From: an uncultured Candidatus Saccharibacteria bacterium
GTDB lineage: Bacteria; Patescibacteriota; Saccharimonadia; Saccharimonadales; Saccharimonadaceae
DNA length: 64,000 nt
NCBI GenBank assembly: GCA_964444615.1
Contig: CAYUHY010000002.1
Coordinates: forward strand, 4,469 to 68,468
Reading direction: 5' to 3'
Numbering within the stretch: the first letter of the stretch is position 1; each line of letters begins with the position of its first letter. Position numbers and translations under genes: made by a program. The notes beneath the pieces are model-generated. The model was not told the origin of the DNA. It saw only the letters and a program-made list of their open reading frames with translations, and made no database searches. Shown one piece after another: positions 1 to 64,000 of this stretch.

Positions 1-363
1 GGCGGAAGTTTTGCGCGATTTTTTGGTAGTCTTGTTAATTTCTTCGGCAGTAGCTTCGGCAATCGCCTCCTCGGCTACGGCACGAGCAGCTTCTTCGGCC
101 GCATCTTCAGCGGCATAGCGACGTTCCTGTTTCTCGATCACGCGATTTGCAAAAGTCTTAACAATTCCTCCCACAGAGGTCACGCCTTTGACATTGTCGA
201 CGATATCATCTGCCTTGGTGGCGATACTTTGGCCAGTCTCTATGATTTTGTGAGCTTCTTCGGTGAGGTGAATGAGCTTAATAGCGAGAACGATGCCCGC
301 GATCAAAAAGATAAATAAAGTCACCGACAATATTACTACCAAAATCCATTCTACTACCGTCAT
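1..363 (-). CDS. N-terminal part of a small membrane-anchored protein (DUF948-like); C-terminus lies outside the window
   Basis: ATG at 363 sits 8 nt after a GGAGG RBS. The frame stays open to the window edge (MTVVEWILVVILSVTLFIFLIAGIVLAIKLIHLTEEAHKII...). It has one N-terminal TM helix followed by an Ala/Glu-rich helical region. It is absent from the ORF track because it is truncated. Confidence 0.45.
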   Translation of the reverse strand, partial: MTVVEWILVVILSVTLFIFLIAGIVLAIKLIHLTEEAHKIIETGQSIATKADDIVDNVKGVTSVGGIVKTFANRVIEKQERRYAAEDAAEEAARAVAEEAIAEATAEEINKTTKKSRKTSA

Positions 364-388
364 AGCACCTACCTCCATTTAATTATCG

Positions 389-1273
389 CTATTTCTGACT
401 TTTTGCAATTAAAGCTTTTATTTCGTCGATATAATCTTCATTATCCAAGACATACTCGAGATGCGCTAAGAAGTAATTCTTAGGATCACCCGTGGTCATC
501 CACTTACCTTTGGTCTTTTCTACCAAAACATCACCATCGTTCGTCATCTTCGTGATTGCATCTACTACCCAGAGTTCGTTGTCGAGACCGATGTTTTTCG
601 GATCTAGATACTGAAATACATCTGGCGTTAATAGATAGCGACCGTAGCTAGTGAGATTGGACGGAGCTTGATCAATCGCAGGTTTCTCGACAATGCGTTC
701 TAGAGTCATCTTATCGGGATCAGCCAGCTTGATAACACCGTAGCGATTTAGCACTTCGCGCGGCATTTCTTGGGCAATAATAATGGCTTGGGCTTCGGGA
801 TGTGCTTCGTAAGCGTCAATCAAAGTCTTGACATCAGAAGTGCCATAGACGACATCATCGGAAAACAACGCTACAAAGGCTTCGTCATCGTCGATAAGAT
901 GGCGAGCAGAGGCGATCGGCGAGCCATTACCATAAGGATAAGACTGATCTTGCTCGATAATGGTAATTTTTGGAAAATCTAAAACAGCTTGCACAGGCTC
1001 ATAACGTTGGTCTTTGCCCTGGCTATGAAGCTGGTTCTTAATACGATTGGCAGGATTATTAAAATAATCTTCATAAATTGCCTTGCCCTCAGGGCTGACG
1101 ACAATAATAATCTCCTGAATGCCAGCGTCAATGCATTCTTCTACAATCAATTGCATAATAGGCTTAGGACCAATTGGTAACATAGCCTTTGGAATAGTCT
1201 TGGTAATCGGTAAATAACGGCTAGCACAGCCTGCATCGGTGATGATAGCTTTGGTTGGTTTACGATATTTCAT
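389..1273 (-). CDS. galU: UTP--glucose-1-phosphate uridylyltransferase (sugar nucleotidyltransferase)
   Basis: 294-aa ORF. The N-terminal loop DAGCASRYLPITKTIPKAMLPIG resembles the GalU nucleotide-binding motif. AAGGAGA RBS precedes the ATG. Confidence 0.7.
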   Translation of the reverse strand: MKYRKPTKAIITDAGCASRYLPITKTIPKAMLPIGPKPIMQLIVEECIDAGIQEIIIVVSPEGKAIYEDYFNNPANRIKNQLHSQGKDQRYEPVQAVLDFPKITIIEQDQSYPYGNGSPIASARHLIDDDEAFVALFSDDVVYGTSDVKTLIDAYEAHPEAQAIIIAQEMPREVLNRYGVIKLADPDKMTLERIVEKPAIDQAPSNLTSYGRYLLTPDVFQYLDPKNIGLDNELWVVDAITKMTNDGDVLVEKTKGKWMTTGDPKNYFLAHLEYVLDNEDYIDEIKALIAKSQK

Positions 1274-1306
1274 TAGTATCTCCTTAGACCTAGATTATAC
1301 CACACC

Positions 1307-1942
1307 TTAGGCCTTTTTGCTAGCTCTCTTCGCAGGGGTTTTAAGCTTGGCTTTACGTGCCTCACGGATAGCTTCGGAGCGAGCATTACGGTCTTCAATG
1401 CCCTGTTCGCGGTTGTGTACGCCGTAGATAAGGCTGCCCACGCCCAGCACAAGCATATAAGCACCGAAGAAACGGATAAAATCAACATTAGCCAAATGTC
1501 CAGAATTGAAGATGACAATGCCAAAAATGACTCCCGCCACACCGCAGAGCAGCCAAATAAAGCGATCAGTAGGATCGACCGTAGTACGAAAACCAATTAC
1601 GATCTCAAAAATACCCCGCAGCAAGGTATAGGCCGCTAAAATTGAGAGATGCCAAACCATATCATGATTAGTCAAGAATAGCAAAGCGAGACCAAAAATT
1701 GCATCGAACAATGCTACCATGGTCGCCACCAGCCACCCCTCACGGTGATGACTACGGTACAAGGAATTCGCAAACTCTACTACCGCTAAGACAAGTAGAC
1801 AAAGCCCGATCAGAGGAATCAGATTAACCGAGGAATCCATCGCTGTAAAAAGCATAATGCACCCAAAAAACAGCGCTACCGCACCCTGAAAGATGAAGAC
1901 CAACCAGTGACTATCAATGTATTTACGCTTTATATGCGCCAT
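1307..1942 (-). CDS. Integral membrane protein, DUF308/HdeD-like, with Lys-rich C-terminal tail
   Basis: 211-aa ORF with GGAGG RBS. It has repeated hydrophobic helices and no catalytic motif that I recognise. Confidence 0.5.
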   Translation of the reverse strand: MAHIKRKYIDSHWLVFIFQGAVALFFGCIMLFTAMDSSVNLIPLIGLCLLVLAVVEFANSLYRSHHREGWLVATMVALFDAIFGLALLFLTNHDMVWHLSILAAYTLLRGIFEIVIGFRTTVDPTDRFIWLLCGVAGVIFGIVIFNSGHLANVDFIRFFGAYMLVLGVGSLIYGVHNREQGIEDRNARSEAIREARKAKLKTPAKRASKKA

Positions 1943-1993
1943 ATTTACCTCCTATTTCTTTCATTCTATCACGTTATTGCTAAAATAATAGAC

Positions 1994-2022
1994 TTGACTT
2001 TTTACGATATCTGTGCTATCAT
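1994..2022 (+). promoter_or_regulatory. Sigma70-type promoter of orphan gene A
   Basis: TTGACT (1994-1999), 17-nt spacer, TGTGCTATCAT extended -10 (-10 hexamer 2017-2022). About 70 nt upstream of ATG 2100. Confidence 0.6.
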
Positions 2023-2099
2023 AAAGGTAGAGCTACTGGTTTTACTAGTTGGCTAGATTTTGAGGTACTATATGTACCCAATTGTTAGGAGGAAAAATC

Positions 2100-2585
2100 A
2101 TGGCAGGCAAGTTTTTCAATTCCAGCCTCGGTCAAATCCGTGGCAACGCTGCTCCAGATCTGTTGCAAATGATCAGCATCCTGGCCAGTGCGGATCCCCT
2201 GCTGCGGGAAGAGGCCATGGGAGAGGTCGACATTGCGGCCGGCGAGTGCATTTCGTTCAGTATCGACGAGGCGCGCCTGAGTGACAAGGAAACTTTCAAC
2301 GAGGCGAGCTACTTCTTCTGGTCGATCGTGGATGGTCGCACGACTCTTGCCAATATTCCGGCCCGCTGCGAGCGCAGCGTGACGATGATGCTGGCTCCGC
2401 CGGATCGGCTGTTGCGGCAGGAAGTGGAAAATCTCTACTACAGCGGCCAGGGCTTGGCGCAGGATGTGGCTCAGAAGCCGGAGTTTGCGCGGGAATTGCA
2501 TCAGTTCCTGACCAACCTGATCACTATCCAGGTGGTCCCGGCGAGTCAGTCGCCTTTCCGGCAGCTGCAGGAGGAGCGCTTCTAG
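2100..2585 (+). CDS. Hypothetical protein, orphan cassette A (161 aa), G+C-rich relative to flanks
   Basis: AGGAGG RBS lies 7 nt before ATG 2100 (the track ORF starts at an upstream TTG at 2082). It uses many C/G-ending codons. I recognise no family. It has its own promoter and terminator. Confidence 0.6.
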   Translation: MAGKFFNSSLGQIRGNAAPDLLQMISILASADPLLREEAMGEVDIAAGECISFSIDEARLSDKETFNEASYFFWSIVDGRTTLANIPARCERSVTMMLAPPDRLLRQEVENLYYSGQGLAQDVAQKPEFARELHQFLTNLITIQVVPASQSPFRQLQEERF

Positions 2586-2712
2586 TCGATATCTAGGCTG
2601 TAAAGGCCGGGGCTGATCCGCTCTCTGCGAAAGACTAGGGGGATTCCTGCGGATCGCCAATCCCTGAGCGTAAAGAGATAAAAAACGCTGAACCTATTTC
2701 CTCATTATTTAT

Positions 2713-2745
2713 ATGCCCGGGCTTTTGCTCGGGCATTTTTCTTGT
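2713..2745 (+). terminator. Rho-independent terminator of orphan A
   Basis: ATGCCCGGG-CTTTTG-CTCGGGCAT stem (9 bp including one G-U) followed by TTTTTCTTGTT. Confidence 0.7.
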
Positions 2746-2867
2746 TATTTTTGGACTTTGTTAGCTATCTTGCTTACGCAAAGTGCCTTGGTTTAAAAGG
2801 GCTTAGACCTGAAGAATTTCCGCTAGATATCGCTGCGAGATTGGCTGAACGCGCTTGTGAGAATGGT

Positions 2868-2971
2868 TAGATGTGGCGGAAGGACCGGTGGACTAGACAT
2901 GGCGGACGGAACGGTGGGCTAGACGTTGCAGTTGAATTGATTGATTAGACGTGGCGGACTTTTTTGCGGGT
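2868..2971. repeat. Four tandem copies, exact 26-bp period, of the TAGACRTGGCGGA word
   Basis: Copies start at 2868, 2894, 2920 and 2946. The last copy is the 3' end of the FemAB gene (encodes ...KKVRHV-stop on the - strand). The other three lie downstream of its stop and are progressively degenerate. Confidence 0.7.
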
Positions 2972-3985
2972 AGCCTCAACGGCATAATCCAGAGCATATT
3001 TGGCTTTATTTAAGATTAGATCGTGCGCCGGGATATGGCGAAGCTCATCCACACCAAAACCGCGTTTGAACCGCGAAACGCCATAAAAACGATGATGGAT
3101 ATCATCTTCGTCCACGATACCCCAGAGATTATAGCGTTCGATTCCCCGCTTCCGGGCATCACGCATTGCTTCCATATGCAAAAGTGGCGCACCCGAATAC
3201 TTCGTGCCTAGTTCCGAGGAGACGCCATAATGATAAGAAGCCTCATTGCCGTAAAAAATCATAAAATTCTGCGCAAGTGTCTCCCCATTGAGTTTGGCCG
3301 TATAGAGGACGGCTTCGTCATGCGGCGCAAAAGCCGCAAATTGCTTGGTAAGAAAATCCTCAGAAAATGCCACGAAGCGATGTCGGCCAGCGGTTTGCAG
3401 CTCGATTTCATAAAATTCGTGAATGTCTTCCGGATTGGTGCTTTTTTCAATTGTAATGCCATTTTTATCGGCTTTGCGCAAGGCACGGCGGAGGCGCTGA
3501 CGCATATCTGTCATGATTTCTTCTTCACTTTTTGTCAAGTCGAGAATCCCGGCATATTCTACCGAGAGTGGCATCGGGGATTTCTTGAGGCCCAATTCTT
3601 GCATCAAATTCAGGCCATAATCCGAGAGTTCGAGCTGTGGCCGTACGCGCACAAACACACATTTGTGTTTCTTACCCTCTGCTTTAATGTCGGCAAAAAC
3701 CGCTTCTACTAATGCACGGTTTTGCCAATCCAAGATCGGACCACCGGCAATCGCCATGTAGCGTCCTCGCTTAGCATTTTCGACTACACCGGCGTAAGCA
3801 CCGACGATTTCGCCATCTTGCCAGGCTAGGCGCCGCACCACCGCGTTGCCGCGGCTGCGATGAAATTCATAAAAATCCCAGGACTGCAAAAAATTCGCTT
3901 CGGGATGCGAGTTAATAAACTGATCCCACTGCGCCTTATCGTCGGCATCAGTAATTTTATAAACTGTTTCAGTTGAATTTGTCAT
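2945..3985 (-). CDS. FemAB-family peptidoglycan interpeptide-bridge aminoacyltransferase (FemX-like)
   Basis: 346 aa. It has the N-terminal FLQSWDFYEFHRSRG motif typical of FemAB/FemX, and the C-terminal LWGI...RFKRGFG region. GGAGA RBS. Confidence 0.75.
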   Translation of the reverse strand: MTNSTETVYKITDADDKAQWDQFINSHPEANFLQSWDFYEFHRSRGNAVVRRLAWQDGEIVGAYAGVVENAKRGRYMAIAGGPILDWQNRALVEAVFADIKAEGKKHKCVFVRVRPQLELSDYGLNLMQELGLKKSPMPLSVEYAGILDLTKSEEEIMTDMRQRLRRALRKADKNGITIEKSTNPEDIHEFYEIELQTAGRHRFVAFSEDFLTKQFAAFAPHDEAVLYTAKLNGETLAQNFMIFYGNEASYHYGVSSELGTKYSGAPLLHMEAMRDARKRGIERYNLWGIVDEDDIHHRFYGVSRFKRGFGVDELRHIPAHDLILNKAKYALDYAVEATRKKVRHV

Positions 3986-4009
3986 ATTTTCTCCACTTTA
4001 CAAATCTTA

Positions 4010-5296
4010 TTACAAATGTCGTACTTTTTTGCGAATAGTCTCAACTGCTTGGTTGACAAGGTATCTATTATGTTTAATTACTAAATCTTGGGCAGGGACA
4101 AATTCTACAACCTCACCGCCAAAACCTTTTTTGAAAGTTGTCACGCGGGCGTAACGATGTTCTGGCTGATTCGCTGGGGCGATGCCCCATAAATTATAGC
4201 GCTTGAGACCGAGTTTTTGCAAATCCTGGATAACTTGCCACTGCAGGGCGTAAGCGCCGGGGAGTTTATGATTCAACTCCGTGGAGGCGGCCTCAAAATA
4301 TTCAGCTTCGTTGCCATCAATCAAGATTAGGCCATAAGCGACTGGCGCCCCCTCGGCCGTGCGCGCTTGATAGAGGCGGGCATTGGTGCCAAAGGCAGCC
4401 CGTTCGGCTAGCAAGGTTTTCAGATCGGGCGGGATAAAATGCTGGCGTTGGGCAGTTTGGGCCTGCACCTCGTGAAACTCCTGAAAAGCCGCCTCAGTAT
4501 CACTCCAATCCACCGTCAGACCTAGTTTCTCGGCGCGACGCACCTCATAGCGAGTCTGGCGACGCATCTCTTTGAGCAAAGTCTCAGCTCTTTTGGTCAG
4601 GTCCAGGATAACGGTGTGCTCAGCATGCAGGTGCATCGGGGCCTTTTGTAGGCCAAGCCCATCCAGCTTGGACAATTCCGGAGCAGGAAGTTGCGGGCGC
4701 AGACGGACGAAGACACAGTTTTGAGCTTCGGCTATGGTTTTGATTTTGGCAAAAACCGCTTCCACGAGCGCACGATCATTCCAGTCGAGGAGCGGGCCGC
4801 CGGGTACTTCGAGATAGCGCCCGCGCTTGGCGTCTTTGACGATCATTTGACACCAAAAAACTCGCCTCGTAGATGTAGTTTTACTTCGGAGCTGGCTTTT
4901 GTTACGGCTTGCGTCTTCGTTCAGGGTTACATCTTTGTTGGGATTTGGTTTTTTGTCAGTAATTGGGTCTTGATTGGGGTCAGCGTCTTTGTTGAGGCCA
5001 GTGGAGCGTGCTGTTTCTAAGCTGGCAGCCTGAGTACGATGAGATTCCTGAGTGCCATGAGTTTTCTGAGTAGTGGCGGAATGCTCGGGAATCTGGTCGG
5101 TCAGCTCGCCTTTTTCGCAAATAGCAGTATGTTTGGGATCGGCATTGTTTCTCAATCCGCAGTCGGTTAGCTCACCCTTCTCACAGATAACGGTATGACC
5201 AATAAGTTCATTGACTTTGCCCCAGACCGGCGACTGCAAAAAGTTTGCTTCTGGGAAGGTTTTAATAATGTTTTGCCAGTCAAGCATCTTTTTCAT
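4010..5296 (-). CDS. Second FemAB-family paralog carrying a ~125-aa low-complexity insertion
   Basis: 428 aa. FLQSPVWGKV and the C-terminal half are colinear with the neighbouring FemX-like gene, and both end in RKKVRH(V/L). The insertion contains the direct repeat AICEKGELTD twice plus Asn/Pro/Thr/Lys-rich sequence. AAAGGAG RBS. Confidence 0.7.
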   Translation of the reverse strand: MKKMLDWQNIIKTFPEANFLQSPVWGKVNELIGHTVICEKGELTDCGLRNNADPKHTAICEKGELTDQIPEHSATTQKTHGTQESHRTQAASLETARSTGLNKDADPNQDPITDKKPNPNKDVTLNEDASRNKSQLRSKTTSTRRVFWCQMIVKDAKRGRYLEVPGGPLLDWNDRALVEAVFAKIKTIAEAQNCVFVRLRPQLPAPELSKLDGLGLQKAPMHLHAEHTVILDLTKRAETLLKEMRRQTRYEVRRAEKLGLTVDWSDTEAAFQEFHEVQAQTAQRQHFIPPDLKTLLAERAAFGTNARLYQARTAEGAPVAYGLILIDGNEAEYFEAASTELNHKLPGAYALQWQVIQDLQKLGLKRYNLWGIAPANQPEHRYARVTTFKKGFGGEVVEFVPAQDLVIKHNRYLVNQAVETIRKKVRHL

Positions 5297-6470
5297 ACTC
5301 CTTTACTATCTCATAGGCTTGCGTCAATTTTGCGGCGGGATACCAAGTGGGAAAATTGATAATTTCGCGAGCAATTTTGACGGTTTCGGAGCAGGTAGTG
5401 GCGGGAAAATTGACCTCGGCTTGGTAGCGGGCGGGAGAGACTGGCGTGTCGTACCAGATTTCGTTAAAATAATAGCCATTTTGTGCTAGCTGCTGGAGTA
5501 AGTCATTGCGGCGGGAGACCAGGCGATAATCGCGCAACGGAGTTTGTGGCAAATGTTTTAATTGGTCTAAAGCTAATTTGGCTTGCCAGTGGGTGAGGCG
5601 ATGGTCGAGGTTTAGCTCAGCGTCGGCCGAGCGCTGAACAAAATGGATCTTCACCAGCGCACCCATCAGAAATTTGCCAATGCCAATCCGCCAGCAAGCG
5701 CGAGCAATACTACCAAATACAGGATACCAACGGTCCCGAAGACGGTCGCGAAGTGTCGGCTTTCGGGTGGGGAGTGGCGGCATCGTGCCATCCCGTAAGA
5801 TCAGCGCACCACCGGAAATCGTGTCGATGGCTTTGCCCTTGCCGAATGATAACGCCGCCGCCGCTCCCACCGTGCCGACTTCGCGACCGTCATCGTAAAA
5901 CCGACCGGCACAATGCGCCAAATCTTCAACGATCAGGGCATGGTGCTTTTGAGCGATTTTTTCGATCTTTTTTACATTCCAAGAGATCCCGAGCGTGTTC
6001 TGCACGAGGATTATACTTCCATTATAGCACACTTTGTCATTTTTGTCAATAGATAGGGTGGTTTTGGTAGCGTTTTTCCCTGTTCTTTCTAGTTTCTTGG
6101 CTGTTTTTGCAGCACTAGCCAAATCTGTTAAAGTCTGCTCCAGCTTCTCATAATTATAGGCAAGATCTTCCCGCCGAATATCTACGAAGACCGGTCGGCA
6201 GCCGGCCGCTTTAACTGCTCGCACCACTGCAATGCAGGTTAATCCCGGGATAATGACATTTTTCCCGCCCTCAGGCGCTACCGCCAGCAAAGCCGCCGCA
6301 AGAGCAGAACGCCCAGTATGATAGAGTGCGACTTGCGTTTTGGGTACATGATAACGCTTGCCCAGAGCGGCGCGAAGGCGATCGGAATCTTTTTGGCCAC
6401 CCCAAGCAAAAAGTTGCCGCCAAACCTGGCTAGCAGAATAGTTAGAAGCTTGACCAAGAGTTACGACCAT
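5280..6470 (-). CDS. DegT/DnrJ/EryC1/StrS-family PLP-dependent aminotransferase
   Basis: 396 aa. Motifs GRSALAAALLA, IPGLTCIAVVRAV and SFGKGKAI (candidate PLP lysine). The start overlaps the upstream stop (TAATG), and the stop overlaps the downstream start by 17 nt. Confidence 0.65.
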   Translation of the reverse strand: MVVTLGQASNYSASQVWRQLFAWGGQKDSDRLRAALGKRYHVPKTQVALYHTGRSALAAALLAVAPEGGKNVIIPGLTCIAVVRAVKAAGCRPVFVDIRREDLAYNYEKLEQTLTDLASAAKTAKKLERTGKNATKTTLSIDKNDKVCYNGSIILVQNTLGISWNVKKIEKIAQKHHALIVEDLAHCAGRFYDDGREVGTVGAAAALSFGKGKAIDTISGGALILRDGTMPPLPTRKPTLRDRLRDRWYPVFGSIARACWRIGIGKFLMGALVKIHFVQRSADAELNLDHRLTHWQAKLALDQLKHLPQTPLRDYRLVSRRNDLLQQLAQNGYYFNEIWYDTPVSPARYQAEVNFPATTCSETVKIAREIINFPTWYPAAKLTQAYEIVKEYEKDA

Positions 6471-7651
6471 TATTGTTTTGCCTTCTTTTTACTCGCTCGC
6501 GTAGATTGTTTCGCCGACTGGCGACCCGAGGGCTTTGCCTGACTAGCGCGCGCGGTTTTATTGGCTACTTTGGTAGCTTTTTTGCGAGCTTGATTGACTT
6601 TTTTGGCATTACGTTTGCGCTTGATACTGCGTTTCATTTTTTCAAATTGGCTGATTTTAGGTACCGACGCACTTGAAATCACCTCCCGATAGCGGCCGGT
6701 ATCCAAGTTGGCTTTTTCGTACTCCACACCTTTGAGATTTGCTACCACGCCATCGGTAGTTTTACGATTAGCACCCACCACACCGAGAGCGGCGGATTGC
6801 TTAGCAATATCAGCTCCACTAGGACCGGCGGCTTTTTTGAACGCCATCGAGGCGGACATTTCCGCAGGATTTGGCAACACCGGCTCAGCAGCTTTGCGCA
6901 GCGACATAGAAGCAGAGCGCTCAGCCGCTTGAGTTACTTCTGGCTTAGGTCTGACTTCAGGTGGTTTGCGATAAGCTCGCCAAATCGCTTTGGCCAGCTC
7001 CGTAGGATGAGAAATATATGGGGCATGAGACCAACCACGATGAATCTCTAGGGTACTATTGGGGATTTGTTCGTGCATAATTTTCGCTTGGTGGGGCGGT
7101 GTAATAGTGTCAGCCGCACCCCAAATAATCGAGGTAGGCGTAGTGACCTTACCCAGAATTAAACGTTTATCGCTATCAAGCATATTGGTAAGGGTCTGCT
7201 TCATATTCTCCGGAGCGCGCGCATAATCACTGGCGCCGGTAATTTTATGCCAAATCTTAGCCAGACCGGGGATTTTCTTCAAAAAACCAAACTTTTTTGA
7301 TAGCGTACGGGAAACATCGCGCTTGCCAGAATTTTCGTAGACTCCAGCCGCATCGAGCAGGATCAGATGTTTGAGCTTCTGGGGCTTTTCGGCACAGAGA
7401 TTCAAGAGGATACGGCCACCATTGCTATGCCCCAAAGCTACTGCGCCATCAGGTATATTTTGATCAGCCCATTTGACATATTCTTCTATAGTCCAGACCT
7501 TGCGAGATGGCGTGGTCAGACCGGGTACATGCAGCATTTCCACTTTGAGACCCTGCTTTTCTAGTAGCACCAGTGTCTTTTCCCATGGTGCCACGGTGTA
7601 AGTCCAACCATGGATAATATATAATATTGGCTTTTTCACGTTAATCCCCAT
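6470..7651 (-). CDS. Alpha/beta-fold hydrolase with ~170-aa Lys/Ala/Ser-rich C-terminal tail
   Basis: 393 aa. It has a GHSNGG nucleophile elbow (GxSxG) and a downstream HAPY His. The tail is low complexity. Confidence 0.6.
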   Translation of the reverse strand: MGINVKKPILYIIHGWTYTVAPWEKTLVLLEKQGLKVEMLHVPGLTTPSRKVWTIEEYVKWADQNIPDGAVALGHSNGGRILLNLCAEKPQKLKHLILLDAAGVYENSGKRDVSRTLSKKFGFLKKIPGLAKIWHKITGASDYARAPENMKQTLTNMLDSDKRLILGKVTTPTSIIWGAADTITPPHQAKIMHEQIPNSTLEIHRGWSHAPYISHPTELAKAIWRAYRKPPEVRPKPEVTQAAERSASMSLRKAAEPVLPNPAEMSASMAFKKAAGPSGADIAKQSAALGVVGANRKTTDGVVANLKGVEYEKANLDTGRYREVISSASVPKISQFEKMKRSIKRKRNAKKVNQARKKATKVANKTARASQAKPSGRQSAKQSTRASKKKAKQ

Positions 7652-8907
7652 TTCTTGCGTCGTTTTACAGCGGCAGCTTCTCGGCGCGGTAATTTTTGTG
7701 CGTCGGCTGGATCGGCGAGAAGTTTCTCAATAATCCATTCCAGATATTGGCTGCCTTTGAAAATCAAGGTTTCGTCGCCGGTGATGTGAGTCTCGATGTA
7801 TTTGAGAGCCTTTTTCGGATCAAGCGTAGTGCGCGTCACAATCCCCAATTCCTTGAGGCGCGGCGCAGTATATTCCTTAGTGCGGCGCCCGACCAGAATT
7901 ACCATTTCGGGGCTAACATCGGCAATTAGATTTGCCAATTTATAGTGCTCTTCTTGTTCAATTGAACCTTGATCGACGATGTCGCCAATGATCAGCCACT
8001 TATGACCGGCTTTGAGATTACGGGCCATTTCCAGAATCGACTGCATACTAATAATATGAGCATTATAACTACTGTCGATGATGTTGATTCCCTTAATCCC
8101 CTTGAAATAGGAGCTGCGGCCAGGCGCCACGATCATATCATGAAAATCAGTTTTAAGTGGAATTTTAAGATACTCTACTAGATCTTGCAACATCGCTAGC
8201 TGGATACCCAAATCTTTGGGCTGAGGCTGCGAGAAATGAAACGAGGCATCATCAAAAACAAAATCAGTGCGGGAGGGATAAACATTGTAACGCTTGAGCT
8301 GTTTATGATGAACAGGGATGACTTTGGCCTTAATCCCCTTTACGGCTTCGCACATAGGCTTGGAGTCGCCATCAATATAAACACGCTTAGTAGTATTCAG
8401 TGGCAAAGTGGCAAATTCGTGAATAATTGCCTCTTCTAGCGTCGGATAAGTGCCGTCTTTGACCTGCTGCTCAAACTGCACTGCATGCGACAAGCCAAAA
8501 GATACCCACAATGTGACTTCTGGTTTGAGCCAACTAGCTAGGAATTCGGTCTCGTGAGGACGTTCCCCGTCAATCTCTACAACATAAAAATCGCCATGAC
8601 GTCGATAATAGAGAGCACGAATCGGCGCTAAGAAAATTAATTTCAACCAACGAAGCTTAGACCCGCGAATACCATCCATCCCTAAGAGATCAAAAGCAAT
8701 CCCAAAAGCGGAGTTGGCATTGTGTGAATAATGAGCCTTGTCTCCTAATTCAAACTCAATTAGATTCAACATGGTGGTCTTACCCGCCGAGCCAGTGACG
8801 GCAATAATGCGCGGGCGCCAGCGTTTTAAGGCAAAATTAGCAAAAAAGCGAAAATACCGTGCGGCGACGAAATAAAACCTCTTCTTGAATCGCATCGCTA
8901 AAGTCAT
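7636..8907 (-). CDS. Mur ligase family protein (MurF-like)
   Basis: P-loop VTGSAGKTTMLNLI. The start is moved to ATG 8907 (MTLAMRF...) because the first 6 track codons (MCYNRN) are the promoter GTGTGCTATAAT read as protein. Confidence 0.6.
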   Translation of the reverse strand: MTLAMRFKKRFYFVAARYFRFFANFALKRWRPRIIAVTGSAGKTTMLNLIEFELGDKAHYSHNANSAFGIAFDLLGMDGIRGSKLRWLKLIFLAPIRALYYRRHGDFYVVEIDGERPHETEFLASWLKPEVTLWVSFGLSHAVQFEQQVKDGTYPTLEEAIIHEFATLPLNTTKRVYIDGDSKPMCEAVKGIKAKVIPVHHKQLKRYNVYPSRTDFVFDDASFHFSQPQPKDLGIQLAMLQDLVEYLKIPLKTDFHDMIVAPGRSSYFKGIKGINIIDSSYNAHIISMQSILEMARNLKAGHKWLIIGDIVDQGSIEQEEHYKLANLIADVSPEMVILVGRRTKEYTAPRLKELGIVTRTTLDPKKALKYIETHITGDETLIFKGSQYLEWIIEKLLADPADAQKLPRREAAAVKRRKKWGLT

Positions 8908-8913
8908 ATTTCT

Positions 8914-8925
8914 ATTATAGCACAC
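8914..8925 (-). promoter_or_regulatory. Extended -10 promoter (GTGTGCTATAAT) of the cell-wall operon; leaderless
   Basis: TATAAT ends 6 nt before ATG 8907. There is no Shine-Dalgarno sequence in between. Confidence 0.6.
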
Positions 8926-9023
8926 CTTGGCTGACTTCTAGAATAAAAACTGATTTTGGGTATTTTCGCGAGATTGTAAGTTTCTTTGATGATAAGAGGT
9001 GAGACAGGGCTAAAAAATACAAA

Positions 9024-9056
9024 AAGAGGCCCATTAGTAAAAATGGCACCTCTTTT
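9024..9056 (-). terminator. Rho-independent terminator after rpsJ
   Basis: On the - strand, an imperfect AAGAGGTGCCAT...ATGGGCCTCTT stem is followed by TTTTTGTATTTTTT. Confidence 0.55.
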
Positions 9057-9070
9057 GCACTGTAAATATA

Positions 9071-9397
9071 TTACATTTTAATTTCGGCATCTACGCCAGC
9101 TGGCAAAGAGAGATTCTGCAGAGAATCGATTGTCTTTGGGGTGGCATTAGAAATATCAATTAAGCGCTTATGGACTTTCATTTCGAATGCTTCACCACCG
9201 GTCTTGTAAACATGTGGGGATTTTACAACAGTAAAAGTGCTGCGCTTAGTAGGTAGCGGTACAGGACCAGATACGGTAGCACCGGTGCGCACTGCAGTAT
9301 CGACGATTTGCTTGGCGCTCTGATCAATAACGCGATGATCATAAGCTTTGAGGCGAATGCGGATTTTCAAACCCTCATCTTTTTTGGCTTCTGCCAT
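9071..9397 (-). CDS. rpsJ: 30S ribosomal protein S10
   Basis: The sequence [24 protein letters not shown]...PLPTK is canonical S10. The start is set at ATG 9397 (MAEAKK), 8 nt after a GAGGAG RBS. Confidence 0.9.
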
Positions 9398-9648
9398 GAA
9401 TAAACTCCTCGATTTCATAACCTCAGCTAATTGCTAGACGAATTGGCGATGAGTTTTTGAAATCTTAATCTTAAAATTAATAATTATCTTGATTATACCA
9501 TAGTCAAGTTTTTTGCACAAGTGCGTCAAATCATGTGATTGTGCTAAATTGTTTGAAAAGTCAAATCTAGTGTAATCTTGTCAGGTTTGATTGCGATTAG
9601 AAAGTCAAATTTAGGCACTTGAGCAGTAGTTTATGTTATAATAGCATC

Positions 9649-10965
9649 ATGAAGAAGTTTAATACTGCGCCGATTAGTGGCATGCAAGAGTTGTTGCCAA
9701 ATTTGCAGACTGAATTTAACCGTCTGAAATCAGAGATTGCGGCGGTTTTTGGGGCGCATGGCTTCCAGAATATTGAAACGCCTACGATTGAACGGACTGA
9801 TATCTTGCTAGCTAAGGCGGGCGGTGAGACCGAGAAACAGATTTATAAAGTTGTCAAGACCGCGGAGGCTAATGATAGCGCCGATCAAGCGTTGCGTTTT
9901 GACCACACCGTTCCTTTGGCACGCTACGTCGTAGAACACATGAATGACCTAGTATTCCCCTTTAAGGTCTCCCAGATTGGCCGTAACTTTCGGGGAGAGC
10001 GGGCGCAAAAAGGCCGTTTTCGGGAATTTTATCAGTGCGATGTAGATGTAATTGGTTGGCAAAATCTTCCAGTGGCTTATGATGCGGAGGTGATTGATAC
10101 TTTGGCGGCGGCTTTGCAAGTCTTGCCTTTGCCGAGTTTCGCAGTGAGAATTAGCAACCGCAAGTTGCTGACGGGATTATTGCAAGAGTTATCTCTGCAA
10201 GACCAAGCGGAGCAGATTTTGGGGATTATCGACCATGCAGAAAAAGTACCACCCGAAACTACGGTGGCTTGCCTGCGAGATTTAGGTCTCAGCGAGGGTG
10301 CTTTAGAGAAGCTTACGCGTTTTATGAAAATCAATGGTAAGCTTGATGCAGTGATTAGTCAATTAGAGAGCCTAAGTATTAGCAACGAGGTTTTCCGGGA
10401 TGGAGTCGCAGAGCTCAGAACTGTTTTGTCAGTACTGGAGCCAAGAGCGAATTCCCGCTTGCAATTTGTAGCCGATTTGCTGATTGTGCGGGGTTTGGAT
10501 TATTACACGGGCACCGTATTTGAGACGATTTGCCCGGAGTATCGCCAGATTGGCTCAGTTTGTAGTGGCGGACGTTATGATAACTTAGCGCAAAATTATA
10601 CCGATCAATCTTTGCCGGGGGTAGGTGGATCGATTGGCTTGACTAGGCTTTTCTACATTCTTAATGAATATAAGTTAATTAACGCCAGCAGCCTAAAAAC
10701 TCTGGATGTTTGCATTGCGCCAATTACGAGCGCCGAGATTGTGGCGGCCAAAAACTTAGCAGATCAGCTGCGCGCGAAAAGTTACCGGGTCGATATTATT
10801 CTCACTGACAAAAAACTCGGTGATAAGATTAAATACGCTAGCAAAGTTGCCGATCACCTCATTATTATTGGGGAAACCGAGGCAAAATCAGGTAATTTTG
10901 TAATAAAAAATCTAGTTACGGGCGAAGAACAACCGCTTCAAGATTGGTTGAAGAGTAATATTTAG
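9649..10965 (+). CDS. hisS: Histidine--tRNA ligase (class II)
   Basis: Motifs FRGERAQKGRFREFYQCDVDVIG and GGRYDNL, plus a C-terminal anticodon-binding domain. ATG 9649 lies 6 nt after TGTTATAAT. The upstream track codons are promoter read-through. Confidence 0.85.
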   Translation: MKKFNTAPISGMQELLPNLQTEFNRLKSEIAAVFGAHGFQNIETPTIERTDILLAKAGGETEKQIYKVVKTAEANDSADQALRFDHTVPLARYVVEHMNDLVFPFKVSQIGRNFRGERAQKGRFREFYQCDVDVIGWQNLPVAYDAEVIDTLAAALQVLPLPSFAVRISNRKLLTGLLQELSLQDQAEQILGIIDHAEKVPPETTVACLRDLGLSEGALEKLTRFMKINGKLDAVISQLESLSISNEVFRDGVAELRTVLSVLEPRANSRLQFVADLLIVRGLDYYTGTVFETICPEYRQIGSVCSGGRYDNLAQNYTDQSLPGVGGSIGLTRLFYILNEYKLINASSLKTLDVCIAPITSAEIVAAKNLADQLRAKSYRVDIILTDKKLGDKIKYASKVADHLIIIGETEAKSGNFVIKNLVTGEEQPLQDWLKSNI

Positions 10966-11069
10966 CTGCTTATTGAGTGGTTTGGCGTCTTGTTTTTGAC
11001 TGAGGAGATTTTGTCTATTAAATACTTTTTGTTAAGCTAATCCAGCAGCTTTATGAGAAAATTGATGGA

Positions 11070-11786
11070 TCATTTTCCGAGCCCAGCGTCAAGGTAACGC
11101 TTGACATAGTCCCAGCCCCAGCTATTATCAAAACCGGAAGTAGTAAAACGTCCAAACTTAAAGGTTGGCATTCCATCGGCAAAGCGAGAAGCTTTCTCGG
11201 TGTTAGCTATAATCTCGTCGACCGTTTCATGATTAGCAATGCACTGATCGAAACGCTCACCTAATCCCACTTCATGACCAATTTTTTGCCAATAATCATC
11301 TGGCATAGATTTAATTGGTGTAGCGGTCTTGCTGGAGCCAATACCCTTGGAATGATAATCTTCCCATAGGCTAGTGATGGCGGCATGATAATATTCCCAG
11401 AATTTATCTTCATGCATGGCGCAATAGGTAGCTTCGGCAGCGTCGCGCGAGGCCGCAATCTGATTGCCCTCGTACAGAGTGTCGGTCAAGCGAACTTCGA
11501 AGAGAATATCATTTTCTGCAAGGTAGGTCTTAAATTCATCCCAATGCTCCAGGACCAAGCGCGAGAACACATCGCAATAAGGACACATCAGATCAGTGTA
11601 CATAATATAGGCATTTTTAGCCTGCATGTCTCCGACCGTGGTCGCCTCGTTCCAGACTTGGTCGCCGGCGGCAGGCCGAGAAGTTAGGCTCACTACAATT
11701 AGAGATACAAACGCAATTACTACACCTACGATTGCAATGGTGCGCCAAATCCTCGCCTTACTGTTTTTCTGCTCGTATTCTTCCAT
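11070..11786 (-). CDS. DsbA/thioredoxin-fold thiol:disulfide oxidoreductase, membrane-anchored
   Basis: 238 aa with an N-terminal TM helix and a CPYC active-site motif (YTDLMCPYCDVF). Confidence 0.65.
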   Translation of the reverse strand: MEEYEQKNSKARIWRTIAIVGVVIAFVSLIVVSLTSRPAAGDQVWNEATTVGDMQAKNAYIMYTDLMCPYCDVFSRLVLEHWDEFKTYLAENDILFEVRLTDTLYEGNQIAASRDAAEATYCAMHEDKFWEYYHAAITSLWEDYHSKGIGSSKTATPIKSMPDDYWQKIGHEVGLGERFDQCIANHETVDEIIANTEKASRFADGMPTFKFGRFTTSGFDNSWGWDYVKRYLDAGLGK

Positions 11787-12446
11787 TTATTCCTCTTTCT
11801 TAGCCCGATGCCGTTTATTATAATTTTCGCTCAATGCCATGACGTAAGTCTCTTTGCCGATGCGTTTCAGCGTAAACAGAGCCAGCAAAACAGCACCAAT
11901 CGTGAGAACGCCAGAAATTACACCGGCCAACATATAGCTACTAGAGCTAAAAACTGCACCCAAAACCGGCATCAGTAAAGTAGTGCCGCAAGTGGGGCAG
12001 CCCGACCCTAGTACTGCGAGCCCTGCGACTAACCCAGCGCTTTGTAAATTGTCGGCGTTTTGCATGCCAGCTAGGAGATTCTCGCGACGGTTTTTGCGTT
12101 TTTTCTGCCAAACCAAGACTACCAGGCCAATCAAAACGCTTTGCAGTAAAGTAATCAAAAAGAGCGGCAGCCAATCCCAAAAACTGCGCCCCACACCGAA
12201 AATTCCCAAAAAACTATCACCAATAATCCGGAGTTTCCCCGGCAAATCAGTAGCCCAGAATAAATTCAAAGCCGCAGTGCTGCTAGCCAAAAGACTCATC
12301 AAAGTGCCAAAGATAACAAAGGTGATCAGCATGACCGCCAAAAACTTACCACTACGCGTAGCTAATGCGATCCCCGACAGAGCCATTTTCCATTCATCCA
12401 GCCAGCGGTCCAAGCGTGCACCGATTTTTTTGCCTCCATGTGTCAT
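11787..12446 (-). CDS. Polytopic membrane protein with CPTC motif (possible redox partner of the adjacent DsbA-like protein)
   Basis: 219 aa. GSGCPTCG lies at a helix boundary. Its stop abuts the DsbA-like start (TAAATG). ATG 12446 lies 6 nt after TGTGTTATAAT. Confidence 0.5.
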   Translation of the reverse strand: MTHGGKKIGARLDRWLDEWKMALSGIALATRSGKFLAVMLITFVIFGTLMSLLASSTAALNLFWATDLPGKLRIIGDSFLGIFGVGRSFWDWLPLFLITLLQSVLIGLVVLVWQKKRKNRRENLLAGMQNADNLQSAGLVAGLAVLGSGCPTCGTTLLMPVLGAVFSSSSYMLAGVISGVLTIGAVLLALFTLKRIGKETYVMALSENYNKRHRAKKEE

Positions 12447-12770
12447 GGACTAATTATAACACAGCTGAAATGATTCTGGCTGATTTCTTAATGTTTTGGC
12501 CAGATTTTTCTGAGATGTTTGGAAATTAGTTATAGAAGAAATAGTAGCGGGTGGATTATTGACAAGAGGGATAGCGATAAACGTATTATTGGCAGAAGAC
12601 TTTGCAAACAAAAACTTTGCTTCACGCAGTCATAGCTACCCTACATATTTCTATTGTATCACACATTGTGATTTTTGTCAATAGGCTAGTGTTCGGTTTT
12701 TGGAATTTTACAGAGGTAGTTGTGTAAAACTTCATTTTATTTTTGTGCATATTTTAGCAAAAAATCAATA

Positions 12771-12798
12771 TTGACGACAAACACGAGCGTGATATAAT
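12771..12798 (+). promoter_or_regulatory. Promoter of a candidate small RNA
   Basis: TTGACG (12771-12776), 16-nt spacer, TGATATAAT (-10 hexamer 12793-12798). Confidence 0.5.
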
Positions 12799-12804
12799 GG
12801 AAGT

Positions 12805-12920
12805 AGGTTCGGACGAAATCTGACGTTGAGGGTCGCCCGAGCAAGAAAATAAAATTAATCGCATGGTGGTTTAGATGCGTTATAAAGTTTAAAATCCTGC
12901 TATGTTTAGCAGGATTTTTG
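12805..12920 (+). ncRNA. Candidate ~115-nt small RNA (unknown family)
   Basis: It is bounded by the promoter above and a clean terminator (AATCCTGCT-ATGTTT-AGCAGGATT + TTTTG, 12893-12920). It contains no ORF longer than 8 codons. It lies in a 716-bp ORF-free gap, and the next gene is on the opposite strand. Confidence 0.4.
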
Positions 12921-13168
12921 TCGGATTCGGGGAGCTGGGGCGGATCTTTGATTTTTTATTGGGCAGCAGAGACCTGGGAGCGAGTTTTCTATTTTCATTG
13001 AGTGGCTACAATCTAGACGAATCCCCTGGAGCCTATTGTTGCCTATTCGATGTCGGTTTTATATTTTGCGTGAGCCTGTAGTAGATTTGAGTACTCGTAG
13101 ATCTCGCTGAGTATTATGACAAAAAATGACCCCTAGAGCCTAGAGGTCATGAGGTCAGTTCTTATGCA

Positions 13169-13774
13169 TTAATCTTTGCGCTTGAAAAATTCTTTGCCTA
13201 AGCCGCAGAGAGGGCAACGGTAGTCATCTGGAACTTCATCACCGTAGTAAATATAACCACAAGCGGTGCAAACCCAAGCGGTTTTTTGCTGCTCGGTGTC
13301 GACTTTGGTCAATTCGTCTTTGTGTTCCTGGTAATATTCGTAGCTCATAGGGCGGGTCTGATCGTCAAAAATGTCACCTTCAATTAGCTTGCCGATGAAA
13401 ATCGTGTGAGTGTCGTTTTCGATAGCGTCGATTTTTTCTAGAATCATGTAGCCGAGCGAATCTTCGATCACCTGTAGCCCCTCGACGTCGTGAGTTTTGG
13501 CCTTCGCGAGCTTGTCGATATCGCGCGAAGAATGAAAGCCAAAAGTCGTAATGAGCTCAGGGTCTGCGTTTTCACCCAAGACTGATAGAGCAAATTTTTG
13601 ATTTTGTTGCAGGAGTTGATTGCTGTGATTCCCCTTTCCGACCGAAACTGCGATTAGGGGTTGGTCATCTTTGGCGCCGACGCGCGCTACGGCATCCACG
13701 ACGCAGCCGCCGCCTTTGCTGGTGAGAATATACATTCCTTGGGTAATTTTGCGGGTAATCTTGGCGTTTTTCAT
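13169..13774 (-). CDS. Flavin reductase-like domain fused to a C-terminal rubredoxin (high-molecular-weight rubredoxin type)
   Basis: 201 aa. The C-terminus has WVCTACGYIYYGDEVPDDYRCPLCG, i.e. two CxxC rubredoxin knuckles. The N-terminal ~150 aa resemble an FMN-binding split barrel. Confidence 0.65.
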   Translation of the reverse strand: MKNAKITRKITQGMYILTSKGGGCVVDAVARVGAKDDQPLIAVSVGKGNHSNQLLQQNQKFALSVLGENADPELITTFGFHSSRDIDKLAKAKTHDVEGLQVIEDSLGYMILEKIDAIENDTHTIFIGKLIEGDIFDDQTRPMSYEYYQEHKDELTKVDTEQQKTAWVCTACGYIYYGDEVPDDYRCPLCGLGKEFFKRKD

Positions 13775-14045
13775 CTTTAGCTTGTCCTCAATATTTTATA
13801 TCTATATATTATACTCGTATTTGCAAAAAGTACCAAGACTTTTAGTGGAATTGTGGAGTATATTCTGGTGGACTGGTTATTATTATTGAAATGCAAGCTG
13901 TGAAAATCCTCTCCATGCGGCTAAGATGGAAATTCCCTATTCGAAACTTAAAGCAGGACAAAAATTGGGAGATTACGAAAATTCTTTCTGAAAACCCTTA
14001 CATTTAAGTTTTTTATGATATAATGGTCATAAAATAAGGAGGGCT

Positions 14046-15539
14046 ATGGACCAAAATCCCCCGATGCAGGGAACACAACCAGGAAATACACCACAACCAA
14101 ATTTACAGCCGACTGCTAATACAGCCGGGGATACTGTTGCGACAGAACCAAATGTCACGCCAGTGCAAACTTTGCCTCCAGTGCAGAATCCAGAGCCTAC
14201 TAATATGCCGGCCACACCAGCGCCGGGTGCTGCCGTGACGCCTACTCCATCGAAGAAGAAAACTGGTCTCATTGTCACTATTATTATACTGTTAGTTTTG
14301 TTATTAGCAGGTGTGGGGGCTGCGGTTTGGTTCTTCTGTTTTTATAATGCCCCGGACAATGTCTCTTTTGATGCAGTACGCAATTTCCTTAATGCTAAGA
14401 GTGTGGTCGTAGATGGCGATTCTTACACGGACACTCAGTATACTGATGGTAGTCATCAGCGGGATGTGTTGACCATAAAATCCAACACAAACGATAACTC
14501 GGGTGCATCTACGATCGCTATTTCGGGTACTTTATATGACCGAGATGATGAAGAAATTGATCGTGTAGCCGATTTAACACTAGGCGCCGTGGCAATGTCG
14601 GATGGAGTGTTATACATTAAGATTGACAACATTGCAGACATGATAACAAAGGTGGTGCAAGCTAATCTTGCGTATAATAGCTCAGAAGAAGCATCGGCTG
14701 ATGCACTTGCCATAATTGATATGGTAGAGTTGGTCGAGGGCACTTGGTGGCAAATTTCTGTGCCGAATATTATTGATGAATTAAATGGCGAAATGTTGGA
14801 CCAAAAAGCAGCTGATAGCGTTAAGGAACTTTACGCTTGCGCGGTAGAAACTGCAAAAGGTAATCTTGGTGGGGAGTTAGCTGAGTTATATGGTAAGCAC
14901 AGTTTTATCAAAAGTGAAAAGGTAGCCGGTACCAAAGTTAATAATGTAGCAGCGCGTGAGGGTAGTAGTCTTTACGCAGTAAATTTTGATTACGAAGCGA
15001 TGGCCGACTTCATTAACGCAATTCCATATACCGATACCGCGAACAAGGCTTATGATTGCTACAATAAATTCTATGAAACTGTCGTCGCTTCTGACGAAAA
15101 AGTTTCGGCTGCAGATTTTGAAAAGGTTAATGCTGCAGATCTCGAGCAAACTTTTGGTGCTAAATTTAAGGGTCAGTTTTATCTAGAAATTACTGATTTT
15201 AGCCATCAACTGACCGGCATTTTGATGGATGCCAAAGAAGACAACCGCGAAGAGCAAGCACATTTCAGCTTTACTTATGATAAGGTTGCTGTTACGACGC
15301 CCGAAAGCTATCGTTCAATTACGGAATTGTTTGACGATTTAGCAAAATGGTCTTATGAGTTCTCTTCTGGGTCGGATAACATCGGCATTACTGTCTGGCC
15401 GAACGCTTGGACATGGGACGAGGAAGACGAAATTTGGGCAGATTCGGAAGATTTTGAGTTCTGGGATGATGATTCGGACTATAATTGGGACGAAGATTGG
15501 GACGATAATACACTTGACGACGAAGATGTTTGGACATAA
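14046..15539 (+). CDS. Hypothetical membrane-anchored protein (Pro/Thr-rich N-terminus, one TM, acidic Asp/Trp-rich C-terminus)
   Basis: 497-aa ORF with AAGGAGGG RBS. I recognise no family. Confidence 0.55.
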   Translation: MDQNPPMQGTQPGNTPQPNLQPTANTAGDTVATEPNVTPVQTLPPVQNPEPTNMPATPAPGAAVTPTPSKKKTGLIVTIIILLVLLLAGVGAAVWFFCFYNAPDNVSFDAVRNFLNAKSVVVDGDSYTDTQYTDGSHQRDVLTIKSNTNDNSGASTIAISGTLYDRDDEEIDRVADLTLGAVAMSDGVLYIKIDNIADMITKVVQANLAYNSSEEASADALAIIDMVELVEGTWWQISVPNIIDELNGEMLDQKAADSVKELYACAVETAKGNLGGELAELYGKHSFIKSEKVAGTKVNNVAAREGSSLYAVNFDYEAMADFINAIPYTDTANKAYDCYNKFYETVVASDEKVSAADFEKVNAADLEQTFGAKFKGQFYLEITDFSHQLTGILMDAKEDNREEQAHFSFTYDKVAVTTPESYRSITELFDDLAKWSYEFSSGSDNIGITVWPNAWTWDEEDEIWADSEDFEFWDDDSDYNWDEDWDDNTLDDEDVWT

Positions 15540-15568
15540 TATATAAGTATAAAGGATAAACGAAATTC

Positions 15569-16924
15569 ATGGGCTTTTTCTCTAAAACAGTGAATGCGAC
15601 TAAGGCAAAAGTGAAGGCGGCAGCGCAAGCCGTTCGTTCTACTGATGCAGAAGAAGTACCCCGCGAAGTGGAAGCAGAATTAAATCTGAAGCGTAGCGAT
15701 GATACGATTCTAGCACTGGATATCGGAACGGAATTCGTCAAAGTACTGATTGCCAAACAAAACAAGGACAGTGATTTAGAAATTATCGGAGTCGGAAAGG
15801 CACATCAAGATAGCAGTAATATGTATGCGGGCGCAATTGCGGATATTCCAGCAGTAGTGGGGGTTTGTGAACGTGCGCTCAATCAAGCGGAAAAGATGGC
15901 AGGAGTGACCAGTCGTTTGGCGGTAGTCGGTATTGCAGGCGAATTAATCAAAGGTAATACATCTACGGTGCGTTATCGTCGTCAGAATGGTAATAAGCCG
16001 TTGACGGAACAAGAAATGGCTTTGATTATTAAGCGGGTACAGGAACGCGCTGGTGAACGGGCACGCAAAGAAATTGCAGACGAGACAAATAATCCTAGCG
16101 TAGAAGTGCGTTTAATTAATTCGGCGATTGTTTCTATTTCTATTGATGGTTATAAGATTTCTAATCCGATTGGTTTTAAGGGGACGGATATTGTAATTCA
16201 GTTTTACACAGCTTTTGCACCTTTGGTACATATTTCTGCGATCGAAAAAGTTTGTGCGGAGTTGTCATTAGATCTCTTAGCAGTGGCAGTAGAGCCTTTT
16301 GCAGTCTGCCGGGCTTGTTTGGGTAATGATCTAGATGGCAATCTTTCGGCAATCGTAATGGATATTGGCGGTGGCACTACTGACATTGCGGTGATTGATG
16401 ATGGTGGCGTCGAAGGCACGAAAATGTTTGGCATTGGTGGGCGTAGTTTTACGCATCAGATTGCGGAAGCTTTGAATGTAGATTTTGATACGGCAGAAAA
16501 GTACAAACTTAGCATCAACAATCCGACTAAAGTCCCAGCGGACATGCGTGACAAAATGCTACTAGCAGTGCAGAGAAATCTTGCCGTGTGGCTGTCAGGT
16601 GTGCAAATTACTTTGGAAGAATTCCAACTTAGTGAGATGTTGCCTAATAAGATTTTCCTTTGTGGTGGCGGCGCGGGATTAAGCGAGCTCCAAGATGTCT
16701 TAAGTACAACCGATTGGTTTAAGGAATTGCCTTTTGCGCGGCGCCCAGTGATTCACCTAGTAAATTCGGCTGATCTGCCAGGCATCGCTAATAAAACCAG
16801 CACTGTCTTGGATCATTCTTATGTCACAGCTTTGGGATTGTTAAGAGTAGCCCTTGATACTTTGGCTGGTGCGCCTGAAGAAAGTGGCGTGCGCGGGAAG
16901 TTGGCGAAATTATTACAAAATTAA
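15569..16924 (+). CDS. Actin-like ATPase, FtsA-like cell-division protein
   Basis: Phosphate-1 motif LALDIGTEFVKV and phosphate-2 motif MDIGGGTTDIAV, plus CGGGAGL. 451 aa. Confidence 0.6.
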   Translation: MGFFSKTVNATKAKVKAAAQAVRSTDAEEVPREVEAELNLKRSDDTILALDIGTEFVKVLIAKQNKDSDLEIIGVGKAHQDSSNMYAGAIADIPAVVGVCERALNQAEKMAGVTSRLAVVGIAGELIKGNTSTVRYRRQNGNKPLTEQEMALIIKRVQERAGERARKEIADETNNPSVEVRLINSAIVSISIDGYKISNPIGFKGTDIVIQFYTAFAPLVHISAIEKVCAELSLDLLAVAVEPFAVCRACLGNDLDGNLSAIVMDIGGGTTDIAVIDDGGVEGTKMFGIGGRSFTHQIAEALNVDFDTAEKYKLSINNPTKVPADMRDKMLLAVQRNLAVWLSGVQITLEEFQLSEMLPNKIFLCGGGAGLSELQDVLSTTDWFKELPFARRPVIHLVNSADLPGIANKTSTVLDHSYVTALGLLRVALDTLAGAPEESGVRGKLAKLLQN

Positions 16925-16936
16925 ATTCTGTTGATT

Positions 16937-18154
16937 ATGAATCGTGTCCCTCTTGCTGAACGTATGCGCCCGCAAAGTCTTGATGAAGTGATTGGTCAGG
17001 ACGAGATTATTGGTGATGGCAAAATTTTGACAGAAATTGTCAAAAAAGGCGAGCCAGTGAATTTGATTTTTTGGGGTCCTCCGGGCACCGGTAAAACTAC
17101 TTTGGCACGAATTCTTGCTCGCGAATATAAAGCGGATTTTGTGGAGCTTTCGGCGGTCACGGCTAAGAAAAAGGATATTGAAGACGTGGTGGAGCGCGCG
17201 AAAGTGAATTGGAATCTGAAGACTCGCACCGTGTTATTTGTGGATGAAATTCATCGTTTCAATAAAGCTCAGCAGGATGCCTTTTTGCCACATGTCGAAT
17301 CGGGTTTGATTATTCTAATTGGTGCGACGACAGAGAATCCGAGTTTTGAAGTAATCTCGCCATTAATCTCACGTTCTCGCGTAGTGATTGTTTCCCCGCT
17401 GAGTCGCGATGATATTATTAAAGTGCTTCAGCGCGCAGTGGAAGCGGAAAAGGTGACGGACCGCGTCGACGAAGAGGCGATTAAGTTAATCGCTGAGCTC
17501 AGTGGCGGAGATGCACGCTCCGCTCTGGGCGACCTCGAGCTCGCGCTTAGTTTGGGCGAAAAAGTCACTGCAGAAACTGTGAAAACTGCAACTGGCAAGA
17601 AATTACCAATTTACGACAAAAGTGGCGATTATCATTACGACAATATTTCTGCTTTTATTAAGTCGATGCGAGGAAGCGATGTTGATGCGACTTTGTATTA
17701 CCTTGCGCGTATGGTGATTAGCGGCGAGGATCCTAAATTCATTGCTCGACGCATGGTAATTTTTGCTTCTGAGGACATTGGTTTAGCTGGAAATGGTGCG
17801 CTGAATTTGGCGTTGAGTTGCTTCCAAGCTATTGAGCGCGTAGGTATGCCGGAGGGAGAAATCATCCTCTCTCATGTTGCGGTAGTTCTAGCAAAAGCTC
17901 ACAAAAGTCGCGAGACTTATGATGGTTGGACGCGAGCAAAACAAGTCGCGGCCATGACGATGGGCTCACCGGTACCGATTCATCTGCGTAATGCGCCTAC
18001 GAAGCTGATGAAGGAGCTTGGCTATGGCAAAGGCCAAAAATGGGAAGCCGGCTTCCATCTTGATCAGAGCTATCTACCGGAAGATGCGCAAGGACAAAAG
18101 ATCTTTGGTGTTAAAACTGATTACGACCATAATAATCCTAACGCTTCTGCATAA
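16937..18154 (+). CDS. rarA: Replication-associated recombination protein A (AAA+ ATPase)
   Basis: PLAERMRPQSLDEVIGQ..., Walker A GPPGTGKTTLARILA and Walker B LFVDEIHRFNK. ATG at 16937 is preferred over TTG at 16931. Confidence 0.85.
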   Translation: MNRVPLAERMRPQSLDEVIGQDEIIGDGKILTEIVKKGEPVNLIFWGPPGTGKTTLARILAREYKADFVELSAVTAKKKDIEDVVERAKVNWNLKTRTVLFVDEIHRFNKAQQDAFLPHVESGLIILIGATTENPSFEVISPLISRSRVVIVSPLSRDDIIKVLQRAVEAEKVTDRVDEEAIKLIAELSGGDARSALGDLELALSLGEKVTAETVKTATGKKLPIYDKSGDYHYDNISAFIKSMRGSDVDATLYYLARMVISGEDPKFIARRMVIFASEDIGLAGNGALNLALSCFQAIERVGMPEGEIILSHVAVVLAKAHKSRETYDGWTRAKQVAAMTMGSPVPIHLRNAPTKLMKELGYGKGQKWEAGFHLDQSYLPEDAQGQKIFGVKTDYDHNNPNASA

Positions 18155-18205
18155 AAGTTCTTCGCGTAATTAATTTTAGTTTTATCTGTTATGGAGTGAA
18201 CTTCT

Positions 18206-18230
18206 AAATGTTGTAAAAATTACAACATTT
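18206..18230. repeat. Palindrome family copy P1 (AAATGTTGTAAAAATTACAACATTT)
   Basis: Perfect 9-bp arms with a 3-nt loop, 52 nt downstream of the rarA stop. Confidence 0.9.
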
Positions 18231-18332
18231 AGGTTAGCTAGGGTTCCTGATTAATTATCACCCGCATGCGTATTATATACCTTGCACCTCGCTCCAGACG
18301 TGCTATAATGAAAACATAATTAAGGAGTTAAT

Positions 18333-18863
18333 ATGGCGGATTTTAATAAAATTTTGCAACCAGGTGATTATGAGAATGGTGAAATCAATGTTGTAGTAGA
18401 GATTCCTACCGGTTCTAACCACAAGATTGAATGGGATCGCAAAAACGCTTGCTTTATGCTAGACCGGATTGAGCCGATGGCTTTTGCTAAGCCATGTAAT
18501 TATGGTTTTATTCCCCAGACTTTGGATGAAGATGGCGATGAGCTTGATGTATTATTGATTACAGATCAACCTCTCACGACTGGTATTTATACCAAGGCGC
18601 GCATCCTCGGCGTGATGAAGTTTGTGGATAGCGACGAAGTTGATGACAAGATTATCGCCGTAGTTGAAGATGATCGTAATAATGGTAATCATTATCAGAC
18701 GCTTGCAGATTTGCCAGAACAATTAATCAAGCAAATTGAATTCCATTTTAACCATTACAAAGACCTGAAGAAACCTGGCACTACCGAAGTCAAAGAGTTT
18801 GCGGATGCTAATGAAGCGAAAAAAGTCATTGCAGATGCAATTAAGCGTTGGAATGAGCAATAA
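18333..18863 (+). CDS. ppa: Inorganic pyrophosphatase, family I
   Basis: 176 aa. VVEIPTGSNHKIEWD and DGDELDVLL motifs. TGCTATAAT promoter and AAGGAG RBS upstream. Confidence 0.85.
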   Translation: MADFNKILQPGDYENGEINVVVEIPTGSNHKIEWDRKNACFMLDRIEPMAFAKPCNYGFIPQTLDEDGDELDVLLITDQPLTTGIYTKARILGVMKFVDSDEVDDKIIAVVEDDRNNGNHYQTLADLPEQLIKQIEFHFNHYKDLKKPGTTEVKEFADANEAKKVIADAIKRWNEQ

Positions 18864-18892
18864 TTTAATTCCTATTTGTGCAAATTGATTTT

Positions 18893-18927
18893 CTAAGAGC
18901 CCTTGTTTGTTGAGGGCTCTTAGTTTA
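18893..18927 (+). terminator. Terminator after ppa
   Basis: CTAAGAGCCC-loop-GGGCTCTTAG followed by TTTA. Confidence 0.55.
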
Positions 18928-18980
18928 CTAGGGTTAGTTTTAAGCCCGATTTTAGCTAATTAAGGTATAATAGCACTATT

Positions 18981-19643
18981 ATGAGAATACTATATGTAGA
19001 AGACGAAGAGCGTTTGGCATCGGCGGTGATTTATATGTTGAAAAAAGAGCATATCGCCGTAGACTGGACACCGGATGGCGAAGAGGGTTTGCGGATGGCG
19101 TTGAAAGGCGGCTATGATTGCATTGTACTAGACATTATGTTACCGCACTTATCTGGCACAGAAATCTTACAGACAGTGCGTCAGCATAATATCGCTACGC
19201 CGATTTTGATGCTCTCGGCTTTGGCGGAAGTAGAGGACAAAGTTAGTAATTTGGAGTCGGGTGCAGATGATTACCTTGCTAAACCATTCAAGACGGCAGA
19301 GCTGATTGCGCGGATTAAAGCGATTACACGGCGTCCACCTTTGCAGATGGATGAGGTAATTAAATTTGCTGATTTAGAATTTGATCTCAAAAATCGGACT
19401 TTGAATGGTGTTGTGCTTACTGGCAAAGAAGCGGATTTGTTTGAGCCCTTGATTCGTAATCCTGAAAAAATCCAACACAAGGAACAGTTATTAGCGCGGA
19501 CTTGGGGTAATGAGGCCTTGTCTTCGGATAATTATGTTGAAGTTTATATGAGTTATTTGCGTAAGAAATTAGAACAACTGCATTCGCACGCTACCATCAA
19601 AACCATTCGCAATTTAGGTTATAAGCTGACGGAGCGAAAGTAA
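18981..19643 (+). CDS. OmpR-family response regulator
   Basis: Receiver domain (DCIVLDIMLP, phospho-acceptor Asp) plus a winged-helix C-terminus (TIRNLGYKL). ATG lies 9 nt after TATAAT. Confidence 0.85.
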   Translation: MRILYVEDEERLASAVIYMLKKEHIAVDWTPDGEEGLRMALKGGYDCIVLDIMLPHLSGTEILQTVRQHNIATPILMLSALAEVEDKVSNLESGADDYLAKPFKTAELIARIKAITRRPPLQMDEVIKFADLEFDLKNRTLNGVVLTGKEADLFEPLIRNPEKIQHKEQLLARTWGNEALSSDNYVEVYMSYLRKKLEQLHSHATIKTIRNLGYKLTERK

Positions 19644-19646
19644 TTA

Positions 19647-20588
19647 ATGTTTCGGCACCTACGCAATCGACTGATTTTTATTAATTTAGCCGTAACCACC
19701 TTGGTGTTGCTTTTGGCTTTTTCGTTGATTTACGTAGTTGCACAAGAAGGCGCGCAACGCCGCAAAACAATTTCGGCTGATATTATACCAGGCTACACCC
19801 AAATTGTGATTCAGGCGGTGAACGAACGGGTTTTGGCGGAGCGCGATGAAGCGTTAAACTCGTTACTGGTTTCTTTAATTATCGTAGGGCTTTCTGTAGA
19901 GGTAGCAGTGGCAGTTTTGTCCTATATTCTAGCCGAGGCTTCGATTCGGCCAGTCAAAGAAGCTTACGAAACTCAAAAAGTTTTTATTGCCAATGCTAGT
20001 CACGAGATGAAAACCCCAATTGCTGCAATTATGGCAAATTTGGAAGTGGCAGATATTCAAGATAATCCTTGGATTGATAATGTTACGCATGAAGTGGAGG
20101 CATTGGCTAGTCTCAATAGTGATCTTCTGGCTTTGGCGCGAGTAGAAAATGCCATGAGCATTGCAAAAACTCCTGAAACGGTGATTTTAAAAGATTATGT
20201 AGAATCTTTGATTGCACCTTTTCGACCGCGCATTAAAACTCAGCAAGTAGATTTTGAATTAAAAACGCAACTAAAATCGGGCAAAGTCAAGCTGGTAAAA
20301 TGCGATTTCGGGCAAATTGTTTCTATTCTGCTCGATAATGCCCTCAAATATTGCGATAAGCAGATCAAAATTACTTTGACTGCTAAGAGCTTCGTGATCG
20401 AAAATGATGGTAAAACCATTGCTGCAAAAGATCTTCCGCATATTTTTGACCGTTTTTACCAAACCGACAAAAGCAGCGAGGGCGTAGGGCTGGGTCTCGC
20501 AATTGCAAAAACTATTGCCGATCACGAGGGCTGGAAATTAACCGCCGTCTCGGATGCTACAACTTCTACTTTTACGCTCGAGTTTTAG
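19647..20588 (+). CDS. Sensor histidine kinase
   Basis: Two TM segments, H-box FIANASHEMKTPI, and a C-terminal HATPase (DRFYQTD...GLGLAI). Confidence 0.8.
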   Translation: MFRHLRNRLIFINLAVTTLVLLLAFSLIYVVAQEGAQRRKTISADIIPGYTQIVIQAVNERVLAERDEALNSLLVSLIIVGLSVEVAVAVLSYILAEASIRPVKEAYETQKVFIANASHEMKTPIAAIMANLEVADIQDNPWIDNVTHEVEALASLNSDLLALARVENAMSIAKTPETVILKDYVESLIAPFRPRIKTQQVDFELKTQLKSGKVKLVKCDFGQIVSILLDNALKYCDKQIKITLTAKSFVIENDGKTIAAKDLPHIFDRFYQTDKSSEGVGLGLAIAKTIADHEGWKLTAVSDATTSTFTLEF

Positions 20589-20705
20589 AGCTTAGTTTCT
20601 TGCAGTTCAAAAGTATTTTTCCCAGTTCAAAAGTACTGCATTTAGTTCTTCCGTCCCACAAAAATCTCCGCCCAAAAGCAGTGAATTTATTTCTGCTATC
20701 TTAAA

Positions 20706-22499
20706 TTAGTTTTCTTCCATAAAAGCACCGGATTGGCGCGCCCAAAGTTGATGATAGGTGCCGTCGGGTTTTTCTAGCAATTCTTGATGTTTTCCCTGCT
20801 CGACAATTTTACCATTTTCTAATACCACGATGCGATCAAGATTAGCCACGGTAGAAAGGCGATGCGCAATTACCACGCTAGTGCGCCCAGTCATCAAAGT
20901 ATTTAAAGCATCCTGGATCAAGGCTTCCGATTCTGAGTCGAGTGCCGAAGTAGCTTCGTCCAAGACGAGAATTGGAGCGTCCTTGAGGATAGCGCGCGCA
21001 ATTGCTATACGTTGGCGTTGCCCACCGGATAATTTAATGCCGCGTTCGCCAACCAAAGTTTCGTAACCGTCAGGAAGCTCCATAATAAAATCATGCGCAT
21101 TGGCTAACTTTGCTGCTCGCTGGATCTGTTCGGGGGTAGCGTCGGGATCACCATAAGCAATATTTTCGGCAATGGTACGATGGAAGAGCGCCGTCTCTTG
21201 GGGCACATAAGCAATGTTTTCGCGCAGACTTTTTTGAGTGAGGTGTTTAATGTTTTGGCCAGCAATAGTAATCTCCCCGGTATCCACATCCGCAAAGCGG
21301 AGCAATAATTTGGTCAAAGTAGTTTTGCCGGATCCAGACATTCCCACCAAACCAATCCGCTCGCCAGGTTTGACTTCAAGATTAAAATGCTCAAAAATTG
21401 GCGTTTTAGCATCTTGATGTTGAAAAGTAATATCGTTGAAGGAAATATCGGTATTCTCCAGCTCCAAAGGTTGGGCGTCGCGCGCATCCACCACATCGTC
21501 CACGGTATCAAGAATCAAGGTCATGTCGTGCGCATCGCCAAATGCGCGGTTAATGTTTTTGAAGATATGGGTAATGCTCCAGAGCTCACCCTGAATACTT
21601 TGGGTATAATTTACAATCAAAATCAAAGTTGCCACCGAAATTCCTAGCCAATCACGCCCCACGATTAAGAAGATCAAAATTAATGCCGTAATTCCTACTT
21701 GCACGGAGCTAAACATAATGTCTTGCCGGATAGTTGCGGTCATCAACTTTTGTCCCGCAGCAAAATTATTATGCGCAAATTTGGAATAACGTGATTTTTC
21801 GTGTATCTCTTTGGCATAGGATTTTACCGAAATGATGTTAGAAATAGAGTCAGCCAACTGACCGGTTTGCTTAGCCTCGGCCGCCGCTTCTTCTTCGTTG
21901 AGATGACTAATCCTCCGAAAACAGAGTCCAGCGATAGTAGCATAAATAAGTACAAACGCTATTAGGCCCACGGCATACCACGGCACTTGCGGAGCTAGCA
22001 CACATACTACCATGATGACATAGGTTGATGTTGGCCAGAGATCCCAAATAAAGACATCTACAAGACGCTCAAAGGAATTAACAAATTTATTGGTCTGCGA
22101 AACCAACGATCCAGAGAAGCGGTCGCTATGAAACTGCATTGATTGCTCAGAAATGACGTCAAAGCACAAATTTGCCAAATCATACATTGCCATCAGCTCC
22201 ATTTTCCAGCACCAATAGAGACGCAGTTCTTCTAATATAACTTTGCTGATAATGTAAAGCAGTATGAAAAATATTACTTCGCCGAGGGCGACATTAAGTA
22301 GCTCACCTAAGGATAGACCTTGAGAGACTTTTTCGATCAAATCAGCACAAATCAGAGGCGCCAAAACCGCCCGAATAAATACCACCACGGGCGTCACAAT
22401 AAAGGCGCCCAGAGCATACCATTTATACTTGACTAATTCGCGCCAAAAATAGTGCATTGTGCGCCAAGTCGTTGATTTTTGAGCCGAATTTTTACCCAT
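20706..22499 (-). CDS. ABC exporter, fused permease/ATPase (MsbA/MDR-like)
   Basis: 597 aa. Walker A GMSGSGKTT, signature LSGGQRQR, Walker B ILVLDEATS, and an N-terminal 6-TM domain. Confidence 0.85.
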   Translation of the reverse strand: MGKNSAQKSTTWRTMHYFWRELVKYKWYALGAFIVTPVVVFIRAVLAPLICADLIEKVSQGLSLGELLNVALGEVIFFILLYIISKVILEELRLYWCWKMELMAMYDLANLCFDVISEQSMQFHSDRFSGSLVSQTNKFVNSFERLVDVFIWDLWPTSTYVIMVVCVLAPQVPWYAVGLIAFVLIYATIAGLCFRRISHLNEEEAAAEAKQTGQLADSISNIISVKSYAKEIHEKSRYSKFAHNNFAAGQKLMTATIRQDIMFSSVQVGITALILIFLIVGRDWLGISVATLILIVNYTQSIQGELWSITHIFKNINRAFGDAHDMTLILDTVDDVVDARDAQPLELENTDISFNDITFQHQDAKTPIFEHFNLEVKPGERIGLVGMSGSGKTTLTKLLLRFADVDTGEITIAGQNIKHLTQKSLRENIAYVPQETALFHRTIAENIAYGDPDATPEQIQRAAKLANAHDFIMELPDGYETLVGERGIKLSGGQRQRIAIARAILKDAPILVLDEATSALDSESEALIQDALNTLMTGRTSVVIAHRLSTVANLDRIVVLENGKIVEQGKHQELLEKPDGTYHQLWARQSGAFMEEN

Positions 22500-22506
22500 G
22501 TTAAAT

Positions 22507-22535
22507 ATTATAATCAGAAAATTCCCCTATGTCAA
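22507..22535 (-). promoter_or_regulatory. Promoter of the ABC exporter (leaderless)
   Basis: On the - strand: TTGACA, 17 nt, TATAAT. ATG 22499 follows 7 nt after the -10. Confidence 0.6.
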
Positions 22536-22588
22536 TGAAGTTATAGAAAACAGGAAGTCTATCCAGAAAAGACCTTCTCTAGGTATAA

Positions 22589-22609
22589 ATGTTGTAAAAA
22601 TTACAACAT
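22589..22609. repeat. Palindrome family copy P2
   Basis: ATGTTGTAAAAATTACAACAT lies in the divergent promoter region between the ABC exporter and orphan B. Confidence 0.9.
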
Positions 22610-22646
22610 TTTAATTGACAATATAGCCAGATTAAGCATAAAAGTA

Positions 22647-22675
22647 TTGACTTTTTCGCTAATCTGTGATACAAT
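22647..22675 (+). promoter_or_regulatory. Promoter of orphan gene B
   Basis: TTGACT, 17 nt, TGTGATACAAT. It implies a ~136-nt 5' UTR. Confidence 0.6.
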
Positions 22676-22732
22676 AGAGATATATAGGTAAAACTATATC
22701 GTACTTTATGAGATTGATTTACTTCTGAGGTT

Positions 22733-22781
22733 GTTTCTGCCCTAATTGTTTATCTAAAGGGTGGATAATTAGGGCGGAAAC
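22733..22781 (+). promoter_or_regulatory. 15-bp stem hairpin in the 5' UTR of orphan B
   Basis: GTTTCTGCCCTAATT ... AATTAGGGCGGAAAC (one G-U) with a 19-nt loop containing GTGGAT. It lies 37 nt upstream of the ATG. Confidence 0.6.
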
Positions 22782-22817
22782 AGCGAAATTCGCCGAATAT
22801 TTGAAAGGAGGGAGCTT

Positions 22818-23750
22818 ATGAGCTTCCAGAGAGAACTTGCAGAAAAACTCAGCGTAAAAACCGGCTGCAAAATTACCGAGGAGCATATCCACTCCGACAA
22901 TCCCGGCTATCACTATTATATTCGGGATTTGCAGTCCGAGCATCCCCTGTTCCTCATCCACTACCGGACGGTGCCGATGTGCATCCTGCCCGACGCCGAC
23001 TTCCAGCGGCTCAGCATTGGTCAGATCACGCCTGAAGATTACATTGATCAGGCACGGTGGTCTTACGGCCGCTACTGGGGTGGCGGGTCTTTGCTGGGTG
23101 GTATCTACTGGCAGCCGTTGGAAGATACGCGCGGCATTCATGACACCGCTACGATCAGTCGCTACCTGCAGATTCTGATGTGCAGAACCCTTGCGCATTC
23201 CTCCGGCTATCGCCCGACTACCACTGTTTGCTGTAACTGCAAGCTGGACTCTACTACCTGCCCGCTCTCGGCAATGAACTTGACTGGAGATTGGGCTACT
23301 GAGATCCAGGAGCCGGACGCTCGCGTGGAATTGCTCAAAGTTTTGCAGCACTGGCTGGACGTGGAGTATGGGTTCGAGAAGGTGTATACCGTCCTGACCC
23401 ACCGCGGCAAGATCAACGAAGTGCACTTGATGCCTCCCGCCAATCGGTCCGAAGATTGCGTCACCTTAGTCATCAGCACGGCCTTGCATAACGCCATGCT
23501 CGATAAGACGATTGACGTGCGCGTTTTGGATCAGCTGGTGCGCAGCTTCAAGTTTAAGACGGGTCAGGGCTTCCCCAAAACCACTGCACTGGCGGAAATT
23601 CCGTCCGATGTGGTAGACCCGCACCAGTTCTGCCTGGACTGCTGGGGTTTCTCGGAGGATGAAGACTTGACGTGCACTGACGAGGATAGCCAGGCAAATG
23701 ATGATAACCATCCGTTGTTCGGCTGGCTGCATCGCTTGGTGAAGAAGTAA
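22818..23750 (+). CDS. Hypothetical protein, orphan cassette B (310 aa), G+C-rich, Cys-containing
   Basis: GGAGGGAG RBS. CCNCKLDSTTC and FCLDCWGF cysteine clusters. Acidic tail. I recognise no family. Confidence 0.6.
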   Translation: MSFQRELAEKLSVKTGCKITEEHIHSDNPGYHYYIRDLQSEHPLFLIHYRTVPMCILPDADFQRLSIGQITPEDYIDQARWSYGRYWGGGSLLGGIYWQPLEDTRGIHDTATISRYLQILMCRTLAHSSGYRPTTTVCCNCKLDSTTCPLSAMNLTGDWATEIQEPDARVELLKVLQHWLDVEYGFEKVYTVLTHRGKINEVHLMPPANRSEDCVTLVISTALHNAMLDKTIDVRVLDQLVRSFKFKTGQGFPKTTALAEIPSDVVDPHQFCLDCWGFSEDEDLTCTDEDSQANDDNHPLFGWLHRLVKK

Positions 23751-23762
23751 TCAACTCAGACG

Positions 23763-23796
23763 ACCGCCGGTATTCAAACCGGCGGTTTTCTTTTTC
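23763..23796 (+). terminator. Terminator of orphan B (also sits just past the convergent glyQS stop)
   Basis: ACCGCCGGT-ATTCAA-ACCGGCGGT followed by TTTTCTTTTT. Confidence 0.75.
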
Positions 23797-23813
23797 CTTG
23801 AAATTTTCTCTTA

Positions 23814-25127
23814 TTAAAGCTCTGCGATCTTGATGCGCTCTTGCTCAGTGGTATCGCGGTCGCGGACGGTCACCGTGTCATCTTCCAGTGTATCAAAGTC
23901 AATCACGACGCATTTTGGCGTGCCGATTTCGTCTTGCTTTTTGTAGCGCTTACCGATATTGCCGGAATCATCCCACGTCACAAAGGTATATTTATCTTTG
24001 AGCTGACGATAAACCTCTTGAGCTTTTTGGACTAGCTCGGGTTTGTTCTTTAACAAAGGTGAGACGCAAAAACGATATGGCGCCAAGTTTTCTGGCAGGG
24101 CCAAAACGATACGGTCGCCATCTTCACGATAGGCAGCAGTTAGAACGGCTAAGAACAGGCGCTCAACACCGATCGAAGGCTCGATGACGTGCGGAATGAA
24201 GGTTTCGCCGGTATTTTTGTCACGATATTCCATGGATTTACCAGATTCACGTTGAATATTACTGAGGTCGAAATCCGTACGATAGGCTAAGCCCATTAAT
24301 TCTTCTTCGCCATTCGGGTAGTCAAACATCATATCAATCGTACGCTTAGAGTAATGCGCGCGATCTTCAGCTGGTACATCATAATCGTGGATCATAGCTG
24401 GAGGCAAACCAATAATTTCTTCGAGGAAAGCGTGTTGCAAAGCACGCATTTTTTCAAACTCAGCTTCCCAAGTATCCGGATGGATAAAGTATTCTATTTC
24501 CATCTGAACGCATTCGCGATCGCGCAAGATAAAATCGCGCGGGGAGATTTCGTTGCGAAAAGCTTTACCTTGTTGCGCAATACCAAAAGGGATACTTGGA
24601 TAAATCGTATCTACCACATTTTTGTAATTAGTGAAGATTCCCTGCGCGGTTTCCGGACGAAGATAAGCGATGCTCGAATCATCTTCTACGGGGCCTACAT
24701 GGGTCTGGAACATCATGTTGAACTTTTTGATCTCGCTCCAATTTTGCTTGTGGCAGGTAGGACATTTCGGATTAATTTGCAAAAACTCTTCGGTAGTAAT
24801 ACTTTCGGTGGCACCATCAACTAATTTGTCGGCGCGAAAACGACCATGGCATTCTTTACATTCTACGAGAGGGTCGGCAAAAGTAGCTACATGCCCTGAA
24901 GCCTCCCAGGTGCGGGGATTCATAATAATCGCCGCATCTACACCATAAATATCGTCGCGCTGATCAACCCAAAAGTTCCACCATGCTTGCATAATTTTGC
25001 GCTTAAGCATGACACCCAGAGGGCCAAAATCCCATGTACCAGCCATGCCGCCATAAACATCCGACCCTGGAAAAATAAATCCGCGTCGTTTACATAAACT
25101 TACAATGTCTTCTAATTTCTTTCCCAT
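23814..25127 (-). CDS. glyQS: Glycine--tRNA ligase (dimeric alpha2 type)
   Basis: MGKKLEDIVSLCKRRGFIFPGSDVYGG and FRNEISPR motifs. The start is set at ATG 25127, 10 nt after TGTGCTATAAT. Confidence 0.85.
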   Translation of the reverse strand: MGKKLEDIVSLCKRRGFIFPGSDVYGGMAGTWDFGPLGVMLKRKIMQAWWNFWVDQRDDIYGVDAAIIMNPRTWEASGHVATFADPLVECKECHGRFRADKLVDGATESITTEEFLQINPKCPTCHKQNWSEIKKFNMMFQTHVGPVEDDSSIAYLRPETAQGIFTNYKNVVDTIYPSIPFGIAQQGKAFRNEISPRDFILRDRECVQMEIEYFIHPDTWEAEFEKMRALQHAFLEEIIGLPPAMIHDYDVPAEDRAHYSKRTIDMMFDYPNGEEELMGLAYRTDFDLSNIQRESGKSMEYRDKNTGETFIPHVIEPSIGVERLFLAVLTAAYREDGDRIVLALPENLAPYRFCVSPLLKNKPELVQKAQEVYRQLKDKYTFVTWDDSGNIGKRYKKQDEIGTPKCVVIDFDTLEDDTVTVRDRDTTEQERIKIAEL

Positions 25128-25137
25128 AATTCTTACT

Positions 25138-25149
25138 ATTATAGCACAG
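25138..25149 (-). promoter_or_regulatory. Extended -10 promoter of glyQS (leaderless)
   Basis: CTGTGCTATAAT on the - strand. Confidence 0.55.
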
Positions 25150-25272
25150 TTTAGCAAACAGGATAGTACAAAACTAAGCAGAGTTTGTTAGCGCATGATA
25201 ATGTTATTATTGACATAGGGAAATGCCACGCAAAGCGGGTTGTTTTTAAGCTTAGGGCTTTTTGATTTCAAA

Positions 25273-25935
25273 TCATCTTTTTGCGATCGGCGTCAAGACG
25301 GTTAGCATTTGTTCGACTGCTTGCACGCGGCTAATGAGTGTCAGCTTACTAGTTAAGCATAATCTAGCTAGTTTAATGGCTGGGGCGGTAATATTGCCTT
25401 GAGGATGAGCGCGCAAGGCCTGCTCCGTGCTATCCCAAAAATAGCGACTGTCTTTTTCTAAAACATTGCCGTCGACATCCCGAATGAGGTTGATTTCTTC
25501 CCCTACGGCTTGGAGCATTTGCAAATCAAACCAAAATTTAATAATACTTGGATCGGTGCTTTTATTTAATTCGGCGAGGACTTGCTCGAGAATGCTAAAA
25601 AAATCTGGATTGTCGGTCTGTTCAGAGGCGCGTTCGATTTTGCGTAATGCTTCGGAAGCAAGCTCAACCTTGGCTAAGTCGGTCATAATATTGCCGTAGA
25701 ATCGTAGCATTTTTGCGCTCGTGAGAGTGCCGAGCTCGCTTCTGCCCTGATGTATGACAATATCGGCTACGGTAAATAGCTCAATCCCGCCCGCCAGACG
25801 TGATTTTTCTTTGCGCACACCGCGCGCTAGGACGGCGTATTTTCCTTCGGGTGTAATGATATTCAAAATACGATCACTTTCACCGTAATTAGTGCGCCTT
25901 AGTACAATCCCCTGAGTACGTAAATCATGCGGCAT
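25273..25935 (-). CDS. recO: DNA repair protein RecO
   Basis: N-terminal OB-fold signature TQGIVLRRTNYGESDRILNIITPEGK. ATG 25935 is preferred over the upstream GTG. It overlaps the receiver gene stop by 11 nt. Confidence 0.75.
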   Translation of the reverse strand: MPHDLRTQGIVLRRTNYGESDRILNIITPEGKYAVLARGVRKEKSRLAGGIELFTVADIVIHQGRSELGTLTSAKMLRFYGNIMTDLAKVELASEALRKIERASEQTDNPDFFSILEQVLAELNKSTDPSIIKFWFDLQMLQAVGEEINLIRDVDGNVLEKDSRYFWDSTEQALRAHPQGNITAPAIKLARLCLTSKLTLISRVQAVEQMLTVLTPIAKR

Positions 25936-26293
25936 GGGCCAGAACCTCACTGACGCTCGTGTTAATCATAGCTGGTGTCATACTTTCTTTTTGCAAAATT
26001 TTGTGCACGCCATAATGTTTTAAGTTGTTTGACTGTAAATTTAAAGACGTAATGATTATAATGGGAATTTTGGCGGTGTCGTCATAAGAAGATAACTCAT
26101 TCAAAAAACTAAAACCATCTGGCCCGTCCAATAAAATATCGAGAATGATTAAATCGGGAATTTGCTCGTTTAGACTGTTCATGGCCACAATTGCATTAGA
26201 AAAATAACTTATAGTGCAATCAGGAAGTTTAATTGCACGCGTAATACATTCGGCCATAATTTCGTCATCGTCAATCAGCATAATTTGAGTCAT
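25925..26293 (-). CDS. Stand-alone response-regulator receiver domain (CheY-like)
   Basis: 122 aa. LIDDDE...DLIILDILLDGPDG. No output domain. AGGAGA RBS. Confidence 0.75.
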   Translation of the reverse strand: MTQIMLIDDDEIMAECITRAIKLPDCTISYFSNAIVAMNSLNEQIPDLIILDILLDGPDGFSFLNELSSYDDTAKIPIIIITSLNLQSNNLKHYGVHKILQKESMTPAMINTSVSEVLAHAA

Positions 26294-26302
26294 TAAATTC
26301 TC

Positions 26303-27052
26303 CTAAAATAAACAAGCTTGCTGAGAAATTGGTAAATCGACATAAAAACTTGTACCATCACGATGCCGCACTGCGCCCAGCTGAGCATGCATATATTCTG
26401 CAAAACGCGAAGAAATATAAAGTCCTAAGCCCGAGCTACCGGCGCGCATGCTAATATTGGTTGGCTGGTCCAGTTTGCCGTGATTGAGTTCTCGCCAAAT
26501 ATTAGCTGGCAAAGCTGGGCCATAATCGCGCACAGCAATCCGAATTCGGCTTTTGGCGTCGCTAATACTCAAAGTGCTGGAAGCCTCATCGTCGGAATAG
26601 CGCATAGCATTGACGCAGAAATTATAAACCACACTATATAATAATTCTCCATTGGCAATAGCAAGTTTTTGATGGTTAGAATATTTGAGTTGTAATTTTT
26701 TACGCGTGTAACCAAAAAGTGGAGTAATGTCACGAGCGACTGCTTCACAAACGCCCCGCACACTAACTGGTTCCATCACAAAGAGCCCATCTTCTAGTCT
26801 AGCGATTTTGGTTAAATCGTTTACATGCAGCAAGGCACGCTCAGAGACATTGACCATTTGAGCACAAATTCGTGCCCGCTGAGCGTCTTGCTGATTATTG
26901 TGGAGTTGGTCAGAAGTTTCATGGATGTCGGATGATTGCGAATCTGCAGGATATTGAAGTTCTTGGAGCGACAAAGCTAATTGTCGCATCAGACTTAAGG
27001 GCGCTTTGAGCTCGTGCGCCGCCACCAGTACCCCATTTACCTCTCTTGTCAT
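26303..27052 (-). CDS. Soluble histidine kinase (no TM or sensor domain)
   Basis: 249 aa. H-box VAAHELKAPLS and a C-terminal HATPase (GSSGLGLYI). ATG lies 6 nt after TGCTATAAT (27059-27070). Confidence 0.7.
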   Translation of the reverse strand: MTREVNGVLVAAHELKAPLSLMRQLALSLQELQYPADSQSSDIHETSDQLHNNQQDAQRARICAQMVNVSERALLHVNDLTKIARLEDGLFVMEPVSVRGVCEAVARDITPLFGYTRKKLQLKYSNHQKLAIANGELLYSVVYNFCVNAMRYSDDEASSTLSISDAKSRIRIAVRDYGPALPANIWRELNHGKLDQPTNISMRAGSSGLGLYISSRFAEYMHAQLGAVRHRDGTSFYVDLPISQQACLF

Positions 27053-27133
27053 GGTTTAATTATAGCACGCTTCAGCGGTGATATTGAGAAAACTAGAAAA
27101 GAAAGTGAGGAGGTTGCGCTTGATTAGTTAGGT

Positions 27134-27928
27134 TTATTCTACTAATTTAACGGTTTCGAGGACACGATAGAAGTCGTCTAGGAAAGTCTCGGCGTCAGTT
27201 TGTAGCATAACGGTCTTGTCACGTAATTTGAGAATCATAATAGCACCGCGCATATTGGTAGCTAATTCGCCCGTGTAAATATTAGCGAGGACGCCGCCCA
27301 CCATTTCGGTGCGCAAAGCAAGTTTACCGTTTTTGATTTGGCTCTCGTAACCACGTACGACAGAATCGAAAGAAGTATCACGAATACGCATCCGCAGCGC
27401 GTTAATAGAAGTAGCGCTAACTGGATTAACTTCACCAGGGTTAAAATAAGCTTCAAAATCACCGCCGCCTACAGCATCTTTGGCAACATAAACACTCCAA
27501 GTTTGCGGATACTGGAAAGAAAAGCTACCATAATCAGCTGGACCCATAAAATCTTTGTAAGGGAATTTTTCGCGTTCGGCAAATTCGGCTTCAAGCTCGG
27601 TAGTTTTGGCTTCAATTGCTACCGCAACGGCACTTTCGATTTGGCTGTCTACATTGGTAGAAATTGCGTCCCATTCAATGTATTTTTGAATATAAAGCCA
27701 GATGAATAATACGGCAATTAGGCTAACAATCACAAGCAAAATAGTTTCGATCAGAGTATTGTGGCTTTTTTTCTGCTCGGTAGGAGCTTTGGGTGCCGTA
27801 GAAGTTAATTGCGCACCAGTATTAAGTGGAGCTGCACCAGCGGCGGACGGTGCAAATTGCGGCTGCGAAGCTGGTTCGATCATGCTACCGGTAGGCGTAG
27901 GATTGTTTTGCATACTTTTATTGTACAT
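27134..27928 (-). CDS. Hypothetical membrane-anchored extracytoplasmic protein
   Basis: Pro/Ala/Thr-rich N-terminus, a single TM, and a ~180-aa C-terminal domain. Start choice among 27931 (TTG), 27928 and 27913 is uncertain. Confidence 0.5.
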   Translation of the reverse strand: MYNKSMQNNPTPTGSMIEPASQPQFAPSAAGAAPLNTGAQLTSTAPKAPTEQKKSHNTLIETILLVIVSLIAVLFIWLYIQKYIEWDAISTNVDSQIESAVAVAIEAKTTELEAEFAEREKFPYKDFMGPADYGSFSFQYPQTWSVYVAKDAVGGGDFEAYFNPGEVNPVSATSINALRMRIRDTSFDSVVRGYESQIKNGKLALRTEMVGGVLANIYTGELATNMRGAIMILKLRDKTVMLQTDAETFLDDFYRVLETVKLVE

Positions 27929-27934
27929 CAAACT

Positions 27935-28141
27935 TTAGCTTTTTGTAAAGTCTTCTACGATTTCAATTTGGTTTTTTAGTTCTGCCAAGTCGTGCTGGAT
28001 TTCGCAAGCCAGCTCGGTAGCTTGTTGATATTTTTTCAGAGCTTTGTCTAAAGTAAAGTCATCGCTATAAAACCACTCTACGGCTTCATCTAGTTCGGTG
28101 ATTTTTTTATTGATGGTTTTCTTGGTCTCGGTCTTGGACAT
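27935..28141 (-). CDS. xseB: Exodeoxyribonuclease VII small subunit
   Basis: 68 aa. ELDEAVEWF...LDKALKKYQQATELA helical hairpin. It overlaps the xseA 3' end by 35 nt. Confidence 0.75.
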   Translation of the reverse strand: MSKTETKKTINKKITELDEAVEWFYSDDFTLDKALKKYQQATELACEIQHDLAELKNQIEIVEDFTKS

Positions 28142-29216
28142 CTTTTACCTCCGCTTTAATTAAGTGTCGCATTGTCAGAATTTGTAGTTCTTGGCCAGTA
28201 AGGATTTTACCAGTTACGATGGCATAGCCACGCGCTAAAACATTTTCGGGATTGAGACTTTGGAGAATCTTTTGGGTTTCGTCAAGATGTTGCGCGGTTT
28301 TTTCGATCTGTAGCAAAATCTGATTTTTAATTTCCTTGAGGCGAGCTTCGAGCTCTTTACCAGAATGGTCGATTTGGGTCAAAATCGTACGACGTAAATT
28401 TTCTAGATTAAGATTAATCCGTTGTAAGATTTCCCGGCGGTCAAAAGTCAGGCGCTCGGCAGCATTAGATGGAGTGGAAGCGCGGACATCGGCAGCCAAA
28501 TCCGCCAAACTTTCGTCTACTTCGTGACCAATTCCAGTCATAACCGGGATGCGACTTGCTGCAATTGCCCGAGCCATACCCTCGTCGTTAAAAGCTGCGA
28601 GGTCGTCCGCACTACCTCCGCCGCGTATGATTACAATTGCCTCGACTTCGGCTCGCACATTGTAATATTCGAGAGCGCGGATAATTTGTTCTGGTGCAGC
28701 CAAACCTTGAACTTGCGTATTAATCATCTGAATCACCATTCCACCCCAGCGATTGCTGATAATTTTGATAAAATCGTGATATCCGGCGGCACCGGTAGAA
28801 GAAATTACTCCAATTTTATGCAAACCGGGCTCAATTACCCGTTTGCGAGCCGGATCAAAAAGCCCCTCGGCAGTTAATTTCTTTTTCAGCAGCTCAAAAC
28901 TTTTCTTGATACTTCCCTCTCCCATCGGCATAACTTGACGTACGGTGAGAGAAAATTTGCCCCACTTGGTCAATTTAGGGGTAGCGCGCACCCGTACTTT
29001 CATACCGTCCGTGAGAGCGACTCTCAGCTGAGAAATCACCATAAAACAATTTACACTGGCTTCCCCTTCTTTGAGATCGAAAAAGACCCATTTACCTTGA
29101 TTAACCTTAAAGCTTGCCACCTCGCCTTCAATCACGAGATCAGGAAAAGCGTAGTCTAAAGTTTGATTACAAATCTCGACAAACTGAGAAACGGTTAAGC
29201 TAACTTCATTCGTCAT
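28107..29216 (-). CDS. xseA: Exodeoxyribonuclease VII large subunit
   Basis: N-terminal OB fold (VIEGEVASFKVNQGKWVFFDLKE) and catalytic region (RGGGS.DDL, TGIGHEVD). Start set at ATG 29216. Confidence 0.85.
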   Translation of the reverse strand: MTNEVSLTVSQFVEICNQTLDYAFPDLVIEGEVASFKVNQGKWVFFDLKEGEASVNCFMVISQLRVALTDGMKVRVRATPKLTKWGKFSLTVRQVMPMGEGSIKKSFELLKKKLTAEGLFDPARKRVIEPGLHKIGVISSTGAAGYHDFIKIISNRWGGMVIQMINTQVQGLAAPEQIIRALEYYNVRAEVEAIVIIRGGGSADDLAAFNDEGMARAIAASRIPVMTGIGHEVDESLADLAADVRASTPSNAAERLTFDRREILQRINLNLENLRRTILTQIDHSGKELEARLKEIKNQILLQIEKTAQHLDETQKILQSLNPENVLARGYAIVTGKILTGQELQILTMRHLIKAEVKDVQDRDQENHQ

Positions 29217-30279
29217 GATCCATTTTAGCCTTTTCTTGGCGACCAATCTTGGAAATTGAATGCTGGTAAAAACCGTAACCACTCACGATAGTGCTGGCTA
29301 ACACAATCACGCGCGTCATTAGCACTACCGTCGTCGCTAAGGAAATAGGTACGCCGAGGCTGACCATAATGCCTGCCATACCCAGCTCATATAAGCCATA
29401 AGGAACGATGGCGCCCATCACCGAACCGATGGCTTCGCCGATCATAATTTGTGGCAAAATTTGAGGATGACCGAGGCTAGCAGCTACAATCCAATAGGTT
29501 GCGATCTCCAGAAAACTATACACTATACCCCACAAAATTGGGCGTAGCAAAATCTTTTTGTTGCGGCGTGCAGTCATGAGATCTCCGTGAATATCATTAA
29601 GATATTTATCGACTACACTGCGTTTTAGTACTTCAGAGTAATGCCCAAAAGTTACTTTATTTACGACAAAATTACAGAATTTAGTAATGTTTTTGGCAAA
29701 CCACTCGATGCGTTTTTCGCCACTGGCAATGATAATCAAAATACCAATTCCGGCAATGATACCAATACTGAGCAAAGCGGTAATCCAAATTACCCATCGG
29801 CCTGCAGTAGGCACTCCACTCATAAACAAAAGGGCGATAATAGCCACGATAGTCTGCAATTGATTAGCACAAATTGTAATCACATAGCGCAGTACGTACA
29901 TAAAACTCGACTGTCCGGCAGTAGCGCCAAAGGGTTTTAGGCGCCAAGTAATGTAGCCGAGACCACCCAAACCGCCGGCAGGAACAGCATGGTTGACAAA
30001 GTTCAATTCCAGAGAAACTCGCATCAATGTCCAGGAGGAGACTTTTTTGGCGTCTTTTTTGGCGGCCATGTAAGAAAAGAACATTTGCCCGCAACAAAAG
30101 TACATGAACAATTGTTCCGGAATCAAAAGCAGTAAAACGAGAATATTTGTTTCGCCGAGATGATTGATAGCTTCAATAATATCTGACCAGTTGGAGTAAA
30201 CTACATATATAATTAAAGCAAGCGTCAGAACAGTGAGTACTGTACGAAAAGAAAGTTTAGATTGTTTTTTCTTATCCAT
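29206..30279 (-). CDS. UPF0104 / lysyl-phosphatidylglycerol-synthase-TM-like flippase-like membrane protein
   Basis: Polytopic membrane protein. ATG 30279 (MDKKKQ) lies 7 nt after TGTTATAAT. The upstream ATG 30288 overlaps the -10 element. Confidence 0.5.
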   Translation of the reverse strand: MDKKKQSKLSFRTVLTVLTLALIIYVVYSNWSDIIEAINHLGETNILVLLLLIPEQLFMYFCCGQMFFSYMAAKKDAKKVSSWTLMRVSLELNFVNHAVPAGGLGGLGYITWRLKPFGATAGQSSFMYVLRYVITICANQLQTIVAIIALLFMSGVPTAGRWVIWITALLSIGIIAGIGILIIIASGEKRIEWFAKNITKFCNFVVNKVTFGHYSEVLKRSVVDKYLNDIHGDLMTARRNKKILLRPILWGIVYSFLEIATYWIVAASLGHPQILPQIMIGEAIGSVMGAIVPYGLYELGMAGIMVSLGVPISLATTVVLMTRVIVLASTIVSGYGFYQHSISKIGRQEKAKMDHDE

Positions 30280-30317
30280 AACAAACATTATAACATAACT
30301 TGTGATATAATAAATAT

Positions 30318-31454
30318 ATGAAAAAATTTCTTGCGGTGTTGGGTCGGCAACCTTTGATTTCAGCGGCAGAGCTGGAGAGTTTGTGTCAGAATGTTAAATT
30401 GGTGGCACCGAATTTAGCCACATTTGAGACGGACTTAGGGGCAAAAGATTTAGTTTTTCGTTTGGGTGGTACGCTCAAAATCGCCGAGCCGGTTGCCTTG
30501 CCACAATTTTGGCAAACTTTGCCTGATGAGGGCAAGATTACGCTAGGCGTTTCCGACTACTCCAAAAAGTCTAGTCCTTTTCTGGCGCAAAAAGAAGCCC
30601 TGCACTGGAAGCGTTTCCTAACCAAACAAGGTCGCAGTGTGCGCGTGATACCAAATAAAACTGTGGCGCTTTCTAGTGCTACTAGCATCCATAATCACCT
30701 TTTTACGCCTACACATATTGAACTGATCAAAAATGGTCGCGATTATTATCGAGTGTTGGCCGTGCAAGATATTGAAGCTTATGCTGGTCGCGACCGTGCT
30801 CGCCCGGCGCGTGATGCCAAAGTGGGGATGTTGCCCCCGAAACTTGCGCAAGTTTTGATCAATCTTTGTGGTAATTTACCAGCGGAAGCGCGTTTGCTAG
30901 ACCCATTTTGTGGTACCGGTGTGGTGTTGCAAGAGGCAGCTTTGATGGGATATATTCCCTACGGCACCGATGTTAGTGAGCGGATGGTAGATTATTCGCG
31001 GCGCAACCTTGAGTGGCTGGAGAGTCTTGATCAAGGTTTTTGCAAGGTATCCCCGCAGCTCCTTCAAAAATCCCTCGTGGAGCAAGGCGACGCGACTAGC
31101 TTCCAGTGGTCGGCGCCGATCGATGCGGTGGCTTGCGAAACTTACTTAGGGACACCAATGTCGCAGCCGCCTGCCGAAATTAAGTTAAAACAAGCCAAGC
31201 AGGAGTGCAAGAGTATTATTGTAGGGTTTTTGAAAAACCTCTCTGGGCAATTGCAATCCGGTACGCCAGTAGTAATAGCTGTACCGGCTTGGCTGCGCCC
31301 GGATGGACATTATGAACGCTTAAATTTGCTTGACGAAATAGACAATCTGCGCTATAATGTAGTAAGATTTAAGAATATGGGGCAAAAGGACTTTCTTTAC
31401 CATCGCGATGGTCAGGTGGTCGCCCGGGAAATAATAGTTTTAAGGAAAAAATAG
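30318..31454 (+). CDS. SAM-dependent (RNA) methyltransferase, UPF0020/Trm11-like
   Basis: Motif I LLDPFCGTGVVLQEAA. 378 aa. ATG lies 6 nt after TGATATAAT. Confidence 0.55.
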   Translation: MKKFLAVLGRQPLISAAELESLCQNVKLVAPNLATFETDLGAKDLVFRLGGTLKIAEPVALPQFWQTLPDEGKITLGVSDYSKKSSPFLAQKEALHWKRFLTKQGRSVRVIPNKTVALSSATSIHNHLFTPTHIELIKNGRDYYRVLAVQDIEAYAGRDRARPARDAKVGMLPPKLAQVLINLCGNLPAEARLLDPFCGTGVVLQEAALMGYIPYGTDVSERMVDYSRRNLEWLESLDQGFCKVSPQLLQKSLVEQGDATSFQWSAPIDAVACETYLGTPMSQPPAEIKLKQAKQECKSIIVGFLKNLSGQLQSGTPVVIAVPAWLRPDGHYERLNLLDEIDNLRYNVVRFKNMGQKDFLYHRDGQVVAREIIVLRKK

Positions 31455-31455
31455 C

Positions 31456-31728
31456 ATGTCACATGTCAAAGCTGGCGGTACCGCCAAAAATATCCATAAC
31501 AATGCTGGTCAACGTCTAGGTGTTAAGCGCTTTGGTGGTCAGAAAGTGCGCAATGGCGAAGTTTTGGTACGCCAAACTGGTGCTACCAAGATCGCTGGTC
31601 CAGGCACTTACATGAGTCGTAATTTTACTATTCATGCTGCTAAGGATGGCGTGGTTACTTTCGTGAAGACCAAAAAAGCCCACTTCTCTGGTAAGAACGT
31701 ACCACGGGTACGTGTTGAAGTACGCTAA
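31456..31728 (+). CDS. rpmA: 50S ribosomal protein L27
   Basis: MSHVKAGGTAKNIHNNAGQRLGVKRFGGQ is canonical L27. Confidence 0.9.
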   Translation: MSHVKAGGTAKNIHNNAGQRLGVKRFGGQKVRNGEVLVRQTGATKIAGPGTYMSRNFTIHAAKDGVVTFVKTKKAHFSGKNVPRVRVEVR

Positions 31729-31749
31729 AATTCATCAGCTTTAGGAAAA

Positions 31750-31770
31750 GTGTTGTAATTTTTACAACAC
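31750..31770. repeat. Palindrome family copy P3 (GTGTTGTAATTTTTACAACAC)
   Basis: The outermost base pair is changed on both arms (A/T to G/C), which preserves the palindrome. It is followed by TTTTTT, 22 nt after the rpmA stop. Confidence 0.9.
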
Positions 31771-31807
31771 TTTTTTGTTATTCTAAGGAGCAGGATATCA
31801 ATTGCTA

Positions 31808-31836
31808 TTGACTTTTGTTGATACATGTGCTATAAT
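31808..31836 (+). promoter_or_regulatory. Promoter of orphan gene C
   Basis: TTGACT, 17 nt, TGTGCTATAAT. It implies a ~150-nt 5' UTR. Confidence 0.65.
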
Positions 31837-31995
31837 GAAAAGATAGGGCAGTGTCTGTCCTCGCAGTTGGTTTTTGTTGGTTATCTCTCCAGCATTAACC
31901 ATCTTTTATTAACATTTAGGTCAATTCGCATCCCTATTCAGTCAGTTAGTCGAGCTGCGTCTCGGCTTTCTAGAAAATTTAGGAGGTATACTAGG

Positions 31996-33066
31996 ATGAA
32001 AAAGCGCGTCATTTCCCTGCTCCTCGCAATCGTTATGTTGGTTAGCATAATGATTACACCGGCCGCCGCTGTGGCAAACCAAAGAGGCACCTATCATGCT
32101 TCGATTCCAGCATTGGACTGGTCTGGTGAGATCCACCCGGCCTACGACAACCGCGAGGATGCAAACAACGACATGACCACGATTTACGTCAGCGAAGATG
32201 ATCTGCCCGTCAAAGTCAGACTGAACGGAGAAAACTACCACAGCACCTTTGAGCTCGACAAGTATGACATTTACTACCTCAGAGTGGCGGATGAAGATGA
32301 TGGACGCTTTGTAGCTGATTTATTCTTATTCGTTTCGATTATTGGCATTCCACTCATCTTCTGCGACCCTCCCTATGCTTACGCTACGGTTAAGATTGCT
32401 CCGCCCGAAGACAATACCATGAACAACAATAAGAAGGCCCTTCATAGTGCGCCCGCCTCTACTGCTGCGCCTGAAGCCAAACCTGCTACCAACAACTCTA
32501 GTACTGACACCTCTTCTCCCGCTCCTACTCCTGTTTCTTTAGAAGATCGTTATAAAACTGTTATAAAAGTCTTGGATCTTCCCTTTAGTCACGCTGAATA
32601 TACACCTTATGGCAAAGAACTGAAGGAATTTTTTACTGGCGATGGATGGGATGGTTCTAACCGCAGCGACATCGATCCTAGCGACGGTTATGCCGGATAT
32701 ATTGCCAACCGCAGTATTGATTGTCGTACTTACCGTTTACATGTCACTAACCTACACAATGGTAAAACGTTTGAGCGTACTACCAATGTGGACTATCTTG
32801 GTAATCTTGAGACAGTACCGGGAGTGACACCCGCGCAAGATTATACTTTAGTGGTTGATCGTCAGAACGGCATTATTGAGGAATGGTCACTCTTACAGAA
32901 ACGCGATGCTTGGAACTTAGACCTGCAGGGAGCGACGATTAGTGATGTCTTTCCGCTTGCCTGCGGCGATGATGACGATTCCCGCGTCATGGTTAACATT
33001 GATGATGCTACAGGCCAGCATATCTGGTCGTTGCTCAAGGATGGCAAAATTGCCAAATTGACCTAA
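31996..33066 (+). CDS. Secreted hypothetical protein, orphan cassette C (356 aa)
   Basis: AGGAGG RBS lies 9 nt before ATG 31996. Signal peptide MKKRVISLLLAIVMLVSIMITPAAAVA. Central Ala/Pro/Thr/Ser linker. The first 57 track codons are promoter and UTR. Confidence 0.6.
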   Translation: MKKRVISLLLAIVMLVSIMITPAAAVANQRGTYHASIPALDWSGEIHPAYDNREDANNDMTTIYVSEDDLPVKVRLNGENYHSTFELDKYDIYYLRVADEDDGRFVADLFLFVSIIGIPLIFCDPPYAYATVKIAPPEDNTMNNNKKALHSAPASTAAPEAKPATNNSSTDTSSPAPTPVSLEDRYKTVIKVLDLPFSHAEYTPYGKELKEFFTGDGWDGSNRSDIDPSDGYAGYIANRSIDCRTYRLHVTNLHNGKTFERTTNVDYLGNLETVPGVTPAQDYTLVVDRQNGIIEEWSLLQKRDAWNLDLQGATISDVFPLACGDDDDSRVMVNIDDATGQHIWSLLKDGKIAKLT

Positions 33067-33112
33067 ACGAGATTGTAAGTCTCATTAGATTCGTAGCTAC
33101 TACTGCGAAGAT

Positions 33113-33140
33113 TAGCTCCGGCTTCGGCCGGAGCTTTTTA
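33113..33140 (+). terminator. Terminator of orphan C
   Basis: AGCTCCGGC-TTCG-GCCGGAGCT followed by TTTTAT. Confidence 0.75.
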
Positions 33141-33252
33141 TGGCCAAAAATTTATGGACCATTACTGCACTCCTATCCAGAGGCGGGATGAATCATTGTT
33201 CTATATCTAGAGACGAGGCTGAGCGATTGCGACACCTTTATTAGAAGCGGGG

Positions 33253-36132
33253 CTATTCGTTTAGCATCATCTTCAGATATTTGCCAGTTGGGGTCTTTTC
33301 GTCTTTGGCGAGCTGCTCTGGTGTGCCTTGCGCCATGACGCGACCGCCATTTTGACCGCCCTCTGGACCCATATCAATAATCCAGTCGGCGGATTTGATG
33401 ACATGGAGATTATGCTCAATTACAATCATAGAATTGCCACCATCTACTAGACGTCCTAGAATTTCGAGAAGACGCTTGACATCGTCAGTATGGAGACCGG
33501 TAGTAGGCTCATCGAGGATGTAGAGAGTCTTGCCGGTGCTACGACGAGACAATTCCGTGGCAAGTTTAATACGTTGCGCTTCGCCACCAGAAAATGTGGT
33601 AGCTGGCTGACCAAGTTTAATATAGCCTAGGCCTACTTCTTGGATGGTTTTTAACTTAGGAGCAATGGCAGGAATATTAGCAAAGAATTCTACAGCTTCG
33701 TCAATAGTCATATCCAAAACCTGCGAGATATCCTTACCTTTGTATTTGATTTCCAAGGCTTCGTGATTGTAACGGCGACCATGACAAACTGGACAAGTTA
33801 CGTAGACGTCCGGCAAGAAGTGCATTTCGATTTTATTCACGCCATCACCTTGACAATGTTCGCAGCGTCCGCCCTTGACATTGAAGCTAAAACGTCCGGC
33901 TTTGTAACCGCGCAGCTCAGCTTCAGGCTGCTTAGCAAACAATTCACGAATTTGATTGAATACACCAGTATAAGTAGCAGCGTTAGAGCGAGGAGTGCGG
34001 CCAATCGGCGATTGATCAATGACGATAATTTTGTCGAGGTATTCAATGCCATCGATTCGCTCATGCAGGCCAGCCACAGTCTGAGCGCGATTGAGGCGCG
34101 CTAGCAGCTCGTTGGCTAAAATTCCGTTGACAAGCGTGGATTTACCGCTACCGGAGACACCAGAAACTACCGTCATGACGCCCAGCGGAAAATGCACATC
34201 GATATTCTTGAGATTATTTTCGCGTGCACCGACAACGACCAGCTCTTGGTCTTTTTTGGGGTGACGACGTTTTTTGGGGACGGGAATGGTATCTTTGCCT
34301 GACAAATAGCGCCCAGTCACAGAGTTAGGATCTTTGGACACCTCCTCCGGCGTACCAGCCGCGATCAAACGACCACCGTTCTTGCCAGCACCAGGGCCAA
34401 TATCCACGATAAAATCGGCTTCGCGCATCGTGTCCTCATCATGCTCAACCACGATCACGGTATTTTTGAGGTCGCGCAAATGTTTGAGCGTGGCAATTAG
34501 TTTGTCATTATCACGTTGGTGCAGACCAATAGACGGCTCATCAAGCACATAAAGCACGCCTTGCAGACCCGAACCGATTTGCGTGGCCAAACGAATGCGT
34601 TGGGCTTCGCCACCAGAGAGGGTATTCGCGGCGCGGCCCAGCTCCAGGTAACCCAAACCGACATCTTGCATAAATTGCACCCGCTCACGGATTTCCTTGA
34701 GAATTGGCTCAGCAATGAGTTTTTCGCTGTCGGTAAATTGCAGATCTTTGCGCAAAACTTCTAACGTAGCGTCCACGTCTAGATTGCACATATCCATAAT
34801 ATTGAAGCCATGCACAGTTACAGCGAGAACGGCAGGTTGAAGCCGGGCGCCGTGGCAGGTTTGGCATTCATGCACGCGCATAAAACGCTCAATATCCTTG
34901 CGCACAAAATCGGATTCGGTTTCCTTGTGGCGGCGCTCGAGCGTAGGAATAACACCTTCAAAAGTAGATTGGTAAGTGGCGCCATTACCCCATTTACCAT
35001 GACCTCCCACGGTGACTTCGTACTTTTCTTTGCCGGTACCGTAGAGAATTACCTGAATATCTTCTGGCGTCAAATCGCGAATGGGGACGTGGCAAGAAAA
35101 GCCATGCCTGGCGCCAACCGCCTCTAAACGTTTAAGCCACCACGACTCCTGCGTAACGCGGTTAAAAGGTCTAATTCCGCCCTCGGCAATAGTAAGATTA
35201 GGGTTCAAGATTAAGTTGGGGTCAATTTCTAGCCTCGTGCCCAAGCCGGTACAAGTAGGGCAGGCGCCTTGAGGAGCGTTAAAGGAGAAAAGTCGCGGCT
35301 CTAATTCCGGGATCAGCTCGTCCGGGTGCAGTTCACAAGCATAGCGCTGAGAATAAGTCAAGATCTCAGTGTCCTCACTGGCGCGGTTTTCGCCAACAGC
35401 GGTAGAGTTATCATTGATTTTGAGCAATTTAATAATTCCCTGGCCTAATTCTAGAGCTTGCTCCACCGAGCCAGAAATCCGCGTTAAGAGGTCGGGCGAC
35501 AAAATGAAGCGATCGACGACGATTTCGATATCATGACGATCATTTTTGTTTAGATCCGGGAATTCATCAAGAGCATAGACAATTCCGTCGATACGGACTC
35601 GCGAAAAACCTTTAGCCTGGTATTGGTCGGCGACGTGTTGGAAACTACCCTTTTTCTGGGAAACGATCGGAGCGAGGAGCATCAATTTACTACCGAGTGG
35701 CAATTTCATGACTTCATTGATAATATCTTCCACGCTGCGGCGATGAACTTCGCGATGACAAATCGGACAGTGCGGCACACCCACACGCGCAAAGAGTAAA
35801 CGGAGATAATCATAAACTTCCGTGACCGTAGCAACCGTAGAGCGGGGGTTGCGGCTGGTGGATTTCTGATCGATCGAGATCGCCGGGCTAAGACCAGTAA
35901 TACTATCGACATCCGGCTTATCCATCACGCCCAAAAACATGCGCGCGTAGCTAGAGAGACTCTCGACATAGCGGCGCTGGCCCTCGGCATAAATCGTATC
36001 AAAAGCCAAACTCGACTTCCCACTCCCAGACAAACCAGTAATTACTACTAGCTTGTCGCGCGGGATGTCAACATCGAGATCCTTAAGATTGTGCTGTCTA
36101 GCACCACGAATTTTTATGAAATTATCGTTCAT
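33253..36132 (-). CDS. uvrA: Excinuclease ABC subunit A
   Basis: 959 aa. Two ABC modules ([12 protein letters not shown] and [11 protein letters not shown]), zinc-finger CxxC pairs, and LSGGEAQR twice. Confidence 0.95.
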
Positions 36133-36169
36133 ATTAGTTAAAAATTATACCTTATATCCTTATTTTTGA

Positions 36170-36345
36170 CAAGAATGCCTAGTTTCTACAGCGGGAGGGT
36201 ATTTGGAGGCTATGTCGGACTGTGTTATCGTATAGTTTGCCTCGGGGGTTGTTCTGAGGTTCGGGAAAATGGGTTTTCTGGGATTGTCCGAGGTTAGTGA
36301 GGAATTCAAGCAATTACCTTTGTATTTGTAGAAACACCCTATATC
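36170..36345 (-). ncRNA. Candidate structured RNA or long distal leader upstream of uvrA
   Basis: A consensus TTGACT-N17-TGTGCTATAAT promoter at 36350-36378 fires toward uvrA. The transcript ends can pair (GTTTCTACA / TGTAGAAAC), with an inner CCTCGG/CCGAGG pair. There is no plausible ORF. uvrA has its own proximal TTGTCA-N17-TATAAT promoter. Confidence 0.3.
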
Positions 36346-36506
36346 TCCATTATAGCACACTTTATTAAAAAAGTCAATAGTTTCGGGGTTGTTTTCCGAG
36401 TGAGGGCGGTTTTTTGCGCTGAGGTTCGTGTAGCCTGAGGTTTCTGGGGGCTTTCAGGGCGTAAAGTGGTTTCCGGCTTTAGGCAGTTTCAGAGTAAGAG
36501 ATCATA

Positions 36507-37964
36507 TTAAGGAGCTTCTCCGCTGACCGGCGCAATGGCTTGATACCATAACAACAATTCTTCTACCAGATATTGACATTCCTCGGGAGTTTTGCCGCCA
36601 AAAGTCTCGCCTTTGGCTAGTTGCGCTTTGATACGGCCGAGATCGCCAAAAAATTGCTTGGCTTGGGTCTTGAGACGCTGGGAGCGGTATTTTTCCCAGA
36701 GTCCGACCTCGTCGTTGCTGAGGCTGGCTGGAAAACTGCGCGCTTTGTAATGCAAAAGCAGTTCGGGTAGGCGCTCATCGCGAAAACTAGGCCGAAAATC
36801 CGCCAGCTCATCGGCGCCATTATTGCGCACGGCGGCGCAAATCACTCGGTCATGCTCGTCCAGGAAATTATCGTAAAGAGCAGATTCAGGGTCCGGAGCT
36901 TGATAACTAGGTTTTTCTTGACCGGTAAAGCGCTGCGCAAACTCGGGATGCTTAAGGAGGCTGCGCAAGTTGGCGGTAACGGTTTCTTTGCTGAGTTTGA
37001 TTTTTTCCCAGCCGTTTTCACGCTCCAACACCCCTAGAGGCGCCACAGCAGGACAATGATTATACTGAAGTTTTTTTACAATCGGAAAATAATTTTTCTC
37101 CCACGGATCACGCTCGTGCCAAGGTTTTTGGTAATCAATGGTGCCAGCCGCGCGCGCCGCCGCTTCTTGATCTAGCAGCTCATCCAGATTGTAACGCAAA
37201 TCATAGACATAGAGCGTGCCGTTTTCGCCCTCCACGAGCGGGTAAGCCACGGTGGTCTTTTCGTGGGCGGAAGAGTAACGGCCAGAAGCATAGACAAAGG
37301 GCTGCGGATTAGCGAGATTGGCGAGATTGAAGACGTCTTTTTTACCACGCAGATTATAGAGAAAATCAAACATTTGCGGCTGTTGCTTTTTTAGTAATTT
37401 CGTGACTTCGATCAGAGCTACCACATCTGCCAAAGCGTCATGGGCATGTTCGTGCTCAATGCCATTGAGTTTAGTGATAAGCTCAAGGCGGTTGGTGGAG
37501 TGACCATCCTCGGTCACGGGCCAGGTAATTCCCTCCGGGCGTAAAGCGCGCGTGAGGCGCACCACATCTAGTAAATCCCAGCGCGAACGGCCGTCTTTCC
37601 ATTGCCATTCATAAGGATCATAAAAATTGCGCCACAAGAGGTGACGCATAAACTCATCATCAAAACGCACAGAATTGTAGCCGAGAATAGTAGTATTAGG
37701 CGTGGCAATTTCTTCAATAAAATAGCGGCAAAATTCCGCCTCGGACATGCCGTCCATCAGAGTGGCCTGAGGCGTGATGCCGGTCACCATGATGGCGGAG
37801 GGGCTCGGCAAGGTATCCTCGGCAAGCTGAATCAGGATATTCTGAGGCTCGCCAATCGGATTAAAATCAACATCCGTACGCTGGCCGGCAAATTGCATCG
37901 GGCGGTCGCTGCGGGGATTTAGACCAGAAGTTTCCAAATCATAAAAGTAAAAACTGGCGCTCAT
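36507..37964 (-). CDS. sbcB: Exodeoxyribonuclease I
   Basis: MSASFYFYDLETSGLNPRSDRPMQFAG (Exo I motif) and H-x4-D (HDALADV). Start at ATG 37964, 6 nt after TGCTATAAT (37971-37982). The 201 upstream track codons are spurious. Confidence 0.85.
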   Translation of the reverse strand: MSASFYFYDLETSGLNPRSDRPMQFAGQRTDVDFNPIGEPQNILIQLAEDTLPSPSAIMVTGITPQATLMDGMSEAEFCRYFIEEIATPNTTILGYNSVRFDDEFMRHLLWRNFYDPYEWQWKDGRSRWDLLDVVRLTRALRPEGITWPVTEDGHSTNRLELITKLNGIEHEHAHDALADVVALIEVTKLLKKQQPQMFDFLYNLRGKKDVFNLANLANPQPFVYASGRYSSAHEKTTVAYPLVEGENGTLYVYDLRYNLDELLDQEAAARAAGTIDYQKPWHERDPWEKNYFPIVKKLQYNHCPAVAPLGVLERENGWEKIKLSKETVTANLRSLLKHPEFAQRFTGQEKPSYQAPDPESALYDNFLDEHDRVICAAVRNNGADELADFRPSFRDERLPELLLHYKARSFPASLSNDEVGLWEKYRSQRLKTQAKQFFGDLGRIKAQLAKGETFGGKTPEECQYLVEELLLWYQAIAPVSGEAP

Positions 37965-38009
37965 AAATTCATTATAGCATACTTCTGAGGTCTTAGCGTA
38001 ATCTCTGGG

Positions 38010-38170
38010 TATTGGGAGTTGGCAAGGCATTGAGGAGTGGTAGAAGTTTAGGGAGTGAGAACCGGCAAGGTATTGGCGGTAGATTGATGGAAGTTTAGGG
38101 AGTTCAGGGGAGCGGTGGAAGTTTGGTGAGTGAGAACGGGCAAGGTACTGAGGAGCGGTGGAAGTTTGTA
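38010..38170. repeat. Degenerate G-rich tandem repeats
   Basis: GGCAAGGYAYTGRGGAGYGGTRGAAGTTT-like units recur about 3 times at ~45-55-bp spacing, between the orphan D terminator and the sbcB promoter. Confidence 0.6.
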
Positions 38171-38175
38171 GAGCA

Positions 38176-38204
38176 GGCAAAGACCCGCCACAAAGGGCGG
38201 GTCT
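38176..38204 (-). terminator. Terminator of orphan D
   Basis: AGACCCGCC-loop-GGCGGGTCT followed by TTTG on the - strand. Confidence 0.6.
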
Positions 38205-38271
38205 AAAAAGTTGTAAGGTACGTGGCAACTGGAGTTTGCCCGACGTTGTAGCCGGAGCTAGGAGAATCAGA

Positions 38272-38889
38272 TTATCCGATCTGGTCGTCATCAGGTGAGT
38301 GGTTTTCCGATTCAGAGCTGGGCCGGATGTAGCCTTTGAGGTCGAGTTCTTTCCACTCGAGACCATCACTGCAGGTGCAATGGGACCGCTTTGCATTTCT
38401 GAAGGCGTCTGCGGTGATGACCGCTTTGGCCTTGTTTCTGCAGGGGCAGTTCTCCAGCACCCAAGGGCACTGAATGTCAACCACCTTGCGGCAGCGTTCC
38501 ATTTGCTCATCCGCCTGCTGCTGAGCCAGGTACTCGTGGAGATTTTCGCCGGCCGTTGCAGCCGCAAAAAGGGTCAGGTAGAGTGCCAGATTGAATCCCA
38601 CCAAGATTATGGGGAATGCGAACACGACGGCTGCAGCTTCAGATTCGCCGTCAGAAAGGAACCGCTGCGCCACGTCAAGGATGCCGAGATGGCTCTCGAA
38701 AATAGCCATCAAGGTAATCAGAGTGACGGTCACAATAGCGATACCAGACCAGGCAGCCTTGTGGTGTGCCCAGCTAGTGACGCGGACGCGGCAACGAACG
38801 CGGCGGACCGAGGTCCAGCCGACCATGAATGCTACCAAGATAGCCAGTACGCTAATCACCGGCCACCAATTCCAATTCCAGTTTGTCAT
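38272..38889 (-). CDS. Hypothetical membrane protein with Cys-rich cytoplasmic tail, orphan cassette D (205 aa)
   Basis: AAGGGGGA RBS. N-terminal WNWNWW motif and about 4 hydrophobic helices. The C-terminal region has CRKVVDIQCPWVLENCPCRN...HCTC. Confidence 0.6.
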   Translation of the reverse strand: MTNWNWNWWPVISVLAILVAFMVGWTSVRRVRCRVRVTSWAHHKAAWSGIAIVTVTLITLMAIFESHLGILDVAQRFLSDGESEAAAVVFAFPIILVGFNLALYLTLFAAATAGENLHEYLAQQQADEQMERCRKVVDIQCPWVLENCPCRNKAKAVITADAFRNAKRSHCTCSDGLEWKELDLKGYIRPSSESENHSPDDDQIG

Positions 38890-38944
38890 TTGTTAATCCC
38901 CCTTTAGTTTTCTTGGACGTTCCCTATTGGAAGTCCATACTTCT

Positions 38945-38973
38945 ATTGTAGCACACTTTGCCTAAAAAGTCAA
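38945..38973 (-). promoter_or_regulatory. Promoter of orphan D
   Basis: TTGACT, 17 nt, TGTGCTACAAT on the - strand, starting 12 nt after the trxB stop. Confidence 0.65.
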
Positions 38974-38984
38974 TACTTTTACGC

Positions 38985-39848
38985 TTATTTCTTGCTAAAA
39001 TGCAAATAATTAGTGGTTTCAATAGCGCTAAGCGCGCCCTCACTAGCAGCTACAACGGCCTGTTTGATGGAATTTTCCCGAACATCCCCCGCAGCAAAAA
39101 GACCGTCGAGGGTGGTTTGATGAGGATATTTACTCTCGGCATCAGTGATAATATAGCCCTGGCGAGTCAAAAGCTGATGTTTGGCTGCTAATGGCTGCAG
39201 AAAATCAGTAGCGGGGATTTTGCCGATGTAGACGAAAATATGATCGTAGGGAGCAAGGTTCTCGGGCGTGGGCTCGGTCTGCTCAATGACGTGAATATTA
39301 GTATGCTGAGGCAATCGCTGCAATAATTCTGCATCGGCCTTGAGCTGAGAATGAGTGATAATGGTCACGCTTTGAGCAATGTCGGCGAGGAAGAGAGCCT
39401 CCTGCACTGCCGAATTGGCTCCGCCAATCACGGCGATATTTTTGCCCTTGACGAGAGGGCCGTCGCATAGTGCGCAATAGGATACTGGCGCAGCGGGAGT
39501 GAAACTGAGCTGACGGGGTAAGGAGCCACTAGCCACCAAGACAGTGCGAGCGGATACTGATTCCCCGTCGATAGTAAGCTGAAAATCCTGACCAACTTTG
39601 GCAACTGTGGTACATTCGCCATAGGAGAGCTCGGCGCCGGCTTGCTCGGCTTGCTGACGCATTTGGAGGGCTAGGGCGCGACCACTGCCGCCAGTATAGC
39701 CGGGGTAATTTTCGATCAGGGCAATCTGTGAGACGACGCCGCCAAAATCGGCTTTTTCGTAAACCGAGACAGAGAGTCCGGCGCGGGCAGCATAGAGAGC
39801 CGCCGAGAGCGCAGCCGGACCACCACCGATAATTGCAAGATCGACCAT
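38985..39848 (-). CDS. trxB: Thioredoxin-disulfide reductase-like flavoprotein
   Basis: FAD motif IIGGGPAALSAALYAARAG, redox CALC (YCALCDG), and NADPH motif VIGGANSAVQEA. 287 aa. Confidence 0.75.
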   Translation of the reverse strand: MVDLAIIGGGPAALSAALYAARAGLSVSVYEKADFGGVVSQIALIENYPGYTGGSGRALALQMRQQAEQAGAELSYGECTTVAKVGQDFQLTIDGESVSARTVLVASGSLPRQLSFTPAAPVSYCALCDGPLVKGKNIAVIGGANSAVQEALFLADIAQSVTIITHSQLKADAELLQRLPQHTNIHVIEQTEPTPENLAPYDHIFVYIGKIPATDFLQPLAAKHQLLTRQGYIITDAESKYPHQTTLDGLFAAGDVRENSIKQAVVAASEGALSAIETTNYLHFSKK

Positions 39849-40567
39849 TAGCTTTGACTACCCATGTAAGCAGTGTAGAGACGATAATAGATATCTTCGC
39901 GCTCTTTCAGAAGGTCGGTGAGGCTTTCGTCTACTGGGAGCGCCATCACGACGTACCGGAGCGGGGCGTTGCTCATGCCACAGTATTTGTCTCCCACGGA
40001 ATCACCGTAGGCCATTTCGCCGGGCACCGAGAGCTGTCGGACGCCACCCAACTTCATGCCCACCACGCCTTGGGTCCAGCCCTCAATCAAACTGCTGGGT
40101 TGGATTAGTGGCGACTTGAGACTCTTGGGATTAGTCTTGTGCTCTTCGTCTTCATAGTTGAATGAGGAGTCCAAGATACTGCCATCAGGGCACCAACCGA
40201 TATAATAGGCCATATAATCAGTATCACCCTCGGTGAGTTGTTTGCCGGTACCTTCTTTGAGGTCTTCGATCTGGAGTTTTTCGCTATTGGCTCGAGCAGC
40301 ATTGAAGCTTTTGACCTGCTTTTGATAGGATAGAAGTTCATCGAAATGCTTGGGGGAGAGTGCTTCGGCGGCGGTTTCGATTTCTTTGCCCTTGGCCGTG
40401 AGTTCTTCTTCGAGGGCAGCCACGCGTTCTTCGTTACTCTGTTTACCACTATTACTGCTCATAACGATAAACATGTATGTGAGTACGGTAGAGCTAAGCA
40501 GCAAAATTGCTACGATAATAATCACAATTCTCTGCCAGAGGCTGGTTTTTAATTCTTTTGCGTCCAT
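39848..40567 (-). CDS. FKBP-type peptidyl-prolyl isomerase, membrane-anchored
   Basis: N-terminal TM. C-terminal FKBP motifs (YIGWCPDGSILDSS, IEGWTQGVVGMKLGGVRQLSVPGEMAYG). The stop overlaps the trxB start (TAATG). Confidence 0.75.
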   Translation of the reverse strand: MDAKELKTSLWQRIVIIIVAILLLSSTVLTYMFIVMSSNSGKQSNEERVAALEEELTAKGKEIETAAEALSPKHFDELLSYQKQVKSFNAARANSEKLQIEDLKEGTGKQLTEGDTDYMAYYIGWCPDGSILDSSFNYEDEEHKTNPKSLKSPLIQPSSLIEGWTQGVVGMKLGGVRQLSVPGEMAYGDSVGDKYCGMSNAPLRYVVMALPVDESLTDLLKEREDIYYRLYTAYMGSQS

Positions 40568-40614
40568 CTTGTCCTTTTCATCTGTATTAAAATTAATCTT
40601 GCGCTAAATTACCC

Positions 40615-43188
40615 TTAAATCACCATGGCACCGATTTTGGCGGCAGCCTCAATCACGGCAGTCATAATCGTAGTGATTTCGGTGGCGTCTAGAGTGTGTT
40701 CGGGGCTAGAAAACTTGAGTCGGAATGAATAATTCTTGTGCTCAGTATCAGCTTGGTAAATTGATAGGGGTTGCACAGAATAGATGAGATGCTGGCGCTT
40801 GAGAGCCTTGTAAATCTCATCGCTCACGCGGCCAAAAGGCAGATCTGTGGCCACCTTAAAGGTAACGTCTCGTTCCACGGATGGGAATTTGGACATTTTG
40901 ACATCAACGGCAATATCGGGTTGCAGATTAACGACTTCGTCGAGCTCAATTTCGGCGGCGCTGATAGTCTGGTCGAGCTTGAAGCGGCGCAAAACGGCAG
41001 CTTTGACTTCGCCAAAGGCGCCAATTCTCTTACCGCCGGCTAATAATTCGACCGAGCGAACCGGCTCTAAATAAGGATAGAGCTTGGTGGATTCAGAACC
41101 AGGGGCCATGCGGACGTATTCGATGTCGATTTTGAGACCGCGCTCGAGGGCGGCAAAAATCTTGGCTTTGAGGGCGTAGTAATCACCTAGAGAGACAATG
41201 CCTAAATCGGTCTTTACGGTAGGTACGTCATCCGCATCCAGACCATATTGGCGGCCGGTGACTTGGTTCATTTCGTAAATGGTGAAATTTTTGTGGCCAG
41301 ATTTGATATTTTCGCGCACTTTGTCTAAGAGGCTAGGGACGATTTGCTGGCGGAAACATTGCAACTCCGGGGAAATCGAATTGATGATTTCGTAGCTGTT
41401 TTCGAGATTTTGGCCGACTTTTTCGAGAAGACTGCGGCTCACGAAGGAATAGGTAAGCAGCTCGTTCATAGCCAGGCGATGCGAGAGAATACCACGGAGA
41501 TTCTGTTTGAGCTGGAGCATGGGGGCGATTTCAGTGCCAGAAAAAGGTTTTTCGGGCAGGGTAAGGGCAATATTATCGTAGCCCAAGAGGCGGCCAACTT
41601 CCTCAATAATATCCTCGGGGATATGAATATCGGTACGCCAAACCGGGGCGGTTACTTCTAATTCTGCATTAACAGAGGTAGATGCATTTAGAGGCTGTTT
41701 TTGGGTCGCTGGTGAGGTTTTTGCCTCGGAGCTTGGTGTTACCGCACTTTTGACCGCACTGGCCTTAGAAGCGGTTTTTGAGGCCTCTGCGGGCATTTTG
41801 CTTATGATTTTTACCTGAAAACCGACGTTTTCGAGGGTACGGATAATGGTGTCGGTGTCATAATTAGTGCCGAGAAGGCCATTGATAGCTAATGTTGTAA
41901 TTTTTACAACATTTTCGGTGCGGTCAGCAACCCATTCATCTACTACGGCGAGCGGCGTGACGGATTTGCCTAGCTCTGCGATTGTCTCCGCTAGGACTGG
42001 AAAAGTCATCGCAGCAGGCTGACCCTTGGTGAAGCGGGTGATCGCCTCAGAAAAGATACCATGCGCCATCTGGGTTTTGCGCAGATTATAGAGAGAAAAG
42101 GTAGCACTTTCTAAGACCACACGCTGAGTGGAGGCATCGATTTCGGTGTTTTTGCCGCCCATCGCTCCGGCGAGAGCGACAGGGACGTTATTGCTAGTGA
42201 TTAAAATATCTTCTGGGATACATTCGATAGTTTTGCCGTCGAGGAGTTGCAGAGTTTCTCCAGCTTCGGCGGCACGCACGATGATCTGCGGAGTCTTGGT
42301 GCCACCTACGGTGATTAATTTGTCGTAGTCAAAAGCATGCAAAGGCTGTCCGGTGCGAAGCATGATCATATTGGTGAGGTCGACAATCGGATCGATGGAG
42401 CGCATGCCGGCTTTGGCCAAGAAGACATCACCGTAATAAGTGAGATATTTAGCTTTGTCGTGTTTAGGGAGATCGAAGACGGCACAGGAATAGCGCGGAC
42501 AGAGAGTCTTATCAGCGATCTTGACAGTGATCGGTAAATCTTGTACGAGAGCTAATTCTGGCCAAGTAGGCTCGGTAAAAGGCTGCCCCAGAATTCCTGC
42601 CACTTCGCGAGCAAAACCAATCAGGCCAAAGCAGTCAGGGCGGTGAGTGAGGGATTTATTCTCGACGTCGAGGATAATATCATTGAGCTCAAACACATCC
42701 GCAAAGCTATCGCCAGGTTTGGCCATATTGGGGTTAATCTCGACGATACCCTCGTGATCAGTACCGAGGTCTAGCTCATCGGCGGCCGCGAGCATACCAT
42801 TAGAATCGTAACCGCGCAACTTGCGCACACTGAGCTTGAAATTTTCGTTGCCGTAGGTCTGCGGAACGATGCTGCCAGGCGCAATCCAAGCTGCAAGCAT
42901 ACCTGCATGGACATTAGGGGCGCCGCAAACTACTTGAATCAGGCCGCCTTTTTCGGCTAGCTCCGTGCGCATACCACCAGCGTCGATTTTGCATAAGTGG
43001 AGATGAGTATCAGGGATTTTTTCTTCAGAGACCACCTTGACGATGTAGATTCCTTTGTATTTGGGTGCCAAATCAGTCGCGGATTCTACCTCGACCAGCC
43101 GTGTACCGATGAGGTCGATAAGCTCTTGATCGGTCTGCGGGATTGGGGTTTGTAAATATTTTTTAATTTCATTGAGCGAAATCAACAT
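40615..43188 (-). CDS. pheT: Phenylalanine--tRNA ligase beta subunit, with a ~45-aa Ala/Ser/Thr/Lys-rich insertion
   Basis: 857 aa with the tRNA-binding, B3/4, B5 and C-terminal domain order. The insertion is AEASKTASKASAVKSAVTPSSEAKTSPATQKQPLNASTSVN. Confidence 0.9.
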   Translation of the reverse strand: MLISLNEIKKYLQTPIPQTDQELIDLIGTRLVEVESATDLAPKYKGIYIVKVVSEEKIPDTHLHLCKIDAGGMRTELAEKGGLIQVVCGAPNVHAGMLAAWIAPGSIVPQTYGNENFKLSVRKLRGYDSNGMLAAADELDLGTDHEGIVEINPNMAKPGDSFADVFELNDIILDVENKSLTHRPDCFGLIGFAREVAGILGQPFTEPTWPELALVQDLPITVKIADKTLCPRYSCAVFDLPKHDKAKYLTYYGDVFLAKAGMRSIDPIVDLTNMIMLRTGQPLHAFDYDKLITVGGTKTPQIIVRAAEAGETLQLLDGKTIECIPEDILITSNNVPVALAGAMGGKNTEIDASTQRVVLESATFSLYNLRKTQMAHGIFSEAITRFTKGQPAAMTFPVLAETIAELGKSVTPLAVVDEWVADRTENVVKITTLAINGLLGTNYDTDTIIRTLENVGFQVKIISKMPAEASKTASKASAVKSAVTPSSEAKTSPATQKQPLNASTSVNAELEVTAPVWRTDIHIPEDIIEEVGRLLGYDNIALTLPEKPFSGTEIAPMLQLKQNLRGILSHRLAMNELLTYSFVSRSLLEKVGQNLENSYEIINSISPELQCFRQQIVPSLLDKVRENIKSGHKNFTIYEMNQVTGRQYGLDADDVPTVKTDLGIVSLGDYYALKAKIFAALERGLKIDIEYVRMAPGSESTKLYPYLEPVRSVELLAGGKRIGAFGEVKAAVLRRFKLDQTISAAEIELDEVVNLQPDIAVDVKMSKFPSVERDVTFKVATDLPFGRVSDEIYKALKRQHLIYSVQPLSIYQADTEHKNYSFRLKFSSPEHTLDATEITTIMTAVIEAAAKIGAMVI
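41892..41912. repeat. Palindrome family copy P4, inside the pheT coding sequence
   Basis: ATGTTGTAATTTTTACAACAT is read in frame on the - strand within AAT GTT GTA AAA ATT ACA ACA TTA (N V V K I T T L). Confidence 0.9.
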
Positions 43189-43189
43189 G

Positions 43190-44137
43190 TTAGAATTCCT
43201 CCAAAAAATCTAGTTTACCAGATTCAAAATAGCGCACGTCGGTGAGACTGTATTTGAGCATGACTAGACGGTCGATGCCGCCACCCCAGGCAAAGCCGTG
43301 ATAAATAGTCGGATCGATGCCGGCCATTTTTAGAACATTGGGATGAATCATGCCGCAACCCAACATTTCTAGCCAATCGCCACCTTTGCCGCCTAGCGAG
43401 GCAGGCTTTTCGATTAGCAGCTCGGCTGAAGGCTCGGTAAACGGAAAATAGCCCGGCTGGGTTTTGATATTCAGCTTTTGACCATAGTATAATTCAAAGA
43501 AATTCTTGAGCACGCCAAACATCTGACCCATCGTGGCGTCTTTGGAGACGAAAACGCCCTCACACTGATAAAAAGTGTGTTCGTGGGTAGCATCGGCATC
43601 TTCGTTGCGGAAGACGCGGCCCGGAATCACGACAGCAATCTGGCCACCGTTTTCGAGATCTTTTTTGTATTTTTTGAGTGCGCGATGTTGCATGGTAGAA
43701 GTGTGGGCGGGCGGAATGAGACCCTCGGCGGTACGAAAAGTATCGTAGCCATCTCGCGCCGGATGGCCCTTGGAGAAATTCAGGCTATCAAACATGTGGA
43801 ACTCGTCGTCGAGCTGCTGAGATTCGATGACATTAAAACCCATATTGGAGTAAATGCCGATGACGCGATCTAGCTCGGTCATGAGCGGATGCTCGGTACC
43901 CAGCGACAAATCGATAATCGGCTGGTTGGGCGCACAGGGGGCCGAAACATCAAGCGGCTCTACGGTTTCGCTTTCTAAGGCTTCTTCGGCTGCGGCGATT
44001 TGACTCAGTAAAGTTTGTTTTTTGGCATTGATGGTACGCCCAAACTCGCCCCGCTCAGCGGGAGGCAAAGTCTTAATCTTAGCATATTCGGCATTAAGAT
44101 TTTTTAGTTCCAATTTTAACTTCTCTAGCTCTGACAT
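43190..44137 (-). CDS. pheS: Phenylalanine--tRNA ligase alpha subunit
   Basis: Class II motifs (FRNEDADATHEHTFYQCEG and GFAWGGGIDRL). Start at ATG 44137, 6 nt after GTGTGCTATAAT (44144-44155). Confidence 0.9.
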   Translation of the reverse strand: MSELEKLKLELKNLNAEYAKIKTLPPAERGEFGRTINAKKQTLLSQIAAAEEALESETVEPLDVSAPCAPNQPIIDLSLGTEHPLMTELDRVIGIYSNMGFNVIESQQLDDEFHMFDSLNFSKGHPARDGYDTFRTAEGLIPPAHTSTMQHRALKKYKKDLENGGQIAVVIPGRVFRNEDADATHEHTFYQCEGVFVSKDATMGQMFGVLKNFFELYYGQKLNIKTQPGYFPFTEPSAELLIEKPASLGGKGGDWLEMLGCGMIHPNVLKMAGIDPTIYHGFAWGGGIDRLVMLKYSLTDVRYFESGKLDFLEEF

Positions 44138-44239
44138 AGTAAAATTATAGCACACTTTAGGGAGTTTCTGGAAGAAAGTAAATTGGGGATCGGAGATCCT
44201 GTTACGGAAATGGCAATTCTGAGTTTAGAAAGCTTAAAA

Positions 44240-44464
44240 TTAGATAAAAATAATACAGAAGACGGAAATCAAAGCCAACACGATAAGAATAATCCAAACC
44301 CAGGTAAATTTACCGGTTTTCTTGGTATTTTCCATATACGCAGCGTCTTCGACATAGTCCGGATCATCGCGCTCAGCACTCTGGGCTCTCGCTCGTAAAT
44401 CGGCAGAAATTCTTCGGTTTAGCTCCGAATTGCGATCTAGGTCCTTTGACATCATTATTCCCAT
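44240..44464 (-). CDS. Small tail-anchored membrane protein (74 aa)
   Basis: Charged N-terminal half and a C-terminal TM (FTWVWIILIVLALISVFCIIFI). Weak AAAGGA RBS. Confidence 0.4.
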   Translation of the reverse strand: MGIMMSKDLDRNSELNRRISADLRARAQSAERDDPDYVEDAAYMENTKKTGKFTWVWIILIVLALISVFCIIFI

Positions 44465-44558
44465 ATCATTCCTTTACAATTTAAAACTTTTCACTTCCCA
44501 ATTGTATCATACATGTGCTATAATGGCATAAATAATAGTTTTTTAAGGAGGTTATTTA

Positions 44559-45527
44559 ATGGCCAATCAAAAGCCGAAAAAATCTGGAAAGAAAGATTCC
44601 CAGGCAGAACCGAAAAAAGATCTGAAAGAGACGAAAGACGTCAAAGAGGTCAAAGATACCAAAACTACCAAAGAAGCTACAGAGACTAAGGCCACCGTCA
44701 AAGTTGAGGCGAACCAAAATCCTATGAAGGGTTTCTTTGCGCGCAAGTACGGCGAAGGTGAGAATATTTTAACAATTTTTAAGACGCCAAAGATTTGGGG
44801 TGCGTTGCTAGGTGAGGTCATTGGTACCATGCTATTAGTGATGCTTTTATTGACTCTAGGTGTGCAGCCACTTTATCTCTGGATGGGCGTACTAGTAATT
44901 TATGCGATTATCTTTGGAGTCTCTGGCGCCAATCTTAACCCATTGATTACTGCAGGTATGATGGCAACTCGCCGCATGTCTGCCATTCGTGGTATTCTCT
45001 ACATGCTAGCACAACTACTCGGAGCTTGGATTGGATTAATTCTGATCAATGCTTTCCGTCTCGGTAGTGGTACCAGCGCAGAATTGCCAATCATGACCGA
45101 AGTGAAGGGCGAGACCTTCTGGGCAGTTGCTTTGGTAGAGCTCGTAGGTGCAATTATTATTGCATTTTGCTTCGCACGAGCACTCAAGTTCTCTCATCGT
45201 AATCCGGTAGCGATGGGCTTAGTAATGGGCGGTGGTATTACACTAGCAGTGATTTTTGGCATCGTAGTAGCACAAAGCTTCTTCGGCATGCAAAATAGTT
45301 TTATCTTTAACCCAGTAGCAGCTTTGATGTATCAAGTTCTTCCTACAGCTGCGGAGAATTTTGGTGAATTAGCACAGATGGCTGGTTTAGCTGCTGCAGC
45401 TTACGTCATCTTCCCGATTGTTGGCGGTATCGTAGGTTTCTATGTCTCAGACATTATGACTCGTCTAGCTGGCGATGGTTATAGCTGTGATTATGACAAT
45501 AATTCCATTGAATCTTATAATAAATAA
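44559..45527 (+). CDS. MIP/aquaporin-family channel with Lys-rich N-terminal extension and non-canonical NPA boxes
   Basis: SGANLNPLIT and FIFNPVAAL sit at the two half-helix positions. 6 TM segments. AAGGAGG RBS and TGTGCTATAAT promoter. Confidence 0.7.
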   Translation: MANQKPKKSGKKDSQAEPKKDLKETKDVKEVKDTKTTKEATETKATVKVEANQNPMKGFFARKYGEGENILTIFKTPKIWGALLGEVIGTMLLVMLLLTLGVQPLYLWMGVLVIYAIIFGVSGANLNPLITAGMMATRRMSAIRGILYMLAQLLGAWIGLILINAFRLGSGTSAELPIMTEVKGETFWAVALVELVGAIIIAFCFARALKFSHRNPVAMGLVMGGGITLAVIFGIVVAQSFFGMQNSFIFNPVAALMYQVLPTAAENFGELAQMAGLAAAAYVIFPIVGGIVGFYVSDIMTRLAGDGYSCDYDNNSIESYNK

Positions 45528-45688
45528 TATTTGACGGGATTTTCACCGACTCCCAGCCTACGGCTGGGAGTTTTGGTTGGGATGATTTTTGAGATAAATT
45601 ATGAGAATGTAGGGTGGACTGTGAGGATGTTGTGAGGGTGTTGCGGGGATGTCGTGAGAGTGATGTTGCGAAAATGTTTTTTGCAAGA

Positions 45689-45709
45689 ATGTTGTATTTT
45701 TTACAACAT
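45689..45709. repeat. Palindrome family copy P5 (ATGTTGTATTTTTTACAACAT)
   Basis: 8-bp arms, downstream of the MIP gene. It is preceded by degenerate GRTGTTGYG repeats (45620-45690). Confidence 0.85.
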
Positions 45710-45812
45710 TTTATTTGAGGTTTTGTTTGATATGGGATTGTGATTTATTTTATAGTAGTTTATCCTGTTTAGAGTTACTGACAATTTGGGAAATTTTTGT
45801 TATAATAATTTT

Positions 45813-47768
45813 ATGGTTAAAAACCGCTCAGAAGCTAAGTCTTCAGAACCATCTTCTCGCAAGCGAAGTCGAATTCAGCGCGGTCTGCATCCGATGCCGG
45901 CTTTTTTGCGTGTGTCTTGTACAATACTTTTTTTGATGGTGATTTCGATCTTTTTTACCTGGTTTATTTTTTGGCGGCAAAACTTATGTGATGCTGATGC
46001 AGCTTGGAAATTCGTACAAGAAAAACCAGTTTTGGCTGAATATAGCTATTTGGTAGTGTTTTGTTTGCTGACGGTAATAGCGGCAGTAACTTGGCGGCCG
46101 TTTTTTAGCGCGGGACTTTTCTTCTGTATTATTAGCGTGATTACTTTTATTCACATTCAGAAATTTAATCTGCGGGCGGCGCCGCTATTGCCAGAAGAAT
46201 TCCAGATGGCGGATTCGGTGGGTAATTTAATCGAATTTATTGATATCGAAGCGATGTGGCGGTTGATTTTTGGGGTGATTTTTACTCTGGCTGGTTCGAT
46301 ACTTGCTGAATATTATGTGCGAAAATTCTGCGGACGCAATCCGCGTAGGTTGGCTTGGTGGGACCGAATTGCTTTGGTGCCGCGAGTGACTTTTTCGATG
46401 ATTGCTTTGGCATTACTGTCTACTGTTGCGGGAGTCGTGATTAACCGGCGTGATACGAGCTGGCTAAAGGGTCTGAATCTCATCGCTTGGAACCAAACTG
46501 ATAATTACGAAGAAAATGGTTTTATTATTGGGTTTCTATATAATATGGGCAACGATGAAGCGAAGCGGCCTGATGATTATAGCCAAGAGGCGATTTATGA
46601 AATTGCGGACAAATATCGCGAGCGTAAAGCGGCGGATACCGGTCGCGAAGATTGGGACGAGGTAATTGATAATTTAGTGATTATTCTGAATGAGAGTTTT
46701 TATGATCCAACGCTGCTGACGGAGCATTACAGCCATTCGGGCGGTGATGTGACGCCGGTTTTGCACCGCATTTTCCAGGAATATCCTAGTGGCTACATGT
46801 ATTCTCCGGAGTATGGCGGCAATACAGCAAATGTGGAGTTTGAGGTGCAGACGGGACTTTCTAATTATTGGGCAATGTCGTTCCCTTATGTAAACTCGGT
46901 TTCTAAAATGGATACTTTGCTAAGTGCGGCGGATTATGGTAAAAATATGTATGATTTTAATACTTTGGGAATTCATTCGTACGATGGGACGATGTACAAA
47001 CGCAACTTGGTTTATCGCATCTTGGGATATGATGATTTCATCGACAGCTCGACTATGAAACACACCGAGCGGGAGAATGCCAGTACGGTGATTAACGATC
47101 GATCAATTTATCAAGAAATTATTGATATGCTGGAGGAGAATAAAAATCCGCAAGTGATTGGTGCGGTGACGATGCAAAATCACGCGCCTTATGCGCAAGC
47201 AAAATACGACAAGATTCAGTTCCCGCTCTACAATCGGATTGATGACTGGGTTTTGATCGAAGCGAGCTTCCAGAGTTTACACGAGTCGGATAAATATCTG
47301 GGCGAATTCTTAGAGCAAATTGATGAACTTGATGAACGCACGGTAGTGTTGTGGTTTGGGGATCATGCCGCGGGCGTATTGGAGTCATACATTTCTTCGG
47401 AAGACAAGGACGAGGTGAATATTGCGCATCTCACGCCGTATTTCGTCTATGCTAATTTTGAAATCGAAAGTCCCTACACGATGAGGACCACTGCTAAGCT
47501 TAATCGCGAGCAAGGTTTCGTGTTCCCGACTTACGGAGTGGATCTTCCTACTGTGACGCCGAATTGCCTACTAAATACTGTATATAATATATTAAATATT
47601 AGCAAGCCGTCCCTATATTATTTGGTGGATGATGTTTGCGAAAAAGTGCCGATCTTGGCGCGTTCTTACCAAGATGGCAAAAGCGTAGAAAATATTCCAG
47701 CCTTGAGAGCTTACCAGCTAGTGAATTACGATATTCTGAATGGTGAGCGGTATTGGGATGGGTCGTAG
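45813..47768 (+). CDS. LtaS-like sulfatase-family membrane enzyme (phosphoglycerol-transferase type)
   Basis: N-terminal 5-TM region plus an extracytoplasmic domain with VIILNESFYDP and VLWFGDH motifs. ATG 45813 lies 6 nt after TGTTATAAT. Confidence 0.65.
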   Translation: MVKNRSEAKSSEPSSRKRSRIQRGLHPMPAFLRVSCTILFLMVISIFFTWFIFWRQNLCDADAAWKFVQEKPVLAEYSYLVVFCLLTVIAAVTWRPFFSAGLFFCIISVITFIHIQKFNLRAAPLLPEEFQMADSVGNLIEFIDIEAMWRLIFGVIFTLAGSILAEYYVRKFCGRNPRRLAWWDRIALVPRVTFSMIALALLSTVAGVVINRRDTSWLKGLNLIAWNQTDNYEENGFIIGFLYNMGNDEAKRPDDYSQEAIYEIADKYRERKAADTGREDWDEVIDNLVIILNESFYDPTLLTEHYSHSGGDVTPVLHRIFQEYPSGYMYSPEYGGNTANVEFEVQTGLSNYWAMSFPYVNSVSKMDTLLSAADYGKNMYDFNTLGIHSYDGTMYKRNLVYRILGYDDFIDSSTMKHTERENASTVINDRSIYQEIIDMLEENKNPQVIGAVTMQNHAPYAQAKYDKIQFPLYNRIDDWVLIEASFQSLHESDKYLGEFLEQIDELDERTVVLWFGDHAAGVLESYISSEDKDEVNIAHLTPYFVYANFEIESPYTMRTTAKLNREQGFVFPTYGVDLPTVTPNCLLNTVYNILNISKPSLYYLVDDVCEKVPILARSYQDGKSVENIPALRAYQLVNYDILNGERYWDGS

Positions 47769-47808
47769 GCGACTGTAGAGTCTATATGTGATTGCGCTCT
47801 GGAGAAAA

Positions 47809-47829
47809 ATGTTGTAAAAATTACAACAT
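47809..47829. repeat. Palindrome family copy P6
   Basis: ATGTTGTAAAAATTACAACAT lies between the convergent LtaS-like and metG genes. Confidence 0.9.
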
Positions 47830-48013
47830 TTTGATGGGGGCTGAGGGCTACTGTTGGAGGTGTGGAGTTTGAGTATGTTTAAGTGGATTTCGCGGAGTGG
47901 GGTTTAACTGGATTATTATATAATGATGGTAGGCTTTCTAACTAGAATGCCTTAAAGAAGAGCAAAAATCCCCACGCTAACGGTAGGGATTTCTGGCGTT
48001 AATGATAGCTGTT

Positions 48014-49435
48014 TTAGTTTTTTGGGAAAAGCGGTTCAGCAGGAGGGGTAACTTGCTCAGCGGTAAAAATCTGGGTGATTTTTGCGCCGGTCTCGGGTAA
48101 GAAAATCGTGAGCATTTGATTAGCAAGCAATAGTTCACGTTCGAGATTTTGCAAAACTTCAGCCACACGCTCTGATTCCCCGTTTTTGGCAAGTTCCCAA
48201 GGCTTTTGTTCGTCGATGTCTTTGTTGATTTGCTGGACTTTGCTCCAAGCGTAATCAAAAGCTTTGGAAAATTCAAAATTATCCATCAGTGCGCAAAACT
48301 CGGGGTCTAATTTCTCGTCGCTAAGATTTACGCCGCCGATGCGATTCTTCTGACACAAGGTAGCTAAACGCTGCACGAGATTGCCCAGGTCATTGGCGAG
48401 TTCATTATTATAAGCATTCTCAAACTTTTCGTCGGTAAAATCAGAGTCGGCAAAAGAATCAATATGACGCAAGAAGAAATAGCGAAAAGCCGGGAGACCT
48501 TTGCGGGAAAGCACTTCCATCGGATCGACGACATTGCCGATACTTTTGCTCATTTTTTGCCCCGAAGCTAAGACGTGACCATGAGCGACAAGGTTGCGTG
48601 GCAATTCCAAGCCTAAGCCCAGCAAAATTGCCGGCCAAGTAATAGCATGAAAACGCAAGATGTCTTTGCCCACGAATTGGGCTTGCGCCGGCCAATATTC
48701 TGGTAAATCAGTACCATCTGGATACCCTAGGACACTGATATAGTTCGACAGGGCATCAATCCAGACATACATGACCTGATCTTCGTCGCCAGGGACAGGA
48801 ATACCCCACGATAGTTGCTTGCGCGGGCGCGAGATAGAGATATCGGGCGCATCCTCGAGCAGGCGGAGCATTTCTTGCTTGCGGAACTCGGGAGTGATTT
48901 TCATGCGTCCAGACTCGATGGCGGCCTGAATTTGCGGCTTAAAATCGTCGATGCGCAGATAATAATTACTCTCGGAAAGCTGCTGGTAAGGTTTCTGGTG
49001 ATCAGGGCAGCAGCCGTCATTCTCAGCGTATTCTTTTTCTGTCACAAAACGTTCACAGCCCTCACAATACCAACCATTATATTCGGAACGGTAAATATGC
49101 GGTTCGAGCTGTTTCCAAACCGCCTGGCAAGTCTCGATATGCTGAGGATCGGTAGTGCGAATAAAATCGGTATAAGAGATATCCAAGCCATCAATAAACT
49201 GGCGGAATTTGTCGGCGTTGGTGCGGACATATTCTTCGACAGGGACGCCGTTTTTTTGCGCAGTACTAAAGACTTTGTTGCCGTGTTCATCTGTACCGAC
49301 CTGGAATTTCACCTCATCGCCGCGCGCACGACAATAACGCGCGTAGGTATCAGCCAAGAGGTAATCCATGGCATGACCAATGTGAGGGTTACCGTTGACA
49401 TATGGAATAGCTGTACAGATATAAACTTTTGACAT
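48014..49435 (-). CDS. metG: Methionine--tRNA ligase (short form)
   Basis: HIGH (NGNPHIGHA) and KMSKS motifs, plus CEGC...CCPDH zinc knuckles. ATG lies 9 nt after TGTGCTATAAT (49445-49456). Confidence 0.9.
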   Translation of the reverse strand: MSKVYICTAIPYVNGNPHIGHAMDYLLADTYARYCRARGDEVKFQVGTDEHGNKVFSTAQKNGVPVEEYVRTNADKFRQFIDGLDISYTDFIRTTDPQHIETCQAVWKQLEPHIYRSEYNGWYCEGCERFVTEKEYAENDGCCPDHQKPYQQLSESNYYLRIDDFKPQIQAAIESGRMKITPEFRKQEMLRLLEDAPDISISRPRKQLSWGIPVPGDEDQVMYVWIDALSNYISVLGYPDGTDLPEYWPAQAQFVGKDILRFHAITWPAILLGLGLELPRNLVAHGHVLASGQKMSKSIGNVVDPMEVLSRKGLPAFRYFFLRHIDSFADSDFTDEKFENAYNNELANDLGNLVQRLATLCQKNRIGGVNLSDEKLDPEFCALMDNFEFSKAFDYAWSKVQQINKDIDEQKPWELAKNGESERVAEVLQNLERELLLANQMLTIFLPETGAKITQIFTAEQVTPPAEPLFPKN

Positions 49436-49573
49436 AATACTATGATTATAGCACAGAAAAGAAGTTTTGGAGGATTAATGTGAATTGGGCGATGGCTATA
49501 TTGATGGATCCTCTAGGCTTTGTGACTGACGGAAGAAGTGTTTGGTGGCTGACAAAGTGGGCCTATACGGCAT

Positions 49574-49598
49574 GGAAAAGCGCCCCGAGATGGGGCGC
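49574..49598 (-). terminator. Terminator of the 84-aa membrane protein gene
   Basis: GCGCCCC-ATCTC-GGGGCGC followed by TTTTCC on the - strand. Confidence 0.7.
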
Positions 49599-49679
49599 GG
49601 AGGTTGGATGAGGTATGAGTGGTTTTGCGGTAGATGTTACGATTGGTAGGTGGATACTTTGCGGCTTCCTTACTAGTGG

Positions 49680-49934
49680 TTATGGGCGGCGGTGATGGCC
49701 GAAAAGACCGGCAAGCAGGCGGTAGAGCGCCCAGGTGATCAGCACAATAAAGACTAAGCCGACGAACATCACCAGCCAAGTTACGAAGAAAGTGAGGAAG
49801 ATGCCGATGGCAATAATGATACTACCGACCGCGCGCAGGAGTGGGCGCAGTGAGAACCCCACAAAGAGGCTCAAGATCCAGGCTACGACGCCGATCAACA
49901 GGAAAAGCTGTGCATTTTGAGACATGATAGACAT
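49680..49934 (-). CDS. Small polytopic membrane protein (84 aa), self-contained cassette
   Basis: Three hydrophobic helices. TTGACA-N17-TGTGCTATAAT promoter at ~50022-50050, ~85-nt leader, and AGGGGAAGG RBS. Confidence 0.55.
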   Translation of the reverse strand: MSIMSQNAQLFLLIGVVAWILSLFVGFSLRPLLRAVGSIIIAIGIFLTFFVTWLVMFVGLVFIVLITWALYRLLAGLFGHHRRP

Positions 49935-50111
49935 GATTTTCCTTCCCCTTTCACATCCAAATTCTAAGGTACGGTTCTGGGTATCGCTTAGAGATTCCTT
50001 GATAGATACCCTATCTATTCATTATAGCACAGATAGGTAATTTTGTCAATAAGATTTTTAGGTTAACAGAGGTGAAGGATGGGATTGGGTGCAGCTTTTT
50101 GATTTATAAAC

Positions 50112-50374
50112 CTGATAGAGCGCCTAAAAATTTGACTTATTTACTGAAGTTTGTTATGATGGAGACATATGAGTTTAGTTGTTGTCTTCGACGTAGTCGA
50201 GGACAACTTTTATTTTGCGAACGGTTTTGGTAGCATGTACCTCTTCCGTCTGTTCAATAATTACTCTGCCCATATGAGCTCCTTTCAAACTAGTTTTTAA
50301 CTACTAGATTAAGGTTTTTTGATATTAAATATCGACCTTGAATATAGTTACAGTCAATTCTAGGCGCTCTATAG
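50112..50374. repeat. ~260-bp segment bounded by an imperfect ~22-bp inverted repeat (MITE-like or long-range RNA stem)
   Basis: Left arm CTGATAGAGCGCCTAAAAATTTGAC (50112-50136). Right arm GTCAATTCTAGGCGCTCTATAG (50353-50374). The perfect 12-bp core is ATAGAGCGCCTA. Confidence 0.5.
50175..50273 (-). CDS. Candidate 32-aa hydrophilic peptide (MGRVIIEQTEEVHATKTVRKIKVVLDYVEDNN)
   Basis: AAAGGAG RBS lies 5-6 nt before ATG 50273. It is below the ORF-track size cutoff and sits inside the inverted-repeat-bounded segment. Confidence 0.35.
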   Translation of the reverse strand: MGRVIIEQTEEVHATKTVRKIKVVLDYVEDNN

Positions 50375-50375
50375 T

Positions 50376-50402
50376 AAAAGTAGCACAAAAGTGCTACTTT
50401 TA
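50376..50402 (-). terminator. Bidirectional hairpin terminator downstream of the DGR target gene
   Basis: AAAAGTAGCAC-TTTT-GTGCTACTTTT: perfect 8-bp stem flanked by A and T runs. Confidence 0.55.
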
Positions 50403-50535
50403 CCAAGCATAGGCATGATGTTTTTTGTAATTTTCTTTTATTTCAGCTAAAACGTGGTGATTTACGAATGGCAAGGGGCGTAGCGACGGCTTCTCGACAG
50501 ACGTGGTTTTGATGGTACTAATTAATAAAAAGCAA

Positions 50536-50643
50536 GGCGCCAATGAGTTTCTCAACAGACCCGGCTAGCTAGATATTTAGGTATACTTATATTTATAGAC
50601 TAGCTAGACGGTTCTTTTAGTCTGTTTCAAAACTATTGGCGCC
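50536..50643. repeat. Long nested imperfect palindrome just 3' of VR1
   Basis: Three concentric arm pairs: GGCGCCAAT/ATTGGCGCC, AACAGAC/GTCTGTT and CTAGCTAG/CTAGCTAG. It lies 52-160 nt beyond the target gene stop. Confidence 0.7.
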
Positions 50644-50694
50644 CCCACTTTTAGTTTTATTTATGGCTCTCGAGGGTTGTTGGGTTTTAAGATT

Positions 50695-53001
50695 TTAGGA
50701 ATCGCGGGCGATACACCGCACAGCGTATCCGCGGTAACGGCTGCTGCCGACTGTACCAGGGCCGACGCCGCCACTGAGTATGTACAGGTGGTATGCGTAG
50801 TCAGCATTGTACGCCGTACTAGACCACCAGTATCCGTCGCTAGTACCGTAGCCGAGGGAGCCATCGAGGACGTACCCGGTATACTTGAAATTGTAAATGA
50901 CTTTACTATTAGAATCTGTTGCATTCTGAACAATATTTAGATCTCCTGAACCCCAGTTGGTGTATTCATTAAGACCTGGTTTGAGGCTGGTGTTACTAAT
51001 GGTAAGACCCATATTACGGAATAACTTATAATAATCAGACCAGGTATTCTCTGTATTTACATTACTTTGGCGACCACCAGTAGGCAATTTCCAACCTTTA
51101 GGACAGATAGAAGAAGGAGCTTGACTATTAGCGGCTATGGCGTTTGATGAATCTGTGCCTCCAGTACCAGCTGTAGCAGCGTTCCAAGAATAATAACCAG
51201 TTTCTCCAGCATTAGAACTAGAAGCTATATAAGATTGTACAGCATAATACCCTTTGTCTGCTGAGAAGTCTCTATTTCCGGAAGAAGTATTAAGTGAAGT
51301 GAGGGTATTGGTTGGTTTTACGACAGTGCTTAGGGAACTTTGATTCCAGTCGGCACCTTGGTTGAGGTCAGTATCATCCTTACTTAGGCCAGCGGTGGTG
51401 AGTTTGAGTTTGAGGTTACTTGTCATCCAGCATCTACCGTCTCCAAGTTTTCTTACAGTATAAGATTTTCCATCTCTCGTGTCCTGGAGAGTATATTCGG
51501 CACTATATTTTTGGCCAGAGATAAAGGGAGTTTTCTCGCAGACGCGGGGAGTCATTTCTTGCATGGTGGTAATCTCAGAAAGATCAGGATCCCGCATCAC
51601 GCACCGCACAGCGTAACCGACGTAACGGGCGCCGCTGACTGTACCAGGGTCGACGTAGCTACTGATTACGCGCAGGTTGTACGCGTAGCTAGCATCGTTC
51701 GCCGTACTAGACCACCAGTAGCCGCTGCTAGTACCGTCGAGGGAGCCATCGTAGACGTGTCCGGTATATTTAAAGTTGTAAGGAGTAGCTTGGATCTTGG
51801 TAGAGCCGGCAGTATCACTGGTAATTGATGCAGTAGTGGCAAAGGCTTCATATTCTCCACTACTACTACCGGATGGTAGTTTCCAGCCTTTTGGGCAAAT
51901 GGAAGACGGAGCTTGACTGTTGGTAGCTATCACATCTGAATGGCTTGTACCACCAGTACCAGCTGTAGCGGCATTCCAAGAGTAGTAACCGGTTTCTCCT
52001 GCGCTAGAACTAGATACTATGTAGGATTCTACTTTATATGGAATTCCGTTAAAGGTTCCATCGCCACTGGAGACAGAAGTGAATGTATTGGTAGGTTTTA
52101 CGACGGTACTTGGAGAACTTTGGTTCCAGTCCAAGCCTTGGTTAAGGTCGGTGTCATCTTTACTGAGGCCGGCAGTGGTGAGTTTGAGCTTAAGGTTGTC
52201 GGTCATCCAGCATTTACCATCGGCAAACTTTCTAATATTATAGACGTTATCGTCGCGGGAATCTTTGAGCGGGTAGGCATCACTGTAAGTTTGATTAGTA
52301 AGATATGGGGTTTCTTCACAATATTCGGGGTGAGTAGCTAAATCTTGCATGGTGTTAGCTTTTTCTAGGCCAATAAGTTTTCTGGGTGTGGCGACCATGC
52401 TGAGTTGTACGCCAGTTTTGTAATGTCCAGAATTGTTGTTATTCTCGGCAAACTTGGCGGCAAAAACGATGCGTTTAGTAGTAGAATCTAAGGTATTATT
52501 AGCACTTTCTGGTAAAGTTACATTTTCTAATCTTCCAGTGCTCAAACCACTACCGTTAGTACCATAAGTTGGTACAGTATAATAAGTAAGTCCAGCATTA
52601 GTAGTGTCATTATTAGTAGTATTATTAGTCCAGGCAAAACCCCAAGAGTTATTTGCTAAATTAGATCCACTTGTGCCATTAGCTCCTGTTAATGTAGTAG
52701 TACCTCCATCTAACTTCAGACTACTATATCCATTAGCATATGATACTTGTAATGTATAACTATCTATATCGCTAGCAGAATAAGTAACATTACTACTAAG
52801 ATATGCAGTATCGCCAGGCGCTACGGTAGCAGAAAGAGTAGGGTTGCTGACACTGAGTGAAGCGGTAGGACTGATAGCAGCGTAACATTTATTACCGAGT
52901 AACGAAAAGAACAAGGTGCAGATGCTACACAATGGGACAACAAGTCTTAAATATCGATAGCGCGATATACTTAAGAATTTATATTGATAATTGTGTAGCA
53001 T
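50695..53001 (-). CDS. Secreted surface protein with two tandem FISUMP (Fibrobacter succinogenes major paralogous)/C-type-lectin-like domains; DGR target
   Basis: 768 aa. AAAGGAGGG RBS and signal-like N-terminus. Each repeat has CWMT(D/S)NLKLKL ... ICPKGWKLP ... GYWWSST ... GYAVRC(V/I). The two repeats are clearly paralogous. Confidence 0.8.
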   Translation of the reverse strand: MLHNYQYKFLSISRYRYLRLVVPLCSICTLFFSLLGNKCYAAISPTASLSVSNPTLSATVAPGDTAYLSSNVTYSASDIDSYTLQVSYANGYSSLKLDGGTTTLTGANGTSGSNLANNSWGFAWTNNTTNNDTTNAGLTYYTVPTYGTNGSGLSTGRLENVTLPESANNTLDSTTKRIVFAAKFAENNNNSGHYKTGVQLSMVATPRKLIGLEKANTMQDLATHPEYCEETPYLTNQTYSDAYPLKDSRDDNVYNIRKFADGKCWMTDNLKLKLTTAGLSKDDTDLNQGLDWNQSSPSTVVKPTNTFTSVSSGDGTFNGIPYKVESYIVSSSSAGETGYYSWNAATAGTGGTSHSDVIATNSQAPSSICPKGWKLPSGSSSGEYEAFATTASITSDTAGSTKIQATPYNFKYTGHVYDGSLDGTSSGYWWSSTANDASYAYNLRVISSYVDPGTVSGARYVGYAVRCVMRDPDLSEITTMQEMTPRVCEKTPFISGQKYSAEYTLQDTRDGKSYTVRKLGDGRCWMTSNLKLKLTTAGLSKDDTDLNQGADWNQSSLSTVVKPTNTLTSLNTSSGNRDFSADKGYYAVQSYIASSSNAGETGYYSWNAATAGTGGTDSSNAIAANSQAPSSICPKGWKLPTGGRQSNVNTENTWSDYYKLFRNMGLTISNTSLKPGLNEYTNWGSGDLNIVQNATDSNSKVIYNFKYTGYVLDGSLGYGTSDGYWWSSTAYNADYAYHLYILSGGVGPGTVGSSRYRGYAVRCIARDS
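50705..50884 (-). repeat. DGR variable repeat VR1 (C-terminal 60 codons of the target)
   Basis: Ungapped 180-bp match to 53462-53641. By hand count there are ~30 mismatches, ~23 of them at template A (coding strand). Confidence 0.75.
51602..51768 (-). repeat. DGR variable repeat VR2 (end of the first FISUMP domain)
   Basis: Match to the same template. By hand count there are ~26 mismatches plus one 3-nt indel, ~20 of them at template A. Confidence 0.7.
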
Positions 53002-53028
53002 CGAGCCCTCCTTTTGTAGGTTTTTTGA

Positions 53029-53084
53029 GATCTTCGCCCTAAGTAATCTAAAAATCCACTAAAAGATTACTAGGGCGGAAGATC
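53029..53084 (-). promoter_or_regulatory. ~20-bp stem hairpin in the 5' UTR of the DGR target gene
   Basis: On the - strand: GATCTTCCGCCCTAGTAATCT - loop containing GTGGAT - AGATTACTTAGGGCGAAGATC. It lies ~27 nt upstream of the ATG. Confidence 0.6.
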
Positions 53085-53230
53085 ATTTTGTATATATACC
53101 GGGGTATCATTCTTGTATGTAAGTAAAATATCATAAATACACATCAGCGGAGATTGTATAATATGGTATTTTTTGTATAAGTAATCGAGGAGTTTCTCTA
53201 TAGTAGATAGACAACTACTCCAAATACAAA

Positions 53231-53373
53231 AATGGCACCACTAGGGTGCACAATAAACTAATCGGACGAGACTATACTCAACAGATGGCTTATTCCCCTT
53301 GCGGTGCCATTTATACTGTTCAATATAGTAGTCCAGGCGATGTCTTGTCTTTATTAACTAATTTATTGTGCAC
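53231..53373 (-). other. Interleaved inverted repeats (pseudoknot-capable or alternative pairing) followed by a U-run, 3' of the TR
   Basis: On the - strand the order is A (53356-53373), B (53301-53311), A' (53246-53263), B' (53231-53241). A/A' is 17 bp with one mismatch. B/B' is AATGGCACCGC/GTGGTGCCATT. TTTTTGTATTT follows B'. Confidence 0.5.
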
Positions 53374-53461
53374 TCTTATTATATCACAAATTTAGGCTTG
53401 GCTAGATAAAAAATATTGATAAGTTTTGCACAGGTAGAAAAGAAAAATCTAGAATCGGAAC

Positions 53462-53641
53462 CGGGCGATACACCGCACAGCGAATCCGTTGTAACGGTTG
53501 TTGTTGTTTGTACCAGGGCGGACGTTGCTACTGTTTATGTTCAGGTTGTATGCGTTGTTAGCATCGTTCGCCGTACTAGACCACCAGTAGCCGTTGCTAG
53601 TACCATTGTTGAGGGAGCCATCGCCGACGTTCCCGGTATAC
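53462..53641 (-). repeat. DGR template repeat (TR), non-coding
   Basis: The - strand reads YTGNVGDGSLNNGTSNGYWWSSTANDANNAYNLNINSSNVRPGTNNNNRYNGFAVRCIAR, with ~15 AAC codons. There is an in-frame TAG 13 codons upstream with no start codon between, and a TAG 4 codons after. Confidence 0.75.
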
Positions 53642-53835
53642 GCACAACAGTGCCTAGTAGGAAACAGAAACTCCTATTCCTGAGCAAGGCCGTAGCCCAG
53701 CTTCATGCTAACCTGACTCGGCTTCGAGAATTGCCGGCACAGGGGAGTTTCACGATTCTAGGAGTGGGGCACCGTGAGTTGCTGGAGCTTGACCTCAATT
53801 GCTTCCCTTGGAACCCATGAAGATTATGACTTCAC
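53642..53835 (-). ncRNA. G+C-rich ~190-nt non-coding leader transcribed into the TR (putative DGR RNA 5' segment)
   Basis: There is no ORF longer than 35 codons on the - strand. Composition is distinctly G+C-rich versus the flanks. It is contiguous with the TR and downstream of a TGTTATAAT -10. Confidence 0.4.
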
Positions 53836-53841
53836 AGTTTT

Positions 53842-53850
53842 ATTATAACA
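53842..53850 (-). promoter_or_regulatory. Extended -10 promoter (TGTTATAAT) for the TR transcript
   Basis: CATGTTATAAT on the - strand. The -35 region is weak. Confidence 0.45.
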
Positions 53851-54064
53851 TGAGTTGGGGGCGTAAAGATGGTTTTCGGAAGTGTTGCTAGAGGGTTAAT
53901 TTTTATGCTTAAAACGCCCAATTTGGGGCTTCTGGGTTTAGAGCTGGGTAAGGACCGCGGTTTGAGTGCAAAATCGCTAGAAGAGCCAAAAATTAGCCGC
54001 TAGCGGGATTTTGGCACGGAAATAGGCCTAAAAATCGACATTTTTGAAGAAAATTGCAAATTCT

Positions 54065-54856
54065 TCACCCCTGTGAGCGAGGCTGAGAATTATGCTTCTC
54101 GAGAGCTTGATAGAGGCCTTCCCAAGCCCAGAGGCTGAGATCTTCGGCACGCACGTCGGGATCGATGCCCTCAGCGTCAAAGATTTGCAGCCATTGGTCG
54201 CGAGAAATGTGTTCGTCGGCCAGGACACGGGCGAGTTTCTTGCGCGGATTACTGAAACCACGGGCGGCAAGCTGGAGAGAGGCGGGATCTACCGCCGGCT
54301 CGGAAAGTGGAGTCAGGACTAAGACCTGGCTATCTACCTTCGGTGGCGGGGTGAATTCGGCGGCCTGGACGACTGGGCCGAGTTCGGCTTCGGCGAGGTT
54401 TTGGACCATGAGGGCGAGGAGATTATAATCCCCCTCGATAGCGACGATACGCCGAGCGACTTCTTTTTGCATGAGCAGAACGATCTTCTCGGGGCGGGGC
54501 GTGACGGCAAGCATACGACGCACGATGGGCGAGGTAATGTAGTAAGGGATATTACCGGCGACGACGTAAGGACGGTCGGCAACCAGCGGGGCAATCTCAG
54601 TAGTGAGAATATCGCCCTCGATGACACGGAGATTTTTGCCTGGAAACGAAGCTGGAAGCTTGCGGGCAAGGTCGTGATCGTATTCAACGGCAATGACTTC
54701 GGGAAAACGGCGCAAAAGGCTAGAGGTGAGGGTACCGAGACCGGGGCCAATTTCTAGGCATAAGTCTACATCTGGCACGACGGCGAGATCGGCAATTTGA
54801 TCGAGAATAGCACGATTCTGAAGCCAATGCTGGCCGAGAGATTTCTTGTTTTTCAT
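54065..54856 (-). CDS. rsmA: 16S rRNA (adenine1518/1519-N6)-dimethyltransferase
   Basis: KKSLGQHWLQNRAILDQI and SAM motif LEIGPGLGTLT. Start set at ATG 54856 (MKNKKSLGQHWL). The 71 upstream track codons overlap the preceding gene. Confidence 0.85.
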   Translation of the reverse strand: MKNKKSLGQHWLQNRAILDQIADLAVVPDVDLCLEIGPGLGTLTSSLLRRFPEVIAVEYDHDLARKLPASFPGKNLRVIEGDILTTEIAPLVADRPYVVAGNIPYYITSPIVRRMLAVTPRPEKIVLLMQKEVARRIVAIEGDYNLLALMVQNLAEAELGPVVQAAEFTPPPKVDSQVLVLTPLSEPAVDPASLQLAARGFSNPRKKLARVLADEHISRDQWLQIFDAEGIDPDVRAEDLSLWAWEGLYQALEKHNSQPRSQG

Positions 54857-54878
54857 GCGAGGTGGTGATTTCCCATGA

Positions 54879-55925
54879 TTAGTACCAACCGCGCTCGAGC
54901 TTAAAGGCGAGGGCGCCTTGCCAGCCGCCATAGCGACCGCGCACATAAGAATCCATCCAACGGAGCTGAGTAACGGGGTTGGTCTGCCAGTCGGCACCGG
55001 CACTAGCCATCTTGGAGCCCGGCAGAGCCTGCGGAATACCATAAGCGCCACTGGAAGAATTCTGAGCATCGACGCGACAGCCTGATTCGTGATAAATAAT
55101 ATAGAGCGCAGCCTCTAGGTCAGCATCGGTGATACCGGCTTCGCGCGCCCAGCCGGCGCAAACTTCTTGATTGGGCGCAATGGAGGGGCGAGCACCCTCG
55201 ACAACGATCTCAGGGACGGCTTCGACGAGGATTTTTTCTTCGATAAGCTCGCGCGAAACTTCGACATTATTCTCAAATTCGACTTCGTAGACACTAATGC
55301 GGCGGCCCTCTTCCCCGGGCTGCTCTAAAACACGCTCACCCTTAGGGCGATTGTAATCGTAACGCACCTCGACTTCGTAAGGCAGAGCTTCTTCGATAGT
55401 GAGGCGGCGACCGCCGTTGCGCTGAATGCGATAGGTGGAGACGGCGCCGGCTTCAAGGAAATTATTATTAAACTCGGTCATAACTTCGTCGTCATCGTAG
55501 ACGGTGAGGCCGGCCTCGACAGCGATCTGCTTGGGGTCGTAGCTGGCGGTCATGACGTATTTGCGCTGGACACCATCGATGACCAGAGCCGGGCGAGCAC
55601 GGTAAATATTAATGCTAAAATTACCATCTACAACCGTATCGAGACTAGGCTCGACGATGTCGGTCTCGGCTAAGATAATGTCGGATTTGGCAAGGACTTC
55701 GCGGACGCTGGCAGAGCCGGTCTTGACTACGAGGTTTTTGCCGTCGTCGTGGATGGTGACGAAATATTCGTCATTTTCTGACTGGGGGAGGATGAGATCG
55801 CCGTTTTCGTCTTCAGCGTAAACAGGGGCGGGGCGATAAAAAGCGAGCAACGACAAAAAGGCCGTAAGCACCATCAAGAGGGCGGCTGCATATAAATTAC
55901 GCTTTTGGAAATGCAATTTCATCAT
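54879..55925 (-). CDS. Secreted DUF348/G5-domain cell-wall hydrolase with C-terminal lytic-transglycosylase-like domain (RpfB/YabE-like architecture)
   Basis: Signal/TM N-terminus and repeated beta-rich modules. C-terminus has YIIYHESGCRVDAQNSSSGAYGIPQALPGSKM. ATG lies 9 nt after TGTGTTATAAT (55935-55946). Confidence 0.6.
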   Translation of the reverse strand: MMKLHFQKRNLYAAALLMVLTAFLSLLAFYRPAPVYAEDENGDLILPQSENDEYFVTIHDDGKNLVVKTGSASVREVLAKSDIILAETDIVEPSLDTVVDGNFSINIYRARPALVIDGVQRKYVMTASYDPKQIAVEAGLTVYDDDEVMTEFNNNFLEAGAVSTYRIQRNGGRRLTIEEALPYEVEVRYDYNRPKGERVLEQPGEEGRRISVYEVEFENNVEVSRELIEEKILVEAVPEIVVEGARPSIAPNQEVCAGWAREAGITDADLEAALYIIYHESGCRVDAQNSSSGAYGIPQALPGSKMASAGADWQTNPVTQLRWMDSYVRGRYGGWQGALAFKLERGWY

Positions 55926-56109
55926 TTCCTATCTATTATAACACAGTTTTGGGCGAAAATGTAGGTTTGTGGAGGCGGAGACTGATCAGAGGTGCGGGAT
56001 TAAATAGAGGATTAGGGCGCAACTGCGGGGGCTGAAAACAGAGGGTTAGAACGCGATTATTCCCAACCCTTAAGGAATTCTACGATAGAACCTCTCAAAG
56101 TCGCAGCAT

Positions 56110-56136
56110 TAGAAACCCCTCAGCAGAGCTGAGGGG
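56110..56136 (-). terminator. Terminator of orphan E
   Basis: CCCCTCAG-CTCTG-CTGAGGGG followed by TTTCT on the - strand. Confidence 0.7.
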
Positions 56137-56255
56137 CGCAGGGGTAAAAGTAGGTTTGGAGTTTGAGGCTAGCCAGCGTCGTACTCTCAAGTTGAGCCGC
56201 GAATTGCCCGAGTGCAGGCGTGAACCTATGCTATATAGGGAAAGTTTGGGGGTGA

Positions 56256-57044
56256 TCAGAGTACCACGGAGCCGCAGTCGGCTTCTTCGGCGATGCAGAT
56301 CAGATCTTCGAGGCAATTGACATCATAGGCATTGAGGCCAAAGCTCTCGCAGATAATCTGGCTGCCATCACCGCTGAGATAGTACACGGTCAAGTCATTA
56401 TCCTCCAGGTAGGCGGTCCACCCCAGCTGATCGCGGGCATAGAGAGCCAGCGTCATCAATTCGTGACGGTACTGCTCAGCATATTCTTCGGCATCAGCCG
56501 CACAGAGGGCGTTCAGGGTCAGGTCCAACTGATGCTCTTCCTCAAGCTCGTCAAACAGAGCGCGCAGCTCCGGCGTCAGGGACGCGGCATACAGGCTAGA
56601 GCCACTATTCTCAGTCGTGAAGGTGCCGAGACTTTTCCAGTTATGCTTTGCAGCATAGTCGATACTGCGGCGAAGGTCCTGGGTGTTAGCCACAAAGAAT
56701 TGCAGCAGCGCGTCGGTAGCTTCAGCCGGAGTGGTAAGCGTGACGCACTCAGTCTTCTCGTCGTAGCGGCAAGCATAGACCGTCACCTGCTCGCACGGGA
56801 AGAGATCCAGAGCCCGCACCAGGCGGAGATCGGTGGCGTCGATGATAGCATGAGGCCAGGCTACGGCGCCACTATAGTATACCGGCAGGACAGGCGAAAA
56901 AGCGATTTTCAGGGGGAAATCGTCGCTAAGAGGGCCGCAGAAATTGCCATCCGGAGCAACTGTGATGTCGCCACTGACGTTGTAGCGAGCCTCCAGCAAG
57001 GTTACCTTCCTCATCCGAGGAGCAATAATTTTGCGATAGTCCAT
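56256..57044 (-). CDS. Hypothetical protein, orphan cassette E (262 aa), G+C-rich, acidic
   Basis: AAGGAGGA RBS. I recognise no family. C/G-ending codon usage is unlike the neighbours. Confidence 0.6.
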   Translation of the reverse strand: MDYRKIIAPRMRKVTLLEARYNVSGDITVAPDGNFCGPLSDDFPLKIAFSPVLPVYYSGAVAWPHAIIDATDLRLVRALDLFPCEQVTVYACRYDEKTECVTLTTPAEATDALLQFFVANTQDLRRSIDYAAKHNWKSLGTFTTENSGSSLYAASLTPELRALFDELEEEHQLDLTLNALCAADAEEYAEQYRHELMTLALYARDQLGWTAYLEDNDLTVYYLSGDGSQIICESFGLNAYDVNCLEDLICIAEEADCGSVVL

Positions 57045-57081
57045 AGTGTCCTCCTTAGTTTTATTCTGCCTTTTCCGTTGT

Positions 57082-57171
57082 AATCGGCAGTATTATATTG
57101 ACAAATTGGTGATTTGGTAGGTTTGTGGCGTGGATTGGGTTCGTAGCGTTGTCAATATGATATTGCCGATT
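57082..57171 (-). promoter_or_regulatory. ~23-bp imperfect inverted repeat in the orphan E leader, immediately upstream of its RBS
   Basis: AATCGGCAGTATTATATTGACAA (57082-57104) pairs with TTGTCAATATGATATTGCCGATT (57149-57171). Confidence 0.55.
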
Positions 57172-57199
57172 AGCTCGGGGCATAAGGATGGAGTTGGCT

Positions 57200-57325
57200 G
57201 TGGTGACTGAAAATAGGGAGGGTATTTGACTGTATCAGGTAGAAATTTGACTATATGGGCTGGAAATAGGGAGGGATCTGATCGTATTAGCTGGAAATAA
57301 GGGGATTTGACCATATGGGCTGGGA
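57200..57325. repeat. Degenerate ~30-bp tandem repeats inside the orphan E leader
   Basis: GCTGGAAATAGGGAGGGAT...TTGACNATATGG-like units recur about 4 times. Confidence 0.6.
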
Positions 57326-57376
57326 TTTTACTTTTACCATTAAAAAACTTGGGGAGAAAAAACACCCCATATCTTC

Positions 57377-57405
57377 ATTATAGCACACTTTATGTAAAAA
57401 GTCAA
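57377..57405 (-). promoter_or_regulatory. Promoter of orphan E (implies ~325-nt leader)
   Basis: TTGACT, 17 nt, TGTGCTATAAT on the - strand. An ATG 6 nt after the -10 opens a 27-codon uORF. Confidence 0.6.
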
Positions 57406-57525
57406 TGGTTTTGCTGTGATCGTGGGATTGTTCTATAGTTTTTCTCAATAACTATGTTTTGATCTAGCTTTCTTGATAGAGGTAGCAGATTACGGATAGG
57501 GCAAAGCCTGTGATTATGGCTACTC

Positions 57526-60054
57526 CTAGCCCTCCCACACTGGTAAATCTTCAGGGAAAGGGTCAAAATCGGAGCCAAATTCGTCAAAATCACCGGTAGC
57601 ACTAGTCTCGATGATAGTGGGCTCGCTGGCAAAATCTGGTGAACCAGCAAAACTATTGTCGCCAGACAAATCCTGCGAACTAGTGAAGCTATTATCGCTA
57701 CCGCCAAATTCCCCATCCGGGTCGCCACCGAGGAGACCAAAGCTCTCGCTGCCACTATAAAATGCTCCGGATTCGCCAAAATTACCACTGCCGTAAGGTT
57801 CGTAGCCGAGCTCAAGCAAAAAGCGAGAGGGCGGATTGTAATTTCTGCCGCCAAAACTGTAGCGCGAGCCGGCAAAAGTGAGGAAAAGCTCTTGCATGGC
57901 GCGGGTCATACCAACGTAGGCTAGGCGGCGCTCTTCTTCGAGCTCGTCGGCGGAATCGTTGGAACGGCTGCTGGGGAAAAGCCCCTCCTCTAGGCCGACC
58001 ATGAAGACCACTGGAAATTCCAAGCCCTTGGCAGCATGCAGAGTCATCAGGGAGACAACGTTGTCGCCGGCTGATTCATCGGCGGAACTCAGCAATGCGG
58101 CGTCCTCCAGGAATTCTTCTAGTGTATCATAAACGCTAGCGTTGCTGGCGAGCACCTCGATATTTTGCATGCGCTCTTCCCCGTCGGGAGTGTCGGTGCG
58201 TAGGAGCATGCCAAAGTTAAACTCACTGACGATGCGCTCGATAATCTCGGCAGCGGTAATATTATGATCGGCGCGCATGGTCTGCAGGAATTTTTCTACC
58301 TTGCGGACGGCGCTGTCGGCACGAGCAGTGAGCTTGAGATCGCCCAAATCGGCGAGATTGTGCTCGGGATGCTCATTGAGGTAGCTAAAAATCTTATCTA
58401 CAGAAGCCGCCCCCACACCGGTCAGAATATTCTTGACCACCCGCTCGAAGCTGACGCGATCCAGCGGATTGACAATCAGTTTGAGCAGAGCCAGGACATC
58501 CTTCACCTCTTTGCGATCGTAAAAACGCACGCCACCGATGATTTTGTAGGGGATTTTTGCGGCGATAAAAGCTTTCTCAAAAGCGCTGGATTGAGCGTTG
58601 GTGCGATAAAGCACGGCGAAATCGCTGAAATTATGATACTTGGACTGGAGAAAGCGGATTTGGCGCGCAACGTAATTGGCTTCGGCGGTCTCGTCCAGCA
58701 CGCCCTCAATATTAACCGGATCACCATCACCGGACTCCGTAAAGAGCTTTTTCTCGGTACGGGTCTTGTTTTGATTGATGATTTTTTGGGAGGCGGCGAG
58801 AATATTGCCGGTACTGCGGTAGTTTTGCTCTAGCTTGATGACTTTGGCGCCGGGAAAATCGCGTTCAAAATTAAGAATATTGGTGAAATCTGCGCCCCGC
58901 CAAGAGTAAATCGACTGCCAGTCATCGCCAACCACGCAGATATTGCGCTGCTCATTGACCAGAGATTTGATGAGGCGATACTGGACGGAGTTGGTATCCT
59001 GATACTCGTCGATTAGAATATAACGGAATTTTTGCTGCCATTTTTGACGAACTTCGGCGTTCTTGGCAAACATGTCGGCGGTAATGGTGAGGAGATCGTC
59101 AAAGTCGAGAGCGTCGGCGGCGCGTTTCTCAGCCTCGTAGCGGGCATAGATCTCGGCGATTTTCTTCTGATTGGGGTAGTAAGCCTCGCGCTTGGCGTCA
59201 GAGACTTTGATGCCGTGATTTTGGTAATTGCTAATGGCGCTAAGGGCGTTCTTGGGGGTGAGAGATTTATCGCCGGTCATTTTGAGATCTTTCATGACGC
59301 GCCGAATCAGGGTGAGCTGATCGTCGGTGTCGTAGATGGTGAAATTCGCGCCCACGCCGGCGGCTTCGTGCTCGATATGCAAAATGCGCACGCAAATCCC
59401 ATGAAAAGTCCCCATGTAGGGCATAAAATTGCGGGGGCACTGGGTCGTTTCGGGGTTCGCGGCTTCGGGGGATAGGGAGGCAGAAGTGCTGGCGGGATTT
59501 TGCGGGTTTTCGGAGGCCTGGGAGTTTTCTGTAATTGCGGAGATTTTGACGTTTTCCGCGTTTTCGGGGTTTTCGGGAGTTTGGAGCGTAAAAGTAGCGT
59601 TTTTGGCTAATCCGCTAGAGGTTTTTTGCATTTTAAGGCCATTTTTAGACGATTCTAGCGATTTTGGGCCCGAAGTGCTGTCTGACGGCGCTTGAAAATT
59701 AGAGGGGCCTTGCAGGGCATCCTCGCAAGCATTACCGGGATTCTGAAGCTGTTCAACATTGATGCGTAGACCAGATAGACCTTGACTACGATCACGTTGC
59801 TCGCGAAGAGCGTTTTTGCGCTGCGCCTCGAGGAGCTTCCAGAGGCGAGTACGCATTTCTTTGGCGGCTTTGTTGGTAAAAGTGACGGCCAAAATCTGGT
59901 CTGGGCGCGTGCCGTGAGCGATAAGATTAGCAATGCGATGCGTGAGGACCTTGGTTTTACCCGATCCAGCCCCGGCCAACACTAAAACGGGACCTTCTAG
60001 TGTCTCGACTGCCTCCTGCTGGGGAGGATTCAAACCTCGCACGATTGCATCCAT
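57526..60054 (-). CDS. pcrA: ATP-dependent DNA helicase PcrA/UvrD with ~140-aa low-complexity insertion and Gly/Ser/Asp/Phe-rich tail
   Basis: AGAGSGKTKVLTHRIA, TFTNKAAKEM, ILIDEYQDTN and VSLMTLHAAKGLEFPVVF. Start at ATG 60054, 6 nt after TGCTATAAT (60061-60072). Confidence 0.9.
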   Translation of the reverse strand: MDAIVRGLNPPQQEAVETLEGPVLVLAGAGSGKTKVLTHRIANLIAHGTRPDQILAVTFTNKAAKEMRTRLWKLLEAQRKNALREQRDRSQGLSGLRINVEQLQNPGNACEDALQGPSNFQAPSDSTSGPKSLESSKNGLKMQKTSSGLAKNATFTLQTPENPENAENVKISAITENSQASENPQNPASTSASLSPEAANPETTQCPRNFMPYMGTFHGICVRILHIEHEAAGVGANFTIYDTDDQLTLIRRVMKDLKMTGDKSLTPKNALSAISNYQNHGIKVSDAKREAYYPNQKKIAEIYARYEAEKRAADALDFDDLLTITADMFAKNAEVRQKWQQKFRYILIDEYQDTNSVQYRLIKSLVNEQRNICVVGDDWQSIYSWRGADFTNILNFERDFPGAKVIKLEQNYRSTGNILAASQKIINQNKTRTEKKLFTESGDGDPVNIEGVLDETAEANYVARQIRFLQSKYHNFSDFAVLYRTNAQSSAFEKAFIAAKIPYKIIGGVRFYDRKEVKDVLALLKLIVNPLDRVSFERVVKNILTGVGAASVDKIFSYLNEHPEHNLADLGDLKLTARADSAVRKVEKFLQTMRADHNITAAEIIERIVSEFNFGMLLRTDTPDGEERMQNIEVLASNASVYDTLEEFLEDAALLSSADESAGDNVVSLMTLHAAKGLEFPVVFMVGLEEGLFPSSRSNDSADELEEERRLAYVGMTRAMQELFLTFAGSRYSFGGRNYNPPSRFLLELGYEPYGSGNFGESGAFYSGSESFGLLGGDPDGEFGGSDNSFTSSQDLSGDNSFAGSPDFASEPTIIETSATGDFDEFGSDFDPFPEDLPVWEG

Positions 60055-60198
60055 TACCTCATTATAGCACGATTCGCTTGAGAGGAAAGGCAAAAATCAG
60101 AGATTTTACTTCTTAGCACCAAAGTGAACTCTAGTATTCCAACGGGCGACTGATTTAGGTCAAAAGAGGTGATTTTTTGCTACAATCGAGATTTATAT

Positions 60199-61428
60199 TT
60201 ATTTTTTGCGCCAATCGAGGCCACGTTTGTGACGGAGGTGAATCAAATAATAGCAGACCCCTAACTGTACGGCCAAGACTAATGCCGAAGCGCCCAACAT
60301 GGCGCCAATGCCAAAATCGTACATGCGCCCACAGATAAACATACCTAGCGCCTCGCCAAGATAAGAGATGACATTGCGAAAAGTGCCGTATTTGAGCTGG
60401 TGGCGATTATCAATAGCATTGATATAATAGCCGTCGCTGACATCCTCATAGGCGGTGGCGCTGAGCAGAGCCCAGATAAAGGCGATAAAGCATAGGAACA
60501 TATTATCCGTCAAGACGGCGACCGTAAAGGCGACCAAGCGCAGGCCGAATTTAAGCGTGATAGTAACGTAATCATTGCGCGGAGTGAAATATTTGAGGGC
60601 AAAAATACCAATCATATCCGCAATGAGCCCGACCACGAGCAGGCAGTTCGTAGCTACGCTAGGGGTAAAGTCAAAGATATTGGTAAGCACAAGCATTTTA
60701 AGGCCCACGGCAGCCTGGAACGAGACCGACGAGAGGAAGTTATAGACCATGTAGACCTGCTGGACGCGATTGCGCATGGCGATTTTGACGACCGGGAGAG
60801 GCTTGGCGGGCGAACGGCTTTGGGTGAGTTCGACCTCGAGCTGATACATGATAATAATAGAGACGACGAGAAAAGCGGCCGCCACCAGCAAACAGCCATT
60901 GTAGTCGAAGAGCCAGTTACCGAGATGGTGGCCAATTAGGACACCGCCAACCAAAATACCGAGGTCGCGGAAAAGATATTCCACGAGTTTGCGGCGGCTG
61001 TAGGCTTTATTGCTCTTCATTACCGTAGTAAGGAGCGGGTACAGGCTGGTAAAGATAATGTAAGCGGTAGCGACGTCAATGGATATACAGATAGTAATGA
61101 CCGCGGTGTTTCCCTCCATATTGAGGCAAAAAAGCGCGAGTAAGTTCAAAAATCGACCCATCAAGGCGACGGTGACGAGATTTTTGATTTGGGGCATTTT
61201 GATGAATTTGCCCACAATCACAATAGCACCCACGCCGATGAGCATGCTTAAGCTGAGAATATTACTGATTTGGGGCGCACTAAAGCCATTAGCTTCGAGC
61301 CAAAGCTGGCGGAAATTTTCCCAAAGCCCAGTAGAAATACTGACAAAAGCGATCATGGTCAAAATTTGGCGTTCCAAGCGCTTCCACTTTGGCGCGGGAG
61401 TACGATGCTGTTTCCATTTTTCGATCAT
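60199..61428 (-). CDS. MFS-type transporter
   Basis: About 12 hydrophobic helices. The first ATG (61437) lies only 1 nt from the TATAAT at 61439-61444, so ATG 61428 (10 nt after the -10) is preferred. This start choice is uncertain. Confidence 0.6.
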   Translation of the reverse strand: MIEKWKQHRTPAPKWKRLERQILTMIAFVSISTGLWENFRQLWLEANGFSAPQISNILSLSMLIGVGAIVIVGKFIKMPQIKNLVTVALMGRFLNLLALFCLNMEGNTAVITICISIDVATAYIIFTSLYPLLTTVMKSNKAYSRRKLVEYLFRDLGILVGGVLIGHHLGNWLFDYNGCLLVAAAFLVVSIIIMYQLEVELTQSRSPAKPLPVVKIAMRNRVQQVYMVYNFLSSVSFQAAVGLKMLVLTNIFDFTPSVATNCLLVVGLIADMIGIFALKYFTPRNDYVTITLKFGLRLVAFTVAVLTDNMFLCFIAFIWALLSATAYEDVSDGYYINAIDNRHQLKYGTFRNVISYLGEALGMFICGRMYDFGIGAMLGASALVLAVQLGVCYYLIHLRHKRGLDWRKK

Positions 61429-61637
61429 TTTGCCCATTATTATACTATTTTAACATAAAAAGAATCAAACACAAAAGTGAGTGAGTTGGCTTTGTTGCAT
61501 TTTTTATCAGAGACAGATGTTGCAAAAATCAATACAAATGGAATGGAATAGATAATTATGCAGCAATATCGAGAATCGTTTTGTATTTTTTTGCCAGATG
61601 GATATGCAGTAAAGGGCTTGTGAAGAGTGCAGTAAAA

Positions 61638-61658
61638 ATGTTGTAACAATTACAACAT
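61638..61658. repeat. Palindrome family copy P7 (ATGTTGTAACAATTACAACAT)
   Basis: Perfect 9-bp arms with loop CAA. It lies 60 nt downstream of the orphan F stop and upstream of the MFS promoter. Confidence 0.9.
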
Positions 61659-61718
61659 TTTATGAAATGGTTAGGGCGGCCAAATTGGTCGCCCCTAGAG
61701 TCATGGTGGTCGCTCGCG

Positions 61719-61940
61719 CTACGGCTGCTGGTATTTGTAATCTTCAGAAAAACAATCTTCCAGCAAGGCGGCTATTTCGGCCCGGGTACGACGTCTGATA
61801 ATCGGCCGGCATTCTCGTGGCGGAAAATTCCACGGCTCAAAAACGCTGGGTAAGTCCTGAGGGTAAACCCCGTAGAATTCCATTACGCTCATGTCTTCGC
61901 GCAAAGGCAATCCCGAGGGCGCATACTGCAGTTTCTGCAT
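61719..61940 (-). CDS. Hypothetical small protein, orphan cassette F (73 aa)
   Basis: AAAGGAG RBS lies 8 nt before ATG 61940. TGCTATAAT -10 at 61973-61981, right after the alaS stop. G+C-rich. Confidence 0.5.
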   Translation of the reverse strand: MQKLQYAPSGLPLREDMSVMEFYGVYPQDLPSVFEPWNFPPRECRPIIRRRTRAEIAALLEDCFSEDYKYQQP

Positions 61941-61998
61941 AAGGTACACTCCTTTCGGTTGAAGTTACCTTAATTATAGCATTAAATGTGGCGGAAAG

Positions 61999-63885
61999 CT
62001 AATGGTTGCTTAGAATTGCTTTGATGCGGCGCACGCCGGCAGAAGAGGATTCTTCTTTGGTGATTTTGAATTCACCCAGCTCGCCGGTGCGTTCTACATG
62101 CGGGCCACCACAAATTTCGATGGAAATTGGTGCTTCCCCGTCCTTGCCGATGGTATAGACGGTAACTTTGTCGGGGTAGCGATCGCGGAACGAGCCGTGG
62201 GCATGCAATTCATCAAAAGCATAATCTTTGTCATATTCGGCATGCTGGACAGGATAATCGGCCTGGATCCATTGATTGACTCGATCCTCGACTTTTTGGA
62301 GTTCTTCGGGAGTTAATTTATGATCGATATTAAAGTCAAAGCGCAAACGCTCCGGGGTGAGATTGCTGCCTTTTTGATTGATATTGGAGTCAATTTCTTG
62401 CTGCAAAGCCGCCAGTAGCAGGTGGCAAGCGGTGTGATATTTGACGGTCTGATCGCTAGTGTCCGAGAGACCGCCCTTAAACATGCCTTTAGAAGCGGTC
62501 TTGCTGCGATTGCGCTGTTCTTCGAGAGCGGCGGCAAATTCGTCCTGATAATTATCCGAGAGGCGCAAGTTGAGCTTGTAGGCTTCTTCCACGCTGAGCT
62601 CGAGTGGAAAACCGTAAGTATCTTGCAGCTTAAAGAGCTCGGCGCCGGTGAGTAATTGATCTCTGCCCATTTTTTCTAATTCTTTGACACCCTTGTTAAT
62701 GGTCTTACGGAAAGCATTTTCTTCTTTGGTCAAGACCTCGAGGACGTTTTTGCGATTTGGCAAAATATCATCGGAAAGTTCTTGATAATTCTCGGCAATG
62801 ATGGGGATAATTTGCTCTAAGAAATCTTGGCCAATACCAAGGTCGAGGGCTTTGAGTACGGCACGGCGGACCAAACGACGCAAAGCATAACCTTGAGCCT
62901 TATTTGATGGCGTCAAGCCTTGGGCGGCCAGCAAGTAGGCGCCACGTAAATGATCGGCGATGATGCGCATTTCGTCGGTATTATTATCGTAATTTTTGTG
63001 CGAAATTTCTTCGAGTTTACTAATAATTGGCTGCATTAAAGAAATCTTGAAAACGTCAAAACTCCCCATCGCAGCAGCCGCTAGACGCTCCAAGCCGCCG
63101 CCGAAATCGACATTTTTTTGCTCCAGTTCAGAGAAACTGCCGTCCTCATTGCGCTTGTATTGCATGAAAACTTGGTTGCCAATTTCCATAAAACGGGCGC
63201 CGTCGCTAGCGGGATGGGATTTGCCATATTTCTCAACATCCTGCTTGTCTTCGCCAAAATCATAGAAAACTTCTGAATCCGGTCCACAAGGATCGCCCAA
63301 CGGAGTGGTATCAATGCCACCGCCGCGGCTCCACCAGTTTTCCTTGTCATCGTAGAAGAAGATGCGCTCGCCTGGCAAAATGCCCCGCCGATCACCATTC
63401 TCAGCACTGCCGATTTCGGCAATTTTGGCATCAATACCGGCCTTAGCGAAGACTTTTTGCCAAATCTCCGCGGCCTCGGTGTCTTTAGGAATGCCATGTT
63501 TCTCATCACCAATAAAGCAGGTCACAAAAATCTTTTCGGGATCCAAACCGATTTCTTTGGTGAGAAATTCAAAGTAATTTTCGATCTGCTCGGCTTTGAA
63601 ATAATCGCCCAAAGACCAGTTACCTAGCATCTCAAAAACGGTAGTGTGGCGCGGATCGCCCACATCTTCGATATCCTGCAAGCGCATGCTGGGTTGAGAG
63701 TCCGTCAGACGTTTCCCTTCTGGGTGCGGCTGACCCAACAGATGCGGCAATAACGGTTGCATACCAGAGCCGGTGAACAAAGTGGTAGGGTCATTTTCGA
63801 GCACGAGAGGCGCAGGAGGAATGACTTTGTGACCATGCTTTTCTTGGAATTGTAGAAACTTTTGACGGATTTCGTTTGCGTTCAT
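61999..63885 (-). CDS. alaS: Alanine--tRNA ligase, short form lacking the C-Ala domain
   Basis: 628 aa. N-terminal class II core (FTGSGMQP, FEMLGNWSLGDYFK) and editing-domain HTACHLL and CGGPHV motifs. The protein ends ~35 aa after the latter. ATG lies 8 nt after TGTGCTATAAT (63893-63904). Confidence 0.85.
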   Translation of the reverse strand: MNANEIRQKFLQFQEKHGHKVIPPAPLVLENDPTTLFTGSGMQPLLPHLLGQPHPEGKRLTDSQPSMRLQDIEDVGDPRHTTVFEMLGNWSLGDYFKAEQIENYFEFLTKEIGLDPEKIFVTCFIGDEKHGIPKDTEAAEIWQKVFAKAGIDAKIAEIGSAENGDRRGILPGERIFFYDDKENWWSRGGGIDTTPLGDPCGPDSEVFYDFGEDKQDVEKYGKSHPASDGARFMEIGNQVFMQYKRNEDGSFSELEQKNVDFGGGLERLAAAAMGSFDVFKISLMQPIISKLEEISHKNYDNNTDEMRIIADHLRGAYLLAAQGLTPSNKAQGYALRRLVRRAVLKALDLGIGQDFLEQIIPIIAENYQELSDDILPNRKNVLEVLTKEENAFRKTINKGVKELEKMGRDQLLTGAELFKLQDTYGFPLELSVEEAYKLNLRLSDNYQDEFAAALEEQRNRSKTASKGMFKGGLSDTSDQTVKYHTACHLLLAALQQEIDSNINQKGSNLTPERLRFDFNIDHKLTPEELQKVEDRVNQWIQADYPVQHAEYDKDYAFDELHAHGSFRDRYPDKVTVYTIGKDGEAPISIEICGGPHVERTGELGEFKITKEESSSAGVRRIKAILSNH

Positions 63886-64000
63886 AATAATATATTATAG
63901 CACAGATATGAGGAAGGGTGGGAAGATTTTTTGAGCCTATATAAGGAGAGTATGCTTGCAGATGGAATGGCGTGAGGTTTTGACGGGAAGTTGGGGGGGG

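Follow-up and report, generated by a model that had tools for sequence, protein, structure and literature searches.

Template RNA of a diversity-generating retroelement (DGR) encoded by a gene of its own

On the minus strand of the window (the whole stretch of 64,000 nucleotides that was analyzed), the segment running from 53850 to 53449 encodes a DGR template RNA as a gene complete in itself. It consists of an extended −10 element, a folded leader of ∼190 nt, a template repeat (TR) of 180 nt, and a 12-nt 3′ flank that pairs to the leader. The cassette falls within a clade of DGRs from Saccharibacteria-like bacteria, and at the window locus the template unit is orphaned, with no reverse transcriptase (RT) gene and no remnant of one in the window. 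The most likely explanation, with about an even chance of being the right one, is that this template cassette and its target survive from a DGR that has lost its RT module and is now drifting. The parts of the cassette are the following:

53842 to 53850 (read from 53850 to 53842), minus strand: extended −10 element, TGTTATAAT, identified by direct reading of the sequence
53642 to 53838 (read from 53838 to 53642), minus strand: structured leader RNA, conserved, ∼190 nt
53833 to 53819, minus strand: leader helix H1
53816 to 53767, minus strand: leader helix H2
53743 to 53713, minus strand: leader helix H3
53698 to 53687, minus strand: leader helix H4
53749 to 53761, minus strand: 5′ strand of the long-range helix, CUAGAAUCG-U-GAA, ending in the invariant A53749
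53462 to 53641 (read from 53641 to 53462), minus strand: TR, 180 nt, non-coding
53461, minus strand: invariant G53461, directly before the 3′ helix strand and proposed to be the first template nucleotide
53460 to 53449, minus strand: 3′ strand of the long-range helix, UUCCGAUUCUAG, 12 nt that flank the TR on its 3′ side

The −10 element that the initial annotation had assigned to the cassette is confirmed. The window contains 36 instances of its motif class, TGNTAYAAT, mainly just upstream of genes, which makes this the normal −10 of the genome. Every homologous cassette has such an element at the equivalent place (TGCTACAAT in the relative locus L201, TGCTATAAT in L325, L336, and both copies of L143, and TGGTATAAT in L331). 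Judging from the position of the motif, transcription of the TR cassette probably starts near 53836. The leader (53838 to 53642) has a G+C content of 52%, compared with 34% in the downstream spacer and 43.5% in positions 53851 to 54064, and its sense strand contains no ORF. Of the coordinates given earlier (53642 to 54064), only 53838 to 53642 are conserved leader; 53851 to 54064 are an unconserved spacer. Rfam 15 gave no match at the gathering score over the whole window, and none at an E value of ≤1 over positions 52900 to 54150. A decayed avd gene or a target pseudogene in the leader or spacer was rejected, as blastx and blastn found no similarity.

Conservation of the leader among relatives

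In six independent lineages, the TR has the leader on its 5′ side; the leader was found in L200, L201, L143 (two copies), L331, L325 to L330, and L336. Matches by nhmmer had E values of 1e-18 to 1e-55 for L200, L201, both copies of L143, and L331, and the match in L325 to L330 was partial (E = 2.6e-12). The covariance model R1 retrieved a single match in the window, at 53838 to 53728, with 115 bits and an E value of 8e-28, a score that is partly by construction, as the seed alignment of R1 included the window sequence. Apart from the window, R1 matched DGR cassettes only, and the nhmmer and blastn matches to L201, L143, and L331 give support that is independent of R1. The proposal in the initial annotation that the G+C-rich leader belongs to an RNA component is borne out by its conservation and covariation across the six lineages.

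The usual complete order in these relatives is accessory–RT–leader–TR, and in L331, L325, and L336, the leader begins 14 to 45 nt past the RT stop codon. Far from being peculiar to the window locus, the leader is the RNA that as a rule separates RT and TR in one DGR clade of the Saccharibacteria type (L331, L325, L336, and L143). What is atypical at the window locus is only the separation of the promoter–leader–TR unit from any RT. The accessory gene of the clade lies directly upstream of the RT gene and encodes 258 to 329 amino acids without a significant Pfam match. Five RT-linked relatives were examined, of which four have this gene (L143, L331, L332, and L336); it was also found in L151, and it overlaps or abuts the RT gene in most of those loci; L325 has no accessory gene on the RT strand.

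Viral contigs gave no match to the exact TR core, and 80 viral DGR RT loci (30 to 43% identity to the query RT) yielded no leader by nhmmer or covariance model. Matches of viral contigs to a degenerate leader pattern were rejected as chance. A scan of genome contigs with the degenerate pattern TNCTGGTGGTCTNGTNCGGCG (18 specified bases) returned more than 113 chance matches in G+C-rich genomes; the only Saccharibacteria match to this pattern (L058) corresponds to murD/ftsW/murG and was likewise rejected.

Covariation and the long-range helix

The single-sequence fold of the leader alone is no better than that of shuffles (z = −0.5), so the claim of a leader structure rests on covariation and not on stability. 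Among the five to seven cassettes that make up the structural evidence, two of them from one locus, 91% of the pair cells are standard, compared with 33 to 50% in controls in which the partners were slid, and 13 pairs have changed on both sides, compared with 2 to 5 in the same controls. None of 500 shuffles reached the observed values, and of the seven helix segments that were scored, five contain compensatory changes.

The long-range helix comprises 12 bp, is 100% paired in five cassettes, and has three columns with changes in both partners. L325 and L336 likewise have a perfect complement but lack the additional 3 bp (GAA:UUC). The helix core, of 9 nt in most cassettes, occurs in six variants (CUAGAAUCG, UUAGGAUCG, UUAGGAUUG, CUAGAAUUG, AAAGAUCG, and UAGAAGAUCG), each perfectly complementary to its partner, and none of the five aligned cassettes departs from G-UUCC. 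The helix also emerges independently from RNAalifold. Folding the leader together with the TR, as the initial annotation had proposed, places the helix in the single-sequence minimum free energy structure of the whole cassette (z = −1.5). Between the upstream strand and the TR are 108 nt, and the downstream strand abuts the TR 3′ edge; the pairing spans about 300 nt. The cassette thereby has a TR-flanking duplex (53761 to 53749 with 53460 to 53449), as among the cis-elements of Handa et al.; the Sp RNA of ∼140 nt that supplies the priming adenosine in that scheme has no counterpart 3′ of the TR, where conservation among cassettes ends after 12 nt. The leader in the window shows no decay, with H1, H4, and the long-range helix fully paired, pairing in H2 and H3 no worse than in L201, and a perfect −10 element.

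The place of the leader directly after the RT gene in most loci, together with the modest z values of the leader and the whole cassette, would also suit a sequence conserved as a by-product, e.g., as an RT 3′ untranslated region, terminator, or promoter region without a role in the RT reaction, which would make the window cassette a meaningless duplicated fragment. This is very improbable in view of the compensatory changes and of the pairing across ∼300 nt that include the TR. Moreover, the leader has been kept with the TR at three places where no RT gene precedes it: in the window, in L201 (whose cassette is self-promoted and has no end of an RT gene in the 70 nt upstream), and in the target-adjacent (satellite) cassette of L143, which lies 0.7 kb from the RT-adjacent one. 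The two L143 leaders differ at one position in the 5′ 110 nt, whereas their 3′ halves have diverged.

By analogy with the Bordetella phage, in which the priming duplex sets Sp A56 with TR G117 (10.1101/2023.10.23.563531), the leader would correspond to the phage Sp RNA but lie on the 5′ side of the TR. The long-range helix would lay the leader strand CUAGAAUCG-U-GAA on the TR 3′ flank in the manner of a primer on its template, with the invariant A53749 stacked beside the invariant G53461. Synthesis of cDNA may start there and run 5′-ward through the TR, and the adenine-mutagenized cDNA would then replace one of the two variable repeats, VR1 or VR2, of the adjoining Fib_succ_major gene. The basis of the priming model is this analogy; the invariance of both nucleotides is compatible with cis-priming from an adenosine 2′-OH opposite a template G, as in the scheme of Handa et al.

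The helix could instead be the version in this clade of the “cPRT Stop” duplex, and not a primer:template pairing, with priming coming from another element. Pairing of TR-upstream and TR-downstream sequences is widely conserved (207 DGRs, with 13 bp on average; 10.1101/2023.10.23.563531), and the window helix is exactly such a pairing. This reading is nevertheless considered unlikely. The Bordetella phage stop duplex abuts the TR 5′ edge, whereas here it is the 3′ edge that is abutted and the upstream strand is over 100 nt removed. In addition, the leader strand terminates in an invariant A, the nucleotide before the flank strand is an invariant G, and nothing is conserved 3′ of the helix, which leaves no candidate for an Sp-like primer downstream.

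Template repeat, variable repeats, and target gene

The target and its repeats occupy the following positions:

50695 to 53001 (read from 53001 to 50695), minus strand: target gene, an ORF of 768 amino acids holding VR1 and VR2
50705 to 50884, minus strand: VR1, a repeat of the TR at 83%, C-terminal in the target
51602 to 51768, minus strand: VR2, a repeat of the TR at 82%, internal in the target

With TR, target, and two VRs all present, the reading of the locus as a DGR is right. The target is composed of two Fib_succ_major modules (Pfam PF09603, E = 4e-16, in two stretches) and carries the internal duplications D2 and D3; judged by its sequence, its domain is FISUMP, which is C-type-lectin-like. 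Targets of the Fib_succ_major/DUF1566 type form category “d” of Wu et al. 2018 (PMC5758913). The target has 273 homologues, the nearest of which all come from NCBI metagenome-assembled genomes, and most Fib_succ_major paralogues are not DGR targets.

VR1 ends 8 nt ahead of the target stop codon, the C-terminal position of a DGR variable repeat. The TR has 52 adenines in its 180 nt, with numerous AAC codons (∼13), in the VR frame, where the VRs vary. On the strand of the gene, 23 of the 30 mismatches between TR and VR1 and 21 of the 27 between TR and VR2 fall at TR adenines, a weaker bias than in the relative L331 (17/17 at A). A 21-nt core of the repeat occurs three times in the window, against 0.02 expected. 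At the place of a possible IMH-type 3′ boundary, the homology of TR and VR1 terminates in the G+C-rich ...GTATCGCCCG, and that of VR2 is lost ∼12 nt earlier; no obvious G+C-rich hairpin was found within ∼60 nt after VR1. Since the TR and leader sit 460 nt upstream of the target start codon, this is not a VR-only remote-target locus.

Homologues of the TR are found in L201 and L331 and as matches to antisense ORFs (P0242 to P0245). A scan for A-biased repeats in 80 metagenome loci with target relatives (identity of at most 48%, and at most 41% where the match spans most of the protein) found clear TR/VR pairs in the window only, at a threshold of at least 70% of mismatches at A that also misses the genuine pair of L143. 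The P0023 loci had no TR within 6 kb.

The TR has the same orientation as the target, and a few bases upstream of it resemble VR2, as might be expected if it were the remnant of a third variable domain or of a target-family pseudogene. This idea is effectively refuted: the leader and spacer have no protein-level similarity to the target (blastx E ≥ 2), the repeat is rich in A with its AAC codons at VR-variable positions, and its homology to RT-adjacent TRs extends to the leader and 3′ flank of the latter.

Absence of RT and accessory genes from the window

The statement of the initial annotation that the 64 kb hold no RT or Avd gene stands, as Pfam, six-frame motif searches, and tblastn with proteins of the clade were all negative. 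Among 50 window ORFs, which are nearly all of the predicted coding sequence, Pfam found neither RVT_1 nor accessory families, only housekeeping families or no match. Likewise, as stated earlier for RT motifs in ORFs, no YxDD or GNxxSQ context occurs in the six frames of the window. With four RTs (L143, L151, L331, and L332) and four accessory proteins as queries, tblastn of the window gave E values of ≥0.007, and no accessory gene of the Avd, HRDC, MSL, or CH1 kind is present in the window. The flanking genes had been described as housekeeping (rsmA, a cell-wall hydrolase, and metG); the supposed cell-wall hydrolase is a G5/DUF348 protein by Pfam. The source contig has 69,094 nt, and of the 5.1 kb outside the window, at least 2.1 kb are dnaE. 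By an estimate for Saccharibacteria, the genome would have roughly 0.7 to 1 Mb, of which ∼90% would lie beyond the window.

Both syntenic relatives, L331 and L332, which have flanking genes in common with the window, carry an RT at the locus. The order in L331 is UvrD–G5–rsmA–…–target, followed just past the target 3′ end by TR–leader–RT–accessory, and in L332 it is MIP–metG–…–accessory–RT. In L331, the RT occupies positions 7424 to 8773 and the accessory protein positions 6442 to 7431 of that locus. The corresponding part of the window is an ORF-poor stretch:

49436 to 50694: 1.26 kb from the target stop codon to metG, A+T-rich over most of its extent

No remnant of a leader-TR, RT, or accessory gene is detectable in this stretch, and an RT pseudogene there was rejected, with no signal by tblastn, blastn, or covariance model. 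A perfect TTGACA-17-TATAAT promoter lies within it, at 50049 to 50021.

Loss of the RT or action in trans

Four codons of the local TR (GGC at 53625 to 53623, CGC at 53515 to 53513, AAT at 53607 to 53605, and TTC at 53476 to 53474) mismatch both VRs at non-A bases, with CTC/TAC opposite GGC, GGC/GAC opposite CGC, xAC opposite AAT, and TAC opposite TTC in the VRs. The local TR is thus not the writer of the VRs in their present form. The TRs of relatives have NAC at the positions of GGC, CGC, and AAT and are mixed at the TTC codon, where P0242 also has TTC and P0243 apparently TAC. Each VR also has ∼2 private non-A changes, which indicates no recent rewriting by any TR.

That the local TR did not donate the present VRs, and that both syntenic relatives have an RT at the locus, argue for loss of the RT module. 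Such a loss would extend to the whole genome, whereas the window is 64 of the 69 kb of one contig and an RT may be encoded elsewhere. The leader, its helices, and the −10 element are intact, which is at odds with decay. In L143, moreover, the satellite cassette coexists with an RT-adjacent one, and L201 is a second self-promoted cassette without an RT gene end close upstream. Finally, the contigs with ORFs antisense to the TR in three relatives (27, 16, and 63 kb) match no RT-bearing contig in size, and an unlinked TR may therefore be normal in the clade.

These observations favor a second reading, which is nearly as likely as loss, namely, that the cassette is active and that an RT and accessory protein encoded elsewhere, probably with their own leader-TR, act in trans on the template RNA, on VR1/VR2, or on both. 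The DGR would then be modular, with template genes beside their targets. The intact leader, long-range helix, and −10 element are consistent with this, as are the coexisting RT-adjacent and target-adjacent cassettes of L143, the sizes of the TR contigs of relatives, and the retention in the TR of its adenines and many AAC codons. Every cassette, including the RT-adjacent ones, is self-promoted, which suggests that the template RNA is made independently of the RT mRNA. Five of the six inferred changes of the local TR are at A sites, which fits purifying selection on its non-A sites, and action in trans has been established experimentally for avd-TR-brt of the Bordetella phage (PMC5758913). Against this reading stand the absence of an RT in 64 kb, the RT at the locus in both syntenic relatives, the failure of the local TR as donor of either VR, and the private non-A changes with the lack of recent rewriting that they imply. 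The satellite TR of L143 is also a poor donor for its adjacent VR, with 11 of 25 mismatches at non-A bases. The RT-adjacent TR of L143 itself differs from its VR at two non-A positions, one of them in the same TTC/TAC codon, so that a few such mismatches are no proof of inactivity.

A more encompassing proposal can be put forward tentatively. In this DGR clade, the template RNA may be an autonomous gene (promoter, 5′ “Sp-like” leader, and TR), with one RT/accessory pair serving several scattered, target-adjacent cassettes that include the one in the window. The priming RNA would lie upstream, in a mirror image of the Bordetella arrangement, and cDNA would be primed from A53749 across a loop of ∼300 nt closed by the covarying helix.

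Relation to known DGRs

The RNA of the BPP-1 DGR comprises the avd 3′ end, TR, and Sp (Handa et al. NAR 2018, PMC6182149; 10.1101/2023.10.23.563531). As in BPP-1, the TR of the window is embedded in flanking non-coding RNA, is rich in adenine, and templates a C-terminal VR; sequences from both sides of the TR pair together, and a short duplex sets an adenosine by a template G at the TR 3′ edge, with a priming role that is assigned here by analogy. Unlike BPP-1, in which the order is TR–Sp–RT, the clade has its conserved RNA 5′ of the TR (RT–leader–TR) and conserves nothing downstream beyond the 12-nt flank. Its RNA has no sequence or Rfam similarity and is self-promoted, its accessory protein, at 258 to 329 amino acids without a Pfam match, differs from Avd, and the window has no linked RT. 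Essential flanking RNA has so far been understood in one phage system, where it lies 3′ of the TR, and an RNA family on the 5′ side with the same A-on-G geometry would reveal universal features of cis-priming.

In remote-target DGRs (Treponema denticola, Legionella, and cyanobacteria), the RT and target are kilobases to megabases apart, and action in trans is accepted (PMC5758913). There the TR stays with the RT and the VR is remote, whereas in the window the TR and its cis-RNA stand beside the target and the RT is missing. The surveys cited here look for TRs starting from RT genes and would therefore not report such an arrangement; a template cassette with its own cis-RNA and promoter beside the target would be invisible to them. 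Multiple TRs are known, for example, from Stenotrophomonas sp. SKA14, which combines two TRs with six VRs, and in the published cases the TR/VR sets lie beside one RT (PMC6642488); L143 resembles them in having two leader-TR cassettes. No description of self-promoted, leader-bearing satellite cassettes was found in the literature searched. If the cassettes act in trans, counts of DGR repertoires in symbionts with small genomes are too low, and the unit of DGR mobility and evolution would include the RNA gene alone. For engineered DGR mutagenesis, the cassette would also offer a template module that is compact and expressed separately.

Isolates of T. denticola with leftover DGR targets have lost both RT and TR (PMC4891356). 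The window is similar to these leftovers in that its VRs differ from the TR mainly at adenines, the region has no RT, and divergence at non-A positions has begun; unlike them, it retains the TR, the promoter, and a structurally intact leader. If the cassette is a relic, it captures DGR decay midway, at a stage that has lost the RT but keeps an intact TR and leader and of which no description was found in the literature searched.

Spacers on either side of the cassette

Two spacers adjoin the cassette:

53851 to 54064, minus strand: unconserved spacer from the rsmA stop codon to the cassette promoter, not part of the element
53002 to 53448, minus strand: A+T-rich spacer, probable 5′ untranslated region of the target, outside the conserved cassette
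53386 to 53378, minus strand: second extended −10 element, TGATATAAT, in the 53002-to-53448 spacer
53373 to 53245 and 53084 to 53029, minus strand: two long hairpins in the same spacer
ahead of the ATG at 53001, minus strand: Shine-Dalgarno sequence, AAAGGAGG

The upstream spacer has no counterpart in the other cassettes. Compared with the near-identical strain L200, it has 14 differences, against 1 in 1,850 nt of the adjacent coding sequence. Over the leader and TR, 3 of 264 positions differ between the window and L200, and over 54027 to 53837, 15 of 190 differ; with its anomalous variability, this upstream patch does not serve as a neutral baseline, and the L200 comparison gives no firm inference of constraint. 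An inverted repeat (53953 to 53998 with 59637 to 59682, 72%) was treated as chance (blastn E = 0.08). The downstream spacer has no homologue in any relative locus examined and no Rfam match. In line with the structured RNA that the initial annotation had placed between the TR and the target, the predicted fold of the 460 nt that separate the TR from the start codon is much more stable than that of shuffled sequences (z = −6.0).

Anatomy of the cassette and its target

The initial annotation described a template repeat (TR) cassette with its own −10 and a G+C-rich leader, and both are present, the extended −10 reading TGTTATAAT. The features, in window coordinates, are as follows.

Features of the cassette-target locus
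54856→54065, minus strand: rsmA, first in the cassette-target order
Between rsmA and the cassette promoter, minus strand: spacer, 214 nt
53850→53842, minus strand: extended −10, TGTTATAAT, upstream of the leader
53838→53642, minus strand: G+C-rich stretch (leader), 197 nt, 52% G+C
53641→53462, minus strand: TR, 180 nt
Between TR and target ORF, minus strand: A+T-rich sequence, 460 nt
53001→50695, minus strand: target ORF, 768 aa, two-module Fib_succ_major protein (Pfam)
50884→50705, minus strand: variable repeat VR1, C-terminal in the target ORF, 83% identity to TR
51768→51602, minus strand: variable repeat VR2, internal in the target ORF, 82% identity to TR

The TR is A-rich and non-coding; read in the VR frame, it contains many AAC codons. 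On the target-gene strand, mismatches fall at TR adenines in 23 of 30 cases for VR1 and 21 of 27 for VR2. This bias, together with a target from the Fib_succ_major proteins, a recognised target class of diversity-generating retroelements (DGRs) (Wu et al. 2018, PMC5758913), shows that a genuine DGR template repeat and target are present.

In what is probably the target gene's 5′ UTR, a second extended −10 (53386-53378, minus strand) is followed downstream by two very long hairpins (53373-53245 and 53084-53029, minus strand), one spanning ~130 nt, its outer stem 18 bp long, and the other of ~20 bp. Folding of this region gives z = −6.0, and no Rfam match and no homologue among the fetched loci were found for it.

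The absence of a reverse transcriptase (RT) and Avd from the 64 kb was likewise confirmed within the window. Pfam found no RVT_1 or Avd-like ORF among 50 window ORFs (nearly all predicted coding sequence), which were housekeeping (aminoacyl-tRNA synthetases, UvrA, UvrD, RecO, FemAB, ribosomal proteins, etc.) or unmatched. No YxDD or GNxxSQ context occurs in the six frames, and tblastn of the window with four clade RTs and four accessory proteins gave a best E of 0.007. The source contig is 69,094 nt long and dnaE adjoins the window on the left, so at most about 1.6 kb is unaccounted for, if the dnaE product is taken as about 1,150 aa long, of which the first 693 are seen.

The leader in related loci

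Gene callers annotate a spurious antisense ORF over the TR; a protein-database search with it, made to locate relatives, matched on four other contigs. One of these, the 1,248-nt Logan contig L201, is 72% identical to the window over 420 nt, in an alignment that begins exactly at the −10, covers the entire leader and TR, and ends about 10 nt past the TR. L143, a metagenome locus with a DGR RT, has the leader twice: one copy (satellite) lies before a TR located just past the target, and the other (master), on the opposite strand and 0.8 kb downstream of the RT, lies before a second TR. Among the clade's RT loci, taken from contigs retrieved for RT homologues, the leader begins 14 to 45 nt past the RT stop codon in L331, L325-L330, and L336. 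TGNTAYAAT opens every cassette, including the RT-adjacent ones. The element is absent from 80 viral DGR loci whose RTs are more distant, and no Rfam family resembles it. The earlier suggestion of an unusual RNA component thus holds as regards an RNA component, but not as a peculiarity of this locus: sequence comparison identifies the leader as an RNA element conserved in the clade as a whole.

In five loci (L331 6442-7431; L143 15148-16062; L332 7169-8008; L336 7007-7978; L151 2041-2817) a gene of 258 to 329 aa with no significant Pfam match directly precedes the RT gene, and in most of them the two overlap or abut; it likely encodes a clade-specific accessory protein replacing Avd. In two unrelated loci (L201 660-298; L143 9035-9472 and ~12397 onward), PemK/MazF-type toxin genes or a fragment of one (Pfam PF02452, E = 8e-9) occupy the position right after TR cassettes and before the target; a 60-nt repeat in L143 connects the two copies. 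In L325, which represents the widespread RT family P0187 (229 blocks in the index), the expected TR site after the leader is a 309-nt exact inverted copy of the target 3′ end (9492-9800/10692-11000) with few adenines, reflecting either assembly collapse of TR and VR or a TR overwritten by VR sequence.

Predicted structure and a possible role in priming

For five cassettes, the structure predicted by RNAalifold comprises H1, a hairpin at the 5′ end; H2, a composite stem; H3 and H4, both hairpins; and a long-range helix joining leader columns 84 to 96 to the 12 nt directly 3′ of the TR. Standard pairs fill 91% of cells in the predicted helices, compared with 33 to 50% when partners are slid by 1 to 3 columns; 13 pairs are changed on both sides, against 2 to 5 in the slid controls, and none of 500 shuffles reached the observed pair values. 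The long-range helix is fully paired in all five aligned cassettes. Over seven cassettes the helix core, mostly 9 nt long, has six sequence versions, each with its exact complement right 3′ of the TR. In the window, C53761–G53753 would pair with C53457–G53449 and G53751–A53749 with U53460–C53458, with U53752 bulged. The helix also appears in the single-sequence minimum free energy fold of the whole cassette; the leader by itself is not unusually stable (z = −0.5). Support for the structure is thus comparative and comes from few sequences.

In the Bordetella-phage DGR, the TR requires flanking RNA, nucleotides 47 to 56 of the 3′ spacer RNA (Sp) pair with TR 117 to 129, and cDNA synthesis is primed by the 2′-OH of Sp A56, with TR G117 as first template base (preprint 10.1101/2023.10.23.563531). 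The long-range helix would similarly lay the leader strand on the TR 3′ flank in primer orientation. The A at the end of the leader strand is invariant in 5/5 aligned cassettes, and an invariant G (G-UUCC) comes next as template base, at the point where TR/VR homology finishes in G+C-rich sequence; no conservation was found 3′ of the helix. By analogy, the leader probably acts as the functional counterpart of Sp in cDNA priming. The likeness lies in the primer-like pairing that sets A next to G, whereas the clade's leader stands 5′ of the TR, a placement consistent with the gene order accessory–RT–leader–TR. The phage RNA also forms a second duplex between sequences on both TR sides (same preprint), and the helix may alternatively correspond to that "stop" duplex in this clade, but it lies at the wrong TR edge for such a role.

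Remote VRs, RT–TR gene orders, and TR and RT on different strands are established for DGRs, as are trans action of avd-TR-brt (Wu et al. 2018, PMC5758913) and multi-TR systems (PMC6642488). Pairing between upstream and downstream TR flanks is reported to be widespread (preprint 10.1101/2023.10.23.563531). The searchable literature, incompletely covered, yielded neither a self-promoted TR cassette beside its target without an RT nor a conserved ~190-nt structured RNA 5′ of the TR that pairs like a primer with the TR 3′ flank.

Loss of the RT or action in trans

Two related loci place the RT module near genes also present in the window. L331 shares UvrD–G5–rsmA–…–target at 68 to 79% DNA identity and carries TR, leader, RT, and accessory gene just past the target 3′ end on the opposite strand, with all 17 TR/VR mismatches adenine-specific. 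L332 shares MIP–metG, with accessory–RT 3.4 kb from metG. The corresponding space in the window (49436-50694, 1.26 kb, ORF-poor) holds no detectable remnant of the module. In Treponema denticola, leftover targets have been described after loss of RT and TR (PMC4891356).

The local TR has codons GGC, CGC, AAT, and TTC where VR1/VR2 have CTC/TAC, GGC/GAC, TAC/-AC, and TAC/TAC; the first three are NAC in relatives' TRs, the fourth (TTC) is mixed, and each VR carries about two private non-A changes. Hence either adenines have disappeared from the local TR since the last writing of the VRs, or a different TR was their donor. In L143, the master TR accounts for the VR (18 A and 2 non-A mismatches) and the satellite TR does not (14 A and 11 non-A); 9 of the 11 differences between the two TRs fall at the master's adenines. 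Satellite cassettes with "eroded" TRs therefore occur in genomes that have an RT. The window leader shows no excess of broken pairs, and that of the near-identical strain L200 has two changes, one at an unpaired variable column and the other turning a C-G pair into U-G. We give RT loss an even chance and regard an RT elsewhere with a usable cassette as only somewhat less probable; that neither holds is improbable. Between action in trans and loss, the balance leans slightly toward loss.

L200, from another sample (SRR31732366), has a single difference over ~1,850 coding positions in G5 and rsmA. Within the intergenic patch 54027-53837 it has 15 in 190, and in the intergenic patch 56252-56170 several substitutions and a 17-nt indel; its Logan contig breaks off at these patches and within the TR. 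The two L143 cassettes face each other (11770-13160). Their leaders differ at one position in the first ~110 nt and are strongly diverged in their 3′ halves, and nearly every difference between their TRs is at an adenine of the RT-adjacent copy, a patchwork suggesting that parts of the cassette are separately subject to gene conversion or selection.

Other features of the window

Between UvrD and a 262-aa ORF of unknown function, the intergenic sequence 57045-57525 has a strong G-over-C skew, four ~31-nt imperfect repeats with TTGACnnTAT (57216-57327), and a 24-nt palindrome pair (92%; 57081-57104/57149-57172); it may comprise several operator or binding sites. A 32-aa ORF, MGRVIIEQTEEVHATKTVRKIKVVLDYVEDNN (50273-50175, minus strand), with a strong Shine-Dalgarno sequence, GAAAGGAG, lies past the target in the gap otherwise poor in ORFs, where a terminator-like hairpin of the opposite strand overlaps it. 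TGNTAYAAT occurs 36 times across the window, often only 10 to 30 nt before a start codon (49453-49445 before the metG ATG at 49435; 63902-63894 before alaS at 63885), so that many mRNAs may be leaderless or have very short leaders.
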